A stretch of 49,237 nt of DNA from an uncultured Verrucomicrobiales bacterium (lineage in GTDB: Bacteria > Verrucomicrobiota > Verrucomicrobiia > Verrucomicrobiales > Akkermansiaceae): contig CAXIBU010000001.1 in NCBI GenBank assembly GCA_964021555.1, forward strand, positions 1 to 49,237, read 5' to 3'. Position 1 is the first letter of the stretch. Each line of letters starts with the position of its first letter. The notes under the pieces were generated by a model. It was not told where the DNA came from and did no database searches. It worked only from the letters and a program-made list of their open reading frames with translations. This document shows positions 1 to 49,237 of the stretch, one piece after another. A program made the translations under genes and the position numbers.

Positions 1-64
1 CGAAAGGATCCTGGGCTAGAAGATCAGCTCCTAGAAGAATACAAAAGATTAACAATATTTTCAT
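1..64 (-). CDS. Possible 5' end of a secreted protein (partial, runs off the left edge)
   Basis: Reverse-strand ATG at 64..62 opens MKILLIFCILLGADLLAQDPF, which looks like a signal peptide. An AT-rich stretch lies upstream (65-110). Only 21 codons are visible. Confidence 0.25.
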   Translation of the reverse strand, partial: MKILLIFCILLGADLLAQDPF

Positions 65-289
65 TTTTCAGTTTTATTTAAACGTAAGAAGCGACGGAAT
101 TTGGGAGCGATTGATGGTTTTGGAAGGGCCTTCATACGGAAACGGGAATTCTATCTAAGACCTTAGCCCAGCTGCAAGGTTACCCAAGGGAGAACCTTTT
201 TCAGTAAGGTGGCGGCATCCAGAAAGTGTTTCAATGGCCGAGGGCTGGAAGCTCCGATCACATCCTTTAGAGGAAGATGTATTGGCGTT

Positions 290-766
290 TTACTTCGAAG
301 AATCATCCGTCTGCTCGATGTAGGCGACCAGGCTGGGGATGACTTCATCGAGCACGCTGGCTACGGCTTGGTAGGCTTCTCCGCTCATCCCGAAGGGGTC
401 TGGGATGTCAGCTCCGATACCGACTCCTTGCACGTCGGTGAATTCGCCAGCGAGGAAGGCCTTGTCTTCCACTTCTGGAAATTCGCTTAATAACATGCCG
501 AGGTGGGCGCTGGTCATTGCGAAGATGTGGGTGGACTGCGCTAACAGCTCTTCGGTTACGGGCTGACTTTGGTGGTCGCTCAGGTCGATTCCTCGAGATT
601 TGAGAATTTTCAGGGTCTCGGCGCTTGCTGGCTGGCCCGGCCAGGCGGAGACGCCAGCGGACTGGACTTCGAAATCACCTCGTGATTTCACTTGTTCGCG
701 AAACAAAGCTTCCGCCATGGGGCTCCGGCAGGTATTTCCTGTGCAAACAAAGAGAACGCGCTTCAT
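290..766 (-). CDS. Low-molecular-weight protein tyrosine/arginine phosphatase (LMW-PTP / ArsC-like fold)
   Basis: N-terminal P-loop VLFVCTGNTCRSPMAE (CX5R-S motif), 158 aa, and a downstream DPxG-type motif (IPDPFG). Confidence 0.9.
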   Translation of the reverse strand: MKRVLFVCTGNTCRSPMAEALFREQVKSRGDFEVQSAGVSAWPGQPASAETLKILKSRGIDLSDHQSQPVTEELLAQSTHIFAMTSAHLGMLLSEFPEVEDKAFLAGEFTDVQGVGIGADIPDPFGMSGEAYQAVASVLDEVIPSLVAYIEQTDDSSK

Positions 767-819
767 GCAGCCAAGCTAGTGTAATTGCGTTCGGTAAGTC
801 AACTGCGCCTATTCGCTCT

Positions 820-1206
820 ATGAAAATCGCCTGCCTAATCTTCGGAACCCTATTCCTCTACTTCACCTTCCTTCAGCACAATGACGCCACTCAATACAAG
901 AATGGCGACTGGTGGAGCTGGGTGATCATCTACCTGACAACGGCCGCAATCTCATACTACCGCGCCTTTCGCCCGCTGGCTTCGTCACTGCTCTGGGGCA
1001 CCACGGGCTTTGCCTTGGGGGCCTTTGTCTTCCGCATGCAGGATGAGTTTGGAAATTTCGCCTTTGAGAAATTCGCCGGGCGCTGGCTTTACGACTCTAC
1101 AGGAACGGAGATGGTGCAGCAAACCAACGAGGCGGGTGGCCTTTTCATCGTCGCCCTATGGCTCGGAATACTGGCGGTGCTAAACCAACGTTCATCGAAA
1201 TCATAG
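820..1206 (+). CDS. Small polytopic membrane protein (TMEM220-like, hypothetical)
   Basis: I trimmed the ORF-track ORF (625..1206) to the ATG at 820, because the upstream part overlaps the phosphatase gene. It begins MKIACLIFGTLFLYFTFLQHND and has about 4 hydrophobic helices. Confidence 0.55.
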   Translation: MKIACLIFGTLFLYFTFLQHNDATQYKNGDWWSWVIIYLTTAAISYYRAFRPLASSLLWGTTGFALGAFVFRMQDEFGNFAFEKFAGRWLYDSTGTEMVQQTNEAGGLFIVALWLGILAVLNQRSSKS

Positions 1207-1806
1207 GCGTTTGCGATCATTCATCGCTCGCAGCAGGGTCAGCTCGTCCGCGTGATCGAGCCCTCCGCCAGCTGGCAGGCCTTGGGCGATCCGGCTGATC
1301 TGGCAGTCGCGACCAGAGAGTTCATCGATCAGATAATTCGCTGTCGCCTCCCCTTCGACGTCGCTGCCCACGGCCAGAATGACTTCAGTCACCTGTAGTT
1401 CATCTACCCGCTTGAGAAGCTGATGAATTTTCAGATCCTCAGGCCCGACGTTGTCAAGCGGTGAGAGCTTGCCCCCCAGACAGTGGAAGAGACCTTTGAA
1501 GCTGCCACTTTGCTCGATCTTAATCACATCAGTCGCCTGTTCGACGACACAGATCGAGCTGCGGTCCCTTTGTTCATCTTCGCAGATCTGACAGCATTCG
1601 TCGCTAGTGAAGAATCCGCAGGTTCCACAGGGGCGAATCGATTCCGTCGCATCGATGATGGCGGAAGCCAGGTCCAGTGGCCTGGCTCGTTTGTTTTGAA
1701 GTGCCCAGATCGCGATCCGCTCAGCGCTGCGCGGCCCGACGCCTGGCAAACGCCGAAGTTCACCAATCAGCGCTTTTAGTTGGAGGGGGAAATCGATGGC
1801 TTTCAT
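1201..1806 (-). CDS. recR: Recombination protein RecR
   Basis: HhH motif LRRLPGVGPRSAERIA, zinc-finger cysteines CGTCGFF..CCQIC, and a Toprim-like C-terminal part. 201 aa. Confidence 0.95.
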   Translation of the reverse strand: MKAIDFPLQLKALIGELRRLPGVGPRSAERIAIWALQNKRARPLDLASAIIDATESIRPCGTCGFFTSDECCQICEDEQRDRSSICVVEQATDVIKIEQSGSFKGLFHCLGGKLSPLDNVGPEDLKIHQLLKRVDELQVTEVILAVGSDVEGEATANYLIDELSGRDCQISRIAQGLPAGGGLDHADELTLLRAMNDRKRL

Positions 1807-2408
1807 TTCTTAGCTCGAAACTCCTTCCATTCATCGTCCTCGTCAAGTTCTGCCACGCTTGGTGACTCTTCTGACAAATCAAGGGGGTCACCGAGCTCCT
1901 CTTTAAGTGGTTCTTTGCCAACAATCGCCGTGCTACGAGACAAATGAGAGAGGTGATAAAAGGAACCCAGCCCAGCCCACAACCCGGTGAGTAGCGTGGT
2001 CAGCGGGCTGAACCATAGATCAAAAAAGAGCAGCACCAGAGATAAGCTCAGAGTCAAAAAGGCGGCGACCACCCAACACAAGACACGGCGCCATCGGCCG
2101 TGAATCGCGAGCAATGCGGCTGGGGTCAGGAAGGCAGCACCAGCTCCATAAGCAAACCGAAACCAAGATGGCGCGGAGCTAATTCGATCTCCGAATTCTG
2201 AGGAACCTAAGATCCAGTGCCTAATCTCGAATTCAAGTGGTTCGAAAATCCCCGAGAACTCCCCGACCAAGCCGACCGTCAGAGCCAACAGTCCAATCAC
2301 GATCACCAGCGCCCCCAAGGGCTGGACGGTAGGTGTGGTTGGCAGGTTGGGATCACTCATGAGTCGGGGGTCAACTCTGTCTTCAGAAGCGGGCTTGTCA
2401 AAGACCAA
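1803..2408 (-). CDS. Hypothetical integral membrane protein with an acidic C-terminal tail
   Basis: About 4 hydrophobic segments. Its stop overlaps the recR start by 4 nt (ATGA coupling). The start is uncertain; the alternative is the Met at codon 17. Confidence 0.55.
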   Translation of the reverse strand: MVFDKPASEDRVDPRLMSDPNLPTTPTVQPLGALVIVIGLLALTVGLVGEFSGIFEPLEFEIRHWILGSSEFGDRISSAPSWFRFAYGAGAAFLTPAALLAIHGRWRRVLCWVVAAFLTLSLSLVLLFFDLWFSPLTTLLTGLWAGLGSFYHLSHLSRSTAIVGKEPLKEELGDPLDLSEESPSVAELDEDDEWKEFRAKK

Positions 2409-2420
2409 GAGCTTGGAAAT

Positions 2421-2452
2421 GAAAAAGCATCGCCCAGAGATAGGCGATGCTT
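2421..2452 (-). terminator. Rho-independent terminator after the PDZ gene
   Basis: On the minus strand: AAGCATCGCC-tatctctg-GGCGATGCTT followed by TTTTC. It lies 24 nt downstream of the stop at 2476. Confidence 0.6.
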
Positions 2453-2475
2453 GAAAGCTAAAATTCGAGGCGAAC

Positions 2476-3381
2476 TTATCGGCGAGGGATAATCCTTAGG
2501 TTCCCCATGCCTGCGTCTCCAGGCTTAAGATTATTTCTCTTGAGGCGCTCAATCAGGTCATCAGGAATCGCGTCAAGATCGGCATCTTCGTTGTAAGGAC
2601 CTTCATAAAGGAGCTTACCTTCCTGATCAAACATAAGAAGATTGGTCTGATCACCCTCACTCTTAAGCTCGATCTTCCCATCGGCGTCAGGGATGATGCG
2701 TGCTGAAGATTGCTGACCGTTGTTACCTTCCATGCGGAATTCGAAACGCTGAACTTCTTGGCCCGGTTTGACATGCAGCTCGAAGCGTTCCTCGATTCCT
2801 TCAAATCGGTCCTCAAGCTGCTCTGCCTGCTTAAGAAGCTGCTTGCGCATTTGATCGAACTCACCTTCGGGCATGACCTGCTCCAACTGGCGGAGCATTT
2901 CTTGCTGTATATTGCCGTTACCTAGTTGGGCCATTCTCTGGTCAGCAGGGCGTTCGCCGAGAGTTGCTTTGAGCTCCTGTTCTTCGCCACCTCGCAAAAC
3001 CTGGAGCGTGACTTCGTCACCCGCATTCCGCTTGGACATGGACTTCATCACGTCGAGCGGTGATTTGATGTCTTTGCCATCGACCTGCAGGAGGATGTCA
3101 TTCTTCTTCAAGCCGCTGGACTGAGCGGGGCTATCCCCTACCACTCCTCGAATGACTGCGCCTTTCTTCAGCTCAGGCATCTGCGCTTTTAACAGCTCTG
3201 GGAGGTCAGTGGTGTAAATTCCCAAATAGCCCGGTTGCTGTTCCTTTTCTCCGGCTTCATTTGCCGCTGGCACTGGTGGGTTCTTAGGAGCAGCAGGATC
3301 TGCCTCACCGGAACCTTCGATTGCCATGGCGGGTAAGATACCCGAGACAGCCAATAGACATAATTGCTTTTTGATATTCAT
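2476..3381 (-). CDS. Secreted PDZ-domain protein
   Basis: Signal peptide MNIKKQLCLLAVSGILPAMA. PDZ-like core GAVIRGVVGDSPAQSSGLKKNDILLQVDGKDIKSPLDV. It is the last gene of the ECF sigma module. Confidence 0.8.
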   Translation of the reverse strand: MNIKKQLCLLAVSGILPAMAIEGSGEADPAAPKNPPVPAANEAGEKEQQPGYLGIYTTDLPELLKAQMPELKKGAVIRGVVGDSPAQSSGLKKNDILLQVDGKDIKSPLDVMKSMSKRNAGDEVTLQVLRGGEEQELKATLGERPADQRMAQLGNGNIQQEMLRQLEQVMPEGEFDQMRKQLLKQAEQLEDRFEGIEERFELHVKPGQEVQRFEFRMEGNNGQQSSARIIPDADGKIELKSEGDQTNLLMFDQEGKLLYEGPYNEDADLDAIPDDLIERLKRNNLKPGDAGMGNLRIIPRR

Positions 3382-3488
3382 AACTTAATTGCTTACAACA
3401 AGTAAGCGGGATTATCTGAGTAGTTTGTCTAATCGATTAACCTTTTTTTGAAAGAAATTCGAAAGATAGTCGTAGGCCCTTTTTCCTG

Positions 3489-4379
3489 TTAATGAGTCTC
3501 AACAGGAACGGTGCAACGGCGCTTGCCTCGTGGTCGTTCAAATTCGCGCTGACGCCCTTGCTCGTCGATCAAGATCATGCGCTCGACCTGCTCGAACTCA
3601 AACTGGCGGTGCGCTTGGTTTTGACCATCCAAAACAAGACCTTGGTCCTGGGGTGAACGGACTCCGGATTCCAAACTTGCCGGAACCAGTTGTGGCGACA
3701 TCAGGCTGGCAAAAGCAGGCAGACTAGGGACTGCTTCAAGATTTGAATCCAAATTCGGTGCATCGGAAGCGGGTGATTCGACAGGGGTTGCTACAAATTG
3801 ATTCGGTGTGGCTTCCTGGAAGCCTGGCAGAAGGACACCTAGCACAGCCCCGACGACTGCGACAGCAGCAGCGACTTTGATCAATGGACTGGACTTTGAA
3901 GTCTGTGGCAAAGGTCGCCCGGGGAAAGCTAGAACTTTGCCTTCGTCTGGTGCGCCGACGCTCTCAGACGTCTCCCCCCCAGAAACCGCATCCATTTTGC
4001 TGATCAAGTCTTCGAAAAGCGCAGGATTTAGGGAAGCTGGTGTAATTTGGGAAAGCGGGCGTGAAGCGTCCATCTGATTGACCACCTCTTGGCCTTTGGT
4101 GAAGCTCAACGGGCTTGGCTGGAATTTTTGGGCCCATTCGGACTCTGTGATTCCATCTCGTTGGGCACTTTCAAAAGTCTCAGCTTGTTGTGGATGAAGC
4201 GGCTGCGGAACACCGAGACGCAGTCTAGCCTCCACCGCTGATTGCGCTGGCGAGAGGTGGTGTGCGGATTCCGAAAAGGCATCCATTTCAGCGGCAAGCG
4301 TGAGCGGCAGGTTACCGTTGAGAGCACGGGGAACCATTCCGCTGAGAGCGGTTTCAATGGTTTCAGTTGAAATAGACAT
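3489..4379 (-). CDS. Putative anti-sigma factor (single-pass membrane protein)
   Basis: It lies immediately downstream of the ECF sigma gene (35-nt gap). One TM helix (LIKVAAAVAVVGAVLGVLLPG) sits mid-protein. No recognisable zinc anti-sigma motif, so the call rests on context. Confidence 0.45.
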   Translation of the reverse strand: MSISTETIETALSGMVPRALNGNLPLTLAAEMDAFSESAHHLSPAQSAVEARLRLGVPQPLHPQQAETFESAQRDGITESEWAQKFQPSPLSFTKGQEVVNQMDASRPLSQITPASLNPALFEDLISKMDAVSGGETSESVGAPDEGKVLAFPGRPLPQTSKSSPLIKVAAAVAVVGAVLGVLLPGFQEATPNQFVATPVESPASDAPNLDSNLEAVPSLPAFASLMSPQLVPASLESGVRSPQDQGLVLDGQNQAHRQFEFEQVERMILIDEQGRQREFERPRGKRRCTVPVETH

Positions 4380-4414
4380 GATGGACTGGAGAGTTGTGGG
4401 GATATGACTGAGGC

Positions 4415-4999
4415 TTAGAATTCGCCGCGATTCTGGGCGACTTCGAGTTTCTTCCTCAGGGCTTCGATGCCATAGCGATACCGAGAGGCTGCCGTGTTTG
4501 GAGAAATTTCGAGAGATTCACCGATTTCAGCAAAAGTCTGTTCACCCCAAATTTTCAGAACGATGACTTCACTGAATTTGGCTGGAATTTCCTTGAGATA
4601 GACTTCGAGAAGCTGACGAGTTTCATCATCTGCCCCCTCGGACTCGAACCAAGGATCATCACTGGGATTGTGGATCTCCTCGTCTTGAACGACGCGGTCC
4701 TCCCTCTTTTGGCGACGATCGCTCTTGCGACCAAAGTCGATCGCCAAGCGACGGATGGACGCGTAAACAAAAGGCAACCAAGCTTGCTGGCCACCAACGA
4801 AAACGCCGTCGTGCACCTTACGAGCCAACTTTATGAGAGCCTCCTGAAGGACGTCCTCGGCGTCAGCCAAACTTCGAGTTTGCTGCCGAGCAAACAGCAG
4901 GAGCTTGTTTCCATGCTCATCAACCCACTCCCGCCACGAGGCTGGAGCGCTGGAGGTATCTTCTTGGGTCACGTTTGATGCAGTCGTTTGTTCAAGCAT
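4415..4999 (-). CDS. ECF-type RNA polymerase sigma-70 factor
   Basis: Region 2 (DAEDVLQEALIKLARK) and a region 4 HTH (TFAEIGESLEISPNTAASRYRYGIEALRKKL). 194 aa. Confidence 0.9.
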   Translation of the reverse strand: MLEQTTASNVTQEDTSSAPASWREWVDEHGNKLLLFARQQTRSLADAEDVLQEALIKLARKVHDGVFVGGQQAWLPFVYASIRRLAIDFGRKSDRRQKREDRVVQDEEIHNPSDDPWFESEGADDETRQLLEVYLKEIPAKFSEVIVLKIWGEQTFAEIGESLEISPNTAASRYRYGIEALRKKLEVAQNRGEF

Positions 5000-5120
5000 G
5001 GCAGCAACCTATGAGCGCCGCCTGCCGTGGCTGTCGTCTAAACTTTGAGTCGATCCCGACAATCAAGGATCATAGACGAATTTGACCAAGGTTACGATGA
5101 GGTCCTTAGGATCGGAAGAC

Positions 5121-5156
5121 AAAAAAGGCGCAGCCCTTCGTGAGGACTACGCCTTT
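5121..5156 (-). terminator. Rho-independent terminator closing the long ribosomal/secY/bactofilin array
   Basis: On the minus strand: GGCGTAGTCCT-cacga-AGGGCTGCGCC (11 bp including 2 G-U pairs) followed by TTTTTT. It lies 18 nt after the bactofilin stop. Confidence 0.6.
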
Positions 5157-5173
5157 CGGGAAAATGGTCTCAA

Positions 5174-5527
5174 TTAACCGCCGATGGCCGTCTTACCTGA
5201 CAACTTGGCACCCTCTTCACATGAGAAGGCCTTGGTTTCAATGTCGCCATTGAGAATTGAATTCTTCTTGAGCTCGCAGCGGTCCGATTTGATCTTACCG
5301 TCTACCTTGCCGTAAACCTTAACTTCACCAGCCTGGATATCGCCGGTAACCGTGGCATTCTCACCGATGGTGACTTTGCCCTTCTCAGATTTGATCTCCC
5401 CATCGATCTTACCGTCGATGATCATGTCGTTAGAAAACTTGATGGAGCCGGTGATTTCAATTCCGGAAGCGAGGACGTTGGTGGCATTCATTGCAAGAAG
5501 AGGAATCAATCCACCGGAGAAAGTCAA
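5174..5527 (-). CDS. Bactofilin (polymer-forming cytoskeletal protein)
   Basis: Repetitive beta-helix pattern IEITGSIKFSNDMIIDGKIDGEIKSEKGKVTIGENATVTGDIQAGEVKVYGKVDGKI, preceded by a short hydrophobic N-terminus. Confidence 0.85.
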   Translation of the reverse strand: MTFSGGLIPLLAMNATNVLASGIEITGSIKFSNDMIIDGKIDGEIKSEKGKVTIGENATVTGDIQAGEVKVYGKVDGKIKSDRCELKKNSILNGDIETKAFSCEEGAKLSGKTAIGG

Positions 5528-5568
5528 AGCGGAAAATCAAATGCGCGTATTTCCCTCGCAAAATAGCT

Positions 5569-6240
5569 TCAGGCCTTAAGGGCGTCGAAGTTGATAAAGC
5601 CATTAGTCACCTCCTCGAGACCCGACAACATGAACTGAATGCCGATGGCTGTCAAAATCAGCCCAAGGATTCGGGCCGCAATGTCCAGGCCCATGGGCCC
5701 CAACACCCTGCCGATCCGCTCGCTCAGCAGTAGCAGACCGAGAGTGGCTAGTGAGACCAATATCACTACCACGCTGAGCCCCAAGCGGGTCATTAGCCCA
5801 TCAGCCTGCCCGTAGAATAGAATCACGGTGCTGATCGATCCCGGACCAACGAAAAGCGGGACTCCAACTGGAATCAAAAGCGTGCGAAACCGATGCTCCG
5901 CTGCTTGCAAGTCGCTTTCATCCCCAACACGGTCAGCCATCTTTGCCACCTGATGAGCATTCTGGCCACGAACCATTCCGATACCAGTCAGGAGAAGTAA
6001 GATTCCCCCTGCGATTCGAAAGGCCGGGAGCGAGACGCCGAAGAAATGCAGCACGCTGCTGCCAGACCAGAGAAAGACGATCAAAAAGATCGCTACAAAT
6101 CCGGAGAGGAAAAGTGCCAGGAAACGCTGGGTGCCAATGCGCTCACCCGCCGTCGCACTGATGTAGACCGGTAAGTTCCCCAACGGATTCATGATCGCGA
6201 ACAATGCCGCGAAAAAATGAATCAATAGTGCGTAATCCAT
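5569..6240 (-). CDS. MarC/UPF0056 family integral membrane protein
   Basis: Family-typical N-terminus FAIMNPLGNLPVYIS, about 6 TM helices, 223 aa. Confidence 0.8.
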   Translation of the reverse strand: MDYALLIHFFAALFAIMNPLGNLPVYISATAGERIGTQRFLALFLSGFVAIFLIVFLWSGSSVLHFFGVSLPAFRIAGGILLLLTGIGMVRGQNAHQVAKMADRVGDESDLQAAEHRFRTLLIPVGVPLFVGPGSISTVILFYGQADGLMTRLGLSVVVILVSLATLGLLLLSERIGRVLGPMGLDIAARILGLILTAIGIQFMLSGLEEVTNGFINFDALKA

Positions 6241-6247
6241 ACCTGGC

Positions 6248-7036
6248 TCACTCCAAGCCGAGAAGTTCAGCTGTCGCGACTCTCGGTCGGTCGGTCAGAA
6301 TTTCGGCACCATCATCAGTCACGAGGACCGTATGCTCGAAGTGAGCGGAGGGACTGCTATCCTTACTAATGACGGTCCAGCCATCATCGAGCATCTTTAC
6401 CTTGGCTGTGCCCTGATTCACCATCGGCTCGATCGCAAGGATCATGCCGGCCTTCAGTTTAGGCGTTCGTCCCTGAGGGCGATAGTTTGGCACTTGAGGC
6501 TCTTCGTGAAGACGCTTGCCGACTCCATGACCGACAAATTCACGCACCACACCGAAGCCGAATGGCTTAATGTGAGCCTCGACCGCTCCACAAACATCGC
6601 CGAGGCGAACCCCTGCTTTGACTTGCTCGATTGCCGCATAGAGTGACTCTTCAGTGGCCATCAAGAGACGCTTGGTCTCATCAGGGATAACCCCAACGGC
6701 AACCGTCGAGGCGTTATCCCCAATCCAGCCGTCCTTGACGATCCCGACATCGATGCTGATCACGTCACCCTCTTTCAGGACGCGCGGGCCGCCGATGCCG
6801 TGAACGATCTCTTCGTTGACCGAAATACAAGCCTGGCCGGGAAATCCACGGTAGCCGAGGAAGGCGCTTTTGCCCCCTTCCTTCGCAATCAGCTCGGCGC
6901 ACTTCTGATCAATCTGACCTGTGGTCACTCCGACCGCAACTTCCTTAAGGAGGCCTTGGAGCACGCGGCTCGCTGCGGCACCAGCCACCCGCATTTTTGC
7001 AATCGCTGCGGCATTTTTGATCGGTATCTGTCCCAT
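6248..7036 (-). CDS. map: Type I methionine aminopeptidase
   Basis: Metal-ligand blocks DVISIDVG, GDNASTV, FVGHGVG, ILAIEPM and SAHFEHTVLVT. It sits in the canonical position after adk. Confidence 0.95.
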   Translation of the reverse strand: MGQIPIKNAAAIAKMRVAGAAASRVLQGLLKEVAVGVTTGQIDQKCAELIAKEGGKSAFLGYRGFPGQACISVNEEIVHGIGGPRVLKEGDVISIDVGIVKDGWIGDNASTVAVGVIPDETKRLLMATEESLYAAIEQVKAGVRLGDVCGAVEAHIKPFGFGVVREFVGHGVGKRLHEEPQVPNYRPQGRTPKLKAGMILAIEPMVNQGTAKVKMLDDGWTVISKDSSPSAHFEHTVLVTDDGAEILTDRPRVATAELLGLE

Positions 7037-7056
7037 GGTGTGTTCCTTGAATAAAA

Positions 7057-7701
7057 TTACTGACTTTCGGCCGATAGGCTTCTCTCAACCATTGCACAAA
7101 CCTCCGTAGGGTTACCCTCGGCAACGACCTTAGTCAAATCCCCCCGCTCCGCGTAATACTCGATCACCGGAACGGTTTCGTCTGTGAAGTCTTGATAGCG
7201 TTTTTTGAAGCGCTCCTCCGCATCGTCGATTCTGGGCCGCAGGGTTCCGTCACATTCAGGGCAGTGGAGGCCATTTTCAACCAGATCAAGCGCCGTCGTC
7301 AGACCACATTGATCACACTGGACTCGGCGCCCGATGCGGCGGAGCAGTTCATCATAACTAACCTCAAGAGAGACCGCTGCATCCAGGGTGATTGAACGCT
7401 TCGCCAACTCGTCGGTCAGCCAGCGAGCCTGGGACAAGGTCCGAGGGAAGCCATCGAGAATCCAATTGGACTCCTGGTTCTGATCAAACCAGTCGCTGAG
7501 CATCCCATTGACAATCTCGTCAGGAACCAGACGACTGGAGCTCAGATATTTGGAGGCCTTTAGGCCGAGCTCGGTCTCCTCAGCCAGATGTTGCCGGAGC
7601 ATCACCCCCGTGCTGACCGGGATTAATTCGAATTTTTCCGCGAGGAGCTGCGAGAGCGTTCCCTTGCCTGAAGCCGGTGGGCCGAGAAAGACAAGGTGCA
7701 T
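7057..7701 (-). CDS. adk: Adenylate kinase (zinc-lid type)
   Basis: P-loop FLGPPASGKGT and lid cysteines CDQCG...CPECDG. It sits in the canonical secY-adk-map position. Confidence 0.95.
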   Translation of the reverse strand: MHLVFLGPPASGKGTLSQLLAEKFELIPVSTGVMLRQHLAEETELGLKASKYLSSSRLVPDEIVNGMLSDWFDQNQESNWILDGFPRTLSQARWLTDELAKRSITLDAAVSLEVSYDELLRRIGRRVQCDQCGLTTALDLVENGLHCPECDGTLRPRIDDAEERFKKRYQDFTDETVPVIEYYAERGDLTKVVAEGNPTEVCAMVERSLSAESQ

Positions 7702-7726
7702 GGGGTAAGTCAGGCGTAGGTTGGCT

Positions 7727-9259
7727 TTACTGGAATGCTTTCGCCGTAACGAAAATCAAGACCAGGATCGCAAACAGCACCCAAAGGTAGACCATCTTTC
7801 CACTCTTGGCAGATTTGGTAGCCGTGCCGCTTGCACCGAAACGACCGCCTTTGATCTTGCCCTGACGGAGGAAACCGTCGTAGTGGCGCTGCAAGAGGTG
7901 AGTCTCGACCTGGCGCATGACATCAAGCACGACACCAACCAGAATCAAAAGGCTGGTCCCACCAAAGAACTGGGTGACCAACATGGGGAGGCCCATGGAA
8001 TTTGAGATCAAGGAAGGGATCATGAAGATCAAGGTCAGGAAAATCGCACCAGCGAAAGTCAGGCGGGTCATCGTGAAGTCGAGGAACTTTGAGGTAGGAG
8101 GCCCTGGGCGGACGCCGGGGATGTATCCACCTGCGCGCTTGAGATCCTCTGCAATCTGGCTCGGCTGGAACATCGTTGCGACCCAGAAGAAGGAGAAGAA
8201 GAAGATCATCACACCAGCGACCACGTAATACCATGGGGAGACGCCGCTGAAGATTTCAGAAACACGAGGAATAAAGCTCATCATCCAGTCGGACTTCTGA
8301 ACCCACTCGAAGGATGCCAACTGTTGCAGAAGGAAGATAGGAAGAGTCAGGATAGCTGAGGCAAAAATGATCGGCATGACACCCGCATAGTTGACCTTAA
8401 GTGGCAGGTATTGAGTTTGCCCACCGTATTGCTTGCGACCAACGACACGTTTGGCGTATTGGATCGCGATTCGGCGCTGGGCCTCAGTAATTGCGATGAC
8501 CGCCATGATGACCGCCAAAAGGAAGGCCAGCATTAGAACCAGCTTCATGGCTCCACCTGCACCAGCAGCATCGCCAGTGAAGACGTTCCAAGCCACAACA
8601 AGAGCGCCGGGAAGACCAGCGATGATGTTGACGGTAATGATGATGGAGACGCCGTTACCGACCCCCTTTTCCGTCATCTGATCACCAATCCACATGAGCA
8701 ACATGGTGCCCGCGGTGATGGTGAGAACGGTCATTAGCTCAAAGGAAATACCGGCCGAAGCAGGGACAAGTCGACGCCCCTCTTCTTGCATCACCTGATC
8801 AATGCCGGGGAAATAAGGAAGACTTCCTGGATTTTCCATTCCCTTAGCGAGAAGGAAGCCCTGCACCACCGCGATGATGATGGTGATGATGCGAGTGTAT
8901 TGATTGAGCTTCTGGCGGCCGTTGTCTTCACGGGCAATCTTGGCGATCGATGGAACCACCGCAGTCATGAGCTGAATCATGATCGATGCCGAAATGTAGG
9001 GCATGATGCCCAGGGCAAAAATGCCACAGGCTTGAAGACCACCACCGGAGAAAACCGCGAGCATTGCACCAAGTGCGGCGCCTGGACCGGTTGCTTCGTT
9101 ATCGGCAGACCAGTCGGCCCACGCGTCAAGGACACTGGCATCAACACCCGGGAGGGTAACGGCAACGCCCAAACGGACGATGACGATCATGGCTAGCGTG
9201 AAAAGGATTCGTTCACGAAGTTCGGGAACGCGGAAGGTATTCGCAAAGGCGGAAATCAT
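7727..9259 (-). CDS. secY: Preprotein translocase subunit SecY (long form, 510 aa)
   Basis: N-terminus FRVPELRERILFTL. The polytopic profile and the position after rplO fit SecY. It carries an extra C-terminal hydrophobic segment (see findings). Confidence 0.95.
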   Translation of the reverse strand: MISAFANTFRVPELRERILFTLAMIVIVRLGVAVTLPGVDASVLDAWADWSADNEATGPGAALGAMLAVFSGGGLQACGIFALGIMPYISASIMIQLMTAVVPSIAKIAREDNGRQKLNQYTRIITIIIAVVQGFLLAKGMENPGSLPYFPGIDQVMQEEGRRLVPASAGISFELMTVLTITAGTMLLMWIGDQMTEKGVGNGVSIIITVNIIAGLPGALVVAWNVFTGDAAGAGGAMKLVLMLAFLLAVIMAVIAITEAQRRIAIQYAKRVVGRKQYGGQTQYLPLKVNYAGVMPIIFASAILTLPIFLLQQLASFEWVQKSDWMMSFIPRVSEIFSGVSPWYYVVAGVMIFFFSFFWVATMFQPSQIAEDLKRAGGYIPGVRPGPPTSKFLDFTMTRLTFAGAIFLTLIFMIPSLISNSMGLPMLVTQFFGGTSLLILVGVVLDVMRQVETHLLQRHYDGFLRQGKIKGGRFGASGTATKSAKSGKMVYLWVLFAILVLIFVTAKAFQ

Positions 9260-9285
9260 CGGACAGCTACTAAAAGATTGGGCGG

Positions 9286-9314
9286 CTTATAGGTAGGGCG
9301 TGCGTAGTGGGCAA
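9286..9314 (-). promoter_or_regulatory. Candidate sigma-70-type internal promoter for secY-adk-map
   Basis: On the minus strand: TTGCCC, a 17-nt spacer, then TATAAG. The -10 element lies 27-32 nt upstream of the secY ATG, inside the 196-nt rplO-secY spacer. This is a pattern match only. Confidence 0.25.
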
Positions 9315-9455
9315 GCCCTGAGGTAAAAGTAATCAGAAAATACTGATTGAGTTTCCGAGTGGTCGGAAAGCACGAAGCCGGAGAGCGCAGACTTGCACCC
9401 TCCGGCCCGTGATTGAAAGCGGTTAAGCTTCAGCCGAGGGCTCGGCTGGGATGGG

Positions 9456-9914
9456 TCAGGCAGGCTTGCCTGGAAGTTCGACGGAACCTCCAGCTGCTTC
9501 GATCTTACTCTTAGCAGAGGCACTGACTTTGCCAGCAACAACGGTGAGCTTCTTGCTCAGTTCGCCAACGCCAAGGACCTTGACCGCATCGAAGCGACCT
9601 TGGACCATGCCTTTCTCGCGAAGAGTCTCTTCGTTGACGGTATCGCCGCCTTCGAATTTCTCTTCGAGTTGATTGACGTTAACGATCGCGAATTTGGTCG
9701 CGAAAGTGAAGTTGTTGAATCCGCGCTTGGGAAGACGACGGTGAAGAGGCATTTGACCACCTTCGAAACCGGGGCGGATGGTGCCACCGGAACGGGCTTT
9801 TTGGCCTTTGTGTCCTTTACCGGATGTCTTACCGAGACCGGAGCTTTCGCCCTTGCCGAGACGCTTGATGCGATGCTTGGCGCCGGGACGTGGCTTGATA
9901 TCATGAAGTTTCAT
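9456..9914 (-). CDS. rplO: 50S ribosomal protein L15
   Basis: MKLHDIKPRPGAKHRIKRLGKGESSGLGKTSGKGHKGQKARSGG, with matching operon position. Confidence 0.95.
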   Translation of the reverse strand: MKLHDIKPRPGAKHRIKRLGKGESSGLGKTSGKGHKGQKARSGGTIRPGFEGGQMPLHRRLPKRGFNNFTFATKFAIVNVNQLEEKFEGGDTVNEETLREKGMVQGRFDAVKVLGVGELSKKLTVVAGKVSASAKSKIEAAGGSVELPGKPA

Positions 9915-9936
9915 AACCTGTAACTAGTGTTTGGGG

Positions 9937-10623
9937 TTAGAGTGCCTTTTCGGCGACTTTTTTGCCACGGGCACTGAGGATCTGCTCGCGGGTGCGAAGC
10001 TGAGAAAGTGCTTTGATGGTGGCTTTGACGACGTTGGCGTGGTTGTTGGAGCCAAGAGACTTGGCAAGAACGTCTTTGACGCCGACTGACTCACAGACAG
10101 CGCGCATGGCACCACCGGCGATGATTCCCGTTCCGGGAGAGGCTGGCTTAAGGAGAACCTTAGCACCGCCGTATTCAGCGTAAACATCGTGCGTGAGTGT
10201 GCCATCAACGATGGTGATACGCTCGAGGCTGTTCTTGGCAATCTCACTGGACTTGCGGATCGCTTCAGCGACTTCGTTAGCTTTACCAAAGCCGATGCCG
10301 ACACGACCTTCGTGGTCACCGGAAACGATTAGGGCTGAGAAGCTGAAACGACGACCACCTTTAACTACCTTGGCACAACGGTTGATGAAGACGACCTTCT
10401 CGGTCAGTTCTTTACCATCCGGAGCGGTAGGAGCTTGGCGTTGTTGCTGAGGGCGTGGGCCACGACGGTTTCCACCGCCACGGTTATCACCACCTCCACG
10501 ATTGTCACGACCGCCACCGCGCTGATCAGATGCAGCTGGCTTATCGGTAGTGGCAGATGGAGTCGGGGCCGGAGTGCTACCAGCCGCCTTTTCTTCGGAA
10601 TTTTTTGCTTGTTCTTCAGACAT
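9937..10623 (-). CDS. rpsE: 30S ribosomal protein S5 with an N-terminal RGG-rich extension
   Basis: Conserved core from about [26 protein letters not shown]. It is 228 aa, whereas I recall typical S5 as about 165-170 aa (a recalled figure). Confidence 0.95.
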
Positions 10624-10641
10624 GTTTAAATGCGGGCTGGA

Positions 10642-11001
10642 TTAGAATTGGAGGCCGTTTTCACGGGCGGCGTCAGCCAGGGCTTTAACCTTACCGTGGA
10701 AGACGAAACCGCCACGGTCGAAAACAACTTGTTCGATCTTAGCTTCCTTGGCGCGGCTTGCGACAAGGGCTCCGATTTTCTCAGCGGCTGCTTTGTTAGC
10801 GGAACCACCAACTTCAACTTCCTTGTCCAGAGTGGAGGCAGCGACGAGAGTCTTGCCAGCCACGTCATCGATGACTTGGGCGTATACGTGTTGGTTTGAG
10901 AAATGGATCGCCAGGCGTGGGCGCTCGGCGGTGCCAGAGATCTTGCGGCGGATGCGGCGGTGGACCTTGCGGCGGACTTCTTTGCGATTGAGTGTGCTCA
11001 T
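10642..11001 (-). CDS. rplR: 50S ribosomal protein L18
   Basis: [37 protein letters not shown], with matching operon position. Confidence 0.95.
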
Positions 11002-11024
11002 CGTATTAATGAAAGGGTTATCGA

Positions 11025-11564
11025 TTATTTACCGACGCTCTTACCAGCTTTACGACGGACGTATTCGTCTGTGTAGCGAACCCCTTTGCCTTTGTATGGC
11101 TCAGGTGGGTAATAGGAACGAACTTCCGCGGCGAATTGACCGACGGCCTGCTTATCGATGCCTTCAACCTTGACCTTGGTGTTGCCGTCAACAGTGACGT
11201 TAACACCAGCTGGGATTGGGTGAAGGATCGGGTGAGATTTACCGAGGTTAAGATCCAGTGCCTGGCCTTTTACAGCGGCACGGAAACCAACTCCGATGAT
11301 TTCAAGGTTCTTCTCGAAGCCTTTGGAAACCCCCTCAACCATGTTGTTGATGAGGCTGCGGGCGGTCCCGTGAAGCGCCTTAAGACGGCGATTCTCTTGA
11401 ACCGGAGCGACAGTAACTTCGCTCTCTTCGACGGAAACTTCGATTCCCTCGGGAAGAGTCCAATCGAGCTTACCCTTTGGGCCCTCGACGGAAACATCTT
11501 GTCCGGAAACGGTCAATTTGACCTTCTCGGGAAGAGTGATGACTTTTTTGCCTACGCGTGACAT
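11025..11564 (-). CDS. rplF: 50S ribosomal protein L6
   Basis: [19 protein letters not shown]...GVGFRA...YKGKGVRY, with matching operon position. Confidence 0.95.
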
Positions 11565-11594
11565 TTGATTATTCTCCTAATAATTGGGTTGGAA

Positions 11595-11993
11595 TTACCA
11601 AACGAAGGCGATGACTTCGCCGCCGAGTTTCTGGCGTTTGGCTTGGGAACCGCTCATGAGACCTTTAGAGGTGCTGATGATTGAAATACCAAGCCCGTTG
11701 AGAACGGAAGGAATCTCCGCTGAACTGACGTAGTTACGAAGACCTGGCTTGGAGACCCGCTTGAGGTCGGTAAGCACTGGGCGGCCGTCGTTGAACTTGG
11801 CCTTGGCCTTGATTTCAGGGAATTTGCCGTCGGTTTTGACTTCGTAGCTCCAGAGGTAGCCTTCTTCGGTAAGAATACGGGCGATCTCTGCTTTGATCTT
11901 CGAATGCGGGGCGGTGAAGGTTTCCCGGTCAGCGCGACAAGAGTTTTTGAAGCGGGTCAGGAAATCGGAAATGGGGTCACTAAGAACTGCCAT
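11595..11993 (-). CDS. rpsH: 30S ribosomal protein S8
   Basis: DPISDFLTRFKN....GGEVIAFVW. 132 aa. Confidence 0.95.
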   Translation of the reverse strand: MAVLSDPISDFLTRFKNSCRADRETFTAPHSKIKAEIARILTEEGYLWSYEVKTDGKFPEIKAKAKFNDGRPVLTDLKRVSKPGLRNYVSSAEIPSVLNGLGISIISTSKGLMSGSQAKRQKLGGEVIAFVW

Positions 11994-12005
11994 GATAATA
12001 AGTGG

Positions 12006-12584
12006 TTAGGCGTTGGCTGGCTCAGCTGAGTCAGACTTCTTTTGAATCTCACGGAACGGCATGCCGAGCATGCTGAGGAGCTGGTAGCCACTCTCGTTGT
12101 CCGTAGCGGAAGTAACGAAGATCAGGTCGAAACCGATCTGGCGTTTGATCTTATCAAGCTCGATTTCAGGAAAAATAGCCTGATCGTTGATCCCGAGGGC
12201 GTAGTTCCCACGACCATCAAAGGACTTAGGTGAGATACCGCGGAAATCGCGAATGTTCGGTGCTGTGACGTGAACGAAGCGATCAAGGAACTCCCACATG
12301 CGCTCGCCGCGAAGCGTAACGCGTGCGCCGAGGGCTTCACCCTCACGCAATTTGAAGTTGGAGACCGACTTACGGGCGTAGGTGACGGAGGGCTTCTGTC
12401 CAGTGATCTTGGAGATCTCTTCGACAGCATCTTCGACCGCTTGTTTGCGATCAGTTTGTGAGCCCATGCAGCTCGTCACGACGATTTTTTCGAGGCGTGG
12501 CACCTCGTGGATGTTGCTCACGCCCAGCTTCTCTTTGAGAGCGGGAATGAGGGTTTCCTGATATTTTTTCTTTAGAATAGACAT
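12006..12584 (-). CDS. rplE: 50S ribosomal protein L5
   Basis: LKKKYQETLIPALKEKLGVSNIHEVPRLEKIVV...RGNYALGI, with matching operon position. It has a short acidic/Ser-rich C-terminal tail. Confidence 0.95.
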   Translation of the reverse strand: MSILKKKYQETLIPALKEKLGVSNIHEVPRLEKIVVTSCMGSQTDRKQAVEDAVEEISKITGQKPSVTYARKSVSNFKLREGEALGARVTLRGERMWEFLDRFVHVTAPNIRDFRGISPKSFDGRGNYALGINDQAIFPEIELDKIKRQIGFDLIFVTSATDNESGYQLLSMLGMPFREIQKKSDSAEPANA

Positions 12585-12640
12585 AATAGCGGGTCAGCTC
12601 GGGTTTATGGCTTAAGCGCGCAATTGAAACCACCAGGGTC

Positions 12641-12880
12641 TCAATCGACTTTTTTCACATTTGAGATGTGGATCGGACCTTCCATTTCCTCGATACCGCC
12701 TTCGCGGTTCTCTTCGGTTGGACGGACGGCCTTTTTGATCATTCGAACACCTTCCACTGTGACAAAAACACCTTTTTTGGTGGTTCTGACTTCGAGGATG
12801 GTGCCACGCTTGCCCTTGTTGTTGCCAGCGATGACGGAGACGTTATCGCCTTTCTGAACGTGGGTATTGGTTTTGCTCAT
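12641..12880 (-). CDS. rplX: 50S ribosomal protein L24
   Basis: KOW motif [24 protein letters not shown]. 79 aa. Confidence 0.9.
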
Positions 12881-12939
12881 TGCAGGTTGCAGTATTGCTT
12901 GGATTCTCGGGAGGGAAAGGTTCCCACTTGAGAAGGGGC

Positions 12940-12979
12940 GGAGGGCTTAACCAAGTGAAACCCACTTAGCAAGCCCTCC
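12940..12979. other. Extended stem-loop inside the rplN-rplX spacer
   Basis: GGAGGGCTT (12940-48) pairs with AAGCCCTCC (12971-79). Inner stem AAGTG (12953-57) pairs with CACTT (12963-67). On the plus strand it is followed by TTTAGAATTTTTT. Confidence 0.45.
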
Positions 12980-13008
12980 TTTAGAATTTTTTCCTTCGCC
13001 TAGCGTTC

Positions 13009-13374
13009 TTAGAGAACCTCAGGAGCGAGGGAGACGATTTTCATGAACTTCTTTTCACGAAGCTCACGGGCGACAGGTCCAAAGATACGAGTGCCTTTGG
13101 GGTTGCCGTCCTTGTCAATGATCACGGCAGCGTTCTTGTCGAAGCGCAGGATCGAACCGTCATCACGACGGATCGGAGCAGCGGTGCGAACAATAACAGC
13201 CTTGACCACGGTGCCTTTTTTGATGGAGGCAGTTGGGATGGCCTCACGGATGTGGGCCGTAATGATGTCGCCGACGTGGGCGGACTTGGTCCGCTTGCCG
13301 ATGACACCAATCATTTTTGCTTTGCGAGCGCCGGTGTTGTCGGCGACTTCAAAGCTGGATTCCATTTGAAGCAT
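13009..13374 (-). CDS. rplN: 50S ribosomal protein L14
   Basis: [24 protein letters not shown]...LAPEVL. 121 aa. Confidence 0.95.
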
Positions 13375-13426
13375 GATAAACGGTTGGTTGAGTGGTTACT
13401 AGAATTTCGAGTCTTCCCAGCGCGGA

Positions 13427-13699
13427 TTAGTGCGAGAGGATCTCAGTCAAACGCCAGCGCTTCAGTTTTGAAAGCGGGCGGGTTTCGACGATGCGGACTT
13501 TGTCACCAACAGCAGCTTCCTGATTTTCGTCGTGAGCGTAGAATTTCTTCGTGCGCTTAACGATCTTCTTGAAACGTGGGTGAGGAACGCGGTTGGTGTA
13601 TTCCACGACGATGGTCTTATCCATCCCGGTAGAAACAACCAAGCCAACGCGTGATTTGGCAAGTGCCGTGGCTTCGGCTTTTGAGGATAATTCGCTCAT
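13427..13699 (-). CDS. rpsQ: 30S ribosomal protein S17
   Basis: [40 protein letters not shown]. Confidence 0.95.
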
Positions 13700-13725
13700 G
13701 ATCTTGTTACTTTGGTAGTTAGGGT

Positions 13726-13938
13726 TCAGCCGTTCTGGTCAGCGCGGTTGCGCTCATTGAGGACGGTCTGGACACGGGCGACTTCGCGGCGAACGAGGCG
13801 CAGACGAGCAGAATTCTCGAGCTGTGCGGTCGCTTGCTGCATGCGCAGGGTGAGGCTCTCTTCGCGAAGGTCGCGGAGACGCTTGTGGAGTTCGTCGACG
13901 CTGAGGTCGCGGATTTCCTTAATCTTGGTTTGGGCCAT
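13726..13938 (-). CDS. rpmC: 50S ribosomal protein L29
   Basis: 70-aa helical protein. [29 protein letters not shown], positioned between rplP and rpsQ. Confidence 0.9.
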
Positions 13939-13962
13939 GACGGTGATTCGGTTGGGGCTGAA

Positions 13963-14379
13963 TTAGTGATGTGAACGGGTCACAAAACGGGTTTTGACCC
14001 CGAGTTTGTTGGACGCAAGGCGGAGAGCCTCACGAGCGGCGGATTCGGGAACACCGGCGATCTCGAACATGACGGTGCCAGGGCGGACAACTGCGACCCA
14101 ACGGTCAACAGCACCTTTACCTTTACCCATCCGCGTTTCTGGCGGACGTCCGGTGACGGATTTGTGAGGGAAGATGCGAATCCAGACTTTACCCTTACGT
14201 TTGAGGTAGCGGTTGATGGAGATACGGCAAGCTTCGATCTGACGGTTGCTGATCCAGTCGCGGCCGAGGCACTGCAGACCGAAATCACCGAAATCGACGC
14301 TGGTTCCACGCTGCGCGTTACCGGCGCGGCTGCCGCGGTGCGACTTGCGGAACTTGGTTCTTTTGGGCATCAATGGCAT
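13963..14379 (-). CDS. rplP: 50S ribosomal protein L16
   Basis: [14 protein letters not shown]...[25 protein letters not shown]. Confidence 0.95.
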
Positions 14380-14421
14380 GATATTTTCCTTTCGTTAAAT
14401 TATTAGTTAAACTGAGGTGAC

Positions 14422-15120
14422 TCAGCCGTTGTTACGTGGGCGGCGGGGGCGGCGATCATCTCTGCCACCACGTCCCTGGGACTTAGCAGCGATCTTTTCG
14501 TCACGCTTGTTGATCCAGCATTTGACACCAATGATGCCGTAGACGGTCTTGGCTTCAGCGAAACCGTAGTCGATTGGGACACGGAGAGTTTGGAGAGGCA
14601 CTTTGCCCTCTTTATACCATTCAGCACGGGCGATATCAGCACCACCGAGGCGGCCACCGCAGCGGACACGAATGCCTTCGGCACCGAATTCCATGGCGGT
14701 TTGGATAGCGCGCTTCATGGCGCGGCGGAAAGCGATACGACGTTCGAGCTGAACGGCGATGTTTTCTGCGACGAGTTGTGCGTCGACCTCAGGCTGACGG
14801 ATTTCGACGATGTCGATTTTGACCGGAGAACCTTTACAGATCTTGGTAAGATCAGCGGTCATTTGCTCGATCTCAGCACCCTTGCGTCCGATAACGAGAC
14901 CTGGACGAGCGGTGTGCATGGTGACACGGACGGAATTCCAAGCACGTTCGATGACTACTTTAGAGAGTGCTGCGAACTGCAGGCGGCCCTTGATGTAGTT
15001 ACGAATGGCGAGATCTTCGTGGAGATTTTCAGCGTATTCTGTGCCAGTGGAGAACCACTTTGAGCGCCAGTCTTTGCTGACTGCGAGGCGATAGCCGATC
15101 GGATTAACTTTGCGACCCAT
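14422..15120 (-). CDS. rpsC: 30S ribosomal protein S3
   Basis: [22 protein letters not shown] and KH domain [11 protein letters not shown]. It has a basic Arg-rich C-terminal tail. Confidence 0.95.
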
Positions 15121-15148
15121 AATTCAGTGTAGGTTTTGGTTCGTTGGT

Positions 15149-15502
15149 TTACTTGGACGCCGGCTCTGGGACCTCGTCAGTTAGGATGATAGTAAGGTGG
15201 CTGCTGCGCTTCTTGATCGCACCTGCAGAACCACGGGCACGTGGCTTGAAGCGCTTGAAGGCGGGGCCCTCATCAACCACTGCTGAAAGAACGATCATGT
15301 CGTCAGCGATCAGGTCGTGGTTGTTTTCTGCGTTAGCTACAGCAGACTTGAGAGTCTTGCCGATGAGCTGGGCAGCTTTCTTGGGGGTGTAGGTGAGAAT
15401 GTCAAGCGCGGTCGAAACCGGTTGACCTTGAATTTCACGTGCGACATCGCGTGCCTTTTTGGGCGAGATGCGGGCGTATTTGTAGACGGACTTCACTTCC
15501 AT
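15149..15502 (-). CDS. rplV: 50S ribosomal protein L22
   Basis: YKYARISPKKARDVAREIQGQPVSTAL...RAGAIKKRSSHLTIIL. Confidence 0.95.
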   Translation of the reverse strand: MEVKSVYKYARISPKKARDVAREIQGQPVSTALDILTYTPKKAAQLIGKTLKSAVANAENNHDLIADDMIVLSAVVDEGPAFKRFKPRARGSAGAIKKRSSHLTIILTDEVPEPASK

Positions 15503-15526
15503 GGGATTTGCTCCTGTATAGATTCG

Positions 15527-16264
15527 TTAAGGGTTGACGGTGGTGACGGACGCGACGTCACCGTGGCGCACACCGTCATCCTGTTGATCGAGTTTTTGGA
15601 CAAAGACGCCGCAGATACGATCGCGGACGTCGGTAACAATTGTTTGAGCGACGCGTTCGTCGCCGCGAAAAATGCCAAATTGCATCCCGATGCGGGCACC
15701 ACCAGCGGAGCCGACATTGAGAACGACCAGGCCGCTCTCATCATCGATGCTGACGACGCGTGCATCGCTAAGCTCCCCTGCCCCTGGCTGGTCCGGTGCT
15801 TGTCGGAAGCCAAGGGCGAGCTCCATGGCGCGCAACTGGGCTTCGACGGTGGACCGGGCTTCGGGATCGGAATTAACGCTCTGCTTGAGGAAATCAATCA
15901 CACTTTGGGAGAGCTGGATGGCTGCCCCTTCGACCTTGAGAAGTCGATCGTTAAGTGACTGAATCTCGGCGGTGGCTTGAACGAGTTGTTCGTCGCGACC
16001 GGCGATGGCATTTACTCCGAGAGCTTCGAGCGTCTGACGTGCCTCCTTCAAGGCAGTCTCCTGTTCGGCAGCTTCACGGGTGGCCCGTGCATAGCTGGCG
16101 GTCAGGGCGCGGTTGCGTTGCTCCTGCTTCGCGAGCTGTTGCTCGAGGCGCTGGAGTTTCTGCTGAAGCTGCTCTTTGGTCACGTCCTGGGCACTGGCCA
16201 CACTAGCAGAGCCAACGGCGATAGCCGCGAGCAAGCTGAGAGATGTGGAAGTGATGAAAGACAT
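15527..16264 (-). CDS. Secreted coiled-coil protein with a C-terminal beta-rich domain, inserted between rpsS and rplV (hypothetical)
   Basis: Signal peptide MSFITSTSLSLLAAIAVGSASVASA|QD, then about 110 aa of Q/E/A/L-rich heptad-like sequence. The C-terminal part is ARVVSIDDESGLVVLNVGSAGGARIGMQFGIFRGDERVAQTIVTDV. The gaps are 39 nt to rpsS and 24 nt to rplV. Confidence 0.75.
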   Translation of the reverse strand: MSFITSTSLSLLAAIAVGSASVASAQDVTKEQLQQKLQRLEQQLAKQEQRNRALTASYARATREAAEQETALKEARQTLEALGVNAIAGRDEQLVQATAEIQSLNDRLLKVEGAAIQLSQSVIDFLKQSVNSDPEARSTVEAQLRAMELALGFRQAPDQPGAGELSDARVVSIDDESGLVVLNVGSAGGARIGMQFGIFRGDERVAQTIVTDVRDRICGVFVQKLDQQDDGVRHGDVASVTTVNP

Positions 16265-16303
16265 GACTAGTGGAGAGTAATTTGGCTTTTGCTAGATTAA
16301 GGC

Positions 16304-16573
16304 TTACTTTTTGCCGACACCGCCGTGTGCTTTGAAGATGCGTGTTGGCGCAAATTCACCGAGCTTGTGTCCGACCATGTTTTCAGTCACGTAAACGGAG
16401 ACAAATGCTTTGCCGTTGTGAACGTGGAAAGTGTGGCCGACGAAGTCAGGCGTGATCATGGAGGCGCGGCTCCATGTCTTGATTGGTTTGTGGCTGCCGG
16501 ATTCCGCTGCTGCATCAATTTTGACGAGGAGCTTCTGATCGACGAAAGGGCCTTTTTTGAGTGAACGTCCCAT
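16304..16573 (-). CDS. rpsS: 30S ribosomal protein S19
   Basis: [16 protein letters not shown]...[27 protein letters not shown]. Confidence 0.95.
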
Positions 16574-16620
16574 AGAACTGGTTGGTTATTATCTTTAGAT
16601 TGAGAGTGGGCTAGGAAGAC

Positions 16621-17466
16621 TTAGCGGCGCTTAGACTTACGTCCTTCGACGATCATCTTGCTGCTTGCCTTATGCTTCTTGCGGGTCTTCTGGCCTTTGA
16701 CATGGCCCCAAGGTGACTTGAGGTGCTGACGACCACCACCAGATTTGGATTTGCCCTCACCACCACCGTTCGGGTGATCGACAGGGTTCATGCACATTCC
16801 GCGGACGGTTGGGCGAACGCCCTGCCAGCGGGTGCGGCCAGCTTTACCGGAGACTTCGTTCATGTGATCGCGGTTGCCGACCTGGCCGACAGTTGCGAAG
16901 CAATTTTCGTGGAAGCGGCGGATTTCGCCAGAAGGCATGCGGACGAGAGCGTAACCACCTTCACGGTTGGAAAGGACAGCTTGTTGACCAGCGGAGCGGG
17001 CAACTTTGCCGCCACAACCTGGGCGAAGCTCGATGTTGTGAATCGCGGTTCCGAGAGGAATCTTGTTCAGTGGCATGGCGTTGCCGACCTTTGGAGGGGC
17101 AGCTTGCGCGGAAGAAATGATGGTAGCGCCAACTTCAAGACCGACAGGAGCGAGGATGTAGCTCTTTTGTCCATCTTCGTATTGCACGAGAGCGATACGG
17201 CAGGTGCGGTTAGGATCGTATTCGATCGTTTTGACTTCGGCAGGAACGTCGTGTTTCTGGCGTTTGAAGTCGATCAGACGATACTTCTTCTTGTGACCAC
17301 CACCGATGTGACGGCAGGTGATGCGCCCGGTGTTGTTGCGACCGCCGCTACGCTTTTTAGTGCGCAGCAGTGATTTTTCAGGCTTCGAAGTAGTGATCTC
17401 TTCGAAGGTCGGGTGCTCCTTGTAGCGGTTAGCTGGAGTGACTGGTTTGAAACTTTTGAGAGGCAT
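16621..17466 (-). CDS. rplB: 50S ribosomal protein L2
   Basis: [22 protein letters not shown]...[14 protein letters not shown]. 281 aa. Confidence 0.95.
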
Positions 17467-17508
17467 GATGTGTCCTATCAGGTTTTAAGGTTAATGGAGA
17501 CGTCTGAC

Positions 17509-17790
17509 TTAAACGAAGTCGAGGGTCTCACCGTCAGCGAGACGGACGATGGCTTTTTTCCAATGGGCGGTGCGTCCGGCGTCTGCACGACGCTTACGCT
17601 TGTCTTTGCCCAGGCAGTTGGCGGTGCGGACACCGATGACTTTCTTGCCGAAGGCGGACTCGATCGCTTTTTTGATCTCGAGCTTGTTGGCCTTACGGTC
17701 GACTTTGAACACGTATTCGTTGTTCTGCTCGTTGAGCAAAGTCGCCTTTTCGGTCAAGTGGATTGACTGGATGATATTAAGATCGCTCAT
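17509..17790 (-). CDS. rplW: 50S ribosomal protein L23
   Basis: LTEKATLLNEQNNEYVFKVDRKANKLEIKKAIESAFGKKV, with matching operon position. Confidence 0.9.
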   Translation of the reverse strand: MSDLNIIQSIHLTEKATLLNEQNNEYVFKVDRKANKLEIKKAIESAFGKKVIGVRTANCLGKDKRKRRADAGRTAHWKKAIVRLADGETLDFV

Positions 17791-17795
17791 GGGTA

Positions 17796-18404
17796 TTAGG
17801 CGGTGCGGTTGGCTAGCGTTTCGAAGCTATTCTCGACGATGATGATGGCATCAGCGTGGAGGAGCTGCTCAACGTTCAATTGGGCGGCGGTCATGAGCAG
17901 AACATTCTGAACATTGCGACCTGAACGGTAGGTGGCTTCGTCAAATGACTCAGCGACTACGAGGACTTTTTTGGCGTCGGTCAAGCCAGCGATGGCTTGG
18001 TTGAAAGACTTGGTTTTGCCATCGGCTACGACGAACTCTGAAGTGGTGAAAACAGAACCTTCGTTGATGCGGTCGTTGAGGACGCGGCGAAGAGCCAGTT
18101 TGCGCACTGATTTGGGAACGTCTTTGCGGTAATCGCGAGGGCGAGGACCGAAGACAACACCACCACCAACAAAGATGGGTGCACCGCGGTCGCCGTGACG
18201 AGCGTTACCGGTGCCTTTCTGGCGGTAGATTTTTTTACCTGAGCCGCGGACTTCACCACGGGTCTTGGTGTTAGCAGAGCCGGTGCGGCGGTTAGCGTGG
18301 TAAGCAACCACTAGGTCGTGGACGGCTTGATCACCCTTAGGGCCTTCAACCAGCTGAAGCTTGGCTGACTTGGCTTCGTCGATAGTAAGAACTTTTGCAG
18401 ACAT
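17796..18404 (-). CDS. rplD: 50S ribosomal protein L4
   Basis: RGSGKKIYRQKGTGNARHGDRGAPIFVGGGVVFGPRPR. Confidence 0.95.
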   Translation of the reverse strand: MSAKVLTIDEAKSAKLQLVEGPKGDQAVHDLVVAYHANRRTGSANTKTRGEVRGSGKKIYRQKGTGNARHGDRGAPIFVGGGVVFGPRPRDYRKDVPKSVRKLALRRVLNDRINEGSVFTTSEFVVADGKTKSFNQAIAGLTDAKKVLVVAESFDEATYRSGRNVQNVLLMTAAQLNVEQLLHADAIIIVENSFETLANRTA

Positions 18405-18425
18405 GATGTCAGATAGGGTTTGAGA

Positions 18426-19079
18426 TTACTGCGCAGCAGGAGCTGGCTTTTTAACGGCTGGGCGAACCACGACGTAAGAACCTTTAGCACCAGGAACGGC
18501 ACCAGAGATGAGGACGACGTTGTCTTCAGGGCGGACCTGAACCACTTTGAGGTTCTGAACGGTGCGACGGTAGACACCGTGACGACCTGGCATTTTCTTA
18601 TTCTTCCAGACGCGACCAGGCCAAGTGCCTGCTCCGATACCACCAGGACGGCGGTGCATCATGGAACCGTGTGACATTGGAAGGCCACCGAAACCCCAGC
18701 GCTTGACGACACCTTGGAAGCCTTTGCCTTTGGTTGTGCCGATGACGTCGACCCACTGACCGTCTTGGAAGACAGCTGCACCTGGGTGCTCGCCTTCAGT
18801 TGGGACGGCTTCGTCAGAGTCGAAGCGGAATTCGCGAATGAGCTTGGCCGCAGTGCCCTTGTTGGCCTTGAAGTGGCCAGCTTGAGCTTGGTTGACGCGG
18901 TGCTCCTTTTGGTCGTCATAACCGATCTGAACAGCAGCATAGCCGTCTTTTTCGGTGGTCTTGACCTGGAGAAATTGGTTATTGGCAACGTCAACGACGG
19001 TGACCGGGATCATGGCGCCTGATTCTTGATCAAAGACGCGAGTCATGCCGATTTTTTTACCTAGTAGTCCGAGAGACAT
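18426..19079 (-). CDS. rplC: 50S ribosomal protein L3
   Basis: LLGKKIGMTRVFDQESG...TKGKGFQGVVKRWGFGG. Confidence 0.95.
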   Translation of the reverse strand: MSLGLLGKKIGMTRVFDQESGAMIPVTVVDVANNQFLQVKTTEKDGYAAVQIGYDDQKEHRVNQAQAGHFKANKGTAAKLIREFRFDSDEAVPTEGEHPGAAVFQDGQWVDVIGTTKGKGFQGVVKRWGFGGLPMSHGSMMHRRPGGIGAGTWPGRVWKNKKMPGRHGVYRRTVQNLKVVQVRPEDNVVLISGAVPGAKGSYVVVRPAVKKPAPAAQ

Positions 19080-19114
19080 GGGATAAAGAAAGTTAGAGTT
19101 AGCGACGCTTAAGG

Positions 19115-19423
19115 TCAGATTTTAATGGTGATATCGACACCGGCAGGAAGATTAAGCTTCTTGAGCTCATCGACGGTGCGTGCGGTTGGTTCAACGATAT
19201 CAAGAACGCGCTTGTGCGTGCGGATCTCGAATTGCTCGGCCGACTTCTTGTTCTGGTTGACCGAACGGTTCACAGAGAACTTTTCGATACGGGTAGGGAG
19301 CGGGATAGGCCCGGCAACTTTGGCACCGGTGCGCTTAGCGGTCTCGACGATCTCTTGTGCAGAGCGGTCGATGGCGCGGTGATCGAAGGCGCGCAGGCGG
19401 ATGCGGATTTTCTGTTTTTCCAT
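19115..19423 (-). CDS. rpsJ: 30S ribosomal protein S10
   Basis: [41 protein letters not shown]. 102 aa. Confidence 0.95.
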
Positions 19424-19449
19424 GGTCGTATGGTGGCTGGATGATTGGT

Positions 19450-21603
19450 TCAGACGCTGAGTGAATGGTCGGCGACGAGTTCGTTTACGATTTGTTTGGG
19501 CACCTCCTCGAACGCGGCTGGCTCCATAGTGAAGGAAGCGCGGCCGGACGAAACGGTGCGGAGGGCTGTCATGTATCCGAACATTTCGGCAAGAGGCACA
19601 GTGGCCTTCAAGATCGAAACGCCGGCTTTGGCGTCCATCCCGGCAATATTGCCGCGACGGCGGTTGAGGTCTCCAAGGATATCTCCTTGGTATTCCTCGG
19701 GGGTGGAAACTTCGACATCCATGACGGGCTCGAGGAGCACGGAGGATGCATTTTCGAAGGCCTCACGCATTGCGAAGATCGCTGCCATGCGGAAGGCATT
19801 CTCGTTGGAGTCAACGTCGTGAGCCTCTCCATCGAGGACATCAACGTGGACATCGATGACGGGATAGCCGCCGATGACGCCGTTGCTAGTGGAATCTTTG
19901 ATACCTGCAAGCACGGAGTTGATAAATTCTTTAGGAATCGCACCACCGACGACTTTGTTCTCGATGGTGATCCCCTTGCCGCTCTCGTTGGGGCGGACCG
20001 CAACTTTAACTTTACCGAACTGGCCGCGGCCGCCGGACTGTTTCTTGAGAACACCGAGACCTTCAGCGGCTTGGCGAATGGTCTCGCGGTAGGCGATCTG
20101 TGGTTTACCGACGTTAGCTTCGACTTTAAATTCGCGGCGGAGACGGTCGATGATGACCTCGAGGTGAAGCTCACCCATGCCTGCGATGATGGTCTGACCA
20201 GTGTCTTCATCCGTTTTGATCACGAAAGTCGGATCTTCTTCTGAAAGACGGCTGAGGCCGGTAGACATTTTCTCGGAGTCCGCCTTGGTTCTTGGTTCGA
20301 CGGCCATCGCGATGACGGGCTCGGGGAACTGAGGTGGCTCGAGAAGAATATTGAAGGACTGCTCGCAAATGGTGTCGCCAGTGACGACATTCTTAAGCCC
20401 GACAAAAGCTGCGATATCACCGGCGTAGCACGTATTGATATCTTCGTGCTTGTCAGCCTGCATTTGGATCAAACGGCTGACGCGCTCTTTGCGCTTGGTG
20501 CGCGGGTTGAAGACCATGTCTCCCTTGCTGATCGTTCCGGAATAAACGCGGAAGAAAACCAGTTTGCCGACGAATTTGTCAGCCCAGAGCTTGAAGGCGA
20601 GTGAGCAGAATGGCTGATCATCAGCCGTGACGGTTGGAACGACAGTGTCCTCATCGGCAGGATGAAGACCCTTGGCAGGCTCGATGTCGATTGGGCTGGG
20701 CAGGTAATCAACCACAGCATCAACCAAATATTGAACCCCCTTGTTCTTGAAGGCGGAGCCCCCGGTCACAGGGATAAATTGATTGGAGATCGTCACCCGG
20801 CGCACGGCCTGCTTCAGAATCTCAGCGGTGATCTCTTCCTCAGCGAGGAAGGCTTCACCAAGCTCATCATCCAGGTCGGCAACCATTTCGATCAACTCGG
20901 ATCGAGCGGCTTCAGCCAGTTCAACGAGATCAGCAGAAAGCGGCTCAACACTGAAGGTTGAACCGAGTTTCTCGTCCTCATTGTATAGAATGGCCTTCTG
21001 GTTGACCACGTCGATCTGCCCCCGAAGGTTCTCTTCAGAACCGATAGGGATCAAAATCGGGCAGGCTGGGATTTTGAACTTATTGCGAACGTCGTCGACC
21101 ACCGCCTGGAAGTCGGCGCCGGTGCGATCCATCTTATTAACGAAGACGATGCGTGGGACGCCGTAGCGTGTGGCCTGTCGCCAGACCGTTTCAGTCTGAG
21201 GCTGAACACCGGCCACACCGCAGAAGACAACAATCGCACCATCGAGAACGCGAAGAGAACGCTCGACTTCAGCGGTGAAGTCGACGTGCCCTGGGGTATC
21301 GATGATGTTGATTCGAGTATCCTCGTTTTCAAAAAGCTTAACCACTCCATCATCAGGCTTCTGGACCCACTGACATGTGACAGCGGCAGAAGTGATGGTG
21401 ATGCCCCGCTCGCGCTCCTGCTCCATGTGATCGGTAGTCGCCGCACCATCGTGGACTTCTCCGATCTTATGGATCATGCCCGTATAGAACAGCACGCGCT
21501 CGGTAAGAGTCGTCTTACCAGCGTCGATATGAGCAGCGATCCCGATGTTACGCGTATTGCGCAACGGGTAGGGACGGCTCGAGCTGTTTGCAGATTTGGA
21601 CAT
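19450..21603 (-). CDS. fusA: Elongation factor G
   Basis: G-domain motifs [17 protein letters not shown] and NKMD. 717 aa, positioned after rpsG. Confidence 0.95.
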
Positions 21604-21661
21604 GGTGGGATGCCTGATGAATCAGGCAGGGACTAGTGAGATAGGCTTCGAAAATTCGGGA

Positions 21662-22135
21662 TTACCAGCGGAAGTGAGCGAAGGCACGGTTGGCTTGAGC
21701 CATCTTGTGCACATCGTCGCGCTTACGGACGGCGCTGCCTTGGTTGGTTGAGGCGTCTTTGATTTCAGCGGCGAGAGCAACGTGCATTGGCACGCCTTTC
21801 TTCTTGCGAGCGAAACCGACGAGCCAACGCATGGCGAGTGACTCGGAGCGACCTGGATCAACTTCGAGAGGAACCTGATAGGTAGCACCACCGACGCGGC
21901 GTGACTTAACCTCGACGCGAGGCTTAGCGTTCTCGATCGCGCGGTTAAGGATTTCAAGAGGATCAACATTGTCCGTGCCTTCATTGGCGCGGTCGATTGC
22001 TGCGTAGACGATGCGTTCTGAAGTAGAACGCTTTCCGTCGCGCATGATTTTGCTGATGAGCTTCCCAACAACCGGGCTATCGTAGCGTGGGTCGCGGACT
22101 TCGGGCTTTTTGTAAACGCGTTTGCGGCGTGCCAT
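21662..22135 (-). CDS. rpsG: 30S ribosomal protein S7
   Basis: MARRKRVYKKPEVRDPRYDSPVVGKLISKIMRDGKRSTSERIVY. Confidence 0.95.
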   Translation of the reverse strand: MARRKRVYKKPEVRDPRYDSPVVGKLISKIMRDGKRSTSERIVYAAIDRANEGTDNVDPLEILNRAIENAKPRVEVKSRRVGGATYQVPLEVDPGRSESLAMRWLVGFARKKKGVPMHVALAAEIKDASTNQGSAVRKRDDVHKMAQANRAFAHFRW

Positions 22136-22162
22136 GGTAAAAGTCAGTTAAAGATTAAAGAG

Positions 22163-22537
22163 TTACTTCTTAGGGCGCTTCGTGCCGTATTTAGAACGAC
22201 CTTGTTTGCGGCCGTCTACGCCGAGCGTATCGAGAGCACCACGAACGATGTGGTAGCGAACACCAGGCAAATCCTTAACCCGTCCACCACGGACGAGAAC
22301 GATGCTGTGCTCTTGGAGGTTGTGACCTTCACCGCCGATGTATGCGATGACTTCTTCACCATTGGTCAAACGGACCTTGGCCACTTTACGAAGAGCCGAG
22401 TTAGGCTTCTTCGGAGTGCGGGTCATTACCTGAAGGCAGACCCCGCGACGTTGCGGGCAGTTTTGCAGCGCGCGACTCTTCGACTTTACGACGGGAGTCT
22501 TGCGTCCTTTGCGGACGAGTTGGTTGATGGTAGGCAT
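22163..22537 (-). CDS. rpsL: 30S ribosomal protein S12
   Basis: I trimmed the ORF-track ORF (22163..22732) to the internal ATG at 22537. From there the protein reads [13 protein letters not shown]...KPNSALRKV, the canonical S12 N-terminus. Confidence 0.93.
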
Positions 22538-22857
22538 GATTTCCTGCTTGGTTGAATTTCGGGCATTGACCCTAGGTTGTAGGGTGCAATCGGAAGGCCG
22601 CGAATTCTTCGCAGGAGCCTGTTTTCCGGAGCTGCACCCGATAGTTATGCGTAACTGGATTAAGCGCTCGAGGTCCAAAAGGGCTTTCGGGCGCGATGTA
22701 GGGGGGCGGAGACTAGGAAAAAACCTTGTCACCGCAAGTCTTATTTTGATCTTTTTTCAAAAAAACCGAAAAAGTCCCCTAGATCCACTAAATTGAGGGC
22801 CTGAAAATTTATTTTGTAAGACTTAACAAATGACGTTTCGTATGGCAAAGAGACGTC

Positions 22858-23292
22858 ATGAAACTTTCCACTCTTTCCAAAGTCCGCCTGCCACTCTGTG
22901 TCGCAGGGCTCTCTCTCGCGGTGCTAAGCAGCTGCAGCAACCGACCAGATCCTAGTCTGCCTTTTGACAGAGACGGTAACTATGTCGCCGCGTGGGACAA
23001 GGATGGCACCTACACCTTTGAAGAGCCTGAGGCACCAGACTTCTACGAACCTGAGGGCACCACTAAGAAATCCACAGCCTCGACCAAGAAGTCAACGAGC
23101 ACGAAAAAGTCGACCACCAAGAAGAGCTCACGCAAAGTTACTCCTAGCTACCGCTACCACACCGTGACCAAGGGCCAAACGCTCTGGGGCTTGAGCCAGA
23201 AATACAAAACAACGGTTTCCAAGATCAAGTCAGCGAATGGAATCAGCGGCACTACCATCCGCATCGGTCAGAAGCTGAAGATTCCCCGCTAA
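22858..23292 (+). CDS. LysM-domain lipoprotein
   Basis: Lipobox LAVLSS|C, a Lys/Ser/Thr-rich repeat linker (KKSTASTKKSTSTKKSTTKKSSRK), and a C-terminal LysM YHTVTKGQTLWGLSQKYKTTVSKIKSANGISGTTIRIGQKLKIP. Confidence 0.85.
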   Translation: MKLSTLSKVRLPLCVAGLSLAVLSSCSNRPDPSLPFDRDGNYVAAWDKDGTYTFEEPEAPDFYEPEGTTKKSTASTKKSTSTKKSTTKKSSRKVTPSYRYHTVTKGQTLWGLSQKYKTTVSKIKSANGISGTTIRIGQKLKIPR

Positions 23293-23364
23293 GCTATTAC
23301 TCGAAGCGAGCGCTCGAAATCCCCTCCCCTCTCCAACGGCCTGTTTGGTTCGATCTCGAACTAA

Positions 23365-23979
23365 TCAGGCCGTTGCTGTTTCGGGAGCGACCGGCGGATC
23401 GCTTGGGCCATCCGGATTACGCAGGCCGTGAATAAAGAAACAGACCGCAGCCACGCAGATACAGGAGTCGGCAACGTTGAAGACCGGATAGTTGTAGTTG
23501 ATGAAAGGGATGATCACATCGAGAAAGTCGACCACGTAGCCTTGGCTCAGGCGGGTCCAGAACGAGGCGTCCTTAAATTCTTCGAGAAAGAAACCCTGAA
23601 CCATGCGATCAGTGAGGTTGCCCAGGATCCCCGCGACTAACAATGAAGCCGCCGCTTTCCCCAAGAATCCATTGAAGCCTCCCTTTTTCCAATACCAAGC
23701 AATGAGGGTCAGGGCGATTAATGGGATCAAGAAGAACACAATCGGCGCCCAAGCCGTCCCGTTGCCAAAACCAAAGGCGACGCCCGTGTTGTGAACTCTG
23801 GTGAAGCTGAACAAGCCTTCGACCACCGGCCTGGAGTCAATATAGCTCAGAAACACCTCTCCATCCCGCTCAACGTAGACAGGCGGCTCAAAGTCAAAAA
23901 CAACCCAGAATTTGGTAACCTGATCGAGGAGATAAAGCGGCAGGGAAACCGATAAAAAGAGTCGCAGGGCGCTAGACAT
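23365..23979 (-). CDS. lspA: Lipoprotein signal peptidase (signal peptidase II)
   Basis: Motifs LDQVTKFWV, VHNTGVAFGF, NLTDR, VVDFLDV and PVFNVADSCI. I chose the ATG at 23979 as start, because the longer ORF to 24069 would overlap the divergent gene. Confidence 0.85.
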   Translation of the reverse strand: MSSALRLFLSVSLPLYLLDQVTKFWVVFDFEPPVYVERDGEVFLSYIDSRPVVEGLFSFTRVHNTGVAFGFGNGTAWAPIVFFLIPLIALTLIAWYWKKGGFNGFLGKAAASLLVAGILGNLTDRMVQGFFLEEFKDASFWTRLSQGYVVDFLDVIIPFINYNYPVFNVADSCICVAAVCFFIHGLRNPDGPSDPPVAPETATA

Positions 23980-24017
23980 GGGACTACCTATCAAGGCAAA
24001 TCGAGTTGGTAAAGAGC

Positions 24018-24878
24018 ATGTCTGCAAGTAAGGAACAGTTTTTTCAGGAGGCCAGGCGAGTCCTTTCAAGGCACTTCAATCAGCAAAGGGTGGAATTCGC
24101 GACGGGGCTCATCGTGGAGGTGCCGATCAGGTTCGTCGCCAAGCGTCCACGGAAGACGAAGCTGGGCGACTGTGGCCTCAGCTCGGATCGCTCTCACTTT
24201 CAGGTCACCTTCACTCAACCTGACCCCAAGGGCACTGGAGATCGCTCCTACCTGACCTTGATCCATGAAATCGCTCACGCGCTGACCGACACTCGCCATC
24301 ATGGCCGACGCTTGAAACCTCATGGGCTCGAGTGGAAGACCATCTTTGGAGAAATTATCGTGAAAGCGGTTCAGCTAGAACTCTTCAGCCCTGCCTTGAG
24401 GGGACCTCTACTCAGACACGCTAGAAATCCGGCAGCCCGTTCAGGCGTCGATAGTGACCTTGAACGTGCCTTTTCAGAAATTGAACAGGATCCAGATGCA
24501 CCGAGCCTTAGAGTTGAAGATGTGCCGATGGGACATTGGTTTCAATTGGGTGACGGCAAACACTTTCGGCGCGGCATACTCCGCCGGACTCGCTATCTCT
24601 GCACCAACCTCAAAGGCCAAGAGTATGTCATCTCCGCTGGAGCAAAAGCTCAATCAGTGAGTAAGACAGCTCCAGTTATGGAAACAATAACATCAAGCCG
24701 ACCCGAGAAGGGAACTCTTGAATCCTTGGCAGAAGGCCGCCGCTTCAAAATAAAAGGCCCCTTGATTTTCACCAAGGGGCCTCGACTGAGAAAGTATTTC
24801 AGGTGTGCTGCTAGCGATGGGAAGACCTATCGAGTCCACCCGAAGGCACCGGTCCAGGTCATCAGCGGTGACGAATGA
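24018..24878 (+). CDS. SprT-like zinc metalloprotease-domain protein with a duplicated C-terminal module
   Basis: HExxH in YLTLIHEIAHALTD followed by HGLEWK. I prefer the ATG at 24018 over the TTG at 24006. The 3' end overlaps the secretin 3' end by 17 nt. Confidence 0.7.
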   Translation: MSASKEQFFQEARRVLSRHFNQQRVEFATGLIVEVPIRFVAKRPRKTKLGDCGLSSDRSHFQVTFTQPDPKGTGDRSYLTLIHEIAHALTDTRHHGRRLKPHGLEWKTIFGEIIVKAVQLELFSPALRGPLLRHARNPAARSGVDSDLERAFSEIEQDPDAPSLRVEDVPMGHWFQLGDGKHFRRGILRRTRYLCTNLKGQEYVISAGAKAQSVSKTAPVMETITSSRPEKGTLESLAEGRRFKIKGPLIFTKGPRLRKYFRCAASDGKTYRVHPKAPVQVISGDE

Positions 24879-27156
24879 CGCGACGCGCCCAATCTGGGCT
24901 GTGACGGCCGATTTGCTGCTGCTTCACTACCGGGTCACCGCCCTTTCCGTCGTTAATCTCGACAGGCGTTGCAGAGGGAGCGTAAGGCTGATTAAAGTCC
25001 ATGATTCGCTCGTCGACTTCATAGAGCGCATCGATCTCGCGCTGGCTTTGGTCAAGATCCTCATCGCTATTGATGATCTCGGGTTGAATGAAGATCAACA
25101 GCTCTCGAGTAATTTCAGCTTTTCTCGTGGTGCTAAAGAGCGAGCCCAAGCCTGGGATATCGCTCAAGAAAGGCACCCCGCTTTTGTTGTCGGTCATCTC
25201 ACGAGTGATCAGACCACCCAAAACGATGGTCTGACGGTTCTTGACCGTTACCGTTGTCAGAAGTTCCTGCTTAGCAATCGTCGGGACCGACAATCCATCT
25301 ACCTGTTGGCCATCGTCGATAATCTGGTCATTCAACTGGGAGATCTCCATTGTGACCTCGTTGTCCGAATTTACCAACGGGACTACCTCAAGGCGCAACT
25401 CGACATCTCGGTATTCGATGTTGGTATTCTGGGCGAGCCCTCCGGTGCCACCTACTGCTTGGTTGATGGTGCTAGTCGGGACTGCGATTCGAGTTCCTGA
25501 AGAGATGACTGCTCTCGTGTTGTTCTTAGTGTAGATCGTCGGACGAGAAAGCACGGTGAAATCCCCCCGAACTGCTGCGGCACGAAGGTAGACGTTCAAA
25601 TAATTACCTATTTGGCCGTAGAGACTCAGACCAGCAAGACCAAAGGGACCTCCCTCAGTTCCGATGGCACCCTGTCCGAGATTAGCGTCATTGATGGGCC
25701 TAACATCACTCGGGGGATTTCGGATCGAACCAGCAATACTTCCACCCTCACTCAAAGTCCTGATCCAGTCGAGACCCAGCTCGTTGCTATCATTGCGCGT
25801 GTATTGGCCGAAAACGGTAGAAATTACGACCTGAGGTCCGGCTTTATCGATCTCATCCAGCAGATCGTTAATAATCTTCACGCTCTGTGGCGGGCCTTGG
25901 ACAACGATGCTGTTGGTGATTGTATCGGCAACGAGGAAGGTTTTGCCAACCAAGAGGGATTCAGGAGCGCCAGTCTGCCCGGGGTCACTCAACTGGTTAC
26001 CACCACCGCCATCTGCGCCGTTGGTGTTGCCGCCACGATTGTTGGTGTTTCGTGTGTTGTTGTTCCGATTATTGGTGCGGTTACCGGCGCCACCGGCTTG
26101 GCTATTGCTCGAAACTTCCACCCGACTGAGGGCGTTCTCAGCGACATCGAGAAAATCGACCACCGTCAAAAAGCGAAGCTTACGAGAAAAGAATCCATCG
26201 CGAGAAGTTGGCGCATCAAAGCGTCCGATCAATTCACCAAGGAAAATAAGCTCACTAGGCGGCCCGATAAGCAGGATGCTGTTCTGACGAGCATCCGTGG
26301 TGATAATGGTCGGAGCAGCTGTCCCCCCTCCGCCACTAGCAGCACCGGATGTATTCGCAGCGCCATTGACTGGGGGTAATCCGGGAGGACGATTATTCCC
26401 AGAATTGTTATTGGTCTGTGGTGTTCCCGCTCTGGCGGACCGCGCAGGGCTCTGATCCTCCCGCTGAGCCTGAGTGATTGCCGTAAGCTTTTCTGCGACC
26501 AACTCTGCATCAGCATTGACGAGATCGAACCATTTTCGGTCCAAAGTGCTGGAGGGCACATCGATCTGAGTCTTCAATTCGATGAACATCTTAATCAGTG
26601 ATGATGTCTCCTTAATCACCAGCGCAGAGGCATTCTCGACGACCGTAATCTTGCCGTATGGGTGCAAAACTGTCATCTGTGAGAACATTCGCTGAGCTTC
26701 CTCAGGTCTGATGTAGCTTAGCTTCATTACGTAGCTAACCAAGTTATCACCATCAGGAAGATCGTCCGCATTTACCACCAAAGGAATTGCACTGCCTTTA
26801 TCCCCTGCGGAGACCACCATCAACTTCACCTCGTTGGGACCGCTTGGAATGAAGACGAGATTGTTCAGAGCGGCAGCCTTTTCAACGGCAGCGATCTGAG
26901 CGGCCTTATCATTATTGGCTTCTTGAAGAATGGTGATATTGACCTGAACGATTGCGGCTTCGGGATCGACAATGACGCGTTTGCCAGTCTGGGCAAAATA
27001 GTAGGCGCCAAGCTCGGTGCCCGTCATCTTAGGTTGGAAAAACGCGGCACCTTGTGCTCCGGGTGCTGGTGGAGCTGGCGGAGCGCCGGGGGCCTGTGCT
27101 TGTGCAGAACCGACGGCGGCCAGTGCAGCGATGAGGGTGAGAGAAAGAACTTTCAT
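24862..27156 (-). CDS. gspD: Secretin (GspD/PilQ family outer-membrane channel)
   Basis: Signal peptide MKVLSLTLIAALAAVGSAQA, and a C-terminal secretin core with GVPFLSDIPGLGSLFS. It is the last gene of the pseudopilin operon. 764 aa, with two low-complexity inserts. Confidence 0.9.
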   Translation of the reverse strand: MKVLSLTLIAALAAVGSAQAQAPGAPPAPPAPGAQGAAFFQPKMTGTELGAYYFAQTGKRVIVDPEAAIVQVNITILQEANNDKAAQIAAVEKAAALNNLVFIPSGPNEVKLMVVSAGDKGSAIPLVVNADDLPDGDNLVSYVMKLSYIRPEEAQRMFSQMTVLHPYGKITVVENASALVIKETSSLIKMFIELKTQIDVPSSTLDRKWFDLVNADAELVAEKLTAITQAQREDQSPARSARAGTPQTNNNSGNNRPPGLPPVNGAANTSGAASGGGGTAAPTIITTDARQNSILLIGPPSELIFLGELIGRFDAPTSRDGFFSRKLRFLTVVDFLDVAENALSRVEVSSNSQAGGAGNRTNNRNNNTRNTNNRGGNTNGADGGGGNQLSDPGQTGAPESLLVGKTFLVADTITNSIVVQGPPQSVKIINDLLDEIDKAGPQVVISTVFGQYTRNDSNELGLDWIRTLSEGGSIAGSIRNPPSDVRPINDANLGQGAIGTEGGPFGLAGLSLYGQIGNYLNVYLRAAAVRGDFTVLSRPTIYTKNNTRAVISSGTRIAVPTSTINQAVGGTGGLAQNTNIEYRDVELRLEVVPLVNSDNEVTMEISQLNDQIIDDGQQVDGLSVPTIAKQELLTTVTVKNRQTIVLGGLITREMTDNKSGVPFLSDIPGLGSLFSTTRKAEITRELLIFIQPEIINSDEDLDQSQREIDALYEVDERIMDFNQPYAPSATPVEINDGKGGDPVVKQQQIGRHSPDWARRVIRHR

Positions 27157-27198
27157 TGAGAGATTTGGGTCAGAGGAGTGATGGCAAGGTGAGGAAGC

Positions 27199-27744
27199 TT
27201 ATCGATTTGTTCGTGAGCGGAGTGCTCGTGCGGGCTGCTGGGGGTCCTTTCCTTTGACGCCCGGCGGAAGTTTTTGATTACCGCTTGGCTTCTTGCCTCC
27301 CTTGCTGGGCGAAACCATCGCCTGCGGCTCGGGAACACCGAGGGCGGCAAGATCGAAGCTGAGCCATTCGGTGCGCGCGCCAGACTTGATCTGCACGCGT
27401 GTCTTGGTTGGGTCGGCATTTGTCTGAACTTGCAACAACTCGAACCCGCTCTCGCTGCGCTCACCGATCCCGCGCATCATTTCGCTGCGCTCTTTTTCCT
27501 TTTTGTGGCGAAGGGTCACAAAGTAGCTATCGCCCAGCGGCAGGATCCCGGAAAGATTCCAATCCTCAAAAGCTGATGCTTGCTCAACTTCCTGGCCTTT
27601 ATTGGGCTCGACAATCGGAGGCAGAGTAAATGGCGAATTTCCTAGGAGGCGATTATAATGCATCAGCGTCTGCTGGCGGGCAACATCTGCCGAGGCCAAG
27701 CCTAGGAGCACTGGGGAAAGTAGGATTAAGAGATACGCTTTCAT
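27199..27744 (-). CDS. Periplasmic PilP / GspC-HR-like protein (hypothetical)
   Basis: Signal peptide MKAYLLILLSPVLLGLASA, a beta-rich core (WNLSGILPLGDSYFVTLRH...FELLQVQ...RVQIKSG), and a basic Pro/Lys-rich tail. It sits directly upstream of the secretin. The call rests mostly on context. Confidence 0.45.
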   Translation of the reverse strand: MKAYLLILLSPVLLGLASADVARQQTLMHYNRLLGNSPFTLPPIVEPNKGQEVEQASAFEDWNLSGILPLGDSYFVTLRHKKEKERSEMMRGIGERSESGFELLQVQTNADPTKTRVQIKSGARTEWLSFDLAALGVPEPQAMVSPSKGGKKPSGNQKLPPGVKGKDPQQPARALRSRTNR

Positions 27745-27750
27745 AAAAAA

Positions 27751-28428
27751 TTAGGATTGAGAGGCTTTAAGACCTGGCGGGAGACCCGGGGCGGTAGGGG
27801 CTGCTGGTTGAGGGGTCGGTGTAGTCGGAGCAGGCGGACTAGTCGGGGCCGGGGTTGAATTTGCTGGCTCTTCCGGAAGGTCTTCGACGGCTTCGTTTCC
27901 TTTAGGGATGAACCATTGGTCCACCTCAACCACAGCATCCACCTTGGTATTGGTTTCATCCCCTGGCATTGGCTTCAAGGTCAGGCGTGTGACACTGCGG
28001 AACGATTTAGGATCCGACAGCTGGGTCAAAAACAAGATCATGTCCCGCTCCACCCCTCTGACATTGAGGCTCACTCTTTTTCGGTGGTAGTATTCCCCAG
28101 GCGCTGGATCTGAAATTCGAGGTGACTTGATGGTTTCCAAGCGGTTCTGCGAGAGTTTCTGTTGGCAGACTTTCAGCAACTGATCCTCCACGATAATGGC
28201 TCGCTGAGCTTCCTTGGGCTCATTCTTCTCTAAGAATTCGGCCAAATCGTCCCTGCCCTCGGCAAACTTGATGGCAAACTCGTTCTGCTTAAGCTCAGCT
28301 TCGGCGTCCCTGATCTCAGCTCGCAGCTCTTCGCCCTTCGCTTGGAACGACTTGAAACCGACCAGCGCACCAACAACCAGCAGGGCCGAGCCGAGCAGGA
28401 TGGATAAATTACGTTCGCGGGTGGTCAT
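27751..28428 (-). CDS. GspM/PilO-like bitopic inner-membrane protein
   Basis: N-terminal TM helix LSILLGSALLVVGALVGF, then a coiled coil, a periplasmic domain and a Pro-rich tail. It has a 4-nt overlap with the upstream gene. Confidence 0.5.
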   Translation of the reverse strand: MTTRERNLSILLGSALLVVGALVGFKSFQAKGEELRAEIRDAEAELKQNEFAIKFAEGRDDLAEFLEKNEPKEAQRAIIVEDQLLKVCQQKLSQNRLETIKSPRISDPAPGEYYHRKRVSLNVRGVERDMILFLTQLSDPKSFRSVTRLTLKPMPGDETNTKVDAVVEVDQWFIPKGNEAVEDLPEEPANSTPAPTSPPAPTTPTPQPAAPTAPGLPPGLKASQS

Positions 28429-29675
28429 GAATCGGTCTTTTCAGAAGTTTTGAGATTAAGAAGCCAGGTAAACTCCCACATTTTCCGACTGTTTTGCTCC
28501 GAAGTCGGTGTCTCGAAAGTGTAAGCGTCTCGGAGACTACGGTTTCGTTCAAGCAAGGTTTGGAATGACCCGATTGCCGAGCGATTGGTGTCCTGGGCCT
28601 GCCCTTTGATCTCGATCTGACTAGGCAAGCCCTTGTCATCGGAAAATACGCTGAATTCGCTAAATCTGACCTTGCGCCCGGCAGGCAAGCACATGGCGCA
28701 CTCCAAGAGCAACTGTTGCGGCCACATGTCATTGTCAATCAGGGGCTGGAGTTCATCTGCCTTGGCGAGCAACTCCTTGGCATCGCTGGCATCCGCCTGG
28801 GTTTCGGCCACATCTTCTTTCAATTGAGCCAGAGTCTCACGATCTTTCAGGTAATCCTTGCCGACGAACAAGATGCCACCAATCAAGGCCAAAAGAAGAA
28901 CGACCCCTGCCGCGATCATCTGCAGGCGCTTGCGTGATTCCCGGCGCTCAGCGGCAACATCCGCAGGGAGCAGACCGCCAAGCTGGGCAGGCAAGGTAGG
29001 CGCGGGCTTGGGCTCCTGAGAGACTGGCATTCCGAGCGCCTGTTCAAATTCGCTTGCGGGCACCTTGGTATCCCACAGCACCACCCTAAAGTCGTCATTG
29101 ATCAGGCCCTGCATTTGCAACTGGGCTTGAGCCAACTGCAATTCGCGGGCAACCGAAGCCCCAAGCCGCGCCTCTTTGAGCGCTTGGAAATACACGACTT
29201 CACCCTCATCGTAGACAGCAAAGACCCAAGACCCGAATTCCATCCAGACTGCCACCACCTGCCCCTGAGGGCGGAATAGGCGGGCAGACAGCTCGAAATT
29301 GGCAGGCGAACGCCGTGGCATGTCCCGCTCCGTCTGCAATCGCAGCACCACCGCGAGCACGCGACTACTCTCCTCACCACGACTGATGATGTAATGATCA
29401 CTAAGCTTACCGGCACCCGGGTTAGGCATCACCCCGAGGCGCTCGTAGTGCATCTCGCTCAGTTCGACGAGCAGTTCCTCATCAGTGGTTGGAGCCACGA
29501 AAGGCAGGGCTGTTGCCTCCTTGACCGAAAAGGCGAAAACGAATGGCGCGGGAGGCGGCTTCGGCAATTCCGATGCACGCTCCACCTCATAAGTCTCGGT
29601 GCATTGATTGCCTGACCACAGCTCCCAGCCACTAGCGCCGGGAACCAGCAGGTGCTGATTGTTTTTTTTGCTCAC
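28425..29675 (-). CDS. GspL-like (or PilM-PilN fusion-like) assembly-platform protein
   Basis: A cytoplasmic domain of about 250 aa, a single TM helix (MIAAGVVLLLALIGGILFVG) and a periplasmic domain of about 150 aa. It has a 4-nt overlap with gspK. Confidence 0.55.
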   Translation of the reverse strand: MSKKNNQHLLVPGASGWELWSGNQCTETYEVERASELPKPPPAPFVFAFSVKEATALPFVAPTTDEELLVELSEMHYERLGVMPNPGAGKLSDHYIISRGEESSRVLAVVLRLQTERDMPRRSPANFELSARLFRPQGQVVAVWMEFGSWVFAVYDEGEVVYFQALKEARLGASVARELQLAQAQLQMQGLINDDFRVVLWDTKVPASEFEQALGMPVSQEPKPAPTLPAQLGGLLPADVAAERRESRKRLQMIAAGVVLLLALIGGILFVGKDYLKDRETLAQLKEDVAETQADASDAKELLAKADELQPLIDNDMWPQQLLLECAMCLPAGRKVRFSEFSVFSDDKGLPSQIEIKGQAQDTNRSAIGSFQTLLERNRSLRDAYTFETPTSEQNSRKMWEFTWLLNLKTSEKTDS

Positions 29676-30631
29676 GGAAGGATTTCTTCGTTTCTCATTA
29701 AAATTGATGGCCTACCCGTTCGGTTACGCAAGACCAATGTGATTTTCCAGCGGCTTTCCCCCACCTCGCCGATACTAACGATGCGGTCGGTTCCGTCCTC
29801 AACGGTCAGACGGGGAGTGGCCAGCTCGCGATCAATTAAAGGAACGCCTAGCAGGTCAAAGGCTGCATTCAAATCTTCAATTGGGACATCGTCTTCGGTG
29901 AAGCGAATTCCATCCGGCCCCTTGATGCGGTCAACCAGCTCTTGAGCTGCCTCGACACTCCCCCGGACCGCCGCCGCAATCAGTTCAGGCTCAGCCTCGT
30001 TGATGTCCAACTGACCCGAACTCCAGATAGTGAACCAATTCTTCCAATCGGGCCTTGCCTCCATCACCAAGCCAAATCCACGAACCAGTTCGGCTTCGGA
30101 CAGATCATAGAAAGGACGGTTGAAGGGGCGGTTCGAGTAGCCTTTGCGCTCGTAGTAGTCGATCTCAGCCCCATTCAAGCGGATCGAGGTATCCTCATCT
30201 ACCCAGTCGGCCAGCGAATCATAGATCATCTCGGCATCGTCTAATTCGATGCCCCAATCGACGAACAGTCCAATCATCAGATCACGGTCCTCTTGGAGGA
30301 GGATGGCATTGAGATTGAAACGCGCTCCTTCGGACTCGATGGTTGCGCGGAAACCTCCGCCTTCGTTTTCAAAGTATTGTTCCAGCAGTGGATCTCCCGG
30401 CTCGATGACTGCATTTGCTGCAATCGCGACTCCGCGCTCAGCCAAGTGTCGGGCGCGGACACCGTGGATTCTCGAGGTCATGAGGTCGGTATCAAAGCTG
30501 ACTACCGTCATGGCTGCAAAGATTGCCAAACTAAGGATCCCAATCAACCAAAGCACAGCCACCAAAGCACTGCCGCGCATCACCGCTGAGCGGCGCACGG
30601 AATGATCGATGTTAGGATCCGGGAGATACAT
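29672..30631 (-). CDS. gspK: Type II secretion minor pseudopilin GspK-like
   Basis: N-terminus RGSALVAVLWLIGILSLAIF, and a later GQLDINEAEPELIAA segment (the iNiNtA-type motif of GspK). About 300 aa. The start could instead be the Met at 30580. Confidence 0.8.
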   Translation of the reverse strand: MYLPDPNIDHSVRRSAVMRGSALVAVLWLIGILSLAIFAAMTVVSFDTDLMTSRIHGVRARHLAERGVAIAANAVIEPGDPLLEQYFENEGGGFRATIESEGARFNLNAILLQEDRDLMIGLFVDWGIELDDAEMIYDSLADWVDEDTSIRLNGAEIDYYERKGYSNRPFNRPFYDLSEAELVRGFGLVMEARPDWKNWFTIWSSGQLDINEAEPELIAAAVRGSVEAAQELVDRIKGPDGIRFTEDDVPIEDLNAAFDLLGVPLIDRELATPRLTVEDGTDRIVSIGEVGESRWKITLVLRNRTGRPSILMRNEEILP

Positions 30632-30676
30632 GCTTGGATTCGTAGAGCGCCTGTAGAGCGGGCTCCTTGTTTGTTT

Positions 30677-31528
30677 TTATCGCTGTCTTGTGGGAGGCAC
30701 TCGTGGAGGTGTGCCCCCTTGAGACGGAGCATCACCTCCGCCCGGCTGCCCCCCGCCTTGGCCCGGGGTTCCGGGGGCTCCGGGAATTCCAGGGGCTTGA
30801 CCACCCCCTCCGGCACCACCTTGTCGAGTGCCGAGCTGGCGCATCAGCGCGACGGGATTCTGCTTGGGGGGGATCCAGAAGATCTGTCGAAAATTCTCCT
30901 CACTGTCACCAAAAGCCACGTCCAGCTGAAGTAGAACTGGCTGGCGAGCTGGATTCTGCCATTCGTTAATCCACTCACTCGTTCGCTGGTCAAGCACCTG
31001 CCACTCGAACCACCGCACCCCTTCCAAGAGAACTACCGAGGCGATTGGCTCAGCCTGCTCATCGAACCCCTCTTCATTTCCATCTTGAGTTTCATTGTTT
31101 TCCTCAAGAATCTCGATGTCGTAATACTTCAAGACCACGTCAAGAAATCCGTCACGGCGGATCACCGTATCAATCTGCACTGACTTCACCGCTTGCTGAT
31201 TACCACCCCACGAAAAGATCATCGGGAAGTTCTGCAGGGTCAACTGGGACAAGTATGGCCCATTGCCTGGAGGATCATCAAAAGTCAGGTCGACCACCGC
31301 ATTTCCAGGCAATTCGGAGAACTGCTTCTTCATGAGATCAAAGAAGGCCTGCCGGTGCATGGTCTCACGTTGTTTCTCCACCACGGCACTGCTGTGCTGC
31401 AACATGATCTGGGCAAGGAGAAATACCGTGCCAGAGATTCCGGCCAGAATCCCCAAAGCAAAAATGATCTCCAGCAGACCGAAACCTGCTGTAGCTCTGC
31501 GCCTAAATCGTGGATTGAAAGCCTTCAT
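30677..31528 (-). CDS. GspJ-like minor pseudopilin with a Gly/Pro-rich C-terminal tail
   Basis: Prepilin-type N-terminus RRRATAG|FGLLEIIFALGILAGI. The size and position between the I-like and K-like genes fit GspJ. Confidence 0.65.
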   Translation of the reverse strand: MKAFNPRFRRRATAGFGLLEIIFALGILAGISGTVFLLAQIMLQHSSAVVEKQRETMHRQAFFDLMKKQFSELPGNAVVDLTFDDPPGNGPYLSQLTLQNFPMIFSWGGNQQAVKSVQIDTVIRRDGFLDVVLKYYDIEILEENNETQDGNEEGFDEQAEPIASVVLLEGVRWFEWQVLDQRTSEWINEWQNPARQPVLLQLDVAFGDSEENFRQIFWIPPKQNPVALMRQLGTRQGGAGGGGQAPGIPGAPGTPGQGGGQPGGGDAPSQGGTPPRVPPTRQR

Positions 31529-31932
31529 TGATATAGTCGGCTGTAGCGCCAGGTTTCAGCGGTTCGCTCGACTGGCTCACCATCCACATTGAAGCGAGCA
31601 ATCACCTGCACCCGCAGGAGCCCCGTCACCACTTGCCCTTCTTGACTCTCGAGATCCTCGATTGTTTCGACCACGACCTGCATCTCGATACCGTCCATTT
31701 CTTCGAGCTGATAATCGTAAACGATCGGCTCGAGGATTGGCAGCATCGCGGCATCAGTCAGTGCGCTATCCAAAATCCGCTGAATTTCGCCCTCACGCCG
31801 CCCGTAATCGGACAACTGGGCGACTTGATACATCGCCAGAGTAAATGCCGTCACTGCCCCTGCAAGAATCCCCAAGGCCAATAGGACCTCCAGCAAGACA
31901 AAACCTTTACGTTTGAGACGACGACCCTTCAT
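31525..31932 (-). CDS. GspI-like minor pseudopilin
   Basis: Prepilin-type N-terminus MKGRRLKRKG|FVLLEVLLALGILAGA. 135 aa, with 4-nt overlaps on both sides. Confidence 0.7.
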   Translation of the reverse strand: MKGRRLKRKGFVLLEVLLALGILAGAVTAFTLAMYQVAQLSDYGRREGEIQRILDSALTDAAMLPILEPIVYDYQLEEMDGIEMQVVVETIEDLESQEGQVVTGLLRVQVIARFNVDGEPVERTAETWRYSRLYQ

Positions 31933-32513
31933 CGAAATTCGTAGCGCTCCTCCGCCATTGCGCCCGTCAGGGGATTATACCGATGTTTGATCCAGCCATT
32001 CTCGGCACGAATCCTCACCTCCACTGGCTCTACCAATCCCTCAGGGCGGAACTCCCAGACGAAGGTATTATCTCGCTCAAGCACCAGCCAATCCTGATTC
32101 CACCCCTTGACCTCGAGCGTCATTCCCTCTGGCAGATCGAAGCGATCACGGATCATTTCGAACCGTTGAGGGCGCTGTATTTCTTCATCCTGATCGAATA
32201 AGCTCAGCTCTTCTTCCTCTTCCTCCAGTGGATCGCCAAAAACAGGTTCCAGCGTGATTCCAAATTCGTCAAAGACCAGCTGATAAGACCTCCGCTGCAT
32301 CAGTGACAGAGACCGAGCCCGCTTGGAGAACCCTTCGACTTGGGTGATTGATTCCCGAAACTTCGCCTCATCATCTCCGCTGCGCATGGCAACGATGCCG
32401 ACGACAAAGATCATCGCCACGATGGACATCGCAATGACCAGCTCTATTAAGCTGAAACCCGGAGCAGCTTTGGCAGATCCGGGTTTCGAAGAAAATGTGG
32501 GACGGTATTTCAG
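31929..32513 (-). CDS. GspH-like minor pseudopilin (start codon unresolved)
   Basis: The first ATG (32429) lies inside the hydrophobic helix. The in-frame upstream sequence reads ..KAAPG|FSLIELVIAMSIVAM, a prepilin cleavage/methylation motif. I tentatively placed the start at the CTG at 32513; the alternative is the ATT at 32516. Confidence 0.6.
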   Translation of the reverse strand: MKYRPTFSSKPGSAKAAPGFSLIELVIAMSIVAMIFVVGIVAMRSGDDEAKFRESITQVEGFSKRARSLSLMQRRSYQLVFDEFGITLEPVFGDPLEEEEEELSLFDQDEEIQRPQRFEMIRDRFDLPEGMTLEVKGWNQDWLVLERDNTFVWEFRPEGLVEPVEVRIRAENGWIKHRYNPLTGAMAEERYEFR

Positions 32514-32528
32514 AATGAGCGCCTGACT

Positions 32529-32981
32529 TTAGTTAGTCCTTTTCTTCTGACTCGAGAGATCATCCTCGGTGCCAAGTTCTCCGTCCGGTCCCATGGAAAT
32601 GATCTCGGGACGATTCGGCTTGATCGTGCCCTTGCGCTTGTAAACGTAGTCATTTTCCCAAGGATCCTTCGGCACGCCGTCCTCCATGATTGGCACGTAG
32701 TTCTGTGGGATCGGTGCTGAAGTTGGCTTCTCGACCAGAGCTTGGAGCCCCTGATTGTCCGATGGGTAGGTATTGGCCATCGTTTTGTATTGCATGATCG
32801 CGGTGGAAATCGAGCTGAGATCAGACTGAGCTTTTTGGATCTTCGCTGCCTCGCCGACACCCCCCATCATGAAAATCGCTCCACCAAGAATGAGAGCAAT
32901 GATACCCATAACAATGACCATCTCCAGAAGAGAGAAGCCTTTATTGGAGCGGAACGGGGTCGGATTAGATGGAATTTTCAT
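32529..32981 (-). CDS. gspG: Major pseudopilin GspG
   Basis: Prepilin motif SNKG|FSLLEMVIVMGIIALI and GspG-typical PKDPWENDYVY. 150 aa, first gene of the operon. Confidence 0.9.
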   Translation of the reverse strand: MKIPSNPTPFRSNKGFSLLEMVIVMGIIALILGGAIFMMGGVGEAAKIQKAQSDLSSISTAIMQYKTMANTYPSDNQGLQALVEKPTSAPIPQNYVPIMEDGVPKDPWENDYVYKRKGTIKPNRPEIISMGPDGELGTEDDLSSQKKRTN

Positions 32982-33224
32982 ACAATGTCAAAGTTGATCA
33001 GTTATAGAACGATGGGGGAGCGATAATTTGTTCCAAAAAGGTGGCAATGAGAAGTCTTTTCATCGCCTGTCAGACGGATTTCGCTAGTCGGCTACCTTTT
33101 TGTCGAAAAAGGCAAATTCCGCCTTTCAAGACGACACGTCTTCCTCTATCCGTCTTGGTTTATACGCTCAAGGCATCGCCGCGGGGCGGAGCTCGCCACT
33201 AACAGGCCATTCCTTTTTCTCACC

Positions 33225-34301
33225 ATGTCTGAATACACACTCTCCAGCGTCGACGACTACCTTAAGATTTGTCAGCAATACGATGCCTCTGACCTTCACC
33301 TCGCGACCGCAGCCGCTCCCACCTGGCGCCGCTACGGCACCCTCTCACCAATCTGGCCGGAGGCTCCAAAACTGACCGCCGCTCAAACCGAGACTTTGAC
33401 CATGAAGTTTCTCGGAGAAAAAGAGAAAGAGATCCTCGAGAAGCGCGGTGATGTCGACTTTGCCTACGCGACCGATTTTGGCCGTTTCCGTGCTTCGGTC
33501 GTCAAACAACGTCTCGGCTACGACCTAACCTTCCGCATCATTTCGACCAACATGCGGTCGATGGAAGAGCTTGGCCTCCCTGATTCCCTCATTCCTCTAA
33601 CCCGTTACCACAACGGCCTCATCTTGGTTACCGGCGCAGTCGGCTCAGGCAAGTCCACCTCTCTCGCCGCCCTAGTTGACTTCATCAACAAGGACCGCGA
33701 GGACCACATCATCACTTTGGAAGATCCGATCGAATACGTGATCGACTCCAAAAACTGCCACGTCAACCAGCGAGAGGTCCACACTCATACCGAGTCCTTC
33801 TCCAAGGCCCTGCGTGGCGCCCTCCGGGAAGACCCGGACGTCATCATGGTTGGTGAAATGCGCGACTTGGAAACCATCTCCCTCGCCCTGACCGCCGCGG
33901 AGACAGGTCACTTGGTTCTCGGCACCCTGCACACGGGTAATGCCGCTCGGACACTCGACCGGGTGCTCGACGTTTTCCCTACCGATCAGCGCGAGCAAAT
34001 TCGGATCATGGTATCAGAATCATTGCGCGGCATTGTTTCCCAGCAGCTCATTCCGCGAGCCGACGGAGAAGGCCGCGAGCTCGCCCTTGAGTTACTAGTT
34101 AATACCGCAGCGACCGCCAACTGTATCCGCGAGGGCAAGACCTTCATGCTTCCAGGCGTCATGCAGACCGGTAAAAACGTCGGCATGGTTACCATGGATG
34201 AATCCATCAAGAACCTCTACATCAAGGGCACCATCACCCAAGAAGAGGCCCTCTACCGCTGTGAGGACAAGACCAGCATGCGCGAATTCTTCACCAGCTA
34301 A
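33225..34301 (+). CDS. pilT: PilT-family (type IV pilus retraction-type) hexameric ATPase, copy 1
   Basis: 358 aa. N-terminal ASDLHL, Walker A GAVGSGKST, Walker B/Asp box DPDVIMVGEMRD, His box TGHLVLGTLHT and a C-terminal ANCIREGK motif. There is no GspE-type N-domain or tetracysteine. Confidence 0.85.
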   Translation: MSEYTLSSVDDYLKICQQYDASDLHLATAAAPTWRRYGTLSPIWPEAPKLTAAQTETLTMKFLGEKEKEILEKRGDVDFAYATDFGRFRASVVKQRLGYDLTFRIISTNMRSMEELGLPDSLIPLTRYHNGLILVTGAVGSGKSTSLAALVDFINKDREDHIITLEDPIEYVIDSKNCHVNQREVHTHTESFSKALRGALREDPDVIMVGEMRDLETISLALTAAETGHLVLGTLHTGNAARTLDRVLDVFPTDQREQIRIMVSESLRGIVSQQLIPRADGEGRELALELLVNTAATANCIREGKTFMLPGVMQTGKNVGMVTMDESIKNLYIKGTITQEEALYRCEDKTSMREFFTS

Positions 34302-34348
34302 TCCGCCCCACACTCTTCCCTTTTTCTAATTTTCTCTGCACACATCCC

Positions 34349-35455
34349 ATGGCTGAAATTGATCGTTACTTCAAAATGCTCGTCGAATCAGGCGGCTCCG
34401 ACCTTCACCTTTCCGAAGGTCAACCTGCCAAGCTCCGCGTTCACGGCAGCATCACCGAAATCGAGCCCGACATTCTGGACGGCGCAAGCTTCCACCGCAT
34501 GCTTGCTGAGATCTGCGAGCCCAGCGCCTTTGAGATATACAAAGAGACCGGCGACCTCGACTTTGCCTACGAAATGGATGAAAAGTCGCGCTTCCGCTGC
34601 AACTACCTGAAACAAAAGAACGGCTACGCGGCAGTCTTCCGTCTCATTCCGACCAAGATCGCTAGCCTCGAAGATCTGGGCATTCCCGAAGTGGTCAAGC
34701 GCTTCGCCGGCTTCCGTTCCGGGCTCGTCCTCGTGACCGGGCCGACCGGTTCTGGAAAATCGACCACCCTCGCGGCACTACTCGACTACATCAACACCAA
34801 CTTCAACCGCCACCTCATCACCGTTGAGGAGCCGATCGAATTCGTTCACAACAACAAGCAGTCGATCATCACCCAACGTGAGGTCCCGATCCAAACTCCA
34901 AGCTTCGCCGATGGCCTGCGGGCCGCTCTTCGGGAAGATGCTGACATCGTCCTCGTCGGGGAAATGCGTGACCTCGAAACCATCGCTCTCGCCCTCACCG
35001 CGGCAGAGACTGGACTCCTCGTATTCGGCACCCTGCACACCAACAACGCTCGTAAGACAGTGGACCGGATCATCGACGTCTTCCCCGCCGACCAACAAGG
35101 ACAGGTTCGCACCATGTTGGCCGCTTCGCTGCGCGGCGTGGTCGCCCAGCTCCTAATGAAACGAGCCGACCGCCCGGGCCGGGTCGCGGTCAACGAGATC
35201 ATGTTCTCCAATTCCGCCTCCTCCGCGATTATCCGTGAAGGCGCTACGCAGAAGCTCTACGACGTCATCATCGGTGGCAAAGCCGAGGGCATGCAATTCA
35301 TGGACGACGCCATCTGGGAAAAGCTCCAACAAGGCATCGTCACCCCGCAAGAGGCCTACATGAAAGCCATCGACAAGACCCGCTTCAAGCCCTTCCTCCC
35401 CGAGGAAGACGCCCACTTGGGCGACGCCTCAGGCGAGAACCCGATGGACCACTGA
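34349..35455 (+). CDS. PilT/PilU-family ATPase, copy 2
   Basis: 368 aa. GSDLHL, Walker A GPTGSGKST, DADIVLVGEMRD, TGLLVFGTLHT, and a C-terminal SAIIREGA. It starts 47 nt after copy 1. Confidence 0.85.
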   Translation: MAEIDRYFKMLVESGGSDLHLSEGQPAKLRVHGSITEIEPDILDGASFHRMLAEICEPSAFEIYKETGDLDFAYEMDEKSRFRCNYLKQKNGYAAVFRLIPTKIASLEDLGIPEVVKRFAGFRSGLVLVTGPTGSGKSTTLAALLDYINTNFNRHLITVEEPIEFVHNNKQSIITQREVPIQTPSFADGLRAALREDADIVLVGEMRDLETIALALTAAETGLLVFGTLHTNNARKTVDRIIDVFPADQQGQVRTMLAASLRGVVAQLLMKRADRPGRVAVNEIMFSNSASSAIIREGATQKLYDVIIGGKAEGMQFMDDAIWEKLQQGIVTPQEAYMKAIDKTRFKPFLPEEDAHLGDASGENPMDH

Positions 35456-35507
35456 GGCCACACATCCTCAGCGTCCTCCTCCAATCTTATGCACCCTGCC
35501 AGGTCTC

Positions 35508-35975
35508 CTAGGAGACTTGTTTGGCAAACTCACGCATTTTAGACGTCTCGTCCACGGATAGGGCACGCTTGGGAACAATCACAGCCAAGCTCTTTTGAGA
35601 ATACAGCAGGAAAAACTCTCTTCTCTCGTCCACTTTAAATAAGTGCTTCGGCTCGAAGGTCACATTTCCTCGCTTGCTTTCGATGTAAACTCGTTCGGAC
35701 TCTACCTTCATGGAGGTCTCGTTGACACCAGCCTCCTGCTTGATGAAGACCTGTCTCAGTCGGCGTCGTTGCAGATAGAATCGTAAACCTATCATCGCTC
35801 CTGCAAGCGCGATCGCTATTGCGAACTTCGAAACAAGGGCAGGAGGGTTGGCCACAACAAATCCGAGGTAGAAACTGATGATCAATATCAATATGACTTT
35901 AATCAAAAAATGCTTCTTCTGGATCTCAGCACATCCTCGAAGATACTCGGCCTCAGTGAAGGTATACTTAGCCAT
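35508..35975 (-). CDS. YcxB-like small membrane protein (hypothetical)
   Basis: Two TM helices (IKVILILIISFYLGFVV and FAIAIALAGAMIGL) followed by a PH-like soluble tail. It starts 6 nt after the topoisomerase stop. Confidence 0.5.
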   Translation of the reverse strand: MAKYTFTEAEYLRGCAEIQKKHFLIKVILILIISFYLGFVVANPPALVSKFAIAIALAGAMIGLRFYLQRRRLRQVFIKQEAGVNETSMKVESERVYIESKRGNVTFEPKHLFKVDERREFFLLYSQKSLAVIVPKRALSVDETSKMREFAKQVS

Positions 35976-35981
35976 CTGAGC

Positions 35982-38024
35982 TTAGTCCAATTTCAGATCC
36001 TGCTGCTCATCGCCGGCCTTTTCGGCCAGGTCCTGCAGCGTGTCTTCGGCGACTTCCTTGCTCGCTTGAACGACGCGGTCGATCTCATGCTTTACCAGGA
36101 TATTGCCCTTGGCCGCACGGCCTTTGACGCCAACTTCAGAGAAGGCAAAGGGTCGGGAGAGCTTCTTCAATCGCATCGCCGGCTTCAAGTGCACCACCAG
36201 GACCTGCTTGGCGCTCTCCTCCTCGTTCGGGTGAACGGAGAAATGGAAAATTCGCGTGCCGGGGGTGCCCTTGGTTAGCTCGTATTCTTTATCGCGGGTC
36301 ACCCCGCCGACGACGAATCGCTTGGCCATCAGCGGCCCTTTGCGCCCGTCGCGATAGATCATGTTATAGACTAGCTCCTCATCCTTGCGGAAGATCTGCA
36401 GGTGAATCGGGCGTTTGCCGACGAAGAACTTCTCCGCCACCTTCATCACCTTAAGCTTACCATCTGGCGTGACCACGATGACGTCATCAAGGTCAGAGCA
36501 TTTTTCGATAGGCTCCTCTTTCTTGAGACCGTAGCCAGCAAAGCCATTTTTGCTATCCAGATAGAGCATCTCATTGGCTACTGCAACCTCCGCGCGGCTG
36601 ACCTGCTCGAAGCCGTCAGTGTCGATCACAGTGCGTCGCTCGCGGCCTTTACCGTATTTCTTCTTCAGGTTCTCGAAGTAGCGAATGGCATATCGAGTGA
36701 GACCGCGCAGGTGCTTCTCGACTTCTTCAATATCAGCCTCGAGCCCTTTGATCAGCTCGTCCGCCTTGAATTTGTCGAATTTCGAAATTCGCTTAATCTT
36801 AATCTCGGTGAGGCGGACGATGTCATCGACCGTCACTTCACGGACCAGCATCTTGGTGAATGGCTTGAGGCCGTCATCGATTGCCTTGATCACGGCCTCC
36901 CAAGTCTCGCACTCCTCGATATCGCGGTAAATTCGCTCTTCGATGAAGATCTTTTCAAGCGATGAAAAGTGCCACTTTTCCTTCAGCTCACCGAGGCGGA
37001 TCTCCAGCTCTTGGCGGAGGAAGTCCTTGGTCTGCTCAGCACTCAGGCGAACCATCTCAGACACCCCGATGAAACGCGGCTTGTCCTCAAAAATCACACA
37101 AGCATTCGGCGAGATCGATACCTCACAATCCGTGAAGGCAAACAAGGCCATGCGCATCTGCTCAGGATCAGACTTTGCGGGCAAGTGAACCAAAATATCG
37201 GCCCCGCCTGCTGTATTGTCCTCGATCTTGGAAATCTTGATCTTACCCTTCTCGTTGGCCGAGACGATGCTATCCATCAAGCTACCAGTGGTCACGCCAG
37301 CTGGGACCTCGACGATGCGTAGCAGCTTATTGCTCTCGACCTCAATTTTCGCCCTGACTTTGATTCGCCCACCGCGTAGCCCGTCTTTGTAGTCGGAGGC
37401 ATCCATCGTCCCGCCAGTGAGGAAGTCGGGATAAAGTTCAAAAGTCTGCTTCCTGAGTGCCGCGATTGAGGCATCGATCAGCTCGACAAAGTTATGCGGC
37501 AAAATCTTGCAAGCCAGGCCCACAGCAATCCCTTCGGCTCCTTGAGCCAAGAGCAGTGGGAATTTCACCGGCAAGGTCACCGGCTCCTGGTTACGACCGT
37601 CATAGGATAGCTGCCACGGCGTGATTTTCGGGCTGAAGACAACTTCCTTCGCAAATGGAGTCAGTCGAGCCTCGATGTATCGAGAGGCAGCCGCGGGATC
37701 GCCAGTGAGGACGTTGCCCCAGTTACCCTGGGTATCGATCAGAAGCCCCTTCTGACCGATCCCGACCATGGCATCACCGATACTGGCATCGCCATGCGGG
37801 TGGTATTTCATCGTATCCCCCACAACATTCGCCACCTTATTGTAACGACCATCATCCATGCGCTCCAGAGCGTGTAAAATCCGGCGCTGAACGGGCTTCA
37901 GACCGTCAATCAAATGCGGCACGGCCCGCTCAAGAATCACGTAGGAAGCGTAATCCAGAAAATAGTCCGAATACATCCCTTTCACCGAGAGAGGGGCGGT
38001 CGGGATGTCGTTTTCTTCGCTCAT
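35982..38024 (-). CDS. parC: Type IIA DNA topoisomerase subunit A, short ParC-like form
   Basis: LKPVQRRILHAL, KYHPHGDASIGDAMV and the catalytic-Tyr block AAASRYIEARL. At 680 aa the C-terminal domain is short. The family call is firm; ParC versus a GyrA paralog is inference. Confidence 0.8.
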   Translation of the reverse strand: MSEENDIPTAPLSVKGMYSDYFLDYASYVILERAVPHLIDGLKPVQRRILHALERMDDGRYNKVANVVGDTMKYHPHGDASIGDAMVGIGQKGLLIDTQGNWGNVLTGDPAAASRYIEARLTPFAKEVVFSPKITPWQLSYDGRNQEPVTLPVKFPLLLAQGAEGIAVGLACKILPHNFVELIDASIAALRKQTFELYPDFLTGGTMDASDYKDGLRGGRIKVRAKIEVESNKLLRIVEVPAGVTTGSLMDSIVSANEKGKIKISKIEDNTAGGADILVHLPAKSDPEQMRMALFAFTDCEVSISPNACVIFEDKPRFIGVSEMVRLSAEQTKDFLRQELEIRLGELKEKWHFSSLEKIFIEERIYRDIEECETWEAVIKAIDDGLKPFTKMLVREVTVDDIVRLTEIKIKRISKFDKFKADELIKGLEADIEEVEKHLRGLTRYAIRYFENLKKKYGKGRERRTVIDTDGFEQVSRAEVAVANEMLYLDSKNGFAGYGLKKEEPIEKCSDLDDVIVVTPDGKLKVMKVAEKFFVGKRPIHLQIFRKDEELVYNMIYRDGRKGPLMAKRFVVGGVTRDKEYELTKGTPGTRIFHFSVHPNEEESAKQVLVVHLKPAMRLKKLSRPFAFSEVGVKGRAAKGNILVKHEIDRVVQASKEVAEDTLQDLAEKAGDEQQDLKLD

Positions 38025-38156
38025 GATTCTTCGTTCTAGAGCACCCGGTTCAAGTGCTCACCAAGTCTTTAAGAAAACTTAAGCAAGCTGACAACGGAAA
38101 AGCGACAGAACTCTCAATTCAAGGCGAGACATCGTCAAATCGGCAATAATTGCAAG

Positions 38157-38549
38157 CTACCGCGACCGGTAGGGCACCGGGCATGGAGCCACAGGATAAC
38201 AGCGAACACCGCTACCATAGCCGTAGCGCATGCGCTGGGACCATACCGGCACACCGAACCCGAATCCATAACCGCCACCCCAAGCGCCAAAGCCACATCT
38301 GAAGTTATTTCGCCCCCACCTCTGAAATCGAGAGCGCCGGGTGGAGCGAAAACGAGATGCCGTGCTCTCACGAGCATCGCGGGCTCTTTCTCTTTCGACC
38401 CATGCTGGAACGAATTTTTCCTTGTTTGGAGCTTCTTCTCGCATTTGCACCGCCACCATCTCACCGCTGGCATTATACCAGCGCTCGAGCTCGTCAGCTG
38501 ATACCAGACAAGGCAGCGAGAGCACTAGGGATAAAATCATCTGCTTCAT
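38157..38549 (-). CDS. Small secreted Arg-rich / Gly-aromatic protein (hypothetical)
   Basis: Signal peptide MKQMILSLVLSLPCLVSA, a central Arg/Glu-rich stretch, and a C-terminal GFGAWGGGYGFGFGVPVW..YGYGSGV. Confidence 0.5.
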   Translation of the reverse strand: MKQMILSLVLSLPCLVSADELERWYNASGEMVAVQMREEAPNKEKFVPAWVERERARDARESTASRFRSTRRSRFQRWGRNNFRCGFGAWGGGYGFGFGVPVWSQRMRYGYGSGVRCYPVAPCPVPYRSR

Positions 38550-38730
38550 TGCAAAATCCTAACCTTCAAACACTCACCTGACAAGCCAGCTTCGCATTTA
38601 CCTTTTTGCATGGCTCTTTTCACTTTTGCAACGTGAAGCCTTTCTTCGGCTCAGGCAAAGTATGACTATATGGATGCAGGACACAGGCTTGACCTGTCCT
38701 GTCCACCACCAAAACTTACAGAATCGAAAT

Positions 38731-39528
38731 ATGAAACACACTACCTCCATGGGTCTCACCGCGCTTCTGGGCGCGACGGCCTTTATCAGCACCGCTTCGG
38801 CTGCCAACGTAATCGTCAACTCTGGCTTCGACGATGACTCTGGTAATGGATCAACGGCGACTAACCGAACTGAAACAATTAGCGGCTGGGGCAGCACCCG
38901 GATGTATACCCACGCCTACAACGGAACTCAGGGACCTAAGCTTTTCGAAGTTGGCCAGCTGAATTATGGGGTTAACGACGACATTCTCTTGGGCGACACC
39001 GCAGTGACCGACACCTTCAAAGGCGTCGATAACAGCCCATCCCAAACCGTTGATCTGACCAGCGCTCTGCCTGGTAGTGTCATCAGCACCATTGATTCAG
39101 GCTCAGCACCATTCGCCTTCAGTGCATGGATGGCAGGATGGTCTGGCGATGGCAACATTGTCGCCACACGGCTGCAGTTTTTCGGATCGACCGACGGCAG
39201 CGGGTCAGCACTTGGAACCTTCCTACTCGATAGCGGCACGACGACTAATTTCGTGACTTCTGCCGAATTCCTCGTCAACGGCGCAGGAGCTGGTGCGACA
39301 ACCGCAGAGACAGACCCTGATTACTGGCGCCTGTTTGAAATTCAAACCAACGTTCCCGTCGGCGCTCGATCCGCGACAGTCGATTTCGTCGCTGGCACCG
39401 GGCACGTTGCTAATGGTGGTAACGATTGGTATGTCGACAATGTTGTCGTCGATATCGTCCCTGAGCCATCAAGCAGCGCGCTTGTGGGACTTGCAGGCTT
39501 AGGCCTTCTACTGCGCCGCCGCAAGTAA
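38731..39528 (+). CDS. PEP-CTERM-anchored secreted protein
   Basis: I trimmed the ORF to the ATG at 38731 (MKHTTSMGLTALLGATAFISTASA signal peptide). The C-terminal sorting signal is VPEPSSSALVGLAGLGLLLRRRK. Confidence 0.85.
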   Translation: MKHTTSMGLTALLGATAFISTASAANVIVNSGFDDDSGNGSTATNRTETISGWGSTRMYTHAYNGTQGPKLFEVGQLNYGVNDDILLGDTAVTDTFKGVDNSPSQTVDLTSALPGSVISTIDSGSAPFAFSAWMAGWSGDGNIVATRLQFFGSTDGSGSALGTFLLDSGTTTNFVTSAEFLVNGAGAGATTAETDPDYWRLFEIQTNVPVGARSATVDFVAGTGHVANGGNDWYVDNVVVDIVPEPSSSALVGLAGLGLLLRRRK

Positions 39529-39548
39529 GCGGAGCGCCTACCACTTTC

Positions 39549-39582
39549 AAAAGCCCATCCATTCCGTGGATGGGCTTTTTTT
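39549..39582 (+). terminator. Rho-independent terminator after the PEP-CTERM gene
   Basis: AGCCCATCCA-ttccg-TGGATGGGCT followed by a T-run (39577-39582). Confidence 0.8.
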
Positions 39583-39610
39583 ATCTGAGCTTATCCGCTA
39601 CCCTCACGCA

Positions 39611-41149
39611 ATGCCTCCCCGACGCCCTATCGCTTGGACCACCGATGATCTACCCGAACTGCAGAAAGCTCGCGCATTGTGGGATCAGTCGCCAGCTCAA
39701 GCACTTGAGATTTTCGAAAAGACAGCCAAGCGTCATCCTAGAAACCTAACCGCGATCCTGGATGCTGCCCGCGCCCTCGGAACGGCACACGAATTGCCTG
39801 CCGCGCGCTCGCTTTTGCAGCGCGCAGCCACTCAGCTAAGCAAAACACCGCAAGGACTTGAACAGCTCGGTCAATCCTACCGGATGGCTCGCCTGCACGA
39901 GGAAGCCCGCTCCACATTCGAAAAGTCGATCACTGACCCAAACTGCATCGAATCAGCCATCGAATTGGCCATCTTTTACGAACGCCGTCACCAACTAGAA
40001 GACTTCGAACGCGTTCTGGGTCCAGCGCTCAAACGCAATCCCGAGATCCCCGCCCTACAACTCCTGGAAGCCCGCCGACTCTTCCGCCGAGATGAGATGA
40101 ATAAGGCGATCCAGCGCTACCGCGACATTGCCTCCAATGAAAATGCCCACGCCTACCACCGGGCGAGCGCCCTATTCGAATTGGCGAACCTTCAGGACAA
40201 GCAAGGCGATTACAAGGGCGCCTACCAGAGCGCGCTTGAAGCAAAGGACCAGCTACGTCCTATGGCGGAAGGCCTGATCGATCAGAGTGCCAATTTCGAT
40301 GATCAAAACCAGCGCTTGCTCGAGGCCATGACCCCTCAACGATTGGCGAGTTGGCAATCTCAGGCCGAACCCAGCGAGATCACACCGTGTTTCTTCACGG
40401 GATGCCCCCGCTCAGGGACGACGCTATTCGAACGAATGCTCGGGGGGCACCCTCAAGTTCAGGCTTTCGACGAGCTTGATATCTATCCGTATTTTCTATC
40501 TGGCGCCCTACTTCAATCAGCCAGTCCGGAGGCCACCGGCGAGGAAGCCTTGGAGGGCATTCCAAAGTCGTGGCTGAAACGACAAGGCAAGCGATACTGG
40601 AAGCTCTTCGCCAATCACCAGGCACCAAGCAAAGACACCCGCGTCCTGCTCGATAAGAACCCCTCGGCTACGGGCCGCCTACCTGTTTTCTTAAGGATGT
40701 TCCCCCACGCTAAACTTCTCTTCGCCGAGCGGGACCCACGAGACATCGCCATCAGCTGCTTCCTTCGTTTTCTCCCACTAAACCCGGTGAGCGTTGCATT
40801 TCTTGAACCAAACTCGACCATCGGATACGTCTCTCGCGAGCTGACGCTAGGCCTGGAAATGCAAGAGAGGCTCCCCTCCGAAATCTTCTCATCCATCCGC
40901 TACGAAAATTTTGTAAAGTCACCTGCGAAGGAGTGCTCTCGCATCATCGATTTCTTGGGTCTCGATCAAGAAGTCTCCATGCAGGACTACCAAGCATCCA
41001 ACCGCAAGGATCCCGTCAATTCTCCGACCTACCTCGAGGTCACCAAACCCATTCACCAGGGGGCGGTCGATCGGTGGAAAAATTACGAATTTGCCTTCGG
41101 TGAGGCTTTCGAAGGACTATCCAAGCTAACCGAGCGCATGGGATACTGA
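39611..41149 (+). CDS. TPR-repeat sulfotransferase
   Basis: I chose the ATG at 39611, because the GTG at 39566 lies inside the terminator hairpin. The N-terminal half is helical TPR-like. It has a PAPS 5'-phosphate loop FFTGCPRSGTTLFERML and a later RDPRDIAISCF motif. Confidence 0.8.
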   Translation: MPPRRPIAWTTDDLPELQKARALWDQSPAQALEIFEKTAKRHPRNLTAILDAARALGTAHELPAARSLLQRAATQLSKTPQGLEQLGQSYRMARLHEEARSTFEKSITDPNCIESAIELAIFYERRHQLEDFERVLGPALKRNPEIPALQLLEARRLFRRDEMNKAIQRYRDIASNENAHAYHRASALFELANLQDKQGDYKGAYQSALEAKDQLRPMAEGLIDQSANFDDQNQRLLEAMTPQRLASWQSQAEPSEITPCFFTGCPRSGTTLFERMLGGHPQVQAFDELDIYPYFLSGALLQSASPEATGEEALEGIPKSWLKRQGKRYWKLFANHQAPSKDTRVLLDKNPSATGRLPVFLRMFPHAKLLFAERDPRDIAISCFLRFLPLNPVSVAFLEPNSTIGYVSRELTLGLEMQERLPSEIFSSIRYENFVKSPAKECSRIIDFLGLDQEVSMQDYQASNRKDPVNSPTYLEVTKPIHQGAVDRWKNYEFAFGEAFEGLSKLTERMGY

Positions 41150-41263
41150 GCGGCGAGGCTGAACCAACGGCCACAACAAGAAAAAGCAGCAGGAATTTCA
41201 GTCGCTTTCTGAAACCCATCAGGCTATGCGGGGCCTGATTAAACGCCAATCACCAGTCGCACC

Positions 41264-42484
41264 ATGAGCTTCCGCCCACCCAAAAAATTCGTCGCCGAAC
41301 CCTACGAGTATCATCAAGAGATCGAGCTCACCATCGATTCCTTGAGCAACATGGGCCAGGGGGTTGGACGCGACAATGGTTGGGTCGTCTTTGTCCCCTT
41401 CTGCCTGCCTGGCGAAGTCGTGAAGGCCCGCATTTTCCGCAACGACAAGAACTGCTCCACTGCCGATCTAATCGAGATCGTCAAGCCCTCGCCAGATCGG
41501 CTCGAAGCCCCCTGCCCGCTCTTCACTCAATGCGGCGGCTGCCAATACCAACACCTCAGCTACAAAAAACAGCTCGAATGGAAGCGCGATCAGGTCGCCG
41601 AACTGCTGCTGCGCATGGCTCAAATCGAGGCACCGGTCAACGATACCCTGCCCTCCCCGGCCGAATATCACTATCGCTCCAAACTCACGCCGCATTTCCA
41701 AAAGCCCCAGAGCGGCAAGATCACTGACATCGGCTTCCTCAAGATCGGCCGACGCCAGGAGATCATCGACGTCCCGCAGTGCCCAATCGCCATGCAGGAG
41801 ATCAACAGCGCACTGCCGAAACTGCGCGATCAGGCACGGGCTAATGTTAAGAACTACAAACGCGGCGCGACTTTGCTCATGCGGGCCACCGAAGGTCGCG
41901 TCGAGACCAATCCACAAGCCGTCGCCACGGAGAAAGTCGGCGATCTTGAGTTCAATTTCCTCGCTGGCGACTTCTTCCAGAATAACCCCTTCATCCTTCA
42001 AGCCTTCGTCGACTATGCGGGCACCAAAGCATCCGAGGGCAGCTCGCGCTACTTGGTTGATGCCTATTGCGGCTCCGGCCTCTTCGCCCTGAGCCTCGCT
42101 CACCGCTTCGAGAAAGTCTCTGGGGTCGAGGTCAGCGAGACTTCCGCCGACTGGGCACGCCAAAATGCGCGCACCAATAACATCACCAACGCCGACTTCC
42201 TCGCCGCCAGCGCCGAAGCCATTTTCGAACAAATCGACTACCCCGCCGTCGAGACCACCGTGCTCATCGATCCTCCCCGCAAGGGCTGCAACGAGCTCTT
42301 TCTCGATCAGCTTTTCGCCTTCAAGCCCCACCGCGTAGTCTACATCTCCTGCAACCCCGCGACCCAAATTCGCGACCTCGCCCACTTCATCACCGCCGGC
42401 TACCAGCTCGACGATGTCCAACCAGTCGACCTGTTCCCCCAGACCAAGCACCTCGAGTGCATCGCGACGCTGACTTTGAAGTGA
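41264..42484 (+). CDS. TRAM-domain, Fe-S cluster, SAM-dependent RNA (uracil-C5)-methyltransferase (RlmD/RumA family)
   Basis: A TRAM-like N-terminus, cluster cysteines CPLFTQCGGCQYQH plus CPIAM, SAM motif VDAYCGSGLFAL, DPPRKG, and the catalytic Cys in VYISCNPAT. Confidence 0.88.
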   Translation: MSFRPPKKFVAEPYEYHQEIELTIDSLSNMGQGVGRDNGWVVFVPFCLPGEVVKARIFRNDKNCSTADLIEIVKPSPDRLEAPCPLFTQCGGCQYQHLSYKKQLEWKRDQVAELLLRMAQIEAPVNDTLPSPAEYHYRSKLTPHFQKPQSGKITDIGFLKIGRRQEIIDVPQCPIAMQEINSALPKLRDQARANVKNYKRGATLLMRATEGRVETNPQAVATEKVGDLEFNFLAGDFFQNNPFILQAFVDYAGTKASEGSSRYLVDAYCGSGLFALSLAHRFEKVSGVEVSETSADWARQNARTNNITNADFLAASAEAIFEQIDYPAVETTVLIDPPRKGCNELFLDQLFAFKPHRVVYISCNPATQIRDLAHFITAGYQLDDVQPVDLFPQTKHLECIATLTLK

Positions 42485-42499
42485 TCAATATGGAGTGAA

Positions 42500-43132
42500 A
42501 TGAAGACTATATCCTACAGTTTCCTCATTTCGGTCGTCCTTCCATTGCTGATTACCATGGCTCGATCCACGAGAATCGAGGACTTTTTCATCTCCGGAGG
42601 GTGGCTCTTTCCATCTATCATTTGCGGTGCCTTCTGGTTGATCATATTGCTACCGCTATCGGCCACCTTGCACTTCACGCTACGCAAAAGGATCACAAAC
42701 CCACGCCTCACTTGGGTCAGCCTCATCCCTTCACTTTCTTTCGGAGGCTACGTTCTGTTCGTGAGCCTTACCACAACTGATCGAACTCGGTTCAAAAATG
42801 CTTTCGAAGTCGAGCTTCCTGAACAGGTCAATGAACTTAAGGTCTCTCACACCGGCGGGTTCGACCAGCTCCATGTCTATCAGTTCGAGGCTCCCGAAGG
42901 ATTTCTTCAACAGCTCCTCAAACAAAAGAACTACCAGGAAATCGATCACTCTCCACGTCAGAAACTCATCAGAATCCTATACAGCCCGTCGAGCCCTGCT
43001 CAAATCGAACTCCCCCACAGCTCAATCAAACTGAAAGGCTACCAAGCCAGCGACGATGACCGAGGCCTCTATTGGGAACTCTACACCGACGAATCCGAGA
43101 GTTTTATCATCGCGATTTCTTACGACATTTGA
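42500..43132 (+). CDS. Hypothetical membrane protein
   Basis: 3-4 N-terminal TM helices, then a soluble domain of about 110 aa. No recognisable motif. It starts 15 nt after the methyltransferase stop. Confidence 0.45.
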   Translation: MKTISYSFLISVVLPLLITMARSTRIEDFFISGGWLFPSIICGAFWLIILLPLSATLHFTLRKRITNPRLTWVSLIPSLSFGGYVLFVSLTTTDRTRFKNAFEVELPEQVNELKVSHTGGFDQLHVYQFEAPEGFLQQLLKQKNYQEIDHSPRQKLIRILYSPSSPAQIELPHSSIKLKGYQASDDDRGLYWELYTDESESFIIAISYDI

Positions 43133-43219
43133 CTCTTACTATCAAAAGTTTGACCAAATTAACAGGGCCAGACAAAGTCCTCACCTAAAATCTTCACCCT
43201 CTCAAGAATCCCTTCACTC

Positions 43220-46186
43220 ATGAACACCCCGCCTCCCGCGCCGGTCACACCCGAGCAATTCGAACAGATCCTAGTCGACAAATTTCCAGACTTCCGGCCC
43301 GTTCGGAAAGCTCCCTGGCTTTTTCGCCTGAATGGTTGTGGCCTGGGTGTCGTAGGCAAGCGCAAGGTCGATCATGAAACTCAGACCTATCTCAAGAGCT
43401 ACGCCTTCACTTTGGTCTTTATCCCCATCCTTAATTTCACGTCTTATCGAGTTACCGATTCTCCAGATGGAGGATGGTATTTCCACGGCAAAGAAAAGCT
43501 GGGCAAATTCGGCAAAATTCAAAATTTCATCGCGATCGCCGCGATTGCCCTGCTCTTCGGCTCGGCCCAGTGGTCGATCTATCAAAATAGTGAGCCGCAA
43601 CGATGGAAAAGAGAGCTCGCAAGTATCGAAGAGACCGCGCAGAGCGGGAATAAGCTGCTTGAAGCAGCAGCCTATGTGAGCGCCTACCGCGAGTTTGGCT
43701 CTCGCTCCGAAGAATGTGCAGCAGGGTTCATCAAAGCCACCAAAGAAGCACTCGATGACCCGAGGCCCGATGTCCAAGCTGCGGCGGCTGAACAAATAGT
43801 CAAAACCCGATGGATGATCGACAACTTCGATCAGTCATTCCCTAACTTCTACCAGGATAACATCGAGCGGGCAGCCGCCCTAAAAGAGTCCTCACCTTGG
43901 GAAGCTCTTCAAATCACAAACGCAGTCCAACCCTTGGCAGGCTCTCGCACCGATTGGATCGAACTGAAAAAGGCGATCCTGACTCATCTGGTCAACTCAG
44001 ATGAAATGGTCGGCGAGTCACTTATGCTCGAGCTAGCTGAGCTACAGATCCAGTGGGGAGATACCGATTCGTTGATCTCGACCTTTGAACACCGAAAACC
44101 CTTCGAAGACGGCAGCCCCTTAAACTACCATCTCGGCACAGCCTACCTGAACGTCGGTAGATTTGAAGAATCAGCGTCCTTGTTGGAGCTTTACGTTGGG
44201 CCTCGCTTACCCAAATGGAAGAAGCTAGTTCAATCACAAGACCAGCTTTACGAGAATGCCTACCAACGGGCCTTGAAGTTTCTTCAGGACGGCAATGCCC
44301 CCGAGGCCTTTTATGATCGATACGAAAATTCCATCGAATCGGCCCAGAACGAGATGGTAGATCGGTTCATCAACGAGCGAATGCTCAAAGATCAGGCATT
44401 GGTCAAACTGAAGGAAGACCTCGGCGAACTCGAAGACACCCCCGGAGCAATGATGGACCTCGGGATCGCTTGCCTCCGCTGTGGCCAAAGCGCAGCGCCT
44501 GAATCGCGGGATGCCTGGCTAAAAAAGGCGGAGCAGAATTTCCTTAAGATCGGCGATTACGCAGGAGAGAGCACCGACTTTCAATTCTTCCTTGCCCAAG
44601 TCTACTACTGGCTAGGCAAGCCAGACAAAGGCGAGGCTCTGTTCGATAAAGTCATTAATAAAGAAAATGATCCAGTCCTTCTTTACAAAGTGGCTACCAG
44701 CCTGCGCGAGGTAGGAGAAGAGGCCAAGGCCATCGAAGTATTGGAAAAAGCCTATGGTCAGGCAGAGAAACTCAAAACCGATCCAGACTCCATCCGGAGC
44801 ACCATCGCAACGGAACGTTCCATCTTGGCCGCGACCAACGATGAGCAAATTCAGTGGCTTGAAAAGGCAGATCAAACGCTCCCTCATATTCAAGTCCGCT
44901 TGAATGAGGCCAAGGCCAATAAGGCCATGATTGATAACAATGAAAAGCTTGCCGAATCTCTCTACCGCAAAGCTTTGGTCGGCTACAAAGGTCTACAACA
45001 GAGCTCTTCAACACTTAATAACAATGCCCTGATCAGCCTTAAGCTTTATAGCATCACCGGTGAAAAGAATGACTACATCTACGGACTAGAAAAGATGTCC
45101 AAGGCAGTCGAAATGGAGCCCAATGACAGCATCCTCTGTCAGAATGCTGCTTCAGAATTTTTCACGGCGGCCTTGAGAGAAACCATCGGCTCCCAGATAG
45201 ACCCCCATTGGCTGCAAACTGGTGTCAGCTTTACCGATCTGCGCTGGTGCTACCAAGACGAGGAAAGCCGAACTGCGTTGATCAAAAAGCTGACTTCCCA
45301 GCCATATTTCGCAAAGGGGCGTCAACTGCTCGACCGCGCCATGCTTCTGGCACCGAAAAGTGCGTCGACCAATCTTCTGGCCTATCAAGTCGCTTGGTCC
45401 ACTCGTGATCTTGAGCTCCTCAAGCAGGTCAAACAACGATACCTTCTAACCGCTCCAGCTAATGATGAGAAAGCCTTCGAAGAGTGGCTAGCCGAAACCG
45501 AGGACATCGACCGCGAGGAGATCAAACAATCGATCCAAGACAGCCTCGCTTCCATGCACCGTTTCTCTGAGAACATGACTATGGACAAATTCAAAGCCAT
45601 CGCTCAAACCCGCTCGGTCAACTATCAATGGAACGTGATGCAGTGGACGGGTAAGGCTCCGACAGAGGAAGAGATCACCTCGCTAAAAGTGGCCTTTGAA
45701 AAGTATCCATGCAGCACCCTTCAGGATAATTACGTCGACTCTCTAGCGTATCAATTTATCGATAAACAACTGCGCGAAAACGATGAGTTCAAAGCTTGGC
45801 TCGGTGATGGATTGCGCGGCCTCTCCGCCATCGAAACCGTCATTTTGGCCCGGCTCAAGTTCCCTAAACTTAAGGATGACCCCTTGCTTATCAAATGCTT
45901 CAACGAGAGCAACCGATACGCCAAGCAATTCCCGGGCAGCTACGGAATTAAGGATGTGATTATCGCGGCACTAATCAATGACCCCCAGAAGTCGGAGATC
46001 CGCCAGGCATATGAGAAATCTGAACTCCGCAAGATGATGGTCGAAATTAGCGAGATTAACGCTCCGTTTTCCGCTTCGAACTTGGTCGTAAAGTTCCAGC
46101 GAAAGTGGCTCGCTGATGGTCTTGAAGCAGCAAAAGAAGAATATAATACCAGCGCAGCGAAATACCCCATGCTCCCAGCACTTTGA
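43220..46186 (+). CDS. Large (988 aa) membrane-anchored all-helical TPR-like repeat protein (hypothetical)
   Basis: Two hydrophobic segments near the N-terminus (YAFTLVFIPILNF and FIAIAAIALLFGSAQWSIY). Then about 850 aa of helical-repeat-like sequence (e.g. YHLGTAYLNVGRFEESASLLE and FFLAQVYYWLGKPDKGEALFDK). Confidence 0.6.
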   Translation: MNTPPPAPVTPEQFEQILVDKFPDFRPVRKAPWLFRLNGCGLGVVGKRKVDHETQTYLKSYAFTLVFIPILNFTSYRVTDSPDGGWYFHGKEKLGKFGKIQNFIAIAAIALLFGSAQWSIYQNSEPQRWKRELASIEETAQSGNKLLEAAAYVSAYREFGSRSEECAAGFIKATKEALDDPRPDVQAAAAEQIVKTRWMIDNFDQSFPNFYQDNIERAAALKESSPWEALQITNAVQPLAGSRTDWIELKKAILTHLVNSDEMVGESLMLELAELQIQWGDTDSLISTFEHRKPFEDGSPLNYHLGTAYLNVGRFEESASLLELYVGPRLPKWKKLVQSQDQLYENAYQRALKFLQDGNAPEAFYDRYENSIESAQNEMVDRFINERMLKDQALVKLKEDLGELEDTPGAMMDLGIACLRCGQSAAPESRDAWLKKAEQNFLKIGDYAGESTDFQFFLAQVYYWLGKPDKGEALFDKVINKENDPVLLYKVATSLREVGEEAKAIEVLEKAYGQAEKLKTDPDSIRSTIATERSILAATNDEQIQWLEKADQTLPHIQVRLNEAKANKAMIDNNEKLAESLYRKALVGYKGLQQSSSTLNNNALISLKLYSITGEKNDYIYGLEKMSKAVEMEPNDSILCQNAASEFFTAALRETIGSQIDPHWLQTGVSFTDLRWCYQDEESRTALIKKLTSQPYFAKGRQLLDRAMLLAPKSASTNLLAYQVAWSTRDLELLKQVKQRYLLTAPANDEKAFEEWLAETEDIDREEIKQSIQDSLASMHRFSENMTMDKFKAIAQTRSVNYQWNVMQWTGKAPTEEEITSLKVAFEKYPCSTLQDNYVDSLAYQFIDKQLRENDEFKAWLGDGLRGLSAIETVILARLKFPKLKDDPLLIKCFNESNRYAKQFPGSYGIKDVIIAALINDPQKSEIRQAYEKSELRKMMVEISEINAPFSASNLVVKFQRKWLADGLEAAKEEYNTSAAKYPMLPAL

Positions 46187-46277
46187 GGAATGCGGGAACT
46201 AGGACAATGCTTCCTTTCCCCCGCCCCAAAGTCGGACCTCCTTCAGTTCAATAGCAGGTGCACTAAGACCTCTTGAG

Positions 46278-46805
46278 TCATCGGGAAACTTCAGGGCCTT
46301 GCCTCATGGCTTCGTCGATCTTGAGTATTATTTCTCGCACTAGCGGCGGCGAGCTTTTCTCGAATGCCTCATCACCATCGGCTCGGTATTTCTGATCATC
46401 CAACTTGCCAAGTAATCGCAAACTCTCATCTCGGAGCACTTGCGGTAGTTTCTGCAAGGACTGCTCGCGCTGGCGAAATTCTTCGACCGTTTGATACACG
46501 GCAGGGTCGTCGATGACTGCATTTAGATAACTTCTAAAGATCAGGGAGAGCACTTCAACAGGCACCGCTCCATCCTCGGACTTGGCCTCGGCAATGCATT
46601 GCAGGGCCAGCTCGGCAGCTGTTGGCTCTGGCTGGGCTTTTGATGCTCTTTTCTTCCACAAGTAAAAGCCGAGCAGCCCGAGGATGATCAAGCCAACCAG
46701 CAAAAGCCCCAGCTCCAGCCAGGGGAAGGGTTGCTCCAGCATTTCCGGGCCAATGGGTGCTGGCGCTGGTGGCGCGACCCAAGCGTCTGTCGTCGATTCG
46801 CTCAT
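46278..46805 (-). CDS. DUF4381-like single-pass membrane protein
   Basis: A Pro-rich N-terminus, one TM helix (WLELGLLLVGLIILGLLGFYLW) and a helical tail with LGKLDDQKYRADGD. It directly abuts the DUF58 stop, as in Bat/MoxR-type operons. Confidence 0.5.
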   Translation of the reverse strand: MSESTTDAWVAPPAPAPIGPEMLEQPFPWLELGLLLVGLIILGLLGFYLWKKRASKAQPEPTAAELALQCIAEAKSEDGAVPVEVLSLIFRSYLNAVIDDPAVYQTVEEFRQREQSLQKLPQVLRDESLRLLGKLDDQKYRADGDEAFEKSSPPLVREIILKIDEAMRQGPEVSR

Positions 46806-47696
46806 TTAACTCGGAAACTGTCGACGCCCGCGTGACTTGAAGAGTTTGTGTAGATCGGGCAGGTAATCGCCCACTGTCGACAGCAGGGCGTAATCGACCT
46901 GCAACCGCGCCATCAGGCCCCGAAGGCCTTCGCGCTGGCGCTGAGTGAGCTTTTGAAAGGCCATGCGTAAATTCGCGTTGCTGCTGTTAACGTCGGCCAG
47001 CCAGCCGGTCTCGGGATCCCTCAAGGTGATCCGCCCGGCATCGGGCAGTTCACGTTCCGCAGGATCGAGAGTATGGATCGCCACCAGGTCGTGCTTGCGA
47101 GAGAGCACTCCCAGGGGCTTCTCGAAGTCGTCCGAGAGGAAATCACTGATCATAAAGACCAGACTTTGCCGCTTGAGCTGGTTCATCAAAAATTGGCTCA
47201 CCGCAGGCATCGAGGTTGGTGCCTGTCGCGGAGCCTCGGCACTAAGGATCTCCTTCAATATTCGTAGCCCTTGGACTCTACCCTTGCGCGGAGCCATGAA
47301 TTTGATCGGCTGATCAGCAAACAAGCAGAGCCCGACTTTATCGCCATTGCGCAGAGCGGAGAATGCAATCAATGCCGCCACTTCCGCGGCCAAGCGCCGT
47401 TTGCTGATATGACGCGATCCATAGTCCATTGATTGGCTGACATCGACCACCAAGAGCACATTCATTTCCCGCTCCTCATGAAACTGCCTCAAATGCGGGA
47501 CTCCGGTTCGGGCCGTCACATTCCAATCAATGAAGCGTGGCTCATCCCCAGCTTGGTATTCGCGGAAATCATCGAAGTCGAGCCCCTGCCCCTTGAACGA
47601 CGAAAGATACTCGCCCGAGAAGGACTCCCGCACCAGCTTCCGCGTGCGGATCTCGAGCTTGCGCACGCGTTTCAATATGTCCGTGATGTCATCCAT
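46806..47696 (-). CDS. DUF58 (VWA-like) family protein
   Basis: Signature GQGLDFDDFREYQAGDEPRFIDWNVTART. I trimmed the start to the ATG at 47696 (MDDITDILKRV). Confidence 0.8.
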   Translation of the reverse strand: MDDITDILKRVRKLEIRTRKLVRESFSGEYLSSFKGQGLDFDDFREYQAGDEPRFIDWNVTARTGVPHLRQFHEEREMNVLLVVDVSQSMDYGSRHISKRRLAAEVAALIAFSALRNGDKVGLCLFADQPIKFMAPRKGRVQGLRILKEILSAEAPRQAPTSMPAVSQFLMNQLKRQSLVFMISDFLSDDFEKPLGVLSRKHDLVAIHTLDPAERELPDAGRITLRDPETGWLADVNSSNANLRMAFQKLTQRQREGLRGLMARLQVDYALLSTVGDYLPDLHKLFKSRGRRQFPS

Positions 47697-47798
47697 GGAT
47701 CGAGCTTGCCCCGACTCTATCTGGGACCGCCCCGAGCACAAGCCTGTAGCGCTATCCTGACTTGCAAGTCGGACAAGCTCCTGCCAAGCTCTGTAATC

Positions 47799-48743
47799 AT
47801 GAAGTTCATTCCCATCCTTTTCCTGTCGCTGCTAGGATTAGTAGCCACTCAAGCTGCTGATCGCCAATACGACAAATCAAGTTACGAATGGAAACCAGAG
47901 CTCTCCAAAGAGGGGCCAGTCGTCATCGCCGTCAGCCTCAAAACCCAAACGGCAGCGGTCTATCGCAATGGCGTCCGGATCGGAAAATGCGAGGTCAGCA
48001 CCGGCAAACCGGGCCACAAGACTCCAACTGGCATTTTCCATATCCTCAATAAGGACAAAGACCACCGCAGTAAAACCTACGGAAACGCTAAGATGCCCTA
48101 CTCCGAGCGCCTCACTTGGGACGGCGTCGCTCTCCACGCAGGCGCACTTCCGGGCTACCCTTCTTCACACGGTTGCATCCACCTGCCCTTCGAATTTTCG
48201 AAACTTCTCTTCGGCATTACTCACAAAGGAACCACCGTCGTAGTGACCGATTCCTCACCCTCCGTCCATCACTCGAAAGGGCACTCGGTCTTCGTCCGCT
48301 CAGACGGGCAGAAAGTCGAAGCACCCTTCAGCTGGACCCCTGAAAAGAGCCCCGAAGGCCCTGTCTCCTTCCTCTACTCAGAAGCCGATGGCAAACTCTA
48401 CGTGATCCGCGCCGGCATCGTCATCGGCGAAGGCGTCGCTAAGACCTCTTTCTTCAAGCATCACGAGAAAGGCACCACCGCTTTTGTTTGTGTCGGGTGG
48501 AAACCCGCTAAAGACGGAGCAAAGGCGGAGTCCGGCTGGGTCGGCATCGGCGGTCACGCCAATCATCACGTCAACCAGCTCAATGTCTGGTTCGACCTCG
48601 ATCCAAACTTTGAAAAGGCCATTTCCCCCCTGATTAACCGCGGGGTCAACCTCGTCATCACGGAAGAGCCTGTCACCAAGCAGACCCGCAGCAATCCTGG
48701 CTTCACGGTGCTTGCAGGGGCACGCGTCGAGGCGGCAGAATAA
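47799..48743 (+). CDS. L,D-transpeptidase (YkuD domain) with a C-terminal extension
   Basis: I trimmed the ORF to the ATG at 47799 (signal peptide MKFIPILFLSLLGLVATQA). Catalytic block HAGALPGYPSSHGCIHLP, preceded by GKPGHKTPTGIF. Confidence 0.85.
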   Translation: MKFIPILFLSLLGLVATQAADRQYDKSSYEWKPELSKEGPVVIAVSLKTQTAAVYRNGVRIGKCEVSTGKPGHKTPTGIFHILNKDKDHRSKTYGNAKMPYSERLTWDGVALHAGALPGYPSSHGCIHLPFEFSKLLFGITHKGTTVVVTDSSPSVHHSKGHSVFVRSDGQKVEAPFSWTPEKSPEGPVSFLYSEADGKLYVIRAGIVIGEGVAKTSFFKHHEKGTTAFVCVGWKPAKDGAKAESGWVGIGGHANHHVNQLNVWFDLDPNFEKAISPLINRGVNLVITEEPVTKQTRSNPGFTVLAGARVEAAE

Positions 48744-48830
48744 ATCTGCGAATTTGCCAATAGCATTTCTTGAGGAACGCCGACAACCTGATTAGCTTCC
48801 GCCAACTTTAACCGAGACCAAATTTGAATT

Positions 48831-49237
48831 ATGGGACGCGCCTTTGAAATCCGCCGAGCTTCTAAAGAAAAACGTTGGGGACAAATGTCCCGAATTTTCC
48901 CGAAGCTGATCCGCAGCATCACCATGGCCTGCAAGGAGGGCGGACCTGATCCTGAATCCAATGCCAAGCTGCGTTCTGCCATTGCCTTTGCAAAGACGCA
49001 GAACATGCCCAAGGACAATATCGACAACGCGATCAAGCGCGCCACCGATACCGATGCCCAAGATTTCCAAGAGGTCTTCTACGAAGGCAAGGGCCCTGGC
49101 GGCGTCATGGTTTTCGTCGAGTGCGCCACCGACAATACCACGCGCACCGTCTCCAACATCAAGACCGCCTTCAATAAGAACGGCGGCGAGCCATTGGAGA
49201 ACGGCTCCCTCAAGTTCATGTTCGATCGCAAGGCTGT
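48831..49237 (+). CDS. YebC/PmpR family transcriptional regulator (partial, runs off the right edge)
   Basis: I translated this myself; it is absent from the ORF track because no stop codon lies in the window. [71 protein letters not shown]...[19 protein letters not shown]. Confidence 0.85.

Follow-up and report, generated by a model that had tools for sequence, protein, structure and literature searches.

Gene X, which encodes a 245-aa protein at positions 15527–16264 of the minus strand, is an ancient passenger gene, specific to its lineage, that has become fixed in the S10 operon of Verrucomicrobiota between rpsS and rplV, the genes for ribosomal proteins S19 and L22; its carriers belong to two classes or more, Verrucomicrobiia and Terrimicrobiia among them. 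On the evidence of its reading frame, homologs, dN/dS and synteny, it belongs to a conserved hypothetical family of predicted exported proteins that combine a coiled coil with a FlgT_C-like domain. The gene order of the S10 operon is among the most rigid in bacteria, and the adjacency of S19 and L22 is near-universal. We hold with high confidence the descriptive account as a whole, that of a fixed passenger gene under purifying selection that encodes a three-part protein.

In the window, the whole stretch of 49,237 nucleotides that was analyzed, the reading frame of X begins with ATG and lies directly downstream of rpsS (16304–16573, minus strand) and directly upstream of rplV (15149–15502, minus strand), the genes whose products match Pfam Ribosomal_S19 and Ribosomal_L22 and flank X at every locus. 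The sequence-only reading had described a 245-aa same-strand ORF separated from its neighbors by 39 and 24 nt, which matches the ORF list and the raw sequence exactly. It had also seen neither a terminator nor a promoter-like spacer there, and a consensus scan of the minus strand bore this out, as neither gap holds a promoter-like or terminator-like site. The sole terminator-like match on this strand (15626 to 15609, with a 5-bp stem) falls within the X ORF, and the total count of terminator-like matches, 5 observed against 2.5 ± 1.5 in shuffled sequences, is within chance. The spacer between rpsS and X (16265–16303, minus strand) is A-rich and that between X and rplV (15503–15526, minus strand) carries an AGGAG Shine-Dalgarno sequence for rplV; neither folds more stably than shuffled sequence (z = +1.3 and +0.3, respectively), and Rfam returned no matches across the whole window. 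No clear Shine-Dalgarno sequence was seen in the 39-nt spacer, and Shine-Dalgarno strength, which did not separate X from its neighbor genes, was uninformative. X thus shares the strand of the S10 operon and is joined to it by short gaps with no intervening terminator or promoter.

A survey of the junction in other genomes established that the insertion recurs in Verrucomicrobiota. All 20 individually fetched loci had the order S19-X-L22, with X homologs of equal length and architecture in the middle position. Among 80 metagenome loci, a sample biased to the Verrucomicrobiales-type subfamily because the scan worked only with a narrower alignment, S19 was immediately upstream of X in 68/68 testable cases and L22 immediately downstream in 76/76. 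The three genes lie on one strand with called gaps of 3–89 nt in the ten tabulated loci (nine fetched loci and the window). Cultured carriers include Rubritalea, Sulfuriroseicoccus, Persicirhabdus, and Luteolibacter, and a Terrimicrobium metagenome-assembled genome (MAG) adds the second class; a scan of genome contigs, its patterns drawn from one clade's coiled coil, matched six Verrucomicrobiia MAGs. A word search retrieved 299 homologs, about 1,900 clusters match the C-terminal domain, and, of the clusters formed at 50% identity, about 395 match the profile of this domain with E <= 1e-10. As far as seen, X occurs in one phylum, in a comparison that omitted Akkermansia, Opitutales, Methylacidiphilales, Kiritimatiellota, Lentisphaerota, Planctomycetota, and Chlamydiota. 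All named copies are annotated "hypothetical protein", and a literature search for a prior description of a gene at the S19-L22 junction found nothing. The PVC "signature protein" CT421.2, of 53–80 aa, is a different protein from X.

The ORF is conserved and under purifying selection, with dN/dS values of 0.13–0.26 (21 pairs) in the helical and barrel parts alike, and its presence at the same junction in more than 100 independent assemblies excludes an assembly artefact. Its GC and GC3 contents fall inside the range of the operon. X nevertheless evolves at two to three times the rate of its neighbor genes, with identities of 30–43% versus 57–85%. It has been kept at the S19-L22 junction in carrier lineages that span two classes and diverge deeply, with the identity of ribosomal protein L2 (window versus carrier lineages) dropping to 58%, and retention over this distance despite fast evolution points to selection on co-expression and not on the protein alone; the fast sequence evolution could also fit a less critical role. 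Direct comparison of the window's X protein with Pfam, NCBIfam, and PDB sequences produced only coiled-coil noise (SMC, DivIC, FliH), and searches of PADLOC and PHROGs gave only weak matches (DrmC, 19 bits; an Rz-like spanin, E = 0.002), which we take as noise from the coiled coil and the architecture.

The protein probably reaches the periplasm. Its first 25 residues (16190–16264, minus strand; MSFITSTSLSLLAAIAVGSASVASA|QD) read as a Sec-type signal peptide and have low pLDDT in the structural model. Such a leader, with cleavage at ASA|QD, had been proposed, and a heuristic scan of the family agrees with it: about 76 of 87 members combine a basic n-region with ~16 uncharged residues in a row and an AXA-like site. 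Taken feature by feature, the scan found the hydrophobic stretch (median 16 residues) in 76/87, a preceding K or R in 73/87, and the AXA-like site in 80/87. The X protein of the window has the ASA|QD site but lacks the basic n-region. Annotation errors recur at X, among them shortened starts and S19-X or X-L22 fusions.

We modeled X with AlphaFold2 from an 87-sequence alignment (mean pLDDT 86). Residues 27–151 (15812–16186, minus strand) are predicted to form an antiparallel coiled-coil hairpin, with helices at 27–83, 91–128, and 134–151 and pLDDT of ~85–97. The hydrophobic fraction at heptad a/d positions of these helices is 0.69–1.0, compared with 0.33–0.50 overall. A coiled coil of ~110 residues had been claimed; the long heptad-periodic helical region stands, but its length does not, because the modeled hairpin is longer. 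From the helix length, we estimate ~57 residues per arm, or roughly 8 nm. Arm length is conserved in the family, the distance from tip to barrel having a median of 88 residues (IQR 84–89). At the turn between helices 1 and 2, the model places a tip motif (residues 77–83, 16016–16036, minus strand; QTLEALG here, family consensus LR.EALG), of which A81, L82, and G83 are invariant or nearly so (alignments A1, A2, and A5). This motif and the barrel that follows are the most conserved parts of the protein.

The C-terminal part, a six-strand beta-barrel of 75 residues (167–241; 15542–15766, minus strand; pattern L.VLNVG...G.R.GM.F...RG......V.DVR..I.GA; pLDDT 91–98), is a distant FlgT_C/TsaP-type periplasmic domain. 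An FlgT-type small barrel had been suggested from sequence, and both profile and fold searches agree. Pfam FlgT_C (PF16538) matches 19/87 members at E <= 0.01 (best 9e-6), although the window's own protein has no match, and a Foldseek search returned FlgT 8z5n (5.3e-4) and 3w1e (1.4e-3), together with the F1-ATPase N-terminal barrel (3.5e-4) and MreC 2j5u (4e-3). These fold matches are modest (E of 1e-4 to 1e-3), and the top one is a generic barrel that scores as well as FlgT. The X-domain profile also retrieves multi-copy relatives that pass the gathering score of FlgT_C (cut-off 27 bits): P0321 (43.2 bits; E = 1.7e-19 with the X profile), P0382 (32.1 bits), and P0307 (27.3 bits). Lipoproteins and the periplasmic parts of BlaR1-type sensors contain homologous domains. 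A resemblance to NfeD, which had been claimed as well, obtained no support.

The gaps that flank X are short, unstructured, and devoid of signals, and from this we infer that X is co-transcribed with the ribosomal protein genes. Its synthesis would then scale with growth rate, as does that of SecY from the neighboring spc operon. Fixed as its gene is between those of S19 and L22, the envelope protein is probably produced along with the ribosomes. Codon adaptation argues for high expression of X but below the ribosomal level, since its index (CAI) of 0.65 lies under that of every ribosomal protein gene in the window (0.69–0.81) and near that of SecY (0.62); most non-ribosomal genes of the window range from 0.41 to 0.62.

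We propose that X is a growth-coupled structural scaffold or strut of the periplasm. Its barrel might let X self-assemble or dock, a part that FlgT_C-type domains play in the flagellar H-ring and, in TsaP, in the spokes around secretins. The length-conserved hairpin would project the conserved tip toward a partner, which could lie in the outer membrane or the cell wall or belong to an envelope machine. The overall explanation, which combines an operon passenger with export, co-transcription, and a scaffold function, has in our judgment about an even chance of being right; the scaffold mechanism on its own is tentative, and we would sooner expect it to be wrong than right. A more ambitious version would make X a phylum-defining envelope component of Verrucomicrobiota, namely an abundant periplasmic strut of fixed length, with its dosage tied to ribosome synthesis through the place of its gene in the S10 operon, that sets or maintains the spacing of the periplasm or the outer membrane's attachment to the cell wall. 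We consider this version improbable, with a small chance of being correct. In other Gram-negative bacteria, Lpp-type tethers attach the outer membrane to the cell wall.

X could instead be a ring component associated with a secretin or pilus, analogous to TsaP, with the barrel forming spokes around the secretin and the hairpin reaching the inner-membrane platform. Searched with the X-domain profile, TsaP aligns over the whole of its FlgT-like C-terminal domain, in two pieces (3jc8_Ta, E = 0.014), and its FlgT-like domains form the spokes around PilQ (bioRxiv 10.1101/2020.05.29.123786). The window also contains a secretin and a T2SS/T4P-like cluster (24862–35455) about 9 kb upstream of X, but this proximity is known from this window and may be a coincidence, and X is linked to ribosomal rather than pilus genes at every locus examined. 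No X member has the LysM domain, and the X model has a single barrel where TsaP has two; on these two features X was rejected as TsaP itself. The ring-component reading is unlikely, though it keeps a minor share of our credence.

A role as a scaffold for cell-wall synthesis, similar to MreC or to divisome proteins, in which periplasmic enzymes are organized by an anchor joined to a coiled coil and a beta-barrel, is quite unlikely. The layout of an N-terminal hydrophobic segment, a coiled coil, and a small barrel is shared, there are weak DivIC/FtsL-like coiled-coil matches, and the multi-copy relative P0307 weakly matches Pfam MreC (E = 1.5e-4, below cut-off). The sequence-only reading had likened the barrel to that of MreC, and part of this survives in the weak fold match to Listeria MreC (2j5u), which extends over 133 columns of helix and barrel, but the match has an rmsd of 17 Å and Pfam MreC (PF04085) finds 0/87 members at E <= 0.01. 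MreC carries two barrels, and its membrane anchor is not cleaved. The leader of X, by contrast, is short and looks cleavable, and X lies beside mreB or mreD at none of the loci examined. X was rejected as MreC itself on the Pfam result, its rpsS and rplV flanks, and a fold match that is weak and stands alone.

There is also a slim chance that X is a minimal periplasmic adaptor, comparable to a membrane-fusion protein, whose alpha-hairpin tip docks on an outer-membrane channel. The conserved tip motif recalls the hairpin tip of periplasmic adaptors, which carries an RLS motif, and the X profile matches adaptors, MexC-like at E = 4e-5 and MexA at E = 0.1, with a weak NCBIfam HlyD-type match besides (E = 0.023). 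The PDB matches, however, span only a 34-residue beta-hairpin motif, and Pfam HlyD/adaptor domains are matched in 0/87 members. X has neither a lipoyl domain split around its hairpin nor a membrane-proximal domain, and no transporter genes adjoin it. With no lipoyl split, no HlyD-family Pfam match, and a match of 34 residues, X was rejected as an HlyD/MexA-type adaptor proper.

Given the strictly conserved position of X within the S10 operon, the protein might be a cytoplasmic or ribosome-associated factor whose N-terminus is an annotation artefact or a membrane tether, its location reflecting a role in translation or co-translational targeting. The RefSeq start of the Rubritalea protein lies 19 residues later and removes part of the leader, which would accord with this, and the best fold matches include the N-terminal barrel of the cytoplasmic F1-ATPase. 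Against it, the hydrophobic leader and AXA-like site are kept at the protein level in about 76/87 members, X differs from ribosomal proteins in being acidic and rich in Q and E, its rate of evolution is two to three times that of its neighbors, and domains homologous to its barrel are found in lipoproteins and in periplasmic sensor parts. We regard a cytoplasmic or ribosome-associated role as very unlikely. The probability that X is non-functional, whether as a chance reading frame, a misassembly, or a mobile element inserted recently, is negligible and in our view already refuted by the comparative data, for although this GC-rich region holds long antisense ORFs too and the window's protein matches no curated family, X recurs at one junction in independent assemblies, has low dN/dS, a confident model, and operon-typical composition, and its phage and defense matches are no better than noise.

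X defines an unannotated protein family, and the order S19-X-L22 may serve as a simple synteny marker for Verrucomicrobiota. With carriers available in culture, it is a concrete, genetically tractable candidate for tying envelope construction to growth rate in one lineage. We know of no exported structural protein so far fixed inside a bacterial S10 operon. If the strut reading is true, X would, as far as we know, be the first, and it would tie envelope growth to translation capacity directly at the genetic level. If X is instead a minor periplasmic protein, the finding shrinks to a curious, stable variant of an operon.

Compared with known periplasmic systems, X as predicted shares individual parts but differs in assembly and context. 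The C-terminal domain of FlgT, from the Vibrio flagellar H-ring, is a small periplasmic beta-barrel like that predicted for X, but its "finger" subdomain is apparently missing from X. FlgT_N and FlgT_M are likewise absent (0/87 members), with a coiled-coil hairpin in their place, and X has ribosomal neighbors at every locus and no flagellar gene context; the missing domains and context led us to reject X as FlgT proper. TsaP and X both have an FlgT_C-like barrel with a periplasmic location (predicted for X), whereas X has a long coiled-coil hairpin and its gene sits in the S10 operon rather than beside pilus genes. MreC is similar in layout, but X has a single barrel. MexA and MexC have an alpha-helical hairpin and a periplasmic beta domain in common with the predicted X, which is missing their series of lipoyl, barrel, and membrane-proximal domains and their transporter neighbors.

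The closest parallel in genomic setting lies in the same gene cluster of the window, where secY, adk, and map are present downstream. These three genes are near-universal passengers that lie at the end of the spc ribosomal operon, and their functions are known. Like X, they are non-ribosomal genes within a conserved ribosomal cluster, with which they are presumably co-expressed, and one of them serves envelope biogenesis. They offer a precedent for the idea, on our part a speculation, that X might couple envelope growth to translation capacity. X differs from them in its place, midway along the S10 operon between the genes of S19 and L22, in being a predicted exported protein, and in occurring, as far as seen, in a single phylum.

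Gene X, called as a 245-aa ORF with an ATG start (15527..16264, minus strand), is flanked on the same strand by rpsS (S19; 16304..16573) and rplV (L22; 15149..15502), with spacers of 39 nt and 24 nt, respectively, in the raw window sequence. In neither spacer did a consensus scan detect a minus-strand promoter or a terminator, bearing out the sequence-only reading of a same-strand ORF at this junction with these gaps and no intervening signal. The sole minus-strand terminator-like site (15626->15609, 5-bp stem) lies within the X ORF, and the total of five sites is within chance (2.5 ± 1.5 in shuffles). Compared with shuffled controls, the spacers show no excess of folding (z = +1.3 and +0.3), and Rfam gave no match anywhere in the window. 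Two long antisense ORFs (15317-15958, 213 aa, and 15977-16270, 97 aa; plus strand) overlap X; because they have no support as genes, we took them as by-products of GC-rich coding sequence.

Comparisons with relatives showed that X is a conserved, selection-constrained, unannotated protein-coding gene. A word-indexed search returned 35 homologs of 233-270 aa, and a profile built on diverse members returned 299. When a profile of the C-terminal domain (residues ~167-241) was searched against 1.84 billion representatives, it matched 1,874 clusters at E ≤ 1e-3 and 395 at E ≤ 1e-10; among the best 150 matches listed, most were proteins of 215-300 aa carrying the domain C-terminally. Pairwise dN/dS was 0.13-0.26 (Nei-Gojobori, 21 pairs), constraint acting on the helical region and the barrel alike; S19 and L22 gave about 0.02-0.2 in the same pairs. 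It had been allowed at the outset that the ORF might lack conserved relatives or purifying selection, and neither proved to be the case. The GC content of X (0.59; GC3 0.64) falls inside the operon's range, giving no sign of recent import.

The order S19-X-L22, on one strand, was present in every context fetched, namely Verrucomicrobiia MAGs from peat and other sites (L001-L011), Rubritalea squalenifaciens DSM 18772, a close relative found in a sequencing run, a Haloferula-like contig, the complete Sulfuriroseicoccus oceanibius genome, a Terrimicrobium-like 628-kb contig and four additional divergent lineages. A metagenome scan, whose patterns came from the Verrucomicrobiales-type subfamily and which is to that extent biased within the family, added 80 further loci of marine, freshwater and soil origin. 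S19 lay directly upstream wherever that side could be tested (68 of 68 loci), as did L22 directly downstream (76 of 76). The survey of this junction that the sequence-only reading called for thus found the same order recurring in Verrucomicrobiota. Called gaps around X ranged from 3 to 89 nt across the tabulated loci. With Rubritalea and Sulfuriroseicoccus assigned to class Verrucomicrobiia and Terrimicrobium to class Terrimicrobiia in the NCBI taxonomy, the position of X within the S10 operon is fixed in at least two Verrucomicrobiota classes. Named carriers are R. squalenifaciens, R. halochordaticola, S. oceanibius, Persicirhabdus sediminis, Luteolibacter sp. SL250 and one Terrimicrobium MAG. 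Some database proteins combine S19 sequence with the X barrel, or the barrel with L22 sequence (P0330, which starts with S19 sequence; P0373, which ends with L22 sequence; P0294), and these fusions or mis-calls probably arise via frameshifts or fragmentary contigs. L22 itself was called at 230 aa (L013:2780-3472) and 238 aa (L020:3334-4050) in two loci, compared with 100-158 aa elsewhere; both seem to bear long C-terminal extensions, since homology to the window L22 spans only the first ~110 residues.

The window belongs to Verrucomicrobiales, and its S3 is 82% identical to that of R. squalenifaciens. In the same genome pairs, X was 30-43% identical, against 57-85% for L2, S19, L22, S3 and L16. 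Given this gap and an L2 identity as low as 58% for the most distant carrier, the insertion is ancient, and X changes far more rapidly than the genes around it.

Co-transcription of X with the ribosomal genes is the simplest reading of its short, unstructured, conserved spacers, and its synthesis would then be coupled to growth rate. The earlier suggestion of expression at ribosomal-protein levels is unsupported: codon adaptation of X, relative to the window's ribosomal genes, was 0.65, below all 15 reference genes (0.69-0.81), above most other window genes (0.41-0.62) and near SecY (0.62). Shine-Dalgarno pairing, weak across all these operons, does not set X apart from its neighbors. The presence of secY, adk and map downstream in the same cluster provides a precedent for non-ribosomal passengers. 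A second break in canonical ribosomal gene order occurs in R. squalenifaciens DSM 18772, where a 154-aa ORF without a Pfam match, absent from the window, lies on the opposite strand between L24 and L5 of the spc operon (L012:5960-6424). The window's S12 ORF (22163-22732, minus strand) has a GTG start ~80 codons before its Pfam match (residues 83-188), so S12 probably starts inside this ORF.

A cluster resembling those of type II secretion or type IV pili (24862-35455) lies immediately upstream of the str-S10 genes and encodes a secretin (24862-27156, minus strand), a GspK-like protein (29672-30631), a GspG-type pseudopilin (32529-32981), two PilT/GspE-type ATPases (33225-34301 and 34349-35455, plus strand), an ORF weakly resembling the Akkermansia Amuc_1101 PilM-like family (28425-29675; E = 4e-4, far under the cut-off) and several ORFs without a family match. 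A lipoprotein signal peptidase gene lies at 23365-24069. Downstream of the ribosomal genes (2476-3381 and 3489-4999, minus strand), a secreted PDZ-domain protein and an ECF-type sigma factor (4415-4999, minus strand), together with a 296-aa ORF of no recognized family, may form a small envelope-stress module.

The family shares a conserved architecture of leader, helical hairpin and FlgT_C-like barrel. An AlphaFold2 model (mean pLDDT 86; 87-sequence alignment) placed a low-confidence leader before helices at residues 27-83, 91-128 and 134-151, followed by a linker and a six-strand beta domain (168-240; pLDDT 91-98). The helices are heptad-periodic, with hydrophobics in 0.69-1.0 of a/d positions versus 0.33-0.50 overall, and the order of secondary structure suggests that helix 1 packs antiparallel on helices 2 and 3. 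Conservation peaks in the barrel (L.VLNVG...G.R.GM.F...RG......V.DVR..I.GA........GD), at the helix 1/2 turn, or tip (LR.EALG, residues 77-83, with G83 nearly invariant), and in patches on helices 1 and 2. Segment lengths are well kept despite sequence drift, with a median of 88 residues from tip to barrel (IQR 84-89) and 75 in the barrel (IQR 74-75). The putative Sec signal peptide first noticed in the window (...SASVASA|QD) has counterparts across the family: a heuristic scan found signal-peptide-like N-termini in about 76 of 87 members. The uncharged stretch has a median of 16 residues; of the 87, 73 have K/R ahead of it, 80 an AXA-like site and only four a lipobox. The Rubritalea protein (L012:2377-3099; P0241/P0242) is 240 aa in GenBank and 221 aa in RefSeq, where a start 19 residues later cuts away most of the predicted signal peptide. 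We infer that X is exported to the periplasm.

No Pfam model matched the window protein, and FlgT_C (PF16538) matched 19 of 87 family members (best 9e-6), all other Pfam matches among them being coiled-coil noise. Foldseek searches of the PDB with two X models found the N-terminal beta-barrel of F1-ATPase alpha/beta (best 1.2e-4 and 3.5e-4) and FlgT, both in the Vibrio LP-H-T ring (8z5n_0, 5.3e-4) and as a crystal structure (3w1e, 1.4e-3). Among the sequences recovered with the X-domain profile are multi-copy proteins that score above the FlgT_C gathering threshold in their own right (P0321, a BlaR1/M56-type protein, 43 bits; P0382, 32 bits; P0307, 27.3 bits). From these profile and model comparisons, we conclude that the barrel is a putative distant member of the FlgT_C/TsaP-type periplasmic domain family. 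Tandem X-type barrels occur elsewhere (P0321, P0307, P0382, P0400), three in a 692-aa BlaR1/peptidase-M56-type membrane sensor and two to four in small lipoproteins.

We tentatively propose, at rather low likelihood, that X is a periplasmic scaffold or strut that docks or assembles through its barrel and offers a partner the conserved tip of its length-conserved hairpin. A TsaP-like secretin partner is a rival reading; a deeper X profile aligns, at E = 0.014, with TsaP's FlgT-like domain at the C terminus, and FlgT-C-type domains have been reported as ring spokes around the PilQ secretin (bioRxiv 10.1101/2020.05.29.123786). An MreC-like wall-synthesis scaffold would draw on a weaker Foldseek match to Listeria MreC (2j5u, 4.2e-3, rmsd 17 Å), so that of the barrel likenesses first proposed, the one to FlgT stands and the one to MreC is slight. 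For a minimal adaptor, the deeper profile also aligns with MexC/MexA adaptors, over a beta-hairpin of 34 residues (E = 4e-5 and 0.1). A factor acting in the cytoplasm or on the ribosome would suit the location between S19 and L22 and sits poorly with the predicted export. That X is no gene at all is contradicted by the comparative data and excluded.

Searchable literature yielded no prior description of X or of a gene at the S19-L22 junction; named copies are all "hypothetical protein", except for a handful in JGI records whose names are spurious and driven by coiled coils. CT421.2, published as a PVC signature protein, is different and much smaller. Taken whole, X lacks at least one defining feature of each of FlgT, TsaP, MreC and the efflux adaptors, so it is none of these. 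In X, a domain of known type appears in a new architecture, and its insertion gives the S10 operon a new, stable form.
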